DNA of 41,966 bases, from IMG/VR virus record IMGVR_UViG_3300045988_069551; one strand, 5' to 3'. The first letter of the stretch is position 1; each line of letters starts with the position of its first letter. This stretch comes from a virus. Position numbers and translations under genes: made by a program. This document shows positions 1 to 41,966 of the stretch, in pieces. The notes under the pieces are model-generated. The model was not told the DNA's origin, searched no databases, and saw only the letters and a program-made list of their open reading frames with translations.

Positions 1-55
1 GAGTGCTTTTTCCTTCCCATCAGGATGGAAAGTACCTCCAATTTCTTCCGGTTCC
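1..55. repeat. Terminal overlap, copy 1 (identical to 41912-41966)
   Basis: Exact 55-nt identity read directly (gagtgctttttccttcccatcaggatgg...ccggttcc). Confidence 0.95.
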
Positions 56-600
56 TGTTTTTCCGCTGGCGCATTATCCCGTTTGGGTTCTTTCTCTTGC
101 GGGGGCAAGTCCTCTGGCTTTTCGGCTGCCGGTATCTCTTTCTGGGAATTTACCTTTTCAGCCTCTTCCTGCATAACATCTATCTTATTTTTGTTCACGC
201 CAAAAAAATCCTGTTCATTCGGCGGCGGTGTCGATGGCTTGTGGCTTTCAATACTTTTTGGAAGCTTGACCCGCTTTCGCTTAAAAAAGATGGATTTTAT
301 ATTATCCAAAATCCGGTTAAATAAATTCTGTCCTCGCTGATAGCTGCCTTCCAGCGCCTCATTTACAACTCGCTCCACCTCAGGACTTATTTTATCCACA
401 GTCTTTTTACTTTCTTTTCGATATTTTTGTAGATTCCGCAGCTTTGCCCTTTGCCACATCTCCCAGCGAAAACCTTCTTTTTTTTCTTCCTGCTCATGAC
501 GCTTAAGGTTGCGGCGTAAACTGCGTACAAGATCAAGCTCCATTTCCTCAAAGACTCGCCGGAGATTGTATGCATCATCCTGCCGATTTTGTTTTGCCAT
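1..600 (-). CDS. Head morphogenesis / minor capsid protein (SPP1 gp7 / Mu F-like), N-terminal 200 codons; continues at 41911
   Basis: ATG at 598-600, 2 nt after the portal stop. Frame is open down to nt 1 (MAKQNRQDDAYNLRRVFEEM...FRWEMWQRAKLRNLQKY...GTFHPDGKEKAL) and in frame with 41135-41911 across the junction. Missed by the ORF track because linearisation splits it. Confidence 0.85.
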   Translation of the reverse strand, partial: MAKQNRQDDAYNLRRVFEEMELDLVRSLRRNLKRHEQEEKKEGFRWEMWQRAKLRNLQKYRKESKKTVDKISPEVERVVNEALEGSYQRGQNLFNRILDNIKSIFFKRKRVKLPKSIESHKPSTPPPNEQDFFGVNKNKIDVMQEEAEKVNSQKEIPAAEKPEDLPPQEKEPKRDNAPAEKQEPEEIGGTFHPDGKEKAL

Positions 601-602
601 GC

Positions 603-2135
603 CTAATCACCTGCTTTCGGAGTCCCCTCTGCTGGTTCTTTCGGAAGTTCCTGTATTAATCCGTCCATCCCCGCAACACTGGGCTCGTCTGTTTCCAAAA
701 GCCCCTGTTCAGTTTTTAGGCGCTTCACCTCTTCGGCTTTCCAGTCTTCATCCTTGCTGTCCCCATACAATTCTTCTACCGCTGCCTCGATACTCATGAT
801 CCCCCCCTGCTTTCCTTTAGCTACAGTCTCGACCTGGCTCTCAAAAGAGGGATTTGCATACTCCCCGAACGGAATCTCCACATCAACCTCTTCAATCGCC
901 GTCTTATGCAAAATGTTATAAGCGTTGATGCAAACAGACACCAGCTCCGGAAGCGTTTCCTGTAGTGCTTCAATGATAGCATTCCGGGTATAGAGGGTTG
1001 CCTTCTCTTTTTCCCGCTGCGCTTCGGCATTATCCAGCTTTTTCATGTCAATACCCAGTGTTGACGGGCTGATAACACCTTGCAGGCACAAATCGAGCGC
1101 TGTCACGTAGCTCGCCAGATAGCTGTCGTGTGGTATGGCTGGCTGAGTAGTTTCGATGACATTTTTCTGACCTTCCCTCATGTCTCCATCAGCAGCAAAA
1201 TATCTGTTGTCGAACGGATTGGGACGTATGACCAGCCCAGTTTCCGGGTCATGCGGCACAAGGCACTCCGGGATATATGTCTTTGCCCTGCCTGCCCTAA
1301 GTGCGTCCATCCATTGTGACCATGCCTCGTCAAAGGCATCGAAGCTATCTAATTTCCCATCAAAAATAGAGCCTCCACGGCCCTCATATTTTGTGTTCTC
1401 GTAAATTTGCAACGGCACTGCTAGGATAACGGACTTATCAAACGTCCACTCCTTAATATCCTTTGTAGCGTCAATCGCTGTTAGCGGAACCTCATTCTCG
1501 CCCCGGTACAGATGGTTATTTATATACCCGTATCCGTAATGCTCGTGGAGAACATATTGCTGTGTATTGACAGTATATGCGGTCTTAAACACCACTTCTT
1601 TTAAGCGGCCCCTGTGCTGCACAAGCTCTATCTTCTCCCCCGGATACCATTCAAGCAGGGGATATTGGCTGATGTCCGTATCAATTGTGACTTTGTAGGC
1701 ACCATCACCGATATACAGCACTTCTTTCAGTGATCTTTCAAATTTCCTCCGGAACTTGTTGTCATTCTCGATTTCCTCCCATAGCTGCTTGTGTGCGCCC
1801 TTCTTAAACTTAAAGTCATTCATGTCATCCACAACAATACTGTTGAGCGTCCGCACGATCAACCCAGGAAGGCCCGTGTGGATCTTACGCATGTCCATGC
1901 CTGGGCTGCACCGACTCGCCCAAAACTTTGTTTTATCCGCATATTCCGGGTTCTGCTGGTACATCTGTTCCAGCTCGTTACCGTCACCACGGTACCAGAT
2001 CCGGTTCCGGATTGCGGACAGTTCAAAGTCCATCACCTCATTGATCTGTATGGCATAGGGGTTTGACGGTGTTATCTGGAGCCAGCTACGCAGTCCTTTT
2101 TTGATGTTGTTGCTCAATTTTTCTGTCCACCTCAT
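603..2135 (-). CDS. Portal protein (SPP1 Gp6-like)
   Basis: 510 aa directly after terL with an ATGA-type 4-nt overlap. Size, position and acidic C-terminus are typical of SPP1-type portals. Confidence 0.85.
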   Translation of the reverse strand: MRWTEKLSNNIKKGLRSWLQITPSNPYAIQINEVMDFELSAIRNRIWYRGDGNELEQMYQQNPEYADKTKFWASRCSPGMDMRKIHTGLPGLIVRTLNSIVVDDMNDFKFKKGAHKQLWEEIENDNKFRRKFERSLKEVLYIGDGAYKVTIDTDISQYPLLEWYPGEKIELVQHRGRLKEVVFKTAYTVNTQQYVLHEHYGYGYINNHLYRGENEVPLTAIDATKDIKEWTFDKSVILAVPLQIYENTKYEGRGGSIFDGKLDSFDAFDEAWSQWMDALRAGRAKTYIPECLVPHDPETGLVIRPNPFDNRYFAADGDMREGQKNVIETTQPAIPHDSYLASYVTALDLCLQGVISPSTLGIDMKKLDNAEAQREKEKATLYTRNAIIEALQETLPELVSVCINAYNILHKTAIEEVDVEIPFGEYANPSFESQVETVAKGKQGGIMSIEAAVEELYGDSKDEDWKAEEVKRLKTEQGLLETDEPSVAGMDGLIQELPKEPAEGTPKAGD

Positions 2136-3496
2136 TTCTCATCCTCCTCGAATCCAATCGTCTGCCGGTACGGGATCCATGCGTACTGATTGGCGTTAAT
2201 CGTATGGTCATTGCGATCCTCCGGGATGTCCTTGTCCTCATCCCAGCTGTATCGGTCAAGCTCTCCCAGATGCTCCCTGCAGGTATCGACAACCAGATAG
2301 CACCCCTGCTGGATCCAACCTAGCTGCAGTTTAATACGGTCGATAATCTCCACTTTTTTGTATGACTCTATAAAATTGTACATGCATCCGTGCAGGCGCT
2401 TGTACTTACGTAGCTCCGTAATCGTCGCTGCATCTGCGCAGTCAACAAATGTATCTTTCGCAAATCCCCAATCTTTGCGGCACTGCTCCAGGAAGGACAC
2501 GAATTTAACCGCCGTATCGGAAGGTGCCAGCGGTTGATCCAGATCAGCATTGCTGTATGTCTTCTCCGCCAACGTGATCAGCTTACGATCTTCCGTGATG
2601 CCTTGGAATATCATGGCAATCGTATCCGGAGACTTGCTGGAATATGATGTATCCAGGCCGACCGTAAATTTCTTGAATTGTATCTTCCCCGCTTTAACCT
2701 GCTGTTTCACCCATGCAACGGTTACTACATGTTTTGCCCGGTCAAAGTTCGGGAAGATCAGGCCCGTTGCTTTTCCACGCAGGCCCTTTATCTTATTTTT
2801 CCAGATCTTTGTGCCAGGTGGCGTGTTCTGGATGATCCGCTCCAGCTTTTCTTTTGGAAGTCCCAGGTTGTGGGCAAAAGAAAAGAACCAATGAACCCAG
2901 CCGGGTTTTGGTTCCTCTTTCAATTCATCTCTAATTTCCTGCGGCGTCTCGTCCTCCCATTCGGGAAGCGGACGGGAACAGTTGATATACTCCTTGTACA
3001 CATCCAGATTCGGATCATCCGGGTTAAGGGTAGCCATCAAGTAATCGCTACGCATGGCCGACTCACGAACAAATTCAATATCCGCCGTGTTAATCTCGTC
3101 AATATACAGACAGCCGTACTGGCCACCCAGGGCATCTTTCCACTTGCGCTTGTTTCCATACCCGACGACAAATATAATCTTGTCGCCTCCGGACGTATGG
3201 AAAAGGATGTGTGGCATCTTGTACTCTCCGGATCCATTGCCCTTGTACTCCACCAACACGCCGAAGTCATCCAGAATGCCCAGATCCTTTTGTATAATAT
3301 TCTTCTCGGCGGCGCCGGTATCATCGGCAGCAAGAATGTGCAGCTTTTTTGGACTCTCCGCCACCTTAAGCATGAACTTAAACAGTCCTACGGTTGTCTT
3401 TCCCGCGGCTGTAGTCCCTTCCAGAAATTCTACTGGTGCATCACAGCGGAGGAATGCCTTGTACTTTTCGGACAACAGCAATCTCTCATCACTCAC
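2132..3496 (-). CDS. terL: Terminase large subunit
   Basis: 454 aa. N-terminal P-loop GTTAAGKTT, Walker B-like CLYIDE, C-terminal nuclease-type acidic residues. Lies between terS and portal. Confidence 0.9.
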   Translation of the reverse strand: MSDERLLLSEKYKAFLRCDAPVEFLEGTTAAGKTTVGLFKFMLKVAESPKKLHILAADDTGAAEKNIIQKDLGILDDFGVLVEYKGNGSGEYKMPHILFHTSGGDKIIFVVGYGNKRKWKDALGGQYGCLYIDEINTADIEFVRESAMRSDYLMATLNPDDPNLDVYKEYINCSRPLPEWEDETPQEIRDELKEEPKPGWVHWFFSFAHNLGLPKEKLERIIQNTPPGTKIWKNKIKGLRGKATGLIFPNFDRAKHVVTVAWVKQQVKAGKIQFKKFTVGLDTSYSSKSPDTIAMIFQGITEDRKLITLAEKTYSNADLDQPLAPSDTAVKFVSFLEQCRKDWGFAKDTFVDCADAATITELRKYKRLHGCMYNFIESYKKVEIIDRIKLQLGWIQQGCYLVVDTCREHLGELDRYSWDEDKDIPEDRNDHTINANQYAWIPYRQTIGFEEDEK

Positions 3497-3996
3497 TATC
3501 CATCGCCCCTCATCTGCTGGAGCAAGTCATCCAACTTTGTCTTCTCGGAATCCAGTACGCCTGACAGCTCAACTTTGTCTTTAAACATTCCCATATGCTT
3601 GCCCAGGAGCTCCAACGCCTTGAGCTTATCCGCCATCTTTATTTCACGCTCCAGGCCATCATCGCCGAATGTTTTTACCTTAACCGATTGGATAGCCGCG
3701 GTATCTTCTGAAAGGGCGTCTTCCTTGACTGTTGCTGTCTTTGGGTCAATTACATCAACCGCGTTGACAAACGCCACCTTCGCCAGCTCCATCACAACCC
3801 GGTCAGCATTGACTCCTGTACGCTTAGACCGTTCGGCCATTTCCCTGTCTATGCACGCGCGAATGTTAGGTTTTGTTAAGTTCTCACACCCAATCTCTTT
3901 TGCTGTATCTGGGCTGTACCCCGCCCTTATGGCTGCCTGAGTGGCATTCAAGTCTATCAGGTATTCTTCTGCGAATCTCTTCTGTTTTTTTGTCAT
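3496..3996 (-). CDS. terS: Terminase small subunit (Terminase_2 / P27-like)
   Basis: N-terminus MTKKQKRFAEEYLIDLNATQAAIRAGYS is the hallmark of this terS family. SD GAAGGAGGTGA lies upstream. 1-nt overlap with the terL start. Confidence 0.9.
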   Translation of the reverse strand: MTKKQKRFAEEYLIDLNATQAAIRAGYSPDTAKEIGCENLTKPNIRACIDREMAERSKRTGVNADRVVMELAKVAFVNAVDVIDPKTATVKEDALSEDTAAIQSVKVKTFGDDGLEREIKMADKLKALELLGKHMGMFKDKVELSGVLDSEKTKLDDLLQQMRGDG

Positions 3997-4019
3997 TCAG
4001 GCTCACCTCCTTCACATAG

Positions 4020-4057
4020 AAAAAGAGACACCCTGCTCATAACCAGCCCGGTGTCCT
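4020..4057 (-). terminator. Intrinsic terminator closing the dGTPase cassette
   Basis: Minus-strand RNA forms GGACACC...(16-nt loop)...GGUGUCU followed by CUUUUUCU. Arms are at 4050-4055 / 4027-4032, with the U-tract from the A-run at 4020-4024. Confidence 0.6.
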
Positions 4058-4066
4058 TATCCATAA

Positions 4067-4654
4067 TTACTGTATTGTTCTAGCCTCATAAAATACTAAG
4101 TACTCATCATGCTTAGGTTTTTTACTATTATCACAAGAATAAGCAAAACTCCATTCAAGCAATGCACTTTTTCCCTCTAATAAATCATCCCTAAATATTT
4201 TTTTAATTTCCGGAATATATTTTTTCAGCTCACCTATTTCCTGTTCAGTTAAAAACTCTGTGTTACCTATTCTTTCTTCATGACTATTAATTAATATTGT
4301 TACTTCACAATTTGAATGTGTAACTAAATTCCACAAATCATCCTTTACAGCTTCTATCACAATACGCTCTCTGCTTACACATAATGTGCCACTTTTTTTT
4401 GCAATAAAAAATGGGTAGTATATCACCATTCCTTTATCATTTATTTGCATCAATAAATTATCAGCGAATGCCTTTGCCTTATCAGCCTTCGCACCAATCA
4501 ATCGAGGCAGGTTCATGTCGTCCCCCCGATATACCGCACTCCTTATAGTCCATAGGTATTTACCATCAAATTGTTCTCCTCCCGTATACTGTTTCCAGGG
4601 AATAGATGGTAATTTCATATTGTTTAACTCTAAAAAACCCATTAATTTATTCAT
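4067..4654 (-). CDS. Hypothetical protein, partner of the dGTPase-like gene
   Basis: 195 aa. SD AGGTGA sits inside the end of the upstream gene, with only 7 nt between its stop and this ATG. Same AT-rich composition as that gene. No family recognised with confidence. Confidence 0.8.
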   Translation of the reverse strand: MNKLMGFLELNNMKLPSIPWKQYTGGEQFDGKYLWTIRSAVYRGDDMNLPRLIGAKADKAKAFADNLLMQINDKGMVIYYPFFIAKKSGTLCVSRERIVIEAVKDDLWNLVTHSNCEVTILINSHEERIGNTEFLTEQEIGELKKYIPEIKKIFRDDLLEGKSALLEWSFAYSCDNSKKPKHDEYLVFYEARTIQ

Positions 4655-4661
4655 ACTTCAC

Positions 4662-5978
4662 CTAATATTGAAATTTTCTGCCTGAATACTTTTCATATAT
4701 AGTAATTGCATATGATTCCATCATGCCTGCTATGTAGTCACATATTAGCCTTTGCTGAAACAAGTCTTTGTTATTATCTGATAAATCACTATACTGCTCC
4801 ATCAACTCTTCTGCCCTATACTCAGGCGGCAAATACATCGTATATTCAGTATAAAATTCTTTTAAAAATTCCAAAACTCTATTTCCATTTTGTTCATAAG
4901 CATAAACATCATCATTATGATTAATACATTGAAATACCAATTTTTTAAGTCCGTGAACAAGCTCACCATATGTTATGAATCCAAGTTCTTCAGTATGCAT
5001 ACTTCCTGTTAATAACTTTTGTTCTTCAGTAATTGGTACTAACGAAACATCTTTTAAAAATAAATTAATAAGCATAGATGTTAATTCTTGTCTGAATAAT
5101 TTTGAATACTGCGTAGAATCTATCTTATTATGTCCATACCCCGATTTTTCTTTAGCATCATCCACCAACTCTACTAACTTTAGATAACAATCATTATCTC
5201 CAAACTTTGCTTTATAATCATGTAAGAGTTCGTCTATCGTAAATGCTTTAATTCGTAAGCCATCCTCTAAATCATGTGCAGCATATGCAATCTCATCTGC
5301 GACATCAACTATCTGAACATCAAGAGTCCTAATTTTTAAGTCAGTTTCAGATATAAACTTTGATAATAAATCATAATCATCATCATATATAAATTTTTGC
5401 GATTTTTTATCTTTTTTATATTTTTCGATATCAAATTTATTAAAATACTTCACTACACTAAACATCCCACGATAAGTTAAATTAAGCCCCCTAAAATCCG
5501 GGCGCTTCTTCTCAACATTTGTTAAGATTCTAAGAGTTTGTGCATTTCCTTCGAACCCACCACATTCTAAAAACAATTCATTTAATTTCCTCTCACCCGA
5601 ATGTCCAAATGGAGGATTTCCTATATCATGTGCCAAAGCTCCTGCTTCAACTAAATAGCTTTCTCCTTCGGCATATTGTATTGCACTTGCTATAGATCTT
5701 GCAATTTGTGCCACCTCCAAACTATGCGTAAGACGATTTCTAAAAAATTGATCATTTTTTATACCAAGTAATTGCATCTTTCCCTGTAATCTTCTAAAAG
5801 AGGAAGAATACATAATTCTAGCATAATCTCTTTGAAATGGTCCATCAGGTCTATATCGAGATTCTTCTTCATGGATATAGGATTCCATACTGTCGGTTTT
5901 AATTGGATTTAAATAAACCCTTTTTATTTTGTCAGAATCAATTTCCAATGGACTTTTTGAAATACTAATATTACTCAT
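4662..5978 (-). CDS. dGTPase-family HD-domain dNTP triphosphohydrolase-like protein
   Basis: Motifs RLTHSLEVAQIARSIA and ALAHDIGNPPFGHSGE plus DVADEIAYAAHDLEDG are characteristic of Dgt-type triphosphohydrolases. The ATG at 5978 has GGAGG 9 nt upstream; the ORF track extends to 6002. Confidence 0.85.
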   Translation of the reverse strand: MSNISISKSPLEIDSDKIKRVYLNPIKTDSMESYIHEEESRYRPDGPFQRDYARIMYSSSFRRLQGKMQLLGIKNDQFFRNRLTHSLEVAQIARSIASAIQYAEGESYLVEAGALAHDIGNPPFGHSGERKLNELFLECGGFEGNAQTLRILTNVEKKRPDFRGLNLTYRGMFSVVKYFNKFDIEKYKKDKKSQKFIYDDDYDLLSKFISETDLKIRTLDVQIVDVADEIAYAAHDLEDGLRIKAFTIDELLHDYKAKFGDNDCYLKLVELVDDAKEKSGYGHNKIDSTQYSKLFRQELTSMLINLFLKDVSLVPITEEQKLLTGSMHTEELGFITYGELVHGLKKLVFQCINHNDDVYAYEQNGNRVLEFLKEFYTEYTMYLPPEYRAEELMEQYSDLSDNNKDLFQQRLICDYIAGMMESYAITIYEKYSGRKFQY

Positions 5979-6034
5979 ATATGATCTCCTCCGCACATAC
6001 ACCCCAATACCAAAGCATCACCACAATTATATTA

Positions 6035-6063
6035 ATAATATACCATATTCTGACAATTATCAA
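6035..6063 (-). promoter_or_regulatory. Sigma-70-like promoter for the dGTPase cassette
   Basis: On the minus strand: TTGATA (6063-6058), 17-nt spacer, TATTAT (6040-6035). About 55 nt upstream of the ATG at 5978. Confidence 0.5.
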
Positions 6064-6110
6064 CAAATTGTAGACACGTTTTCAATTATATGCGTTATAA
6101 TTTCATCCAT

Positions 6111-6146
6111 AAAAAAACGCCCCGCACTTTCATGCAGGACGTTTTT
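6111..6146 (-). terminator. Intrinsic terminator upstream of the dGTPase cassette
   Basis: Minus-strand RNA ACGUCCUGCA-UGAAAG-UGCGGGGCGU forms a 10-bp stem (two G-U pairs) followed by U7. On the plus strand the same stem has two C-A mismatches, so it is stronger leftward. Confidence 0.7.
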
Positions 6147-6174
6147 CAATAGGTGTATGAAGGAGGTCATACTT

Positions 6175-6273
6175 ATGAGCTATGTCCCATTATATACAAA
6201 AGACTCCCCGCTATATAACGGAGAGCCTTTCAGCCATAATATGTATGGCTATCTCAAGGATGATACTTATTAA
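6175..6273 (+). CDS. Possible 32-aa Tyr-rich peptide (MSYVPLYTKDSPLYNGEPFSHNMYGYLKDDTY)
   Basis: GAAGGAGG at 6159-6166, 8-nt spacer, then ATG. Possible promoter TAGACA(6071)-19 nt-TATAAT(6096), divergent from the cassette promoter. Short ORF, weak call. Confidence 0.3.
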   Translation: MSYVPLYTKDSPLYNGEPFSHNMYGYLKDDTY

Positions 6274-6390
6274 TGCCCCAAGGGCTCTGTCTTCTATCCT
6301 GCCGGTAAACGGCTGTGTCTTGAGAAAACACCACCGAACAATTGATCCAATCGTTCTAGAATAACTATATCATACTTACCGTGTACCATT

Positions 6391-6888
6391 CTATACCATT
6401 TTGAAATTTTTTAAAGCTTTTGCATGGATTCTGTGAGTGTGTGTCCATTTTAATCCCATAATCCCACAAATAACTTCCCAGCTCTCACCAAGCAGATACC
6501 GGTATGTAAGAATCTCCTGCTCACGTTCGTCTTCCACTAACTTGATTTTGTGGTATATCTCCGTATACTTCTCGATAGCATTTAGGCGGTCTCGTTCTAA
6601 TTCCTCCATAAGCTCATCCATCTTAACAGCATAACCAGACATGTCGGTTATATTGGAGCCGTGTGGCATATCATCATACTTTACGGACGGACACATCTCA
6701 TTAAGTCTAAGCTGTTGTATCTGGTCTAGAGTCATCTTCTCTTTTCTTTTTGCTGCAAGATACCCATTCAGGTAATCTTTTTTATTTTGATTGTCCTGCC
6801 ATGCCTGCTCCTTCACATCATTTTCCCGCACTGGCATCATTCTCCTTTTCTTTGCATACTCTTGCCACATACTCCACCGCCGTTTCAC
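6391..6888 (-). CDS. Putative late-gene transcriptional activator (sigma-70 region-4-like HTH; RinA/ArpU/DUF1492-like)
   Basis: C-terminus EQEILTYRYLLGESWEVICGIMGLKWTHTHRIHAKALKNF resembles a region-4 HTH. It sits where late activators usually lie, upstream of terS. Start is uncertain (GTG 6888, ATG 6840/6837, GTG 6831). Confidence 0.6.
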   Translation of the reverse strand: MKRRWSMWQEYAKKRRMMPVRENDVKEQAWQDNQNKKDYLNGYLAAKRKEKMTLDQIQQLRLNEMCPSVKYDDMPHGSNITDMSGYAVKMDELMEELERDRLNAIEKYTEIYHKIKLVEDEREQEILTYRYLLGESWEVICGIMGLKWTHTHRIHAKALKNFKMV

Positions 6889-7057
6889 GCTTCTTTTCCA
6901 TCTGCTCTCCCTGTTCTTGCAGTAGCTTCCCGGCCTGGTATGCTACCGGCCGTCTAAACCACTTTACGGCATTACTGTCAGGAGCATCCTCCGCCATATG
7001 CTTCATGTCCTTCCTTCTGACATCGTCAGCCTTTCTTTTCGCTTTTTTGTGATTCAT
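6818..7057 (-). CDS. Hypothetical basic protein
   Basis: 79 aa. Excellent SD AGGAGGGAAC directly before the ATG at 7057. Confidence 0.6.
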   Translation of the reverse strand: MNHKKAKRKADDVRRKDMKHMAEDAPDSNAVKWFRRPVAYQAGKLLQEQGEQMEKKRETAVEYVARVCKEKENDASAGK

Positions 7058-7081
7058 GTTCCCTCCTAAATTTGGGTTTAG

Positions 7082-7852
7082 TTATATATCCAACATTTCT
7101 TTAAGTACCTTAAAAACAGGATATACCTGTTGCGGGACTACTGCATTTCCGTAGCACTGCATTCTTTCTTTGTAACGCTTATATCCGTCCACCCGATCGG
7201 GAATCCCATCATCCACTCCACATACTGGGGGTTTATGTACTGCCCAATACGTTCCGGGTAAATAATCCCAAGGCTGGAGCAGAGTGCTTGTCCATGATTT
7301 CCGTTGTGCTCCGTCGGCGTCTGTTTCCGAATCGGCTTGAAGTCTTGGCTCGCCCTTGGAGATGCCAATAATAAAAACCCTGTATCTCTCATGTGGCGCC
7401 GCGACAGCGTAAGCCGGTACACAGAACGTCCTGACTTCGTAGCCTTCCTTTTCCAAATCGGTACAAACGGACTCATGTATTGTTGATAACAGCCCATTAA
7501 CATTTTCTCCAACAACAAAGTGCGGCCGCAACTCTCTGACGACTCTACAAAACTCCGGCCATAAGTGTCGTTCATCATTTTCAGCCTTTCGTTTTCCGAT
7601 AACACTGTGCGGCTGGCATGGGAATCCCCCTGATATAACGCTAACTGTCCGTAAACCTGTTTTTTCATAAAAATCTCCTCCCGTTAATGTCTTTATATCT
7701 CTCCATCTTGGCACGTCTGGCCAGTGTCTTTCTAATACTGCTGTCGGATAATCTGCATATTCGCATTGCCCTACAGTTTCAAAACCTACCCATTCCGCAG
7801 CCAAATCCAGTCCACCAATACCAGAAAACAAACTCAAATGTGTATACCTCAT
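7082..7852 (-). CDS. DNA (cytosine-5) methyltransferase, compact, orphan
   Basis: Motif I FSGIGG, motif IV GGFPCQPHS, motif VI GENV, motif VIII-like HERYRVF, motif X GNAVVPQ. Only 256 aa, and no restriction endonuclease partner is seen. Confidence 0.85.
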   Translation of the reverse strand: MRYTHLSLFSGIGGLDLAAEWVGFETVGQCEYADYPTAVLERHWPDVPRWRDIKTLTGGDFYEKTGLRTVSVISGGFPCQPHSVIGKRKAENDERHLWPEFCRVVRELRPHFVVGENVNGLLSTIHESVCTDLEKEGYEVRTFCVPAYAVAAPHERYRVFIIGISKGEPRLQADSETDADGAQRKSWTSTLLQPWDYLPGTYWAVHKPPVCGVDDGIPDRVDGYKRYKERMQCYGNAVVPQQVYPVFKVLKEMLDI

Positions 7853-7911
7853 ATTTTTCTAAAGGAGCCGATGCGCATCTTCCCGGGAAGCCCGTCTCCT
7901 CTCTTTATTTG

Positions 7912-8124
7912 TTAAATGCCAGTTTTGCTACTTAAAGCATCCCTTATCTGCGCCGAAAGAACCGTCTCCCTGCCATTCGTGTTTTCGATTTCTTCCGCTG
8001 CCTGTTCTAGTAAATTGCTTACATAATCTATGTAAGTAACAAGTATTCTCGCATATTGAGCCGCAACAGATTGATAATTTTGCTTTTTGGCCCATTCATA
8101 GGCCAACTTTTCTTCTTCATTCAC
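7912..8124 (-). CDS. Hypothetical protein
   Basis: GTG at 8124 lies 9 nt after the GGAGG of the junction motif (8134-8148). The ORF-track start at 8190 would overlap the upstream gene. Confidence 0.6.
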   Translation of the reverse strand: MNEEEKLAYEWAKKQNYQSVAAQYARILVTYIDYVSNLLEQAAEEIENTNGRETVLSAQIRDALSSKTGI

Positions 8125-8153
8125 TTTCGATTTCCTCCTAAATGTTAAAATTG

Positions 8154-8378
8154 TTAATTGGATACTATCGGCAAAAATTGAAACGTCCATGCCTCATCCA
8201 TAATGGATACCAGATTCCCATCTTCATTGATTGCCAACACATCAATTGTTTTTGGTTTAATAATGGTATCCCTATCTTCCCAGTCCATTCCTTCCGGCAT
8301 CCTTATTTCTGCTATAGCTACCGCATTGAGCACCTTGTCTCCATGTATCACCTTAAATCTACTTAAATCAGTCCACAT
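8154..8378 (-). CDS. Hypothetical protein
   Basis: 74 aa. ATG at 8378 preceded by AAAGGAA. Confidence 0.6.
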   Translation of the reverse strand: MWTDLSRFKVIHGDKVLNAVAIAEIRMPEGMDWEDRDTIIKPKTIDVLAINEDGNLVSIMDEAWTFQFLPIVSN

Positions 8379-8409
8379 AATATATTCCTTTCTAGATTTC
8401 GCCTAAATG

Positions 8410-8577
8410 TTAATCTTCTATATCTTCCTCTTCCCAGTGTTCACAGTCATCCAGAAAACCTGTCTCTTGCAATAATTTTTCGCTTTCTGCATTGATGCAG
8501 ATCATATGTATGCTATCAATGCTGTCGCTTACCGGATAATGATGTTCACAATACATACATGTTCTATTCATCCGCAT
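8410..8577 (-). CDS. Hypothetical Cys-containing mini-protein (MRMNRTCMYCEHH...DDCEHWEEEDIED)
   Basis: Below the ORF-track size cutoff; found by hand translation. Its stop lies inside a junction motif. The second ATG at 8571 has better SD spacing. Confidence 0.55.
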   Translation of the reverse strand: MRMNRTCMYCEHHYPVSDSIDSIHMICINAESEKLLQETGFLDDCEHWEEEDIED

Positions 8578-8590
8578 ACTCCTTTAAATG

Positions 8591-8752
8591 TTAATACGAT
8601 TCTCTTTTGAGCCATTCCAGCGCGTCAGCCACCTCGTCAGCACGATAGGCAATAATGTCCAAATCATCTCGATACAATTTTGCCTCTACTGTTGCCAGGA
8701 AATGCGCCAGCTCCTCATCTGTCATTGCTCTGATCCTTTCCGTATTTTTCAT
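8591..8752 (-). CDS. Hypothetical 53-aa protein, paralog A (MKNTERIRAMTDEELAHFLATVEAKLYRDDLDIIAYRADEVADALEWLKRESY)
   Basis: Hand translation. SD AGGAGGGGCAGG before the ATG. A near-identical copy lies at 11816-11977. Confidence 0.7.
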   Translation of the reverse strand: MKNTERIRAMTDEELAHFLATVEAKLYRDDLDIIAYRADEVADALEWLKRESY

Positions 8753-8774
8753 CCTGCCCCTCCTAAATGTTAAG

Positions 8775-9059
8775 TTACCAAATCAACGCCTGACCACATC
8801 TATTGCAAAAGTTATTCGAACAAGTAACCATACTAAGACACTCTGGACAATGGTGTACCTTTGTTCCTGCCTTGAATACCACATGCCCAATTTTCATATC
8901 CTTGTCAAATGTTTCTTCTTTGGTCTTCTGTGGAATTTGCCTTTGCAGGGCTTCATCTGCATCTTTCAGGGCTTCATACAAATATTCATTACACGTATTA
9001 CGTCCCGCATTTCCCATAAAATTTCTAATAGTGCTTACACTTTTAACTGCATCCATCAT
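8775..9059 (-). CDS. Hypothetical zinc-ribbon protein
   Basis: C-terminus is HHCPECLSMVTCSNNFCNRCGQ. ATG at 9059/9056 is preceded by GAAGGAAAG. The ORF-track start at 9176 has no SD and overlaps the upstream gene by 83 nt. Confidence 0.55.
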   Translation of the reverse strand: MMDAVKSVSTIRNFMGNAGRNTCNEYLYEALKDADEALQRQIPQKTKEETFDKDMKIGHVVFKAGTKVHHCPECLSMVTCSNNFCNRCGQALIW

Positions 9060-9093
9060 ATCTGTTTCTTTCCTTCGGTTCTCCCGAAAAATT

Positions 9094-9261
9094 TTAAAAA
9101 TCGCATCCGATAATGCAAGCAAAGCAACTGCAATCAGTACATTCTCCGTGTCCTGTTTCTGAACACTCTTTTGCATTATCGCACAGGTTTTTTGGGATTT
9201 TAGTTACAAAATATCCATTGTTTTTTAGTAAAGTAATTGCTTTTTTGATTTCTTCTTCCAT
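9094..9261 (-). CDS. Hypothetical Cys-rich mini-protein
   Basis: ATG at 9261 (MEEEIKKAITLL...) follows a junction motif with GGAGG. C-terminus is CSETGHGECTDCSCFACIIGC. Confidence 0.55.
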   Translation of the reverse strand: MEEEIKKAITLLKNNGYFVTKIPKNLCDNAKECSETGHGECTDCSCFACIIGCDF

Positions 9262-9281
9262 TGTTATTCCTCCACTAAATG

Positions 9282-9728
9282 TTAATTTAAATGAATTACT
9301 TCTGCCTTTTTCACAGGCTGGCTGCAATATTCCACTGTTACATTACGCTGATAAGAAAACACACTGCCACAGCAAGGGCACTTACACTCGTCTTCATCAT
9401 CGTCAGCTTCCCAACTGTCACAATTTTCATATCCACAATATGGACAAGTGATCTGTTCTGTGCAATCTTTATCTTCTGGCTCCTCGCCATGAATAAAAAC
9501 TTCCTGTAACTTTAATTTCTCAACGTATGCCGTATGATACCTGCATCCTTTTCCGGACAGTGAGGTAACGCCATATGCAGCATTGTCTATGATTAGCGTG
9601 TCACCAATGTTGATCTCCTTGTCGGTCTCTATAATGGGCATTATCCCATCATCTTCCGGAGTAAGTCCTTTCATGCTGAAATCCCACGAACGCTTACTAC
9701 CTAAATCTGCATAATCAAATATTTTCAT
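9282..9728 (-). CDS. Hypothetical zinc-ribbon protein
   Basis: 148 aa. SD GGAGGTGGAAG before the ATG. Contains CPYCGYENC...CKCPCCG. Confidence 0.7.
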   Translation of the reverse strand: MKIFDYADLGSKRSWDFSMKGLTPEDDGIMPIIETDKEINIGDTLIIDNAAYGVTSLSGKGCRYHTAYVEKLKLQEVFIHGEEPEDKDCTEQITCPYCGYENCDSWEADDDEDECKCPCCGSVFSYQRNVTVEYCSQPVKKAEVIHLN

Positions 9729-9747
9729 CTTCCACCTCCATTAAACC

Positions 9748-9936
9748 CTAATCATATTCGTAATCGCCCAGCTCAATATCTTTTCCACATGCCGGACATT
9801 CCACAGTTCCCCAGTCTTCCCCCCAATAACCAGGAACATAAATATCTTTCCAATTCAGTACAATATCAGAATCACAATGAGGACATTCTAAAGATATTGA
9901 TACAGGAATTACGTCAATGTGAAAATCTGTTTTCAT
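9748..9936 (-). CDS. Hypothetical zinc-ribbon mini-protein
   Basis: Contains CPHCDSD...CPACGKD. ATG at 9936 (MKTDFHIDV) is preceded by AGAGGTG. The ORF-track start at 9969 is a TTG that overlaps the upstream gene. Confidence 0.6.
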   Translation of the reverse strand: MKTDFHIDVIPVSISLECPHCDSDIVLNWKDIYVPGYWGEDWGTVECPACGKDIELGDYEYD

Positions 9937-9958
9937 AAGCACCTCTAAATGTCTCTGA

Positions 9959-10267
9959 TCAATCGGCAAATGGATCGGGGCACATTATTTTGTCTTTCCA
10001 TGTCAGCTTCTTATAATTTTCCTCGCACGTTGGGCATTTGTGGCCTACGATAACTGCCTCTTCCGCTCCCATATAAATGCCGCCTAATGTATCTCCCAAT
10101 TGAATCCCGCATCTTGCACAGTAATAATATCCAAAGCAATAAGTTTGTATCTTGCTGTGTCCTATCAGACTACAAGTAACTTCCTTCCGTTGCTCTTCAT
10201 CTTCTATGCCTAATAGATCCAGCTTATCAAGTAACTCTTTTTCAGTTTTTATTTTCGATCTTGCCAT
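9959..10267 (-). CDS. Hypothetical Cys-rich protein
   Basis: 102 aa. SD AAAGGAG. Contains CARCG...HKCPTCEE. Confidence 0.7.
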   Translation of the reverse strand: MARSKIKTEKELLDKLDLLGIEDEEQRKEVTCSLIGHSKIQTYCFGYYYCARCGIQLGDTLGGIYMGAEEAVIVGHKCPTCEENYKKLTWKDKIMCPDPFAD

Positions 10268-10298
10268 AGTGCTCCTTTCCGGCTACTGCCGTTAAATT

Positions 10299-10688
10299 TT
10301 AATTTAAAAACTCTACAAAGTCATCGAAAATCTCTTTTGATAATTGATAATGCTTGCACCGCCTAGATTTATCCTTAATGACAAGGTCTCCGGTAATACC
10401 AAATAGCTCAGAAACATCATTTCGCTCTTTTTCATTAGTGCAGCGCCCGAGCTTGTTATATGCGCAATTCTCACACTGTTTTTTTATTTTAAACTTTTCA
10501 ACAGAATGCTCCATTTTTCCGAGAATACAATCGCATCCCTGGTCATCTGTTCTTGATGGGATATATTGATCTCGTGCAGAAGAGTAATCCACCTCAGTGT
10601 ATCCCTCACGATATGTATATGTCCGTGTTTTCCCACAATACGGACAGAGTTTTTTCAGGATCTTCCTTTCTGGTCTATTGCTGTACAT
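10299..10688 (-). CDS. Hypothetical Cys-rich protein
   Basis: 129 aa. A junction motif with GGAGG lies upstream. Contains CPYCGKT...CDC...CENCAY...GRC...RRCKHY. Confidence 0.7.
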   Translation of the reverse strand: MYSNRPERKILKKLCPYCGKTRTYTYREGYTEVDYSSARDQYIPSRTDDQGCDCILGKMEHSVEKFKIKKQCENCAYNKLGRCTNEKERNDVSELFGITGDLVIKDKSRRCKHYQLSKEIFDDFVEFLN

Positions 10689-10789
10689 ATTCCTTCTACC
10701 TCCTAAATGTTAATTTCCATTTGTAACCCACAATAATACCATGTACCTTTACGGGTTCTATAAGATTCACTCGTTTTTCCTCCTAAATG

Positions 10790-10984
10790 TTAATTCTCCA
10801 TATAGTTATCAGTCGTTGATAAAAATAATTTTGTCGCTACCCACGGCAAATAATTTTGGGTGTTTAAAAAGTAAACTCTGCCGCTGGTTATTTTAAACAG
10901 TGCTCCCGGGTTTACTGTTATTCTCCCGACATCACAATAAAATGAGTCAAATTGTTTTATGACCTTATATTTTTTATTTTCCAT
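10790..10984 (-). CDS. Hypothetical protein
   Basis: 64 aa. Flanked by junction motifs on both sides. Confidence 0.55.
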   Translation of the reverse strand: MENKKYKVIKQFDSFYCDVGRITVNPGALFKITSGRVYFLNTQNYLPWVATKLFLSTTDNYMEN

Positions 10985-10996
10985 TTCTCCTAAATT

Positions 10997-11158
10997 TTAA
11001 TACTCTGTAGCAGAGATTGTTAATTGATGCGCATCGTTAAACAATGACACCACCTCAAAACGCTCTCCCAAGTCACCAACGTATAAATTATCATCCTCAT
11101 TCAATGTTCCGTCTGCCAGATTTTCTTGTATATACTCCATGAGATTTTTTATTTTCAT
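10997..11158 (-). CDS. Hypothetical acidic mini-protein
   Basis: ATG at 11158 (MKIKNLMEY...) follows junction-motif GGAGG plus AAAAGT. The ORF-track start at 11194 overlaps the upstream gene. Confidence 0.55.
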   Translation of the reverse strand: MKIKNLMEYIQENLADGTLNEDDNLYVGDLGERFEVVSLFNDAHQLTISATEY

Positions 11159-11175
11159 ACTTTTCCTCCTAAATG

Positions 11176-11436
11176 TTAATTTCCCTGTATCCAAATCCGG
11201 TCAAATTCTGCACAAGCCTCTTCCGGAGTGTTCCCAAATCCGCAAACCCCTGTGGGTAAATCTCCCAAGATACAACACCATTGGTTCCCATCCTGCATTA
11301 TCTGCGCACCATGTATAACGTGCGGCGCTGTTCTTTCACACTGATATTCATAATTCTGCTGTTTCTGTTCATAAAGCATTCCTTTATATTCTTCGACCGC
11401 CTGTGCCGACCAGTATTCGTTTAGTTCCATCTTCAT
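11176..11436 (-). CDS. Hypothetical protein
   Basis: 86 aa. GGAGG upstream. The third codon ATG (11430) has better spacing. Confidence 0.6.
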   Translation of the reverse strand: MKMELNEYWSAQAVEEYKGMLYEQKQQNYEYQCERTAPHVIHGAQIMQDGNQWCCILGDLPTGVCGFGNTPEEACAEFDRIWIQGN

Positions 11437-11453
11437 ACCTCCGTCGTTAATTG

Positions 11454-11795
11454 TTAAAACTGTTGACTGTCAGTCCATTTTTTGGCATAATGACATTTCT
11501 CCCAGTCTCCATCAACTGCATATATACAACTCTCGCCTATGCATATCTGACCTGTATATTCTGGATATCCGCACTCTAACGGAAAATCTGGATACAATAA
11601 TTTCTGACATCCCATGATCCTCGCCATATCTGGCCCCCAATATACAGGCTCCCCATCCTTAGCGTAGTGACGAATGCTTTTCGGAATGTCCTCTTTTTGG
11701 TTGTAAATATCAATTGTCATAGGCTCTACTCTGGCGTTACGCACATAATAGCCACTCTTCACCCCGTTTGTAATATGTCTTATATCAATGCTCAT
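11454..11795 (-). CDS. Hypothetical protein
   Basis: 113 aa. A junction-motif variant with GAGGAG precedes the ATG. Confidence 0.65.
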   Translation of the reverse strand: MSIDIRHITNGVKSGYYVRNARVEPMTIDIYNQKEDIPKSIRHYAKDGEPVYWGPDMARIMGCQKLLYPDFPLECGYPEYTGQICIGESCIYAVDGDWEKCHYAKKWTDSQQF

Positions 11796-11815
11796 AACTT
11801 TTTCTCCTCTAAATG

Positions 11816-11977
11816 TTAATACGATTCTCTTTCAAGCCACTTTAAGGCATCCGCAACCTCGTCAGCACGATAGGCAATAATGTCCAAATCATCTCGGTAC
11901 AATTTCGCCTCTACCGTTGCCAAAAAATGGGCCAGCTCCTCATCCGTCATTGCTCTGAGCCTATCTGTATTTTTCAT
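11816..11977 (-). CDS. Hypothetical 53-aa protein, paralog B (MKNTDRLRAMTDEELAHFLATVEAKLYRDDLDIIAYRADEVADALKWLERESY)
   Basis: Hand translation. 49/53 residues are identical to the 8591-8752 product. Confidence 0.7.
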   Translation of the reverse strand: MKNTDRLRAMTDEELAHFLATVEAKLYRDDLDIIAYRADEVADALKWLERESY

Positions 11978-12299
11978 CCTGCCCTCCTAAATTCTCTAAA
12001 ATATTCACGCCCGTTTCCTCTGCCAGCGCATCATTCAGCAGCCGAAAATACTCCGGATCTTCCGGTATGTATTTCATTTGCCCATCTGCAAATTCCAGGA
12101 ACCTCATAAGTCGCTTTTTCCCGTAACTATGGTGCCGGTGTAAGTAATCTGCACTGATCAGCAGGAAACAGTCAAATGCCTCCCTTATCGCATCCTCAGT
12201 CTGCTTCTTTTGCGCTTCCTGGAATTGAGGATCCTTCATGGCTTGCTCTACCAGATTATGTATCTTGGCCTTTTTGAGTTGCTTGTCCGCCCAGCTCAT
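11961..12299 (-). CDS. Hypothetical protein
   Basis: ATG at 12299 (MSWADKQL...) is preceded by GGAGGTGAGG. The ORF track extends to 12326. Confidence 0.6.
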   Translation of the reverse strand: MSWADKQLKKAKIHNLVEQAMKDPQFQEAQKKQTEDAIREAFDCFLLISADYLHRHHSYGKKRLMRFLEFADGQMKYIPEDPEYFRLLNDALAEETGVNILENLGGQDEKYR

Positions 12300-12705
12300 C
12301 TTTATCCTCACCTCCCAATCGTTCAATCGCCGTAGCAGTCAATCCGGTTAGCAGAGGATCATTACAGCACTCTTTTATTTTGTCACACATAAAATCCCGA
12401 ATCGCTTCATATTCCTCATCTGTAGGGTCAAAATATGCCAATTCTGCAAGAATCTCTACAAGTGTCCTAACAACCCTCGTGCATTCCGTTCTATAGTCCA
12501 TTTGCGCCTGTTTTATGCTCTCACACAGCCTTTCATAGGACACTCTGTATTTTCCCTCAAGGTCTGCCGGGTTGAGCGCAGCTTCATTTTTTAATCTTAT
12601 CGTCTGCAAGTGCTTGATTTTCCTGTATAACTCCACTGTATTCACGTAATCCTGCACCCCGCTTTCCTGTAACTGGTCTTCCTGCGTTTCCATTGGTTTT
12701 CGCAA
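12256..12705 (-). CDS. Hypothetical protein
   Basis: 149-aa ORF downstream of the helicase. Start is uncertain; a GTG overlapping the helicase TGA (GTGA, near 12644) is an alternative. Confidence 0.55.
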   Translation of the reverse strand: MRKPMETQEDQLQESGVQDYVNTVELYRKIKHLQTIRLKNEAALNPADLEGKYRVSYERLCESIKQAQMDYRTECTRVVRTLVEILAELAYFDPTDEEYEAIRDFMCDKIKECCNDPLLTGLTATAIERLGGEDKDELGGQATQKGQDT

Positions 12706-14024
12706 AACTGGATATCATCCACATAGTCATAACAGACCGCATCTTTCTTACCCTCAAATGTCCTGGCAATCCGGCCAATGCTCTGCGTAACAACAGCGTA
12801 ATCCTTCTTTGGCGTAGCCAGATACAGCCGGTCAAGGCATGGGATGTCAAGTCCCTCTTTCGCAAGACTGAAGGACGCGAACAGATAGCGGAGCTTCCCT
12901 CGCTTCATATCCTCAATGGCCTGTTGCCGCTGGGCCCTTCCTTTCTTGCTGGTCATTTTCCCGTCTATCATTGTACTCTGCCTTTTTAATTCTTCCGGCA
13001 GCATCCCCATCAACAGCTGCAGATGACTCAGCCTGTCTGACAGTATTAGGTTTGAGTGCTGCGCATTCCTGATCAGGTCGTCCACAATCCCCTGGCACCT
13101 CTCTATGTTCCCGGTCAGGTACTGCATCAGTTTGCTGTATACCAGCGTCCCATCCGTGTCCAGACAAATCCTGTCGATCTTAATACCCGTGTCTCGCCTC
13201 ACTATAGTTACTTGCATCGTCTTCTCTGCAACCGCCTCGTCCGGGACCTTATACCTTACATCCCCCAACGCCGCGAATGTACTCTTGATCAGCCCATCTG
13301 CCCGGTGTACTGTTGCTGATAATCCATATTTGTATCTTGCAGCCAGGGAGTTTATTACGCGGTAAAACATCTTCATGCTGGCCGGAGTACCGGACACCCT
13401 ATGACACTCATCTACAATAATTACGTCCCAGGAATATTTGTATTTCTGCAAGTCCAGCTTCGACAGCGTCTGAACCGTGGCAAATGTAATGTGACTGCCA
13501 ATGTGCACCTTCCCTGCCGTAATCCTCCCGAGCGTTTCTTCTGGGTAATACTGCCTTGCCCGCTCATATGACTGATTTAGAAGATCGGCAGTGTGCGTAA
13601 GCCACAATGTTTTGCGTTGCAGGCGTGCTGCCAAGGCAATTCCCATCTGCGTTTTTCCTGATCCACATGGGCTTTGCAATATACCGCAGCCCGCTACCAG
13701 CATTGCCCGTACCGCTACATCCTGGTAATCATATAGCGGGACAGTACCATGAAACTCCAGCCTGCCATTGTCGGCTACATCCAGTCTAATATCCGCGCCA
13801 GATATGAGCGGCCTTATCTGTTTCCCGGCTCCGCAGGGAAGTACCAGGGCCTCCCCATCCACATAATACAGGTACAACTGTTTTTCGGTATTTCCTGTCC
13901 ATAGCCCCATCCGCTGCTTCTTGGAATATTCTGGATTAGGGATGACCAAGTTCTCACGGGCCCAGCTTACAATCTCTGGCGTCGGCGGAGTTATAAATAT
14001 TTCATTGCTGATTGTTACCTGCAT
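12642..14024 (-). CDS. Superfamily-2 DEAD/DEAH-box DNA helicase
   Basis: Motif I SPCGSGKT, motif II VIIVDECHR, motif VI QSIGRIAR. 460 aa. Confidence 0.85.
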   Translation of the reverse strand: MQVTISNEIFITPPTPEIVSWARENLVIPNPEYSKKQRMGLWTGNTEKQLYLYYVDGEALVLPCGAGKQIRPLISGADIRLDVADNGRLEFHGTVPLYDYQDVAVRAMLVAGCGILQSPCGSGKTQMGIALAARLQRKTLWLTHTADLLNQSYERARQYYPEETLGRITAGKVHIGSHITFATVQTLSKLDLQKYKYSWDVIIVDECHRVSGTPASMKMFYRVINSLAARYKYGLSATVHRADGLIKSTFAALGDVRYKVPDEAVAEKTMQVTIVRRDTGIKIDRICLDTDGTLVYSKLMQYLTGNIERCQGIVDDLIRNAQHSNLILSDRLSHLQLLMGMLPEELKRQSTMIDGKMTSKKGRAQRQQAIEDMKRGKLRYLFASFSLAKEGLDIPCLDRLYLATPKKDYAVVTQSIGRIARTFEGKKDAVCYDYVDDIQFCENQWKRRKTSYRKAGCRIT

Positions 14025-14446
14025 TGCGTCACCTGCTTATCCAGTTTGTTCTGATGCTCCATCCACTGGTTGAATGTCCTGCCACATCTTAAAAGCTCCT
14101 TATACCTCACCTGTTTACTACCATTTTCTTTCATGATGGTCAGCATCCTGTGCGGAACGATAATTACTGTTTCCTGGATCCTGACCACGAACAGCCCCTG
14201 CCTGTTTCCAGTCATGCTCCATAGTGTCATCGCATTGTGCTGGTTTTCTTCTATCCGGCTCAGCGGGAAAGCATCTCCCTGGCAGTCCTTGCAGTCAAAG
14301 ACGTATGTTGCTCCGTCCCTTGCTGCAATCACGTCAAATGGTTGCCCGTTCTGGTTGTCTTTCAGACAATGTGCCCAAAACCCGTTATCGGAAAGCATCT
14401 GTGAAAATTCTCTCTCAAATGCTGTTCCTATGCTTTTATTACTCAT
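14015..14446 (-). CDS. PD-(D/E)xK nuclease, Holliday-junction-resolvase-like (Hjc/RecU-type)
   Basis: GTAFEREFSQML...GFWA...QPFDVIAARDGATYVFDCKD matches the E...D...(D/E)xK resolvase pattern. Lies in the replication/recombination module. Confidence 0.6.
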   Translation of the reverse strand: MSNKSIGTAFEREFSQMLSDNGFWAHCLKDNQNGQPFDVIAARDGATYVFDCKDCQGDAFPLSRIEENQHNAMTLWSMTGNRQGLFVVRIQETVIIVPHRMLTIMKENGSKQVRYKELLRCGRTFNQWMEHQNKLDKQVTQCR

Positions 14447-14664
14447 TGCTTCACCCCCCTTTCAAGTTGCAGGGAGATGCGCCGTATCATCCTCATGTCA
14501 TCCTCTATCCTTGCAACGGATGGAGAACGCATCCCCAACCATCTGTCATACGCTTCCTGGTCTTTTATGTTTGCCAGTTCCTGTGCCTCGTCAAACATAT
14601 TTTTATATTCCAATTCCTGCTTTGCGTCCTCCAAAAGGAGTTGCATAAATTCAATTTCTTTCAT
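14443..14664 (-). CDS. Hypothetical protein
   Basis: 73 aa. SD GGAGGTAGGAA before the ATG. 4-nt overlap with the downstream gene. Confidence 0.65.
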   Translation of the reverse strand: MKEIEFMQLLLEDAKQELEYKNMFDEAQELANIKDQEAYDRWLGMRSPSVARIEDDMRMIRRISLQLERGVKQ

Positions 14665-14686
14665 TTCCTACCTCCATTTTTGTATT

Positions 14687-14955
14687 GTCTTACCATTTTA
14701 GGTAATCGTCTTACCCGTTTCCACCAAGAAAAGTGTCCCCAAACCCAGTAAAAACGTTGGGTCTTACCGTCTTACCAGAAAATACACCATACAACCACAT
14801 ATTTTTAGAGAAAAAATTTCATTGTAATTTTTACGCCTACACGTATATGGTACATGGTAAGACAGGTAAGATGGTAAGACTATATATTATAAAGCGCGTA
14901 TTTGCGCTGTTTTATGGTCTTACTTTTTGTCTTACCAAAATTTTCGTGGTAAGAC
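14687..14955. repeat. Iteron array, putative origin of replication
   Basis: GTCTTACC at 14687, 14708, 14761, 14769 (tandem) and 14929, plus 7/8 at 14917. Inverted GGTAAGAC at 14856, 14873 and 14948, plus GGTAAGAT at 14865. AT-rich core tatatattataa and small palindrome AGCGCgtatttGCGCT at 14893-14908. ORF-free. Confidence 0.7.
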
Positions 14956-14956
14956 T

Positions 14957-16870
14957 TTAATCGAATGGAAGTTTTATCTGTTCCTCTTCCACCGAAGTAA
15001 ACCCATCCTCGTCTGCATCCGGCTCCATGCTTATTTTTAAATAACTTGCCTTGATTCCATGTACTTTGGTCTGATGGACGAATTTGCCTTGCGTATTTTT
15101 TACAAGCCGGTTCTTTTCTGCCCATTTCTTGCTGATTGCCGCATAATCAAAGCCGCTTTTCTCCAAAAATTCGCATAGCACATCTTTATTTACTACAGCT
15201 ACCGGTGGTATCTCTGGCTTTTCATCATTGGTATCAATTCTTCCCCAAACTTCTCCTTTATTGACCGCATCTGTTTCGGTTGGGTTTTGGAAACGTACTG
15301 GATTTTTTGCTATCCAGTTGAGAACCATCTGATAAGACCGCTCTGCTGCGTCTACTTCGTTTGCGCTCCTGAGATACTCTTTCACATCAGCTATAGTTAA
15401 TGGGGTTTCGTCCGTAAAAATCAATTCCGTAAGTATCCTGTCTGCCATAAGTATGCAGGACATTGCCATTGCTTGTTTCTCTGTTGTGTCGAGTTTGCAC
15501 ATGGCATCAAAATAATGCTTGTATTCTTCCTTCAATTTTCTAGTCTCGGTGCCACGCAGATAATCCACTAGCATTTTTCCTGCAAAACCGTGGTTTTCTG
15601 CCAATACTGATACGCTGTAATTTCCGTCTTCAAGCAGCTTGGATTCAACCTCTATTTCTATCACCCTGTTTTTTGACCCCGCCCTGCTGTTCGCTTTCGT
15701 GATAGGTTCTTCACCTGTAAACAAAAAGCTATTGCACCATGTCATCGTTTCTTTTACGCCCCCAGATGCTTTACCCTGCCCCCGCATAATACCTTCAGTC
15801 AGCCTGTATATCAGTTTGTCATAGTTGGTTGTCCATCTATCTTTTACAGTCTGTAATTCGTCACCAGCGAAAGGTATGGATCGCAGGAACGCTGCGGACT
15901 CCATATAAAAATACTGCGTATTGTCCATCGTTTTTACCAGTCCGCCCATTTTAGGATTCCCCCATATAGACATGGCTGCCATTACTGCCACGGTTTTACA
16001 GGTGCCTGATTCACCACTCCAGATATGGAATACAAACGGAAGGGCATTTACCAGACTAAGCAATGGACTTGCCGCGCTTGCCGCAAATGCCATCCTTACG
16101 ATTTTGTTTTTCCTGAGCGCAGAGCAATGGTCTTTCCACGCATCAAAACTGCCTTCCTGTTTTATGTTTTTGAATACAGCATTGAATTTTTCGTCTCCGT
16201 CATACACGATGTCATCTGCATAAGGCATGAATTCGTTTCCCGCCCAGCCTAATCGATTGATAGACTTCTTGGGCTCTAACTTCGCTGGATTGTATCCTAC
16301 GCAGTCACTGATATACCGGACAAGTGCTTTTGAGTTCTCAGATGTGACCTCTATCCCTATCTTGCTAAGCACCTTGACAATGGCGTTATTGTCAGCGCAG
16401 ATATCTCTGCCGACTGTTACCTGGCACCATTCTCCATACTTAAAATAAGCAAGCCGCACTCTCTCTTCACTGTTATCTACATTCTTAAGGATCTCCACTG
16501 GCAGAATTGGGTGGGTGCAGGCGCTCATGGTTACAGGCATCCCTTTATTGTCATACTTCATCATCGTGACACCTGAATCGTTTGCCCGCCACTGCCCACA
16601 TTCCAGTTCGAGTGGCTGACCCGTGAAAGCGGTTTTGTTGCCTGTCTCTTTCATTTTTTCCGCGTAGTCCATGAAGAATGACTTAAGGACAGAATTGAAC
16701 TCGCTCACGCGTTTCAATGCGCGTGCCTGGCGTTTCAGTGCTTCTATATATTGTGTGCGTTCTAGATTGTCTTCTATATCGAAAATATGATAGAAGATCT
16801 CATCAGGGAACTGTTCCGCAGGGCTAAGCGAAGTCATCCCATCCAGCAATTCTTCTTTCGATTTCTCCAA
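14957..16870 (-). CDS. Replication initiator / helicase-like NTPase (DUF927 or D5-type SF3-like)
   Basis: 637 aa. P-loop-like SGESGTCKT and Walker-B-like FAGDELQ. Directly downstream of a primase zinc-finger gene and next to the iterons. The start codon is TTG. Confidence 0.65.
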   Translation of the reverse strand: MEKSKEELLDGMTSLSPAEQFPDEIFYHIFDIEDNLERTQYIEALKRQARALKRVSEFNSVLKSFFMDYAEKMKETGNKTAFTGQPLELECGQWRANDSGVTMMKYDNKGMPVTMSACTHPILPVEILKNVDNSEERVRLAYFKYGEWCQVTVGRDICADNNAIVKVLSKIGIEVTSENSKALVRYISDCVGYNPAKLEPKKSINRLGWAGNEFMPYADDIVYDGDEKFNAVFKNIKQEGSFDAWKDHCSALRKNKIVRMAFAASAASPLLSLVNALPFVFHIWSGESGTCKTVAVMAAMSIWGNPKMGGLVKTMDNTQYFYMESAAFLRSIPFAGDELQTVKDRWTTNYDKLIYRLTEGIMRGQGKASGGVKETMTWCNSFLFTGEEPITKANSRAGSKNRVIEIEVESKLLEDGNYSVSVLAENHGFAGKMLVDYLRGTETRKLKEEYKHYFDAMCKLDTTEKQAMAMSCILMADRILTELIFTDETPLTIADVKEYLRSANEVDAAERSYQMVLNWIAKNPVRFQNPTETDAVNKGEVWGRIDTNDEKPEIPPVAVVNKDVLCEFLEKSGFDYAAISKKWAEKNRLVKNTQGKFVHQTKVHGIKASYLKISMEPDADEDGFTSVEEEQIKLPFD

Positions 16871-17417
16871 GCTTTCTCACCGCCTTTCTGTCTGCATAGT
16901 ATTCTTCCGGGCATTCCTTAAGGCATTCAAGCCAGTATTCCACAATTGACAGCTCTTGCATTGCCTCATCAAAATGTGGACTGGAATACTGCTGTGCTGC
17001 GTTGCATAACAGTTTCCAATATTCCCATAGTATACTATGGGCCTCTTCCTGGAATTTCCGCAGTTTCCGGTATCTATTCTGCCTGTCCTGCCTTTCCCTC
17101 TTCTCCCTATATGTAAGCTCTTCTGTCTTTATCGGAAGTGAAAAGTCTTCGATCAGTTTAAGGCACGCCTCACGGTTTCTAAGCCCGAACAGGAGCCCAA
17201 CAAACTTGACCACATCACCGCCCACGCCGCACGACCAGCAGTAGAAACCTTTCCCATCAGGATAAATTTTCATGCTCGGGTGCGTGTCTTTGTGGAACGG
17301 GCATAAGCATACTCTCCCACGCTGTACCTTATACCCGTAAAATTCTGCCACACGTTCCATGCTGAGAAGGCGTTTCACCTCATCGTAATCCTCTTTACAT
17401 AAACGGCAGCTCTTCAT
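16824..17417 (-). CDS. DNA primase-type CHC2 zinc-finger protein
   Basis: CLCPFHKDTHPSMKIYPDGKGFYCWSCGVGGDVVKFV is the DnaG-type CHC2 zinc finger. Confidence 0.8.
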   Translation of the reverse strand: MKSCRLCKEDYDEVKRLLSMERVAEFYGYKVQRGRVCLCPFHKDTHPSMKIYPDGKGFYCWSCGVGGDVVKFVGLLFGLRNREACLKLIEDFSLPIKTEELTYREKRERQDRQNRYRKLRKFQEEAHSILWEYWKLLCNAAQQYSSPHFDEAMQELSIVEYWLECLKECPEEYYADRKAVRKLGEIERRIAGWDDFA

Positions 17418-18009
17418 CTATTCCATCCGGGACTTGCATAAACCCGTCACTGTCAGCTGGGCCGTATGACGTAGATGCCTGCGGTTGCGGCTTATCAGCA
17501 CTCTCCTCAAGTAGTTTGTCCTCGGGTACTGTCGCATCTTTTAACCCGTCAATGCTGCGAATCTGGAAGATTTTTGTTGCAAATGCCTTTCTTCCGTCAT
17601 CGGTCGAAAACTGCTCCCTTCCCATAACTGCACCAAACTTTTTGCCAACAAGTGTTTTCTCATTTCCTTCTTTTCCCCACGGGAACTGATAGCCCTGGTT
17701 AGATTTCTCTATACTGGTCATAAGCCCTTTAAAAAATGGAAGGCTTGTTCCATCCATAATCTGCTTATGTACGCCTTTCCATTTAGCTTTGTCCCCGTTC
17801 ATTCTTTTTGATGCATCGAACTGCGCCTGATAAAAGCCTTTGTGCTCCCCCTCGGCTACATCAAACAATATCGCTATCTGTGGGCGACCATTCGATGTCT
17901 GTGTTTCACTCACCTGCTTAATTGCACATATGTACAGTCCGGCCGGGAGCTGCATAGATTCCCCTGTGTAAGCCGCTGCTTCATCATATCCTGTTGGTTT
18001 TGTTATCAT
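17395..18009 (-). CDS. DUF669-like protein with SSB-type acidic tail (ssDNA-binding candidate)
   Basis: 204 aa. The C-terminus ...GIDEELPFM resembles the DDDIPF tail of SSBs. Lies downstream of a P-loop ATPase, as in Sak4/DUF669 modules. Confidence 0.6.
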   Translation of the reverse strand: MITKPTGYDEAAAYTGESMQLPAGLYICAIKQVSETQTSNGRPQIAILFDVAEGEHKGFYQAQFDASKRMNGDKAKWKGVHKQIMDGTSLPFFKGLMTSIEKSNQGYQFPWGKEGNEKTLVGKKFGAVMGREQFSTDDGRKAFATKIFQIRSIDGLKDATVPEDKLLEESADKPQPQASTSYGPADSDGFMQVPDGIDEELPFM

Positions 18010-18011
18010 AG

Positions 18012-18671
18012 TTAGTTCTCCTCCTGTTTCTCTGCATTTTTCGGGTTCTCAATCCCATAATACTCCCTGATTTTATTGTCGACATATAGAATGTCGTTTG
18101 GTATTTCTATGTCTTCAAACATCCCTTCCGGTGACTTGCTGATTGCACTGCCGTCAGACTGTGTGATGAATTTATGTTCAGTCATATTGTTAACGCACCT
18201 GAGTACGATCGTAAACATACCTTCCAGGCATATTTTTTCATCAAGCAGTTTTCCTATTGTCTTTGCCTTTACATTTCCGTAATCATCCGTATCCTCATGC
18301 ATCATAATGTATACGATTTTGTCAGGGGACAGTTCATTTACAATAAACTGAATCATATTCCAAAAATTATCTCCAAGTGTGTTGTACAGACCAAATACAT
18401 CGTTTCCCTTCCCCTTTGTGCTGTGATTTTTCATGAAATAGTTGGTAATGAGATACCCTGCATCATCGGCAATTACTGATTTTGCAGGAGCGGACTTAAG
18501 GGCTTTATGTACGGTGTTGTAATCATCTGTTATCCACCCATTTATTTTCCCTCGGAATGGGAGAGGCTTGTTCAGGACTCTTATAAGGTTAAAGTCTTTT
18601 CCCACGCAGTTCTTCATGCTTGCGCTCTTCCCGCTCCCGGATTTTCCAATGATCAGAACTGGTATTGCCAT
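18012..18671 (-). CDS. P-loop ATPase (Sak4 / AAA_24-like recombination ATPase candidate)
   Basis: N-terminal Walker A IIGKSGSGKS and Walker-B-like YIMMHED. SD AAGGAGG. Confidence 0.65.
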   Translation of the reverse strand: MAIPVLIIGKSGSGKSASMKNCVGKDFNLIRVLNKPLPFRGKINGWITDDYNTVHKALKSAPAKSVIADDAGYLITNYFMKNHSTKGKGNDVFGLYNTLGDNFWNMIQFIVNELSPDKIVYIMMHEDTDDYGNVKAKTIGKLLDEKICLEGMFTIVLRCVNNMTEHKFITQSDGSAISKSPEGMFEDIEIPNDILYVDNKIREYYGIENPKNAEKQEEN

Positions 18672-19262
18672 CTAAACGACCTCCTTCTCGAATGAATGCG
18701 TTGCCAATACGTCCATGACATCCAATCCATTGCCACTTATATCTGTCTTGCAGATCGACAGGGCCGAATGTTCATTTTTCCAAATCAAGACTGACCCATT
18801 ACGGCTTGTTGAGCATGGCCCAGCCGGCCTGCTCTCCCCACCCAGTTCCCTCATGTCCAGAATGTCATACAGATATGTACTGACAGCAATAATCTCCTGC
18901 GTCCCAATATTTTGCAAAAATCTGAAATTCTTCCAGCTTTCATCGTATACAATTGGCGTAACCAAGAACGGAACTTTTGCATCCATGAACATACTTGGAA
19001 GATCCAGGTATTTGTTCTCTGCTATCTCATACTGTACCGGATTGTCTTTTTTGGCCTTAAAGACATAACCTGCCTTCGGCAGTTCGCCGGCATATTCCAT
19101 CACAGTAGCCTTCACCCAGTTCGGTACATACCCTTCTTCCGTCCATGTCGTCCATGTTCCTCCGCATATTACCAGTCCGCCGTAAACACGCCCAACTGTC
19201 AGGCCGCCGCCTTTAAAAGCGTCTTTAACCCATTTCTTAAACTGCGTCTTATTCAAAAACAT
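18672..19262 (-). CDS. Hypothetical protein
   Basis: 196 aa. SD CAGGAGGAAAT before the ATG. Confidence 0.7.
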   Translation of the reverse strand: MFLNKTQFKKWVKDAFKGGGLTVGRVYGGLVICGGTWTTWTEEGYVPNWVKATVMEYAGELPKAGYVFKAKKDNPVQYEIAENKYLDLPSMFMDAKVPFLVTPIVYDESWKNFRFLQNIGTQEIIAVSTYLYDILDMRELGGESRPAGPCSTSRNGSVLIWKNEHSALSICKTDISGNGLDVMDVLATHSFEKEVV

Positions 19263-19263
19263 T

Positions 19264-19464
19264 TTATTTCCTCCTGTATTCGTTTTTACTCTTTTTAATC
19301 GCCTCAGATACCAGCTCTATCACGATCTCACACTCATGATATGTAGGATTATAGAGGTTCCTGCCTCCCACCAGTCGGTCAGTTATGTCAGCAGCTGTCT
19401 TCATGATCTGGTTCATTCTGTATGGGGGGATCCCTTGCGTTTTCTTTTCATCCATAATCATCAC
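19264..19464 (-). CDS. Hypothetical protein
   Basis: 66-aa ORF. The ATG at 19455 has the best SD spacing. Confidence 0.55.
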   Translation of the reverse strand: MMIMDEKKTQGIPPYRMNQIMKTAADITDRLVGGRNLYNPTYHECEIVIELVSEAIKKSKNEYRRK

Positions 19465-19958
19465 CTAATCTTAAGGTGTTTGCCGTACGGCTCTAGGTGT
19501 GCCCATTCAACTTCTTTTTCTTGCAGAAGCTCGCGCACTGCATCCATATTGACTTTTGGGTCTTGTGGGATTAGATACTTTCCTGGGATTTCGTCCAGAT
19601 TATCTGTAATGGAAAATGGTTGTCGCCCACCGTTATTTGCCACGCTGAAGCTGAATAACGCAGTCTTAAATCTCGTCTTTCCGATAAATTCCAGATTTGC
19701 CTGCAGGGCATCTTTCAGACGTTGTTTTCGGTTTTCTATTGCCTTGCGCCTTTCCCGCAACCTGTCTTCCTCTTTCGACAAGGTTTCAATATCTGCCTCC
19801 ATATTCTTGATCAGCTTCGCGTAGTTGTCAGCTTTCTGCTCGATCTCGCCATCAATTGATTCCAGTGTATCCAGGATAATCTGCTCATCTGTTTCTCCGT
19901 CATAGAGCATCCCTTCTACTTCCTTCCATTGGTCCGTAAGCTCATATATACTACTCAT
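19461..19958 (-). CDS. Siphovirus Gp157-like protein
   Basis: MSSIYELTDQWKEVEGML...DTLESIDGEIEQKADNYAKLIKNMEADIETL...RKQRLKDAL matches the coiled-coil Gp157 family pattern. SD AAGGAGG. Confidence 0.7.
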   Translation of the reverse strand: MSSIYELTDQWKEVEGMLYDGETDEQIILDTLESIDGEIEQKADNYAKLIKNMEADIETLSKEEDRLRERRKAIENRKQRLKDALQANLEFIGKTRFKTALFSFSVANNGGRQPFSITDNLDEIPGKYLIPQDPKVNMDAVRELLQEKEVEWAHLEPYGKHLKIR

Positions 19959-20109
19959 GTTCTTCCTCCTTAAATTCAGTCATTCTATAATTTTCAGCCT
20001 TCCGCCGCCTCAAATCCTTATTGATCTCTTCCAGATCCTGGCGGACCAGCCTCTCCTGATCCGCCCACTCCATATAATTGCCGTTGTCCCAGTCTGGCTC
20101 CTTCCACAC
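19951..20109 (-). CDS. Hypothetical 52-aa protein (VWKEPDWDNGNYMEWADQERL...)
   Basis: GTG at 20109 overlaps the upstream TAG (TAGTG) and is preceded by AAGGAGG. The 90-aa ORF-track version adds an Arg-rich N-terminus that is the alternate frame of the upstream gene. Confidence 0.5.
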   Translation of the reverse strand: MWKEPDWDNGNYMEWADQERLVRQDLEEINKDLRRRKAENYRMTEFKEEEHE

Positions 20110-20273
20110 TATTTGTCCTCCTTCTTGACGTACAGATCGTAGCCTTTGCATCCTGACAGCCGCAGCTCCATTCCTTCCGCTATGCTGCCGGCAGTAGCCA
20201 TGTCTTCCGCTTCGATCTCGCACTCGAAATCCCCGCCGCCGGTAAAATAATAAGTAAGTTCAAATTTTCTCAT
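20109..20273 (-). CDS. Hypothetical 54-aa protein (MRKFELTYYFTGGGDFECEIEAED...)
   Basis: Hand translation. GGAGG lies 9 nt upstream of the ATG at 20273. Below the ORF-track cutoff. Confidence 0.55.
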   Translation of the reverse strand: MRKFELTYYFTGGGDFECEIEAEDMATAGSIAEGMELRLSGCKGYDLYVKKEDK

Positions 20274-20286
20274 CTGCATTTTCCTC

Positions 20287-20421
20287 CTATCCGAATTGAG
20301 CTATTCTTTTTCCGCCAACCGCAAGGTATCCTGCCCAGTCTCGTGTAAAGATGCAGAGTTTGCTGCTATGTGTGCCTATATATAACGCGCCATTGTTTTT
20401 ACTGTAACGAATGATTTTCAT
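20287..20421 (-). CDS. Hypothetical 44-aa protein (MKIIRYSKNNGALYIG...)
   Basis: ATG at 20421 is preceded by AAAGGA. The ORF-track start at 20550 has a weak SD. Confidence 0.4.
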   Translation of the reverse strand: MKIIRYSKNNGALYIGTHSSKLCIFTRDWAGYLAVGGKRIAQFG

Positions 20422-20510
20422 TTGACGTATCCTTTCTTTTGGTTTACAATAAAGTTGATTATTTATCGGAGTGCTTACGCCTTGCCGGGCTTTTATGTAA
20501 GCGCTCTTTT

Positions 20511-20597
20511 TTATGCCATGGCTATGTACCCTAATACCATGGCTCCCCATACTACTACCAGTCCCGCCAGCACTCTCACCAGCTGCCGGTCCGTCAT
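20511..20597 (-). CDS. Possible 28-aa single-pass membrane peptide (MTDRQLVRVLAGLVVVWGAMVLGYIAMA)
   Basis: Hand translation. Starts 8 nt after the upstream HTH gene stop. One clear hydrophobic helix, but no obvious SD. Confidence 0.3.
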   Translation of the reverse strand: MTDRQLVRVLAGLVVVWGAMVLGYIAMA

Positions 20598-20604
20598 TGG
20601 GCGG

Positions 20605-20865
20605 TCACGCGGTCTGTGTCTCATGGCTTTGTTCACCCCCTTCCTCTGTCTGCACGATATCCTCTACCCGGATCCCCAATGCCTTGCAAACTTTCCCGAG
20701 TTTCCAGGGCTTCATCAGCCGCCCCCGCCGCATCAGACATATTACACCATAATTGACCCCTGATGCCACGGACAGCTCTTGCAGATCCATGCCTGCATTG
20801 CCGATCGCTATAAGCATCTTCTGCGGATCGGCCCGGAGCATGGACTCGTCTCTTGGTTTTGGCAT
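20605..20865 (-). CDS. XRE/Cro-C1-type HTH DNA-binding protein
   Basis: DLQELSVASGVNYGVICLMRRGR...LGKVCKALGIRVEDIV fits an HTH_3-type fold. 86 aa. Confidence 0.7.
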   Translation of the reverse strand: MPKPRDESMLRADPQKMLIAIGNAGMDLQELSVASGVNYGVICLMRRGRLMKPWKLGKVCKALGIRVEDIVQTEEGGEQSHETQTA

Positions 20866-20913
20866 GTTTTACACCCCCTATTCTTGATATATTTTAAGCA
20901 GCAATGGATGTTT

Positions 20914-21114
20914 CTACTGTTTAAAAGAAAAAGATAACGGTTGACGACCTTCCTTAAGAGCTGCGGCATTAATCTGTTGTAGCTCTTTTTCTGAAATTTC
21001 GCCTTCTAAATGGCTTTGAAGTTCTCCTGGATTGTCGAACATTCTTCCCAAATGAATAATCAGCCTAGAAGTCAATAAAGTATCCGTTTGTATTAATAAA
21101 TCAATCCTCCTCAT
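20914..21114 (-). CDS. Small early protein, paralog 1 (MRRIDLLIQTDTLL...)
   Basis: ATG at 21114 follows GAAGGAGGTGG. Both the protein and its 5' leader resemble those of 21454-21651. Confidence 0.6.
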   Translation of the reverse strand: MRRIDLLIQTDTLLTSRLIIHLGRMFDNPGELQSHLEGEISEKELQQINAAALKEGRQPLSFSFKQ

Positions 21115-21174
21115 TTTTTCCACCTCCTTCTCTCTAACCAAAGTCCGTTTTATCGGACACTATCTCTATTTTTA

Positions 21175-21203
21175 TTGATTTACCATAATCCCCCATCTAT
21201 AAT
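21175..21203 (+). promoter_or_regulatory. Near-consensus sigma-70 promoter for the 21254 gene
   Basis: TTGATT (21175-21180), 17-nt spacer, TATAAT (21198-21203). AAAGGAG SD lies 9 nt before the ATG at 21254. Confidence 0.65.
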
Positions 21204-21253
21204 GTACTCACAGGCGCTGGCATGCCGAGTACAGAAGAAAGGAGAAAATTGTT

Positions 21254-21484
21254 ATGCGTAGGTATAATTCGCCATTTAACGGAAACCGTTATGTCCTCAA
21301 TAAGGCAACTGGGGAAATACATGACCTTGATTACGAAACATCCCGATGCCAGATTGATAAAATTAATTCTGACAATGTAATAAATTGTACTAGTTATGAA
21401 GATGCAGCTTTGAGAGCAGCATTTTTATCCATCAATGGCGCCAATGGATGTTATTACTGTAATCCTTCCAAAGACAATGGATAA
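21254..21484 (+). CDS. Small protein with Ada-type metal-binding-like motif
   Basis: 76 aa. The ...GEIHDLDYETSRCQIDKI...SYEDAALRAAF...GANGCYYCNP pattern (H...C...GC..C.P) resembles Ada_Zn_binding-type domains. Oriented against the early operon. Confidence 0.6.
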   Translation: MRRYNSPFNGNRYVLNKATGEIHDLDYETSRCQIDKINSDNVINCTSYEDAALRAAFLSINGANGCYYCNPSKDNG

Positions 21485-21651
21485 CCGCCTTGGGCTATGG
21501 ACTTTAGCGTTTGTAGCCCTTCTTCTGGATAATCCTCATTTAAAAGAATTTCTATCTCCTTCGCTGATTTCTTGTCTTTTAAAATATCAAAAACCAACTC
21601 AGAAAATTTTTTTACATCCGTAATGGATACCAGAACTTCAAACTTTGTCAT
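21454..21651 (-). CDS. Small acidic early protein, paralog 2 (MTKFEVLVSITDVKKF...)
   Basis: 65 aa. SD GAAGGAGGTGG. Its 3' end overlaps the convergent 21254-21484 gene by 31 nt. Confidence 0.6.
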   Translation of the reverse strand: MTKFEVLVSITDVKKFSELVFDILKDKKSAKEIEILLNEDYPEEGLQTLKSIAQGGYPLSLEGLQ

Positions 21652-21722
21652 CTCATACCACCTCCTTCTCTACTCTCCCAATCAAAGTCCTTTTATGAGA
21701 CACATCATGTGTTACACTGTAC

Positions 21723-21911
21723 TTACTCCAAGAAGTACTCAATTGATACGCCGAAGTATTCTGCAAGGATTTTGAGCTTGTCTGCACCTAGTGTTTTTAT
21801 TCTTCCGTTTTTCCACTCGGAGAATATGGATTGTGCAATACCTGTGTCTTTTGATATTTGGTACGTTGTTTTGTTAGTTTTTGCTAATAATTCAGCAAAT
21901 TTTTCGTACAA
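21723..21911 (-). CDS. Cro-like XRE-family HTH repressor
   Basis: 62 aa, MYEKFAELLAKTNKTTYQISKDTGIAQSIFSEWKNG. Divergent from the cI-like gene across an operator-bearing intergenic region. First gene of the leftward block. Confidence 0.8.
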   Translation of the reverse strand: MYEKFAELLAKTNKTTYQISKDTGIAQSIFSEWKNGRIKTLGADKLKILAEYFGVSIEYFLE

Positions 21912-21947
21912 TTTTACACCTTCTTTCCAATATGATTTTGTTGATTA

Positions 21948-22115
21948 TACTTCGTAATTATGATATGCTTTATTTGTCGAACGAAGTATATCAAATTTAA
22001 AAAGCATTTTATTTACGAAGCGTATTGTATTTTATTTCGTACTTCCGAAGCACATTTGTAGTATACCAGTTGTGCATCCGAATGTCAACAATAATTCATA
22101 CGTTTTTACGAAGTA
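21948..22115. promoter_or_regulatory. Genetic-switch region with repeated operator half-sites
   Basis: TACTTCGTAA at 21948-21957 and its exact inverse TTACGAAGTA at 22106-22115. Related copies: ACGAAGTA at 21981, TTACGAAG at 22013, TTTCGTACTTCCGAAG at 22035-22050. Confidence 0.6.
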
Positions 22116-22143
22116 GTGCTTTTTTGTGAAAGGTGGACAAAAA

Positions 22144-22521
22144 ATGTATGAAGTATTTGAGCAACTTTTACAAAGTTATGGAATAACAGCCTATAAATTT
22201 TGTAAAGATACAGGTATATCACAATCAACGATAAGCACATGGAAGGCAAAAAAAAATATTATAAGCGGTGAGTTAGCAAAAAGAATAGCTGATTATTTTA
22301 ATGTATCTGTTGACTATTTAATGACGGGAGAGGAAAAAGAAGGTGGTGAGGTATATTATCTCAATGAAGAAACCAGAAAAGTTGCACAAGACATTTTTGA
22401 AAACAAAGAACTAAGGATGCTATTTGATGCTGCGCGTGATGCTGAACCAGAAGATTTGGAAGCAGTGCACACAATGTTAATGGCATTAAAAAGAAAGGAA
22501 CGAGGTCATATTGACGATTGA
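22144..22521 (+). CDS. CI-like XRE-family HTH repressor (no peptidase domain)
   Basis: MYEVFEQLLQSYGITAYKFCKDTGISQSTISTWKAKKN. ATG at 22144 is preceded by AAAGGTGGA; the ORF-track GTG is at 22126. 125 aa, HTH plus a helical tail only. Confidence 0.8.
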   Translation: MYEVFEQLLQSYGITAYKFCKDTGISQSTISTWKAKKNIISGELAKRIADYFNVSVDYLMTGEEKEGGEVYYLNEETRKVAQDIFENKELRMLFDAARDAEPEDLEAVHTMLMALKRKERGHIDD

Positions 22522-22753
22522 TTATCAAATTAAACTAATCTCTTTTCCTGCCGGGAAAGTTCGTGAAGCTGTTGTATCAAACGAGGATGGGACGTACACT
22601 ATTTTCATCGATGAATCATTGTCGCAAGAACAACAATATGAACGCTTTTTACATGCTTATGAACATCTGACTGGAAACGATTTTGAAAAGGATAATGCAG
22701 ATGAAATCGAATACGATTCTCATGCTATTTTTAAAAATATTTGTGTTTTATAA
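22511..22753 (+). CDS. Hypothetical protein, mini ImmA/IrrE-like segment
   Basis: 80 aa, TTG start overlapping the cI end. YTIFIDESLSQEQQYERFLHAYEHL resembles the ...IYINSSLS.E.Q....AHELGH... core of ImmA, but with HAYEH instead of HExxH. Confidence 0.5.
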   Translation: MTIDYQIKLISFPAGKVREAVVSNEDGTYTIFIDESLSQEQQYERFLHAYEHLTGNDFEKDNADEIEYDSHAIFKNICVL

Positions 22754-22769
22754 GAGAAAGGAAGAAAAA

Positions 22770-22961
22770 ATGAAATCAATAGATATAGATATGAAGAAGG
22801 TTAAAGAATTTTTAGACGCTGCTATCAATTCGACAAGGGATAGTGATTACTCGGAATTTGAATGTCCATTATGCGGTGAGACGGCAAAAGCCATAAAAGC
22901 GAGTATAAATGGACATGTGCATGCTGCATGCGAAGGATGCGGAATGAGCTTTATGCAATAA
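22770..22961 (+). CDS. Zinc-ribbon mini-protein
   Basis: ATG at 22770 is preceded by AGAAAGGAAG. 63 aa with CPLCG...(21 residues between the two CxxC pairs)...CEGCG. Confidence 0.6.
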   Translation: MKSIDIDMKKVKEFLDAAINSTRDSDYSEFECPLCGETAKAIKASINGHVHAACEGCGMSFMQ

Positions 22962-22984
22962 TATATAAATACGAGGGACATGAT

Positions 22985-23335
22985 ATGAACAAGATAATTC
23001 AAATTCAAGAAGTTTTGGAAGAAAAGAGACAAGTTTATTTGCCTAATACACTGTTATACTCAAAAGGCGATTTTTTAATGGATATACAGGGGCACGGCAT
23101 GGAACCTGATTATCCGGATGGTTCTACGGTAATCGTATCCCAGCATGAAAAAGTAGATATTAAGGATACCGGAATATTTTTGCTTAACGAAAAATTAATG
23201 ATTAAAGAATTAGGCGAAAATGAACTAGTGTGCAAAAATAATGACTTTGAAAATATTCCATTAAGTGAATCTGATACCGTTATATGTATCGGAAAAGTGA
23301 TTGGTATATGTAATAAAGATGATATTATTTTTTAA
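22985..23335 (+). CDS. Stand-alone S24/LexA-like peptidase-fold domain lacking the Ser nucleophile
   Basis: ATG at 22985 is preceded by GAGGGA. FLMDIQGHGMEPDYPDGSTVIV...LMIKEL...VICIGKVIG aligns with the G-x-S-M...GD.v.V...vKrL pattern, but reads GHGM (Ser replaced by Gly). Confidence 0.65.
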   Translation: MNKIIQIQEVLEEKRQVYLPNTLLYSKGDFLMDIQGHGMEPDYPDGSTVIVSQHEKVDIKDTGIFLLNEKLMIKELGENELVCKNNDFENIPLSESDTVICIGKVIGICNKDDIIF

Positions 23336-23407
23336 GATGTTACGCCTGATGGCTTAACATATATGTGGTGTTTTCTTAATACAGGTACAAAAGAAACGGG
23401 GGATAAT

Positions 23408-24463
23408 ATGGACTTTAATGAAGCTATCAAGCAATTTTCAAAAAGAGTGGGGGCCTTAAAAGAAACTATTAAGACAGAAGAAGCAACCAAGATGTCTTTG
23501 ATAGTTCCGATCTTTCAATTACTTGGGTACGATGTGTTTAATCCGCTAGAGTTTTGCCCTGAGTATACAGCAGATGTGGGTATTAAAAAAGGGGAAAAAG
23601 TAGATTATGCAATATTAGAAGACGGTAAGCCTTCGATATTGATTGAATGTAAAAGTTGCACAGAACAGCTAGACAAACATTCTTCGCAATTATTTCGTTA
23701 TTTTGGAACGACACCTGCAAAATTCGGTATTCTAACGAATGGTATAATATACAGGTTTTTTACCGATTTAGAAGAAGCTAATAAAATGGATTTAATTCCC
23801 TTCCTGGAGATCGACATAACCAACATAAAGGATGCATCCATAAATGAGATAAAGAAATTCTGCAAAGATTCTTTCGATAAAGATAAAATATTTAGCACAG
23901 CAGAAGAGTTGAAGTATTCTGGCCTTATTAAAGATTATCTTTCTAAAGAATTGGATAACCCTTCGGAAGATTTTGTTAAACATGTGCTCTATTATATTTA
24001 TGATGGCCAAAGAACTCAAAAAGTAATTGAAAAGTATCAGCCATTAGTTAAAAAAGCGTTTAATGCATTTATAAACGATATTGTAAATCAAAAAATTGCA
24101 TCTGCACTATCAAAAGATGAAGTAGAAAACGATGCTTCCGAAAATGAAGAGGTGGTAGAACCTCATTCAAAGATAGTGACAACAGAAGAAGAACTGGAAG
24201 CATTCTACATAATCCGTGGTATTTTGGCCGAAGTAGTTCCCGTAGAAGATATCGTGCATAGAGATACTGAAAGTTATTTCGGTATTCTATATAAAGACAA
24301 TAATAGAAAACCTATTTGCCGCATAAATCTGGATAAAAAGAATAAACAATTATTTATTCCGGATGAAAACAAAAAATTTGAACGCATTTATATTGATTCC
24401 CTGAACGAGCTTTACAAGTATAAAAAGCAGCTTGAGGAAGTTGTGAAAAGATATACTGAATAA
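23408..24463 (+). CDS. Stand-alone PD-(D/E)xK nuclease-fold protein (type I restriction HsdR N-terminal-domain type)
   Basis: ATG at 23408 is preceded by ACGGGGGA. EEATKMSLIVPIFQLLGY...KVDYAILEDGKPSILIECKS...SQLFRY is the HsdR_N-type D...ExK core. 351 aa, with no helicase or methylase domains. Confidence 0.7.
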   Translation: MDFNEAIKQFSKRVGALKETIKTEEATKMSLIVPIFQLLGYDVFNPLEFCPEYTADVGIKKGEKVDYAILEDGKPSILIECKSCTEQLDKHSSQLFRYFGTTPAKFGILTNGIIYRFFTDLEEANKMDLIPFLEIDITNIKDASINEIKKFCKDSFDKDKIFSTAEELKYSGLIKDYLSKELDNPSEDFVKHVLYYIYDGQRTQKVIEKYQPLVKKAFNAFINDIVNQKIASALSKDEVENDASENEEVVEPHSKIVTTEEELEAFYIIRGILAEVVPVEDIVHRDTESYFGILYKDNNRKPICRINLDKKNKQLFIPDENKKFERIYIDSLNELYKYKKQLEEVVKRYTE

Positions 24464-24464
24464 T

Positions 24465-24493
24465 AAAAACCGCCCCTGCGCCAACAGGAACGG
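24465..24493 (-). terminator. Leftward-facing intrinsic terminator
   Basis: Minus-strand RNA CCGUUCCUG-UUGGCG-CAGGGGCGG forms a 9-bp stem (two G-U pairs) followed by UUUUU. On the plus strand the stem has two C-A mismatches and no U-tract. Confidence 0.55.
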
Positions 24494-24554
24494 CTTAATA
24501 CACCACCCGAAGGTATGTACATTATCAGAACAATATTATTGTATCATCTTCGGT

Positions 24555-24585
24555 GACGGTCTGCAAGAGACAGGCTGTCTTTTTT
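24555..24585 (+). terminator. Rightward-facing intrinsic terminator after the nuclease gene
   Basis: GACGGUCUG-caagaga-CAGGCUGUC forms a 9-bp stem (two G-U pairs) followed by U6. Confidence 0.6.
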
Positions 24586-24616
24586 ATACAATTTTTTACA
24601 GACAGGAGATGATATT

Positions 24617-25795
24617 ATGGCACTGATGACCTGCCCAGAATGCGAAGGAAAAGTATCCAGCAAAGCCATTATATGCCCTCATTGCGGCTATCCGATGCAG
24701 GATAAGCCAATCCCTACCAAACCAACTAAAAAGGGCAAGAAGCGGCGCCCTAATGGCTCAGGGACAATCGTAAAGCTATCCGGCAACCGAAGGAAGCCGT
24801 ACCAAGTCCGTGTGAACACACGCCTGGACGACCGCGGGTATCCGGCGTTTGACATCTTAGACAACTTCCCAGATCGAGTCCAGGCCGAGATAGCCCTAGC
24901 AAAATATAACGAGAACCCATATGACGTAAACCTGCGCGGTCTGACTTTTACTGAGGTCTACGAGAATTGGTACATGCGGAAGTATGGCAAAGATCCGAAC
25001 AAGAAGCAGAAGGGGCAGCGTTCGTCTGCTGAATACGCCAGCCGCGCAGCATATAAAAAATGTCTCACTCTCCATGATAAAGTCTATTCAAAACTACGAA
25101 CTCAAGAGATGCAGAAGATTGTAGACTGTCCTGACTATTCCCATTCCATGACCGAGCATATATCTTCCCTGCTGAGAAATATGGGGAAGTACGCACTGGA
25201 ATTTGACATAACCGCCAAGGACTATGCATCTTTCATAGTAATCAATAAGGAGGATGATACAGAAAAAGGCGTGCCATTTACAACAGAGGAAATGCGTAAG
25301 CTGTGGGCACACAAAGATAGCCCATTTGTAGACACCATCCTCATATACTGTTACTCCGGCTGGCGGCTAAATGAACTGGCCCGGATGCCGCTGAAAGATA
25401 TCGACCTGGAGAATAAGGTATTTAATGGCGGTCTTAAAACCCCTGCAGGCAAAAACAGGATTGTCCCCATCCATTCTGCTATCAACAGCTTTGTCAGGAC
25501 GAGATATAACCTAAACTTTAAAAGCCTGATTTACCATGATGGTAACGTGAATATCGGAGAAGGAAAATACCGTGAATATTTCGCTCAGGCTCTGCTTGAC
25601 TGCGGAATCACTACAGAACATACGCCGCATGACTGCCGCCATACCTTTAACTCTAAGTTGGACAGTTCCGGTGTAAACCTTTCCTGCAGGCTCAAACTGA
25701 TGGGCCATGCCGGTGGTAATATTAACGAGAAAGTATATACTCACAAGACCATCGATGAGCTGCGAGAAGCGGTTGAGATGATAAAGGTTCCGTGA
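24617..25795 (+). CDS. int: Tyrosine site-specific integrase with N-terminal zinc ribbon
   Basis: N-terminus CPECEGKVSSKAIICPHCG. C-terminal catalytic pattern ...GWRLNEL...HDCRHTF...GHAGGNINEKVYTH (R...HxxR...H...Y). Confidence 0.9.
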   Translation: MALMTCPECEGKVSSKAIICPHCGYPMQDKPIPTKPTKKGKKRRPNGSGTIVKLSGNRRKPYQVRVNTRLDDRGYPAFDILDNFPDRVQAEIALAKYNENPYDVNLRGLTFTEVYENWYMRKYGKDPNKKQKGQRSSAEYASRAAYKKCLTLHDKVYSKLRTQEMQKIVDCPDYSHSMTEHISSLLRNMGKYALEFDITAKDYASFIVINKEDDTEKGVPFTTEEMRKLWAHKDSPFVDTILIYCYSGWRLNELARMPLKDIDLENKVFNGGLKTPAGKNRIVPIHSAINSFVRTRYNLNFKSLIYHDGNVNIGEGKYREYFAQALLDCGITTEHTPHDCRHTFNSKLDSSGVNLSCRLKLMGHAGGNINEKVYTHKTIDELREAVEMIKVP

Positions 25796-25855
25796 TACTT
25801 TTGTGATACTAGTAGGTAAAAAACGAGCAATTTTAACATATCACAAAAGTATCAC
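25792..25855. repeat. 17-bp perfect inverted repeat at the integrase stop
   Basis: GTGATACTTTTGTGATA (25792-25808) and TATCACAAAAGTATCAC (25839-25855), with a 30-nt spacer. Each arm holds two GTGATAC units. Confidence 0.85.
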
Positions 25856-26290
25856 AAACCCATCAGATACGCGATTCTTCAATTCTGCACAAACGGCAAA
25901 ATGTTAAAATACATCAACTTTTTTAAGAAGTTATAAGATTTTATGAATGGGAATGCTTGAAAATAGGGGATTCTATTGAGATATGATACTAGTAAGATAC
26001 TATTAAGTATTATTTCCATACATTTATAACTGGCCAAAAAGCGATAAAATACTTAGAAATTGAATCCAAAGTATCCTGTTTATTTCACTAAATCGCAAAT
26101 TCAAACATTGAGATTTAAAATTTTGATTGCTTATTATCGCCGAGCATGTTAAGGTGTAACCAGGTGGAAGCTATCTCCTTGCTTTTTTTAGCTTCTTTCC
26201 CACTACATTCAAGCCCGGAATCCATAAGTGATGTTGTCCCCTTGTCAAGTAGGCAGGGATCATATCAATGGCTCCGGGCTATAATTGTAC
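25796..26290. other. ORF-free AT-rich region, putative attP
   Basis: Lies next to int. Carries GTGATAC-type repeats, the TGATACTAGTA direct repeat (25804 and 25984), the 8-bp inverted repeat TCCGGGCT/AGCCCGGA (about 26213 / 26271) and GAAGCTA/TAGCTTC. The core site is not identifiable without attB. Confidence 0.5.
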
Positions 26291-27268
26291 CTAAAAAATC
26301 TGGAATCGGTCAATAGGCTGTCCAAAACATCCAGCATATCCATCCTGCCCGTTAGATGTCTCGTTATCGTACTGCCACGGCCAATAGTTGCCATTCACAG
26401 GGCTGACCCGGTACTGTGCCTTCTGGTAACCGTATTTTGCCGCATAGTCCGCCGGGGTCTCATAATATATCTCTATTGCATCAATAGGCTGTCCGTTCCC
26501 GGCATATCCGTTATTATGGTCATTTTTGTTGTACCCGGTTACCCACGGTAGCCACCCGACTCCCATGACATGCACGCGGTATTTGATGGATCCTTTGTCG
26601 ACTTTGATCGCGACTTTCCGGATCCAGTGGCCGCGGATTCCGGCATAGTCATTCAAGTTCACAACCTCCGGCAGCCATCCGTCGTTATCCGTAAAGACCA
26701 TGTACGTGAAGTCCACGCCCGGCGTCCCGGCATAAGATGGTGACGGAGATGGCGTCTGTGTCTCCACATAATTAGGGCTTCCGGCATTGCCGCCCATGAG
26801 TGCCTTAATCCTCTGTACAAAATAAGCCTTAGTTGCATCCCTGCCTCCATGAATCTCAACTGACCTATGAGGGCACGCTGTAGCGTATACCTCTTGATGC
26901 AATCTAATTGTGCTGCTCGATGGCGTAATGCCGTATTGCTTGCACTTCTGCGCTGCCAAGGCAAGAGCTTTTTCCTCGTTGGCTTTAAAATTGTCCAAAT
27001 CCCCCATGCTCTGGCAGACCTCTATGGACAGGTAATTGTTGTTGCCATCCATATCCCCGCAGTGCCATGCACAGTTATAATCGTCCTCTGCTTGTAAAAT
27101 TCCATCTGCAGCCACATAATAATGCGCAAATCCATTTCCTAAATCATGTGTAGGTAGCCAATTTCTGTAAAATGCTGCGTTCGCATTCTGGCTCCCTGCA
27201 TCGTTGTGTATAAAAATACCTACTGGGTTCCTTCCTCTAATTCTCGCTATTCCTCTACAAATACTCAT
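26291..27268 (-). CDS. Endolysin: N-acetylmuramoyl-L-alanine amidase (Amidase_2/PGRP type) with two ChW-like wall-binding repeats
   Basis: IFIHNDAG...FAHYYV...AWHCGD...LSIEVCQ...RLHQEVYATACPH. C-terminal repeats YRVHVMGVGWLPWVTG...GYAGNGQPIDAIEIYY and ...YWPWQYD...GYAGCFGQPIDRFQIF. ATG at 27268 follows AAAGGAG. Confidence 0.85.
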   Translation of the reverse strand: MSICRGIARIRGRNPVGIFIHNDAGSQNANAAFYRNWLPTHDLGNGFAHYYVAADGILQAEDDYNCAWHCGDMDGNNNYLSIEVCQSMGDLDNFKANEEKALALAAQKCKQYGITPSSSTIRLHQEVYATACPHRSVEIHGGRDATKAYFVQRIKALMGGNAGSPNYVETQTPSPSPSYAGTPGVDFTYMVFTDNDGWLPEVVNLNDYAGIRGHWIRKVAIKVDKGSIKYRVHVMGVGWLPWVTGYNKNDHNNGYAGNGQPIDAIEIYYETPADYAAKYGYQKAQYRVSPVNGNYWPWQYDNETSNGQDGYAGCFGQPIDRFQIF

Positions 27269-27316
27269 ACAAATCTCCTTTCTTTCGGCATTGCGCCGCA
27301 CAGTAAAAAAGGACGC

Positions 27317-27802
27317 TTATTTTGCGTCCCCTGAATCTGATTTATTAGTAATATCTACCTTATCCTCTACTTGTGATTTGATATTCTTTACGAGCGGCTC
27401 CAGAAAACCTGGTATATTTACTCCCATATCCTTAACATTTTCAAGTATACTGATAATCTCATTGCAAATAATCCATAATGCAACGATGCATGCCACTAAA
27501 AATGTAAACGGCATGGTAAATCCAACTATATCCGATGCGTAAATAAGCATCTGATCAATGATTGCCCCTACCACAATGAGTAACCACATGCATATCTTTT
27601 TCATAATACCGCGAATGCTTTTATACGAATTAATGTCCTGATTTCGGTATGGCGATGCCATAAGCCCTGTTATGTAGTCAATCAGGTTACAAACAACGAC
27701 CAGAACTACTGGCAATGCCAGAACACCTATCAGGGACGTCAGGAATCCAAACACGGTCGCGACTGCCGCCTTAATGTAATTTGCCTGTTCCATCTTCTTC
27801 AT
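27317..27802 (-). CDS. Holin (phage_holin_4_1 / LL-H-type)
   Basis: Several TM segments (AAVATVFGFLTSLIGVLALPVVLVVVCNLIDYITG, ICMWLLIVVGAIID, FTFLVACIVALWII), immediately upstream of the endolysin. The start is uncertain (27802 or 27793). Confidence 0.8.
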   Translation of the reverse strand: MKKMEQANYIKAAVATVFGFLTSLIGVLALPVVLVVVCNLIDYITGLMASPYRNQDINSYKSIRGIMKKICMWLLIVVGAIIDQMLIYASDIVGFTMPFTFLVACIVALWIICNEIISILENVKDMGVNIPGFLEPLVKNIKSQVEDKVDITNKSDSGDAK

Positions 27803-27878
27803 TTTCCTCACTCTCTTTCTATTGTTTTCACAAAAATAAGACCTCAAGGGTCTTGCTCTGATTTTCATCTACTTCTCC

Positions 27879-28859
27879 TTAATTAATTTGTTTGCCGTTT
27901 ACATATAGGTTTCCGACTATGTACATATCTCCATTTTGGCGTGTAGTGCCAGTCACCATAAAATTGCCTCTTACCTCTACATTGATCGTATCAAGATAAG
28001 CATTGGTACCTAATATAATTTCGCCGACATTCTTACTATAATCCCACGTACTTTTTAATACACTGAAGTTACTCGTAGAACCATTTCTATAATGCTCTAC
28101 GCTTAAATTAATATGTTTAGCCACTATAGCTAGCCCTAAGTATCCCGTTCCCGAAACAACACCTGATTGATATATCTTTGCATACCATTCTTTTATTCCA
28201 TTATACTCAGAATACAGGGTCATTCTCCCGCTGTTAAAATCTACCTGGAAGTTTTCTGAACCAATAGTAGCGTACTTGAATTCACAGTTTTCCGCATATA
28301 TCCCACTATTATCCCATCTGCCTATTTGTGCCCCTGATGCGTTTAGTATACTAATTCGGTCATCCTGAATACCGCCTACGGTAACAGAACCTAAGAACTT
28401 GCCATTTTTGGCTTCCATACTGCCATCAGCGAGGATTTTGAAGTTCTGGTTTGCTGTTACAATACCATTTAAATTGATCTTGTTAGCATTGATAGTTACT
28501 GACTCCGCAGATTGATTTATTGTGGAAATAAGGCTGTCCTTACTTACTTTTAGCTGTATCTCCTGTGAATTAAGTTCAATCGATGCCTTGGCCTGGGTTA
28601 TTGCACTGAGGACACCGTTAATGTCTTTGTATTCTGAGGATGATACTGCCAAATTTATTGAGTTCAAATCCATTTCGACAGCCGATAATTTGCTGTACAT
28701 TGTCTTATCGCCGTTTTTCAATTCCTCAATTTCGGATGCTGATATCAGGAGAGAGATATTACCCTGTATTACATTGATCGCGGTCTCCTGTGCCGTAAAC
28801 TTCCTTGATATTGCATATCTGTCGTAGACCGTTGCGCGGGATGCCAATATTAAGGACAT
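27879..28859 (-). CDS. Tail fibre / tail spike-like structural protein
   Basis: ATG at 28859 (MSLILAS...) follows GAGGTGATACG. Coiled-coil-like N-terminus and beta-rich C-terminus. Last structural gene before lysis. Confidence 0.65.
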   Translation of the reverse strand: MSLILASRATVYDRYAISRKFTAQETAINVIQGNISLLISASEIEELKNGDKTMYSKLSAVEMDLNSINLAVSSSEYKDINGVLSAITQAKASIELNSQEIQLKVSKDSLISTINQSAESVTINANKINLNGIVTANQNFKILADGSMEAKNGKFLGSVTVGGIQDDRISILNASGAQIGRWDNSGIYAENCEFKYATIGSENFQVDFNSGRMTLYSEYNGIKEWYAKIYQSGVVSGTGYLGLAIVAKHINLSVEHYRNGSTSNFSVLKSTWDYSKNVGEIILGTNAYLDTINVEVRGNFMVTGTTRQNGDMYIVGNLYVNGKQIN

Positions 28860-28948
28860 CGTATCACCTCTTTCTTTTTTTAAGGACCTTATTTGTGTTT
28901 TTATGTAAATCAACTAAATAGCAATTTAGGCGGCTTGACTTTTGAACA

Positions 28949-29236
28949 TCAACTCATCGCCTCTGTAACCGCGGAATACTCCGCCGACAATGTACTGTCG
29001 TTTGATGGAGCACAATTGTATCCCGGCAGCTTCCAAAACTGTGCGTTCTTGGCCGTGCTTAATTCCGCAGCATCAACAGGCAAGCAGAGTGTATATCTGA
29101 TAATAATGGGTGCCGCCGATGCCGCGCCGGTACTTATTAAGATAGACGGCGGCTCAGATACGCTATATCCAAAACTTGCGAAGACATCCAGTAACAGGGT
29201 ATACGCTGTCTGGAGTACGTCCGCAACTGCCGGCAT
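28949..29236 (-). CDS. Hypothetical protein (strand assignment uncertain)
   Basis: 95-aa ATG ORF that fits the gap in the minus-strand operon. A 123-aa plus-strand ORF (28893-29264, TTG start) covers the same DNA. Confidence 0.4.
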   Translation of the reverse strand: MPAVADVLQTAYTLLLDVFASFGYSVSEPPSILISTGAASAAPIIIRYTLCLPVDAAELSTAKNAQFWKLPGYNCAPSNDSTLSAEYSAVTEAMS

Positions 29237-29260
29237 ACATACCAGCCTATTTAAGCTATA

Positions 29261-30004
29261 TTAGGATGGCTTTGCTATAAAGGTCTCATTGATATTAACG
29301 CCCACACCTGTTGCGATATCTGCCGTAGGCGTGTAGGTTACCTTGCCATCCACGTCTATAGATATCCTAAATAAACGGCTTGTTGTACCGCCGCCTAAAA
29401 CATATTTTATGATTTTATACGATGGTCGATATGCGGCTGGAAGCGTGCCAATGACAAATTCTGAGTTTGCTGGAACATCCTTTAAAATTAATCCGGCGCA
29501 TTGTAACTGCATCACACGTCCACTTACAATTACACTGGTCGTAGGGTAATAAGTCGAATTGGTCAGCGTAAAATTTGCCGCATTCAAATTGCTATTTAGT
29601 GCAGTAAGTGATGTAACCAGCTCATTGATAGAACCAACCAGATTTGTTTTCTCGGTTGTGGTTAATGCGTCCAGACTCCCAATTAACGTTAATGCAGACG
29701 TAATCGATTCTAATAAAGCCTTCCCCTGCGGCGCCGCTAATACTTTCGTTGTGTCTGTCGTAGTTAGATTATTGGCAATTCCAGACGATGTGAGTTTGCC
29801 AGCAATTAAATTAGCCAGCGCAGCCTCTAGATCTGATTGTGCTACCTTGCTTTTGGTTGCAAGTTCCCCCAACCCTAGTTTTGTTTTTATCCGATTAAAA
29901 ATATTCAGAAAAGATATCTTCCTGGTTGATGCAGCATCCTGCAGCAGAAAAATATCTACATCATCCGGATTTGTTTTTTCCGTATATTCATTAAATTTTG
30001 GCAT
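29261..30004 (-). CDS. Tail fibre-like structural protein
   Basis: 247 aa in the tail-tip module. N-terminus MPKFNEYTEKTNPDDVDIFLLQDAAS... followed by a Thr/Ala/Leu-rich helical repeat region. Confidence 0.6.
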   Translation of the reverse strand: MPKFNEYTEKTNPDDVDIFLLQDAASTRKISFLNIFNRIKTKLGLGELATKSKVAQSDLEAALANLIAGKLTSSGIANNLTTTDTTKVLAAPQGKALLESITSALTLIGSLDALTTTEKTNLVGSINELVTSLTALNSNLNAANFTLTNSTYYPTTSVIVSGRVMQLQCAGLILKDVPANSEFVIGTLPAAYRPSYKIIKYVLGGGTTSRLFRISIDVDGKVTYTPTADIATGVGVNINETFIAKPS

Positions 30005-30021
30005 GTTCTCCTCCTACTGTT

Positions 30022-32130
30022 TTAAGCTGTCAAACCAATAATATTATTTCCGTTTATATCCAATATGTTGTTTCCGTTGTGATCAAGTATTGGTGATTCA
30101 TCCCATATAAGGAATTTACACTCAAAATCCGCAGCCATTGTTACATCACTCCCCGACAAGGTTAGTGAATACCCTGTGATTTGCTTTCCATTCCATTCTC
30201 TATCGCCCGAATCATCTTCTGATAATCTGGTCCATACGAAATGATCCGGCCCGAATGTATTCGTAACCTCGGTGTTGCTTGCGTATAGTCTGGCGTGGAT
30301 CGTTGCCGTCTCTCCGTCACCCGTATGACCGCCCTCTACATAGGTCTGCAAGATATATCCACCACCCGAAGCAGATATGCTGTCAATCTCCTCCTGCATG
30401 CTGTCGAACTTTGCCGATATGGTCTGGCTGGTTCCATCAACAACAACTTTACTCCCCATAATCTGCACATTGCTGCTATTGATGTTCTGCACCAGCGTCT
30501 GGACATTGACCTTATATCCGCTGATACTGGCATCATCTGCCACCATCGAGTCCTTGATTATCGGCGCCTTAATGCCCGCGGCAGACACGCCATTGAGGGC
30601 ATCGAACATCGTATTACCTTCCGGATCCACGATATAGTAATTAAACGCTCCGCCTGAATCAAGACCGGCCTGCATCCTTATTCTTCCATCAGTGTCCATC
30701 CACTGCTGAGTTGCCCCGAATATCTTCATCCCGCCGGAAGCATCAGACCATATTTGGAATTTGTTTGTGTAGATTGTACCAGCCAGCAGATCATTCACGG
30801 TCACGGACTGCATCACCGCGCTTTTTATCAGCGCACTTTCGATCACTGCATTCTGAGAAGTCAGGTGTATATTCGTCAGATCTCCTACTCCCGCATTCCC
30901 CGACAGCAGATTTTCAATATTTCCAATATTGATATTGGCAGTATTTATTTTTGCATTTATTGCCGTCAGCTCTTCGGTCTGTATTTTTGTTATGATGGCA
31001 TTGGTTGCTTCTAAATCCGTTATCTTTGCATAGGTGATGTTAGCCACATTGACATCCAACTTATTAACGATTGCATGATCTACTAAGGCAAGTTGTACGG
31101 CATAACGCTCTATTGCCTGCGTAACAGGGCCCTTAAATCCTTGTTGCTCTTCTGTTTCGGATTCCCCCGGAGCTTCCACGCTGGTGGTCAGCCCGCCATC
31201 AAAATCTTGCGTCATGCTCATGACCGGAACAGAATAGATGTGGTCATCCCGATCCGACACCTTAATGATGTCCCACGGATCTATCCGAGGATCCCCTAGA
31301 AACCGAAGGCTTCCAGGCATGTAGCTGAACCCTTTCAGGGCCGCCGCCACACTGTTTAAGATACTCTGGGTCATTAACGGGTTGGATATTGTAAGTTCTC
31401 GGTTTCCACTGCCGGCGGTTATAGAGATGCTTTCTCCGTTTTGGTCTTTTCCCGTATAGCAAACGATTCTCTGAAACGTATATGGAAAATCGTTATGTTT
31501 AAAAGTGTCCCAGTATCTTGCAGGAGCAATATTTATGTTGGATACTACATACTTCTTTATTTCAATTTGCCCCTGGCGGTTGCATATAGCAAACCCCGCA
31601 TACATTTGTGATATATAAGAAAGAACCTCTCTACAGGTGTAACCATCCGGGCGTTTTATTGTTATTGAACTAAGTCCTCCTGTTGCTATCGGAACCTTAA
31701 GGAAAGCAGACATTTCGTTCAGCACTGCGATTGTCGTTGTAGCTGCAGGTAATGATGAAAAATATCCTCTGTCTGCCTTTAGCATCCTATCAAAAGCCGT
31801 GAATTTAATCATGTCCTCGTCAGCCTCAGGCTTCCCTGCAGTAAAATACCCCATCGGAACAAATTCTTCCACAGTTGCAGAAATATCAGCTCCTATACGC
31901 CATTCAAGTTCTTCATTTTCTATGAATATGGATGGCTTTTCCATTTCTACTTCTATGTACTGACTGATGCAACTGCCAATAATAAAAGAGGTTCCACTAT
32001 TGGAACCCCCTTTTAATGTAATACTTTTAATGCCTGATTCAATTTCATTTTCGCCGAGAATTAATTTGCTTTTAAACGTCCGGGAATCTTTCTGCACCAA
32101 TTCCGTAAACGCCGCTGAGGATTGATACAT
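30022..32130 (-). CDS. Tail tip / baseplate protein (Tal or receptor-binding protein candidate)
   Basis: 702 aa, the largest ORF after the tape measure, in the distal tail module. Confidence 0.65.
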   Translation of the reverse strand: MYQSSAAFTELVQKDSRTFKSKLILGENEIESGIKSITLKGGSNSGTSFIIGSCISQYIEVEMEKPSIFIENEELEWRIGADISATVEEFVPMGYFTAGKPEADEDMIKFTAFDRMLKADRGYFSSLPAATTTIAVLNEMSAFLKVPIATGGLSSITIKRPDGYTCREVLSYISQMYAGFAICNRQGQIEIKKYVVSNINIAPARYWDTFKHNDFPYTFQRIVCYTGKDQNGESISITAGSGNRELTISNPLMTQSILNSVAAALKGFSYMPGSLRFLGDPRIDPWDIIKVSDRDDHIYSVPVMSMTQDFDGGLTTSVEAPGESETEEQQGFKGPVTQAIERYAVQLALVDHAIVNKLDVNVANITYAKITDLEATNAIITKIQTEELTAINAKINTANINIGNIENLLSGNAGVGDLTNIHLTSQNAVIESALIKSAVMQSVTVNDLLAGTIYTNKFQIWSDASGGMKIFGATQQWMDTDGRIRMQAGLDSGGAFNYYIVDPEGNTMFDALNGVSAAGIKAPIIKDSMVADDASISGYKVNVQTLVQNINSSNVQIMGSKVVVDGTSQTISAKFDSMQEEIDSISASGGGYILQTYVEGGHTGDGETATIHARLYASNTEVTNTFGPDHFVWTRLSEDDSGDREWNGKQITGYSLTLSGSDVTMAADFECKFLIWDESPILDHNGNNILDINGNNIIGLTA

Positions 32131-32146
32131 TATCTCACCCCCGATA

Positions 32147-32533
32147 CTACTCCATCATCAGATCCAACAAGGTAATGTCCTGGACAGACAATGAATCGAA
32201 CTGTTCTAAGTCGCACTTCTCAATTTCATCAATTGTAACCGTATGAAGCTGCATCTCATTTTCTATTGCCAACAGTTCATTCATTTCCCGCTCATATGCC
32301 ACAATATCCGCAATGATATATGATCCATCATCTACTCTGAATTTTCCGGAGTCATCCTTCTCAGCATATTTTCCAAGTATCTTCTGTCTTTCCTCCTCAT
32401 AGGATGTCGCTATCGGTTCCATGATCTTAATGTTACGTGAAATCGCATACCCCAGTTTAATTGGAAGTTTTTTTTCTTTAAGATTCATTATCCCATTTAT
32501 GAAATTGACTATTTGACTGTTTTTGATTTTCAT
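32147..32533 (-). CDS. Hypothetical tail-module protein
   Basis: 128 aa. Start overlaps the upstream stop by 1 nt (translational coupling). Confidence 0.65.
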   Translation of the reverse strand: MKIKNSQIVNFINGIMNLKEKKLPIKLGYAISRNIKIMEPIATSYEEERQKILGKYAEKDDSGKFRVDDGSYIIADIVAYEREMNELLAIENEMQLHTVTIDEIEKCDLEQFDSLSVQDITLLDLMME

Positions 32534-32769
32534 TACTGCGCTACCTCCGTATGGATGGAATCTTCTATCTCATAGACCATCTGATCAAATGCAGCCATAT
32601 CCTGCCTGCACTCGGTTTTGTTTGTCTCATATAATGCTTTGTCCTGTATGCTACTGGAATGGCTGGTTGTGCCTCCATCCGTAGATACATTTGCCTGCAT
32701 ATAGACCACAGGCTTATCATTAATCATGCTATTTCCTGACAGGTTAATAGTTTTGCTTGTCTTTAACAT
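32533..32769 (-). CDS. Hypothetical tail-module protein
   Basis: 78 aa. SD AGGAGGAAAAA before the ATG. Confidence 0.6.
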   Translation of the reverse strand: MLKTSKTINLSGNSMINDKPVVYMQANVSTDGGTTSHSSSIQDKALYETNKTECRQDMAAFDQMVYEIEDSIHTEVAQ

Positions 32770-32778
32770 TTTTTCCTC

Positions 32779-33129
32779 CTATTTTTGAATTATATCGACA
32801 CTAACGCTCCGATACCAAAATATCCCATCTCCCAGTTGTCCTAACTGCTCTTTTGATAACGTACCGCGATAGCTTGTGATTGTAATGTCCGTACCATTGT
32901 CATGGAATGTAAATGGGAAAAAACCTGCCACTAAATAATTCTTTATGGTGACAAGCTCACTCTCTTGTAAAAATTCCCACTTTATTTTCACAGATTTTTT
33001 CTCCGCTATTATATCCCCTATCATCTCTGCGTTGGCAGCTCTTCCTGTATTCTTCGACCAGATAATCTGATCTTCCACGGAAATGGACACTGGAGCCGGA
33101 AGGTCAACACCAGCCCTACAAATTATCAA
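32779..33129 (-). CDS. Short distal-tail-protein candidate
   Basis: 116 aa immediately after the tape measure. TTG start 6 nt after AAGGAGGGG. Confidence 0.55.
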   Translation of the reverse strand: MIICRAGVDLPAPVSISVEDQIIWSKNTGRAANAEMIGDIIAEKKSVKIKWEFLQESELVTIKNYLVAGFFPFTFHDNGTDITITSYRGTLSKEQLGQLGDGIFWYRSVSVDIIQK

Positions 33130-33143
33130 TATCTTCCCCTCCT

Positions 33144-36100
33144 TTACGTTAACAACTCACATTTTCCTGTCGCTTGTGTATTTTTGTTTGTTGTTTTTAT
33201 AAAGTACTTTCTCAAAGATTCCTCATCTATCTTCACAATGTCAAGCGTCTGCAGTAGCAATATGATTTTTTCCAATAGTTGGATTACTTCCGCTGACATC
33301 CCTTCATTTCCGGTATTTTGCTGGTTTCGCATTTCATCACTGATACGCTTAATCCATTCCCGGTTATGTTCTAACGGCACCACTGCCTCTTTCCCGTCTT
33401 CTCCCATCATTGCAAGGGTCGGATGATCAATCACGCCGCCTTTTGCGAGATACGGTATTTTACCTGGTGACCAGGTGGGGAGGTTGAATCCGATAGATTT
33501 ACCGCCAATACCTGGGACCCAACTGGGTATTGTAACTTTTAATTTGTTCAGCATTTTCGCAACCGCGTTTACTGCTGTTGCAACCCCGCCTATAAGTCCA
33601 TTTAGTATGGCGATAATTCCATTAATCGGACTTTTTACTATACCAGATAGACCGTCAAACACGCCCTTAAAAATGTTTTTTATTCCCTCCCAAGCACGCT
33701 TCCAGTCCCCCGTAAATACACCTGCCACAAAGTCTATTATTCCTTTAAAAATCAGCTTGATTGAGTTCCATATATCTGAGATACTTTTAAAGAACGCATT
33801 GAATACTTTACCAATCACTCCAAAATTTTTTGTCCAATCTCTCGTGAATATCCCCGATAAAAATTCTCTAAACTCATTGAATTTCTGCTTAACAAAATCC
33901 CACACTTCTTTCGCTTTCGTAGAAATTTTGTCCCAATTTTTCCAGAGTAGGATGCCTATTGCTATTGCCGCTGCAATTGCAATGGTAACTGGGCCGCCTA
34001 AAGCCGTTGTAACCAAGCTCAGCGCGCCAGCAACACTTTTTATGGAGCCTACAATATTAATAATTGTGGTAACCAAGCCTACTGCTTTAGTTACAAATTC
34101 CCCGATTTTCCATGCAGCGAAAAATGATCCTACAACAATTGCAATATTCTGTATAGTGGTTTGATGTTCCTGGCACCAGTCTGAAAACTTTTTCAGCAAA
34201 TCTGTTATGGTTTTCATGACAGAAATAAAAAGACCACCTGTAAATTCGGCTAATGGCTGAAGGAAATTATCAAACAGCCAAGTACCAAGAGGCTTCAGAG
34301 CATCTATGACAGCATTCACAGCCCCAATTGCCGCGGCTAACATGTCTAAAAATGTAGGCACCGCAGTTTGGATTGTCCATCCTGCAATCGGTAATAATAC
34401 ATTATTCCAGAACCACTCCAGCCCCGCCCCTATGTTTGACGTGAGTGGCTCCAGCGCTTGCAACAGGCCGTGGATTGATGTAAGGAGAGGCGTGAAGTTT
34501 AGTTTTCCGGACCATTCTACAGTCGCTCCGGATATGTTTCGAATAGTGCCAAGGATTATATTAAACAGGTTGAATATGCTTTGGATAATTTTTGTACCAG
34601 TACTATTCTTCTCCCAGGCATCCTGCAGGCCGGAAGCAATATTACCGATTATCTTAAATATATTTTGGAAAATAACAAGCAAATTTGTCAGCATTAACTC
34701 CCCGGTTCCATTTGTCCACACTTTCAGAAAACTTCGCCCAATACTCTTAACAAGATCCCAGACACTGCTAAGAGCGTACTTCATGCTGGAAATTGTAGCC
34801 TTTCCTTCCCTGTCCCATGCCTGCTTAAATGGTTCAAAAATTTTGCTCATTATATCCTTGAATTTTTTAACCCAAGGTAACGTTGCAGCATCTAACGCAG
34901 CCATATTAGGGGGCTGAATCAAGACAGGTGCATTGCTGTCATCTGCACTTCCGGATCCATCTGAATCAGAATTGTCACTTAGTTTCTCGATTTTATCAAA
35001 CCCTAAGATATCACGCTGCGCGGCCTTTGCTGCTTTGCCGGCTGCTGTTGCATCTCCGCCCGCCTTTTTCGCTGCGTTTCCATAGGCTCCCATAGCATCC
35101 TTTGCAGCTATAAGCGATTTTGTATTTTCAAAGCTTTGCTGGAATGATTTTCCAAACAGCAAACTAATAAAGCTAGCAACGTAGCTTGTTGCCGTAGCGA
35201 TCGCGCTCATCAATGCATTGATAGCAGGTAAAATTGCATTATAGATTGGAGTAAAAGCAACCATAAGATTCGATTTTATCAAATTCAAAGAAGAAACAAA
35301 CTGCTCATTAGTATTCAACGATGATATCAGGCTGGTCGTTAAGGCTTTTATGCCGCTTGCAATGCCCGGAAGAATAACCATCCATTTCATCATTTGCCCC
35401 AGGCTGTTCCCAATTCCACCACCGAAAGAATTGACATTAACACTGGCCTTTTTAGAATGCCGTCCAATGTTATTAAAACCCTGCCCGATACGGCTTAATA
35501 AAGACGGAGACTTCTTTCCTGCGGAATTAAATCTGCCCAATATTGAGGACATGCCAGACATTTTTGATGTTGCGGCTTTAATAGCATTTGCTGAAGCATT
35601 CTGTGCCTGGCTAAATTCACTAGCCTGTCTCTCCAATTTTTCATACTTTGCCCCAAGAGTATCCATCTTTCCAGTAAGGGAATTAATAGCAGATTCTTCA
35701 TTCAGAATCTTGTTGTGGATGGTAGCCTTTACGTCTGGATTAAAGGCCCGGTTATATGACTCCCGTAGATCCTTTAATTTCTGTTTGTGGGATCTTATTT
35801 TGCTCTCAAGATTATCCATTGTTCGTTTTACAGTTTCCATCTCAGATGATACTCTGTCGATATTTAACGTAGGGGGCGCTCTGGGTGTAGCTGCAACAGG
35901 GATTTTAGTGGATGCCTTCTGTGCAACAGGCTCAGCACTCACAGGAGCCGTGGAAGGTGTTTTCAATTTAAATGTATTCAGAATACTACGCGCGAGATTT
36001 CTTGATTTCTGCCCAATATTGTTGATGGTATCCCCTGCAATTTTGCCTGTATCGCTGAAGGTCTTCTTAATCATATCGGTTGTATTCTTCATCATGCTTT

Positions 36101-36341
36101 GAGTGGTTTTATTGACATTACCCGTTGCCCTCTTCATTGTACCTTCAATTGTCTTTTCGACACTTTTCATTGCAGTATCGGTGCTCTTTCCTGTATTATT
36201 GAATACTTTCTTGACTGATTTATTTAGAGTCCTTCTTAAGCGATCCCCGATACTAGAGGATACTGAATTAATCTCATTTAGCAGATCCGATTTAACTTCC
36301 AGATCCAGACTGATTTTTCCAACGCTTTCTCCCATGTCCAC
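33144..36341 (-). CDS. Tape measure protein
   Basis: 1065 aa. Helical, Ala/Gly/Ile-rich central TM-like segments. Lies between the chaperone genes and the distal tail genes. Confidence 0.9.
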   Translation of the reverse strand: MDMGESVGKISLDLEVKSDLLNEINSVSSSIGDRLRRTLNKSVKKVFNNTGKSTDTAMKSVEKTIEGTMKRATGNVNKTTQSMMKNTTDMIKKTFSDTGKIAGDTINNIGQKSRNLARSILNTFKLKTPSTAPVSAEPVAQKASTKIPVAATPRAPPTLNIDRVSSEMETVKRTMDNLESKIRSHKQKLKDLRESYNRAFNPDVKATIHNKILNEESAINSLTGKMDTLGAKYEKLERQASEFSQAQNASANAIKAATSKMSGMSSILGRFNSAGKKSPSLLSRIGQGFNNIGRHSKKASVNVNSFGGGIGNSLGQMMKWMVILPGIASGIKALTTSLISSLNTNEQFVSSLNLIKSNLMVAFTPIYNAILPAINALMSAIATATSYVASFISLLFGKSFQQSFENTKSLIAAKDAMGAYGNAAKKAGGDATAAGKAAKAAQRDILGFDKIEKLSDNSDSDGSGSADDSNAPVLIQPPNMAALDAATLPWVKKFKDIMSKIFEPFKQAWDREGKATISSMKYALSSVWDLVKSIGRSFLKVWTNGTGELMLTNLLVIFQNIFKIIGNIASGLQDAWEKNSTGTKIIQSIFNLFNIILGTIRNISGATVEWSGKLNFTPLLTSIHGLLQALEPLTSNIGAGLEWFWNNVLLPIAGWTIQTAVPTFLDMLAAAIGAVNAVIDALKPLGTWLFDNFLQPLAEFTGGLFISVMKTITDLLKKFSDWCQEHQTTIQNIAIVVGSFFAAWKIGEFVTKAVGLVTTIINIVGSIKSVAGALSLVTTALGGPVTIAIAAAIAIGILLWKNWDKISTKAKEVWDFVKQKFNEFREFLSGIFTRDWTKNFGVIGKVFNAFFKSISDIWNSIKLIFKGIIDFVAGVFTGDWKRAWEGIKNIFKGVFDGLSGIVKSPINGIIAILNGLIGGVATAVNAVAKMLNKLKVTIPSWVPGIGGKSIGFNLPTWSPGKIPYLAKGGVIDHPTLAMMGEDGKEAVVPLEHNREWIKRISDEMRNQQNTGNEGMSAEVIQLLEKIILLLQTLDIVKIDEESLRKYFIKTTNKNTQATGKCELLT

Positions 36342-36359
36342 TCCTCCCTTCCTATAATT

Positions 36360-36782
36360 TTACCCGAAGGTTTCAGCAAGCATATTTTGCAATATTGATA
36401 CAGATTCTTCTTTTTCTTCGACCGTCATGTTTTCGGTGATTGGGTGCCTACTACGCCATGTATTTCTTATACTCATTTGTTCAGAGGTAAAACTCGCCAG
36501 CATATCTTTGTCTTCTTCTGCCCTGATTTTTACAATCATCCCCAATGGAGTATCTGGCATAATTCCGGTAAGCAGAGTGCAAAACTCTCCCCACTCCATT
36601 ACCGCAATGTCATCTTCTCGTAACTTATACTGCAATGCAAATGATGATACGATCAGATCCCAGTCTTCGTACAGATCGTACCACTTATTTACGTTTCTTC
36701 CCCTTTTCCTGAAATCGGCCACCTTCCGCCATCTCCTCCACTTCTTCGAGGGATGAGTCTGCAAGGGCTGCCATAATAACAT
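36360..36782 (-). CDS. Tail assembly chaperone, T-type (Gp15-like) reading frame
   Basis: The frame opens at 36785 just after TGA-TAA and overlaps the end of the G-type ORF by about 100 nt. No SD before its ATG, so it is probably expressed as a frameshift extension of 36685-37038. Confidence 0.6.
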   Translation of the reverse strand: MLLWQPLQTHPSKKWRRWRKVADFRKRGRNVNKWYDLYEDWDLIVSSFALQYKLREDDIAVMEWGEFCTLLTGIMPDTPLGMIVKIRAEEDKDMLASFTSEQMSIRNTWRSRHPITENMTVEEKEESVSILQNMLAETFG

Positions 36783-37038
36783 TGATTATCATGGTATATG
36801 CCGGCATTGTAAGCTCCTGCGCTTCTACATAGGCTGCAGCTTCTTCACCCAGTGCGATTACAATAATCTTTTTCAGGATTTCGAATTCTCCTAAGCTTTT
36901 ATCATTCTGCAGTGCTTCGATCATCATTGCTGCAGGAGCAGTGTTGTTGATCTTAAATACATGTTCATCATCGATGGATACTGTTGGTTTCTGGTTCCTC
37001 TCTGCTAACTTTTTTGCGATATCGTATTGTCTTGCCAT
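36685..37038 (-). CDS. Tail assembly chaperone, G-type
   Basis: 117 aa between the major tail protein and the tape measure. SD AGGAGGATTAATGTA before the ATG. Confidence 0.75.
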   Translation of the reverse strand: MARQYDIAKKLAERNQKPTVSIDDEHVFKINNTAPAAMMIEALQNDKSLGEFEILKKIIVIALGEEAAAYVEAQELTMPAYTMIINVIMAALADSSLEEVEEMAEGGRFQEKGKKRK

Positions 37039-37058
37039 TACATTAATCCTCCTAATTA

Positions 37059-37517
37059 CTATTCCGAAGCCGATGCCGGCGTATAAACTGGTTTGCCGTC
37101 ACCCTGCATGGTAAATTCCAATGGTGCTACATTGGTGGAGTCACCTCCGCCTACATTAGTTACGTTAATAACACAATCAAACGACAACTTTGCACCGTCA
37201 GGAAATTCAATCTGGCCTTTTGTGGAACAGTCCAGTCCATCTTTCCATGCGGTATTTGCAACATAATCGTTCCCTTTATCGCCGACACACCTTTTGCCTT
37301 TCATTTCAATACTGAATTTCTTGCCGGTCATAAGGCCCCTGGCCCACCCAAAAGTTGTCATAGGCGTCCAATCTTCTACGCCTCCATCAATACTAATACC
37401 AAAACTCTCAAGATCTGAGATTTCAGCCATATCTTCTTCAGTGCTTGATTTCCCTTTTGTCCCAACTTTAAATTTTAAATTATAAACCGGGAATACTCCT
37501 GTAAATGCCATATTCAT
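37059..37517 (-). CDS. Major tail protein
   Basis: 152 aa, directly upstream of the chaperone pair. Beta-rich sequence typical of siphoviral tail tube proteins. Confidence 0.75.
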   Translation of the reverse strand: MNMAFTGVFPVYNLKFKVGTKGKSSTEEDMAEISDLESFGISIDGGVEDWTPMTTFGWARGLMTGKKFSIEMKGKRCVGDKGNDYVANTAWKDGLDCSTKGQIEFPDGAKLSFDCVINVTNVGGGDSTNVAPLEFTMQGDGKPVYTPASASE

Positions 37518-37527
37518 ACCTTCCTTT

Positions 37528-37914
37528 CTATTTCTTATAGTAAATTATAAAATTAATGACATACTCATATACGCCTTTATCATCTGTCCCAATACCAACC
37601 GGTTCAGAAGTCCTCATATCGAACTTAACAACCTCTTTTCCAGCAATTTTGCCTGATTGCCCAAATAATGCATTAAATACCTCCTGTGCTTTCTCTTCCG
37701 CTGGAGTGCAATATTTCCCCCAATGCACCAATACTGAAACTGCTTTGGTGCCATAGGATGACATACCCAGCCCCCCGATTGGGATAACTGGTACGGGCCC
37801 CTGGGTAGGATAGACTGTTATGCTATTCTCTTTCGCTTCATCCCTTTTCCCAACATACCAGTTAGGGCAATCTATTTTTGATTTCAAAAAATCTTTCACT
37901 TCTGCCAGTGTCAT
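37528..37914 (-). CDS. Neck / tail-terminator-like protein
   Basis: 128 aa. Position is equivalent to SPP1 gp17-type proteins. 4-nt overlap with the upstream gene. Confidence 0.55.
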   Translation of the reverse strand: MTLAEVKDFLKSKIDCPNWYVGKRDEAKENSITVYPTQGPVPVIPIGGLGMSSYGTKAVSVLVHWGKYCTPAEEKAQEVFNALFGQSGKIAGKEVVKFDMRTSEPVGIGTDDKGVYEYVINFIIYYKK

Positions 37915-38294
37915 GTAATTAGCCCACCTCCCAGCTGTTTCAGGAACTTACCATAGGTATCTTTCACAAATTCTTTCTTCGGACCGTCTATGTATGTCTG
38001 CATCCATAGGCCACCTGCATATTGGTTCTTATCATGCCGAAAGCCATATTCAGGATGCCAGTAAAGCCGGCGCGCATAAGGCGTATCAAAAATTATATGT
38101 GCCACCATTGATTTCACATCAGTCTCTACAAAACCGCTTCTTTCGAGTTCCCCGTTATTTTTGGGGATAGTTTGGCTCTGTTGTGCATCAGTGAGGACTG
38201 CCTGCACGGTTAACTCAAACGCCCGCTGGCTGGCTTCCTGTAACTTTCTGATGCGATCCGGGTATAGTTTTATGTATACTTTCACACCCATCAA
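37911..38294 (-). CDS. Neck protein (HK97 gp10 / minor-capsid-2-like)
   Basis: 127 aa in the head-tail joining block, with overlapping start and stop codons. Confidence 0.55.
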   Translation of the reverse strand: MMGVKVYIKLYPDRIRKLQEASQRAFELTVQAVLTDAQQSQTIPKNNGELERSGFVETDVKSMVAHIIFDTPYARRLYWHPEYGFRHDKNQYAGGLWMQTYIDGPKKEFVKDTYGKFLKQLGGGLIT

Positions 38295-38629
38295 ACCAGC
38301 CTCAATTCCGTATAGTTTACAGAACCGTCTGGGTTACGTGCTTTGATCCCTTGGAATATCTGTCGTTCCACCCCAAAAACTGTGGCCTGTCCGCCGCTTA
38401 GCGAAGGGAGGTCAGGGGCGATGTCACCAGGGAACATTGCCACGCCAGAAAGCTGCACTTGCTTCCCCTCTGCCGTCAGGACTGTCTTCGCAGTATCTTG
38501 GTAATTACACAAGAGATCGGATTCAAAAGCCAATAACGGGCCCCCGTCTTCGCTAACGCCTTCCTGTTCTATCCGAACATGGATATGCGTAGTACATAAT
38601 TGTTTCATAACTAAACATGGATACTTCAT
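38291..38629 (-). CDS. Head closure / stopper-like protein
   Basis: 112 aa in the head-tail joining block. Confidence 0.55.
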   Translation of the reverse strand: MKYPCLVMKQLCTTHIHVRIEQEGVSEDGGPLLAFESDLLCNYQDTAKTVLTAEGKQVQLSGVAMFPGDIAPDLPSLSGGQATVFGVERQIFQGIKARNPDGSVNYTELRLV

Positions 38630-38633
38630 AGAC

Positions 38634-39029
38634 TCACCTCGCTAACCGGCAGCACAATCCGGTCTGGCACAACTGCTCATATACATCACGCCGCATAGGG
38701 ATCCCCTTTTGGGTTGTCACATTCCAGCTCTCCCCAAACTGCATGGACACCCCGTTAATGGAGTAATCCTGCAGGATCATGTCAAATATTTCGCGATTCT
38801 GATACTCAAAATCCGCCTGCATACAGCAGACTTCCTGAATATTTCCCCGCTGGAATGGAGTTAGATCAGAAAATCCCCGGCCCACAATCCGGTTGTAAGT
38901 CAGGGAATCAATGTGCCTGCTTGCCTGTTTAAGCATCTTTTCAAGATCTTCAGCCGGAACTATGCTGCCCTTGTATACTTCTGCATAATACGCAGTATCT
39001 GCATATGGTTCATAAGCCATGTTACTCAC
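38634..39029 (-). CDS. Head-tail connector / adaptor protein (gp6/gp15-like)
   Basis: 131 aa, first of the neck genes after the capsid block. Confidence 0.55.
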   Translation of the reverse strand: MSNMAYEPYADTAYYAEVYKGSIVPAEDLEKMLKQASRHIDSLTYNRIVGRGFSDLTPFQRGNIQEVCCMQADFEYQNREIFDMILQDYSINGVSMQFGESWNVTTQKGIPMRRDVYEQLCQTGLCCRLAR

Positions 39030-39312
39030 TCGCTTTCTTGGTTCCCGCCTTCTTAGGCGGTTCAGCCTCCATCACGTCGTGCACTTCTTCGGATGCCGCA
39101 GTATCCGTGGTAGATTCGAGATCTGCAACCCTCTTCCGCAGCACTTCAATCTCTGTAATGGCTCTCATGTGTTCGTCATATGGCACGGTTTTTCCTCGCC
39201 CATAAGCAACCACTTCCCCTAACTCGTTTAGAATGTCAAAACCGGCATCCTGATATCTCTTTTGCTGTGAGCCATCAATCATGTACTCCTTGTTTCCTTT
39301 TGTTGCCCTCAT
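39022..39312 (-). CDS. Hypothetical head-module protein
   Basis: 96 aa immediately downstream of the major capsid gene. SD GAGGAGGATCAGT before the ATG. Confidence 0.65.
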   Translation of the reverse strand: MRATKGNKEYMIDGSQQKRYQDAGFDILNELGEVVAYGRGKTVPYDEHMRAITEIEVLRKRVADLESTTDTAASEEVHDVMEAEPPKKAGTKKASE

Positions 39313-39324
39313 ACTGATCCTCCT

Positions 39325-40218
39325 CTACGCACCGGCTGCTTCTACGTTCATTGCACAGCCTTCGATTTTTTTCTCCAGTAGGAACAGATCACCATAATTA
39401 CGGTTCTGGTACAAATAGCCGTCTGCCGTGCGGCTGTCAGTTCCCGGCGTGAACAGTTTGATATAGCTGTATTTGTCGCGGCATACTACACAGGAGTTAT
39501 GGATCAGGATCCAGTTAATCTGCTTCGCGTCGGATGCAGCCACGCAACCGGTTGTAAAGTCATACTTTGTCTTCATTCTTGCAGCTGGCACCATCTTAAT
39601 AGTCACATCATCCAGGCTGTGCACCTTTCGATTGATTGTGGATGGAGAAGTGACTGTCATAACCCGCTGAAGCCCCTCTGCTTCCTTCACGATCTTATTT
39701 ATTGTCGGAGTCACGTACAGCACCCTGCCCTCTTCTGGTACGGCTGCTTCATCCATACGGGACATTTCTTCATCAAACGCCTCCAGGAAGTTTGCCACCG
39801 TGATTACAGTCGTATCAATCCGGCCAGAGTATGTCGTAAGCTCTGCGTGGAGCTTAGAAAACCTGTAAGAATCTTTCTCCGGGATCGCCTGCTCCGTCTC
39901 GAAGGTGTTCTGGATATTAGCCACAGACAGCGTCAAGTTTGTCTCGTCGATGTCCATCGGATCAATCCAAAACTCCACATCCCTATCGTGTTCTAGTTTC
40001 TTTGCCTCCCAGTCATTGCTCATGGTACCTGCATTGAAACCAGGTGTCCTGGTATGGTCTTTGTACCCAGATACTGTCATTCTAGGGAGTTTAATTGTCT
40101 GTGCGTTAATAAATTTCACTCCCGGATTACTCTGTGTCAGCGCATCAGAGCACAGTTCCTTTGCATATTTCTGCTGCAGGAGCTGCGTAAACGTTGTTGC
40201 ATAATCATATACTGCCAT
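39325..40218 (-). CDS. Major capsid protein
   Basis: 297 aa following the scaffold gene. Size and position match SPP1-type coat proteins. Confidence 0.8.
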   Translation of the reverse strand: MAVYDYATTFTQLLQQKYAKELCSDALTQSNPGVKFINAQTIKLPRMTVSGYKDHTRTPGFNAGTMSNDWEAKKLEHDRDVEFWIDPMDIDETNLTLSVANIQNTFETEQAIPEKDSYRFSKLHAELTTYSGRIDTTVITVANFLEAFDEEMSRMDEAAVPEEGRVLYVTPTINKIVKEAEGLQRVMTVTSPSTINRKVHSLDDVTIKMVPAARMKTKYDFTTGCVAASDAKQINWILIHNSCVVCRDKYSYIKLFTPGTDSRTADGYLYQNRNYGDLFLLEKKIEGCAMNVEAAGA

Positions 40219-40237
40219 GTATTAGTTCCTCTCTTTC

Positions 40238-40867
40238 TTATAATCCAAATGCCTTTTTAAGGGCATCATCGTTGGTTGTCTGCTGTCCTGATTGCCCGGT
40301 AGCCCCCACCTGCACAAAACCTGTCTGTCCTGCCGGTGTAGGTTTTAAGGCCGGGACATCCTCCAGTACCTTGTTTAAAGCCGTTTTTAATGCTTCATCA
40401 TTGATTTTCCCGTCCTGTCCCATAACCTGGCTTAGATCCGCCATTTTAAGGACATATGGGATAGTCTTTGCGTCAATCCCAAGACCAACCGCTGCTATAG
40501 TGGCCGCTGCCTGAATCTGCGCCTGCTGCGCAGCTGCCTGGGCCTGTGCTGCCTGAGCCTGCAATGCGTTTACATCCGGGGTATTAGCCGCCTGCTGTTG
40601 CTTAAATGTCGCAATTGCCTGATCCATCTGCTCCTTTGTAAGGCCCTGCTGTTTCAGGTAACCTTTTATCACGGACTCTTCTGTTGCCGCCTGCTTCCCC
40701 TGCACCAGCTGGGCGATCTTGTCATAGTCAATGACCGGAGCCTGTGTTTGTTGACCAGCTTGTTGTGCTGATGGTATCTGTGTCTGCTGCTGACCTCCTG
40801 CGGGTGGCTCTACACCTCCTACGGGCTCTGCAAAATGCTGTAGATCAAGTCTCATTAAATTTTTCAT
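40238..40867 (-). CDS. Scaffolding protein (DUF4355-like)
   Basis: N-terminus MKNLMRLDLQHFAEP (the LQxFAE signature) and a Gln/Ala-rich helical body (AQAAQAQAAAQQAQIQAAA). ATG at 40867 follows GGAGAAATGAGG; the ORF track extends to 40897. Confidence 0.8.
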   Translation of the reverse strand: MKNLMRLDLQHFAEPVGGVEPPAGGQQQTQIPSAQQAGQQTQAPVIDYDKIAQLVQGKQAATEESVIKGYLKQQGLTKEQMDQAIATFKQQQAANTPDVNALQAQAAQAQAAAQQAQIQAAATIAAVGLGIDAKTIPYVLKMADLSQVMGQDGKINDEALKTALNKVLEDVPALKPTPAGQTGFVQVGATGQSGQQTTNDDALKKAFGL

Positions 40868-40885
40868 CCTCATTTCTCCTTTTGA

Positions 40886-40980
40886 ACAGTTTTTCATGTG
40901 CTGTCTGCACGGACAGTTTTACGTGTGTCTCACTAGACAGTTGTTGCCCCGGTGTCTCCGCGTAGTTTTAGGTCTTCGGA
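40886..40980. repeat. Tandem degenerate ~25-bp repeats / serial small hairpins upstream of the scaffold gene
   Basis: Plus strand reads ACAGTTtttcatgtgcTGTCT gcacgg ACAGTTttacgtgTGTCT cactag ACAGTTgttgccccggTGTCT ccgcgt AGTTttagGTCTT. Adjacent TGTCT/ACAG (AGACA) elements form 5-bp hairpins. Confidence 0.6.
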
Positions 40981-40981
40981 C

Positions 40982-41011
40982 ACAAAAATAAGACGCTTCA
41001 CCCTGCGCCTC
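40982..41011 (-). terminator. Possible intrinsic terminator after the gp7-like gene
   Basis: Minus-strand RNA AGGCGC-AGGGUGAA-GCGUCU forms a 6-bp stem (one G-U pair) followed by UAUUUUUGU. The stem is short, so the call is weak. Confidence 0.35.
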
Positions 41012-41134
41012 AAAGGGAGATATCTGGATCACCGCCTCTCTATCTTCCCCTGCCTTTTTTACCACCTTTGCCTTTGCAAGCCAATGCCTCCATCCTCCTT
41101 TCTATTCTAAAGCTGTTTTCTCATTCGCAAGTAT

Positions 41135-41966
41135 TCATCTGTTTTTTTCTCTGTCGTAATCCCGGCGCAGTTCCGGGTGTCTGTCCAGATGCTCTTCCAG
41201 CTCATCTCGATACTGTTTGACTTTTTTCCGTGCTTGACTTATGTTCACAGGATCACAAGACCCTTCTTCTTTCCGTTTCCACTTTCGGATCTTCCGCTCG
41301 AATTCTCGTTGTTTCTGCTCTGCCCTGTATGTATCTAATGCCTTATCAGTATCCGGAACTTCTGGAAGCTGTGTGATCCCCGGGAAGTATGTTGAAATGG
41401 TATGCCTGCAATTAGGATGAAGCAGTCCCGCCCGCATTGCTTCTGACAGGGTCGGATATCCAAGGTTCTCAGCCTCTTTTCTAGTTCCCTTGCTAAATAC
41501 ATCGTCTATCAAAACCTTGCCCTGCCAGGGAGCGCACAATGGACATGTATTTGCATGGGCCGATACCACAACTGTATGTATGCCCCATTCATCCCTTTTT
41601 TTGCCTTCTCCTAACAGAACTGCCCTTTGTGACGCAGTCCTAAGTGCCATCTCTGCGTAGCTGGCTATATTGACACGGCGGCCGTTCTTGTACTCTATGC
41701 AGTCAATACCTGCGTCCAGAAACTCCTTCGTTGCCATATCGATAGCTTGATCAAGCGTCTTAACCCCTGCAGCCATGTTCATGCCTGCCCTGTAAACAGT
41801 CTGCCGGTATATGTCATCCATCCGCCTCCATACGGCCTTTTGGGCTTCTTTCAGGTCGTGTACCACTTTTTTCTTCATATCATCCAGTTTGATATCGTTG
41901 GAGCCCTCAGGGAGTGCTTTTTCCTTCCCATCAGGATGGAAAGTACCTCCAATTTCTTCCGGTTCC
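41135..41966 (-). CDS. Head morphogenesis / minor capsid protein (SPP1 gp7 / Mu F-like), C-terminal part of the junction-spanning gene
   Basis: ...CPLCAPWQGKVL...LLHPNCRHTISTYFPG is the Mu F/gp7 signature. The frame stays open upstream of the track ATG (41878) to 41966 and continues at nt 56-600. The whole gene is 458 codons. Confidence 0.85.
   Translation of the reverse strand, partial: EPEEIGGTFHPDGKEKALPEGSNDIKLDDMKKKVVHDLKEAQKAVWRRMDDIYRQTVYRAGMNMAAGVKTLDQAIDMATKEFLDAGIDCIEYKNGRRVNIASYAEMALRTASQRAVLLGEGKKRDEWGIHTVVVSAHANTCPLCAPWQGKVLIDDVFSKGTRKEAENLGYPTLSEAMRAGLLHPNCRHTISTYFPGITQLPEVPDTDKALDTYRAEQKQREFERKIRKWKRKEEGSCDPVNISQARKKVKQYRDELEEHLDRHPELRRDYDREKNR
41912..41966. repeat. Terminal overlap, copy 2 (identical to 1-55)
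   Basis: Exact 55-nt identity. Confidence 0.95.

Follow-up and report, generated by a model that had tools for sequence, protein, structure and literature searches.

In the genome of a temperate phage of gut Firmicutes (IMG/VR record IMGVR_UViG_3300045988_069551; the whole 41,966-nt stretch analysed is called the window hereafter), we found a two-gene cassette that appears to be a novel two-component form of a known dGTPase-based defence against viruses. It consists of two minus-strand open reading frames, 4662–5978 (gene 1) and 4067–4654 (gene 2), between a sigma-like late regulator and the small terminase gene terS, and is accessory, exchangeable cargo. With moderate confidence, we read it as a mobile dGTP-depletion defence, carried in a phage cargo slot, in which an accessory ATP-grasp enzyme encoded by gene 2 would regulate the dGTPase encoded by gene 1. 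Nucleotide depletion is an antiviral strategy found from bacteria to human SAMHD1, and the question is how dangerous dGTP-depleting enzymes stay off until infection. The two-gene Clover system is one answer, and the cassette suggests a second, independent one with a different enzyme fold. In a literature search that left most subscription journals outside its coverage, we found no published account of a dGTPase paired with an ATP-grasp protein in a phage. The earlier note on this DNA had proposed a self-contained superinfection-immunity pair; comparative genomics bore out a Dgt enzyme coupled to a second protein as accessory cargo, but not its self-contained nature, and the pair probably acts in superinfection immunity, judging from sequence.

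The dGTPase gene and its coupling to gene 2

Gene 1 (4662–5978, minus strand) encodes a 438-aa protein, the presumed effector, from an ATG at 5978, with the Shine-Dalgarno sequence GGAGGAG (5986–5992, minus strand) 7 nt upstream; the longest possible start is a GTG at 6002. The translation contains RLTHSLEVAQ and HDIGNPPFGHSGE, and both open reading frames, their coordinates and these Dgt motifs were as the earlier note had described them. The protein matched the PADLOC dGTPase model PDLC02374 over almost the full length (E 1.5e-104), TIGR01353 at 315.1 bits (cut-off 152.35), which places it in that family, and the Pfam domains HD (E 1.9e-12) and HD_assoc (E 3.2e-12), while its 265.8 bits against the NCBIfam anti-phage dGTPase model NF041026 were under the cut-off of 400. 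By these profile matches gene 1 belongs to the dGTP triphosphohydrolase family, with dGTP hydrolysis itself being predicted.

The nearest solved structure was that of Vdg (PDB 9VWA; E 2.8e-83), an octameric Vibrio dGTPase that is experimentally anti-phage and works without a partner (PMC13519002). Sp-dGTPase, a stand-alone anti-phage dGTPase (Tal et al., 10.1101/2021.04.26.441389), was matched with an E-value of 2.7e-42, and the structures 9p8s to 9p8v of CloA, which forms the two-gene Clover system as a dGTPase together with the nucleotidyltransferase CloB (PMC12265719), were matched with E-values of 1e-19 to 1e-22. Membership of the CloA clade was considered and rejected, gene 1 being far nearer to Vdg than to CloA (about 1e-21). 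The view of Dgt-type enzymes as single-gene defences in the earlier note no longer holds in full, because Clover is a published two-gene system.

Residues H85, H117-D118 and H126 were invariant among 27 partner-linked homologs, and H126 corresponds to the catalytic His H114 of Vdg. The dAMP-site residues R40, R44, Y47, Q81 and K146 of Vdg correspond to R50, R54, Y57, Q91 and K158 of gene 1, which were likewise invariant in the 27 partner-linked dGTPases; Vdg R35 aligned with D45, and Vdg R31 precedes the start of the alignment and was left unmapped. Gene 1 thus resembles Vdg in its catalytic His and dAMP-pocket residues, and both Vdg and Sp-dGTPase in the HD plus HD_assoc architecture and in its location on mobile, defence-rich DNA. 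Unlike these single-gene proteobacterial enzymes, its clade, from Clostridia and their phages, almost always carries a coupled second gene, and gene 1 differs from them further in its score under the NCBIfam anti-phage cut-off and in a clade-specific 15-residue insertion (282–296), which together with nine positions marks the main clade of partner-linked dGTPases. No residue or insertion that could serve as a docking or acceptor site was common to all three partner-linked dGTPase clades, as the representatives of the other two (L033 and L165) lacked the main-clade marks.

The two genes are tightly packed. As claimed before, 7 nt separate the TAG of gene 1 (4664–4662) from the ATG of gene 2 (4654). 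The Shine-Dalgarno sequence AGGTGA of gene 2 (4658–4663, minus strand), previously placed inside gene 1, does overlap the end of that gene but lies across its stop codon rather than wholly within it, and this overlap suggests that gene 2 is translationally coupled to gene 1. Across the distinct loci listed, the distance from dGTPase stop to partner start was –8 to +40 nt with a single exception. With its two genes, the cassette is about 1.9 kb long, small and easy to clone.

The composition of the region was atypical, and the hand counts in the earlier note, from which it had been called foreign, proved exact (17/60 G+C at 4081–4140 versus 31/60 at 2161–2220 in terL). The block at 4011–6111 has a G+C content of 0.321, compared with 0.485 for its left flank and 0.428 for the window, and is the 2.1-kb stretch with the least G+C in the window; of 798 sliding windows, just 8 came within 0.01 of it, all overlapping the block. 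No near-identical match turned up in the INPHARED phage collection, no credible RNA family was found by Rfam in 3800–7000, and the window contained neither tRNA genes nor genes for DNA modification or dNTP synthesis that would make the removal of dGTP necessary.

The predicted ATP-grasp fold of gene 2

Gene 2 (4067–4654, minus strand) encodes a minimal ATP-grasp protein (195 aa) whose family lacks annotation and which is the presumed regulatory partner. The PADLOC check named in the earlier note recognised gene 1 but not gene 2, which had no match among the Pfam, NCBIfam, PHROG and PADLOC models, and the structural check named alongside it gave a confident model with an ATP-grasp fold. The AlphaFold2 model had a pLDDT of 86.8 and a pTM of 0.82, and in Foldseek its best match was the ATP-binding domain of rifampin phosphotransferase (5hv6, E 3.4e-5), followed by HpeI and PEP synthase (9goj, 2ols). 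Nine PDB matches had E-values of 1e-3 or less, all with a probability of 1.00, and the best 50 PDB matches were all ATP-grasp enzymes with a query TM-score of about 0.5. Against BFVD, the top matches were again ATP-grasp proteins, and the best viral match was a PPDK-like protein. On this model, gene 2 has an ATP-grasp fold that comes nearest to the ATP-binding domains found in rifampin phosphotransferase, PEP synthase and PPDK, which are dikinase-type ATP-grasp enzymes (PMC4844700).

Sequence comparison was less informative. Homologs of gene 2 numbered 915 after clustering at 90% identity and formed 140 clusters at 50% identity. In 61 diverse family members, PF01326 (PPDK_N) was not matched even at E ≤ 10, and the only Pfam family found in the same scan was PEP-utilizers, in two fusions. 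The family profiles retrieved nothing from the PDB sequences except one spurious ABC-F match (E 0.34), and an hhalign comparison with the PPDK_N alignment was not significant (probability 0.5%, E 0.13). In the two fusions, which are the distant homologs P0244 and P0254, a gene 2-type domain is joined to a C-terminal PF00391 PEP-utilizers swivel domain (E 4.9e-14 and 1.6e-20); their N-terminal part matched the gene 2 family HMM end to end and went undetected by the PPDK_N HMM. Because the profile comparison was not significant, homology with PPDK_N is argued from the fold and the fusions only.

In the core family, K3, R38, S88, G89, E101, E167, E190 and R192 were invariant or nearly so. As in the dikinases, the motifs run collinearly from an N-terminal Lys through an R-S-[AS] strand and an S-G strand to a C-terminal [Y/L]-[E/Q]-x-R, and K3, R38, E167, E190 and R192 are collinear candidates for Lys22, Arg117 and Glu297 of RPH, an equivalence taken from a non-significant alignment and motif reading. 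Unlike the dikinases, gene 2 has 195 aa instead of 300–340 aa and no significant sequence similarity to them; the pair has neither a substrate-binding domain nor the swivel His domain, the normal phosphorylation target of the enzyme class, which is absent from both gene 2 and the dGTPase, and the neighbour is a nucleotide hydrolase, not a kinase subunit. As gene 2 is about 60% as long as a normal ATP-grasp domain (HpeI has 340 aa), it may be no enzyme but a remnant that binds nucleotides or only other proteins. Stand-alone ATP-grasp subunits are known from the split systems HpeHI, CreHI and PpsAB, in which HpeI, CreI and PpsB phosphorylate another protein in trans (PMC12167813), and gene 2 resembles the separate ATP-grasp polypeptide of HpeHI in standing alone.

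The cargo slot and the linkage of the pair

The cassette occupies a slot with the order late regulator, terminator, near-consensus promoter, cargo, hairpin and terS. On the left, the slot is bounded by a sigma-region-4-like putative late transcriptional regulator (6391–6888, minus strand), which matched phrog_36 ‘transcriptional regulator’ (E 4.3e-15) and, in Pfam, Sigma70_r4 and DUF1492 at sub-threshold scores only. On the right lies terS (3496–3996, minus strand; PF03592, E 1.5e-45), and homology with relatives resumes on this side at 4010. The interruption of an otherwise close adjacency that the earlier note had described was evident from the relatives, where the activator homolog and terS lay 116–485 nt apart in 14 of the 16 terS-related loci with a detectable activator. 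The cassette was present in 2 of 80 terS-related phages; in other relatives the slot held AbiLi (L127) or a ClpP-like protease (L063), and most slots were empty.

The signals around the cassette, previously regarded as its own, proved to be common to the slot. The upstream hairpin T1 (6112–6147, minus strand; dG –26.8 kcal/mol, z –6.3) is an intrinsic terminator with an A-run and a U-run, followed by U7, and from these runs is possibly bidirectional. The downstream hairpin T2 (4023–4058, minus strand; dG –20.4, z –3.5) has a U-tract, is followed by UCUUUUUCU and lies just before the terS ribosome-binding site. For each hairpin, none of 200 shuffles folded as well; a consensus terminator scan detected neither T1 nor T2, but folding did. 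The T1 region (6182–6112) corresponds to 5195–5266 of L063 with 89% identity, although the L063 cargo differs, and of 76 related phages, 21 had a hairpin with T4+CT(N)AT upstream of terS, compared with 2% of shuffles. One of the 21 is L064, in which the site is empty and the downstream hairpin with TTTTTCTATG nevertheless precedes terS. The sigma-70-like promoter TTGATA-17-TATTAT (6035–6063, minus strand) was present with a scan match of 10/12; it is 25/29 identical to TTGAATATTGTCATAATATGGGATATTAT of L063, upstream of a different cargo gene, and promoter-like sites in the AT-rich region were not above chance (16 found, 13.4 ± 3.8 expected).

Since the promoter and T1 are common to L063 with other cargo and T2 is found in an empty site, these signals belong to the slot, and their assignment to the cassette was rejected by comparison with L063, L064, L078 and L127. 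The cassette is thus not self-contained. T1 is part of the phage backbone and closes the transcription unit of the late regulator, and T2 is a backbone element that recurs in this phage group. The features of a moron, namely atypical composition and transcription signals, were all present, but the signals are shared by the slot.

The P2/P4 hotspots and lambda PR'-tR' are fixed phage sites where accessory, often defence, genes are swapped, and the slot resembles such prophage hotspots and morons in its constitutive-looking promoter, flanking terminators and AT-rich cargo. Unlike the P2/P4 and lambda sites, it is flanked by a sigma-like late regulator and by terS in phages of Clostridia. As a cargo slot upstream of terS in a common gut phage group, it could be mined for further defence genes. 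Late transcripts probably cross the cassette because there is no room for a separate terS promoter after T2, so that expression in the lytic phase is possible in addition to the proposed expression in the lysogen. Lambda Q permits terminator read-through, and by analogy we infer that the late regulator may allow read-through of T2.

The linkage of dGTPase and ATP-grasp partner was near-obligate. The earlier note had set the recurrence of the partner beside Dgt-like genes beforehand as a test of its reading, and of 52 partner loci, 50 had an intact dGTPase directly upstream of the partner, while the other two were degraded copies. In L003, the dGTPase is truncated and the partner intact. Counted from the dGTPase side, the partner was present at 12 of 12 viral contigs, and in metagenome loci its presence followed the identity of the dGTPase (8/9 at identities of at least 49%, 1/11 at 40–45% and 0/53 at 27–32%). 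The locus scan used alignment A1, as a broader alignment (A2) was too divergent. In L157, the sole close relative without a partner, the dGTPase is intact and an IS3 element stands in the partner's place. The partner was also paired with two other dGTPase clades, in L033 (27% identity, 1-nt gap) and L165 (41%, 8-nt overlap), and a relative of the partner with about 26% identity is paired with a dGTPase in reversed gene order. The two genes evolved equally fast, and their distances were correlated (r = 0.60, Mantel 0/2000). Some discordant gene pairs suggest that recombination apart is possible. This linkage gives a function-linked context to a family unannotated in Pfam, NCBIfam, PHROGs and PADLOC.

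Among gut Clostridia and their prophages, the pair is widespread. Besides SPP1-like and GpA-terminase prophages, its locations included IS66-flanked chromosomal islands and non-phage islands beside TIR and Fic genes, with a G+C content of 0.30–0.35 in most contexts, whatever the flanks. Distant partner homologs occurred in nucleotide-metabolism clusters, one with a dCTP-deaminase family gene, AAA_28 and dGTPase (L053) and another with DUF4406 and PPDK_N (L054), and in L060 a partner-type module overlaps a RecJ-like DHH phosphoesterase gene.

Proposed function and alternative readings

In the proposed mechanism, the active dGTPase would deplete dGTP and thereby stop the DNA replication of a superinfecting phage, and gene 2 would most likely use ATP to regulate the dGTPase, by restraint or by activation. 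It might act on a nucleotide in the conserved allosteric pocket of the dGTPase, or it might phosphorylate the dGTPase in trans, much as two-component dikinases have a separate ATP-grasp subunit that phosphorylates its target. Because Vdg works alone and L157 keeps an intact dGTPase after losing the partner, gene 2 is not needed for catalysis, and perhaps not for tolerance of the enzyme either. In Clover, CloA alone is toxic and is neutralised by CloB, an accessory nucleotidyltransferase that makes an inhibitory dinucleotide, the signal p3diT (PMC12265719). The cassette parallels Clover in its two-gene operon, where a dGTPase is joined by an accessory enzyme that would use a nucleotide, in the arginine-rich interface pocket kept in gene 1 and, by analogy, in a logic where the partner would tune an allosterically controlled dNTPase. 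It is not a Clover member. Unlike CloB, which has a Pol-beta nucleotidyltransferase fold, gene 2 has a predicted ATP-grasp fold and no [D/E]h[D/E] motif family match, and its identification as a CloB-type nucleotidyltransferase was rejected on this fold, with no nucleotidyltransferase match in Pfam, NCBIfam or PADLOC. Gene 2 would then play a CloB-like role, balancing defence against self-toxicity, with a different fold and chemistry.

More tentatively, gene 2 might found a family of minimal ATP-grasp enzymes of the dikinase type that serve nucleotide-phosphohydrolase immune effectors as regulatory subunits and would (pyro)phosphorylate the dGTPase or its pocket nucleotide and provide an ATP-grasp on/off signal parallel to, and chemically distinct from, the p3diT of CloB. 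If this is true, the L060 module at the DHH phosphoesterase gene would be another system that follows this principle.

The dGTPase and an ATP-dependent, kinase-like partner might instead remodel the pools of dNTPs or deoxynucleosides in the phage's own lytic cycle, for instance to halt the replication of the host or of competitors or to supply salvage, instead of protecting the lysogen. The position directly upstream of the late packaging operon, the late transcripts probably traversing it and the distant homologs in nucleotide-metabolism clusters would all fit such a role, but we regard it as rather unlikely for an accessory gene pair that is missing from most of the related phages, whose slots are largely empty and in one case hold an abortive-infection system. 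The occurrence of the pair outside prophages, in IS66-flanked islands and beside TIR and Fic genes, the lack of DNA-modification and dNTP-synthesis genes in the window and the host-protective function of the nearest characterised enzymes (PMC13519002) likewise argue against it.

A toxin-antitoxin-like addiction module, with the dGTPase as toxin and the ATP-grasp protein as antidote stabilising the mobile element without a dedicated anti-phage role, is improbable to a similar degree. The tight translational coupling, the spread on phages and IS-flanked islands, the precedent of CloA toxicity and the truncated dGTPase beside an intact partner in L003 are what such a module would be expected to leave, but L157 keeps an intact dGTPase with an insertion element in the partner's place, and related stand-alone dGTPases are both tolerated by cells and defensive (PMC13519002; 10.1101/2021.04.26.441389). 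The addiction reading also overlaps largely with defence, as many toxin-antitoxin modules are abortive-infection systems.

Phages carry enzymes that destroy immune nucleotides, and both proteins plausibly handle nucleotides, so a counter-defence pair degrading or modifying host immune nucleotide signals for the phage was considered as well; it is very unlikely, as gene 1 keeps the catalytic and allosteric residue set of Vdg, its closest structural match, the cassette is also found in bacterial chromosomal islands and nothing suggests cyclic-nucleotide substrates. That partner and dGTPase have no functional relation and are mere neighbours, as the discordant gene pairs might hint, is hardly credible against the adjacency counts from both sides, which cover chromosomal sites as well as several phage types and three clades of dGTPase, and against the gene overlaps and the reversed gene order in the distant relative.

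Composition and coding content of the cassette

The cassette occupies the minus strand and encodes a 438-aa dGTPase (gene 1, 4662-5978, with an ATG at 5978 after GGAGGAG) and a 195-aa partner (gene 2, 4067-4654). It is flanked by the small terminase gene terS (3496-3996; PF03592, E 1.5e-45) and by the gene of a sigma-region-4-like regulator (6391-6888; phrog_36, E 4.3e-15). The two co-oriented ORFs and the translated motifs described in an earlier note on this DNA were present, and its hand-counted G+C figures were exact on recount. The composition of the 2.1-kb block is atypical, with a G+C of 0.32 vs a mean of 0.43 ± 0.04 for 2.1-kb windows over the whole 42-kb window, of which it is the most AT-rich stretch. 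The sigma-70-like site TTGATA-17-TATTAT (6035-6063) was found in the place claimed for it and matched at 10/12 positions in a promoter scan, though sites of this kind were no more frequent in the AT-rich region than chance would give (16 vs 13.4 ± 3.8 expected). Both intrinsic hairpins said to flank the cassette were unusually stable on folding, the upstream one (6112-6147) with dG -26.8 and z -6.3 and the downstream one (4023-4058) with dG -20.4 and z -3.5, each followed by a U-tract; a simple terminator scan picked up neither. The window is a temperate phage, and its genes encode an integrase, a CI-like repressor, a lysis amidase, a helicase, a DUF927 primase and a C5 methylase.

Gene 1 scored 315 bits against TIGR01353 (cut-off 152) and E 1.5e-104 against the PADLOC dGTPase model, with HD and HD_assoc as its Pfam domains, and 266 bits against the proteobacterial NCBIfam 'anti-phage dGTPase' model, below the cut-off of 400. 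The nearest solved structure was Vdg (9VWA, E 2.8e-83), followed by Sp-dGTPase (9P8W, 2.7e-42), and the Clover effector CloA matched at about 1e-21 only. By sequence, gene 1 belongs to the dGTP triphosphohydrolase family and comes nearest to the Vdg type. Vdg, an octameric dGTPase from Vibrio cholerae that acts without a partner, is allosterically enhanced by dAMP and shields E. coli from ssDNA and dsDNA phages (PMC13519002). In a HMMER alignment, the catalytic H114 of Vdg corresponded to H126 of gene 1, and R40, R44, Y47, Q81 and K146 of its dAMP pocket to R50, R54, Y57, Q91 and K158. Because H126 and the five pocket residues are invariant in the 27 partner-linked homologs, gene 1 very probably keeps both catalysis and the nucleotide-binding regulatory pocket. 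One viral contig (L038, IMGVR_UViG_3300008737_000060), otherwise the window's phage with a 100% identical partner and terS, carries at 472-1698 a dGTPase with an in-frame 29-residue deletion (window residues 238-266) right behind the DEIAYAAHDLEDGLR motif, which may reflect either natural loss or attenuation of function or an error of assembly.

Linkage of the dGTPase and its partner

In the window, gene 2 starts 7 nt after the stop of gene 1 and its ribosome-binding site (AGGTGA) overlaps the stop codon, an arrangement that suggests translational coupling. This tight coupling, which the earlier note had pointed out, recurs elsewhere: the gap was -8 to +40 nt in all distinct listed loci but one, a locus with a gap of 167 nt and an incomplete dGTPase match (L045). 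The note had left it to further surveys whether the partner recurs beside Dgt-like genes in other genomes, and we found that it does. Among 52 partner loci from four sources, 50 had an intact dGTPase homolog directly upstream on the same strand, and the two exceptions were decayed copies, one with a truncated dGTPase (L003) and the other with a fragment of the partner (L037). When dGTPases were used as the query, the partner was present in 12/12 IMG/VR viral contigs and, among metagenome loci, in 8/9 at a dGTPase identity of at least 49%, in 1/11 assessable loci at 40-45% and in 0/53 at 27-32%. The sole close relative lacking the partner (L157) has an IS3-family transposase exactly at the partner's place. 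The IS3-type transposases of that locus (1-6276) come as a pair, and upstream of its dGTPase lies a gene for a 987-aa protein that combines a SAMHD1-like HD domain with a C-terminal region resembling, by eye, a CYTH triphosphate-tunnel domain.

The partner is also coupled with two further dGTPase clades, one 27% identical to gene 1 with a 1-nt gap (L033) and one 41% identical with an 8-nt gene overlap and an adjoining C5 methylase gene (L165). Over 40 distinct pairs, the dGTPase and the partner diverged equally (mean distances 0.43 and 0.42) and their distance matrices were correlated (r = 0.60; Mantel 0/2000), while a few discordant pairs among these sequences indicate occasional shuffling. 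The linkage is near-obligate, and we consider it highly likely that the two proteins form a functionally coupled two-gene module.

Several loci of divergent partners had further genes of note. The rumen Ruminococcus locus L033 (2540-9170) looks like a defence island, in which the divergent pair has at its flanks the genes of a TIR-domain protein (6823-7608, minus) and of a Fic/DOC protein (8031-9170, minus), both recognized by eye from motifs, with two unannotated ORFs upstream. A protein ~26% identical to the partner (P0250) adjoins a dGTPase in the reversed gene order; in that cluster (L053, 613-6259), its neighbours on either side are an AAA_28 protein and the dGTPase (401 aa, HD/HD_assoc), and dCTP-deaminase-family, FAD-binding and AP-endonuclease-2-fold proteins are encoded as well, so that two types of nucleotide-depletion enzyme stand side by side. 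Another distant relative (P0185, 211 aa) overlaps by ~10 nt the start of the gene for a 583-aa RecJ-like DHH/DHHA1 phosphoesterase in a plasmid- or phage-like element with ALP_N and MerR genes (L060-L062, 5001-7377), which may be a second system made of a mini ATP-grasp protein and a phosphohydrolase. Of two other distant relatives, one is archaeal and adjoins an S-adenosylmethionine synthetase gene and one lies on a 120-kb phage-like contig.

Predicted fold of the partner

Searches of the Pfam, NCBIfam, PHROGs and PADLOC models and of PDB sequences gave no match to the partner. It is nevertheless a conserved protein with a large family of 915 homologs in a 90%-clustered database, mostly 62-70% identical and from Lachnospiraceae and other gut Clostridia, and 140 clusters at 50% identity, 101 of which had E <= 1e-10. 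An AlphaFold2 model built from 36 sequences reached a pLDDT of 86.8 and a pTM of 0.82, and its best 50 Foldseek matches in the PDB were all ATP-grasp proteins, led by the ATP-binding domain of the rifampin phosphotransferase RPH (5hv6, E 3.4e-5, probability 1.00) and followed by HpeI, PEP synthase, D-Ala-D-Ala ligases, synapsin and ATP-citrate lyase. The best viral structural match was a 'PPDK PEP/pyruvate-binding' protein. On this model, the partner has an ATP-grasp fold. It is ~60% as long as a normal ATP-grasp domain of its class and has no swivel domain; HpeI is 340 aa long (PMC12167813).

Descent from the dikinase branch of ATP-grasp is probable and finds independent support in the distant homologs P0244 and P0254, each of which joins a domain fitting the partner-family HMM end to end (2-196) to a PEP-utilizers phospho-histidine swivel domain (PF00391; E 4.9e-14 and 1.6e-20) behind it. 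A genuine PPDK_N protein of 299 aa that stands alone is encoded two genes away from P0254, in a cluster (L054, 498-3640) that further encodes a DUF4406 protein (nucleoside deoxyribosyltransferase-like) and a 254-aa protein and resembles a dikinase of several components with a nucleoside or nucleotide as its substrate.

Membership of the partner in PF01326 was tried by sequence and failed, no partner-family member scanned having matched even at E <= 10. The profile-profile alignment with PPDK_N was not significant (probability 0.5%), and in it the motif order was the same, with I-R38-S-A of the partner on V-R-S-S, K-S88-G89 on the S-containing strand, I-E101-A on I-N-A and Y-E190-A-R192-T on L-Q-C-R-P. 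In our reading, N-K3-L-M-G-F-L-E-L resembles the lysine motif G-G-K-x-x-x-L-x-x-L. RPH depends on Lys22, grips the alpha-phosphate with Arg117 and Thr136 and binds Mg2+ through Glu297 (PMC4844700). The residues of the partner that may be equivalent to these ligands are invariant across the core family.

The cargo slot before terS

The pair was found in SPP1-like prophages just before terS, in prophages with a lambda-type GpA terminase and in IS66-flanked chromosomal islands, with a G+C of 0.30-0.35 in most contexts and flanks ranging from 0.29 to 0.62. In the islands (L001-L008), a 465-aa ATPase_2/DUF234 protein is always encoded ~350 nt downstream (8939-10336), even beside the truncated dGTPase of L003; because the copies on phages lack it, it is probably an island gene in its own right. 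Only two of 80 phage contigs related through terS carried the pair, namely the window's own phage (L038) and one with a divergent allele (57% and 62% identical) in the unchanged position (L078). A homolog of the regulator was located 116-485 nt from terS in 14 of the 16 loci where it was detectable. The nearest relative without the cassette (L063; terS 98% identical) shows homology with the window as far as 6112, the upstream terminator included, and homology picks up again at 4010, where the ribosome-binding site of terS lies; the 1.7 kb in between is different and encodes a ClpP-like SDH-type serine protease, a small ORF and a tRNA-Ile. Another contig (L127) has at the same site an AbiLi-type ATPase (PADLOC E 2.9e-29), a 168-aa protein and a tRNA-Met. 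Given these other cargos in the place of the dGTPase pair, the site is a hotspot of cargo exchange, at least sometimes with defence genes.

The earlier note had described the cassette as self-contained, with its own promoter and terminators, and this description was not upheld. Window and L063 agree at 25/29 positions of the promoter 29-mer, which in L063 follows the common terminator and precedes the protease gene. A stable hairpin followed by T4+CT(N)AT was found upstream of terS in 21/76 related phages vs 2% of shuffled controls, among them a phage with an empty site (L064), in which it is placed 30 nt before terS. The upstream terminator, promoter and downstream hairpin, being common to phages with other cargo or none, thus belong to the slot, and only the two genes make up the cassette itself. 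The slot (window, 4011-6147; L063, 5195-7000; L064, 6875-7000; L127, 4736-7000; L078, 4780-7000) is laid out as terminator, near-consensus promoter, variable cargo, hairpin with TTTTTCTATG, sometimes a tRNA gene, and terS, and the cargo was the dGTPase pair (two alleles), the AbiLi set, the protease set or nothing.

The terS start lies ~23 nt past the U-tract of the downstream hairpin, which leaves no room for a promoter of its own, and late transcription therefore probably has to cross the cargo and the hairpin. In phage lambda, the constitutive PR' promoter is followed by the tR' terminator, which is read through in a Q-dependent manner. By analogy, the arrangement suggests read-through control of this kind, in which the slot promoter would express the cargo in the lysogen up to the hairpin and the cargo would be expressed in late lytic growth too.

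Between the late regulator and the upstream terminator, on the opposite strand, we also observed a 32-codon ORF (6175-6273, plus; MSYVPLYTKDSPLYNGEPFSHNMYGYLKDDTY) with a strong GGAGG Shine-Dalgarno sequence 8 nt upstream. It lies mostly inside a 139-nt segment (6183-6321) missing from L063 and may be spurious or a small accessory gene.

Proposed role of the pair

In outline, the pair is like Clover, a dGTPase with an accessory enzyme, but the accessory enzyme of Clover is the nucleotidyltransferase CloB and here it is an ATP-grasp protein, and the effector falls outside the CloA clade; we therefore rejected the pair as a member of Clover. In Clover, dTTP activates CloA and p3diT, made by CloB, restrains it by binding an arginine-rich pocket at the CloA dimer interface, CloA alone being toxic (PMC12265719). 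In the two-component dikinases HpeHI, CreHI and PpsAB, a separate ATP-grasp protein phosphorylates a histidine of its partner in trans (PMC12167813). With these as precedents, we propose that the lysogen would express the pair, that dGTP depletion would ward off superinfecting phages, and that the partner would spend ATP to regulate the dGTPase, either by altering the ligand of its conserved allosteric pocket or by modifying the dGTPase itself, with restraint or activation as the outcome. No residue common to all three partner-linked dGTPase clades was found as an acceptor site.

The pair is accessory cargo that moves horizontally, in a slot where relatives have abortive-infection genes, and it also sits in chromosomal islands with TIR and Fic genes. 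Its role is probably anti-phage defence. Whether the partner is a catalytically active ATP-dependent regulator is finely balanced, and we lean slightly towards the combined reading of a coupled defence module with such a regulator. That the phage instead manipulates nucleotide pools in its lytic cycle would agree with where the cassette lies, ahead of the late operon, and with the nucleotide-metabolism genes beside distant partner homologs, but is unlikely given the accessory distribution, the copies outside phages and the lack of any need for dGTP removal in the window's phage. We hold a pure addiction module, which overlaps with the defence reading, to be equally doubtful: Vdg stands alone and L157 has an intact dGTPase with no partner, which together show that the dGTPase can exist without it, and the latter weakens this explanation. 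A counter-defence role seems very improbable, and a mere neighbourhood of two genes is hardly credible, being contradicted by the linkage data.

Full-text searches joining ATP-grasp, dGTPase and phage returned no paper and related searches none on the pair itself, most subscription journals being outside their coverage; a 2026 survey of dGTPase architectures lists domain fusions and stand-alone enzymes and no operon partners. As an anti-phage system, the pair would be a dGTPase-based nucleotide-depletion defence, the principle of which is not new, with a new, unannotated accessory enzyme, and would amount to a second way of keeping a dangerous immune effector under control, one that is widespread and easy to test.

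Elsewhere in the window, a type I restriction HSDR_N domain (E 6.6e-16) occurs in a 366-aa protein (23363-24463, plus) encoded next to the integrase (24617-25795), with the CI-like repressor nearby; its gene may be another one of accessory or defence type, located at the lysogeny module.
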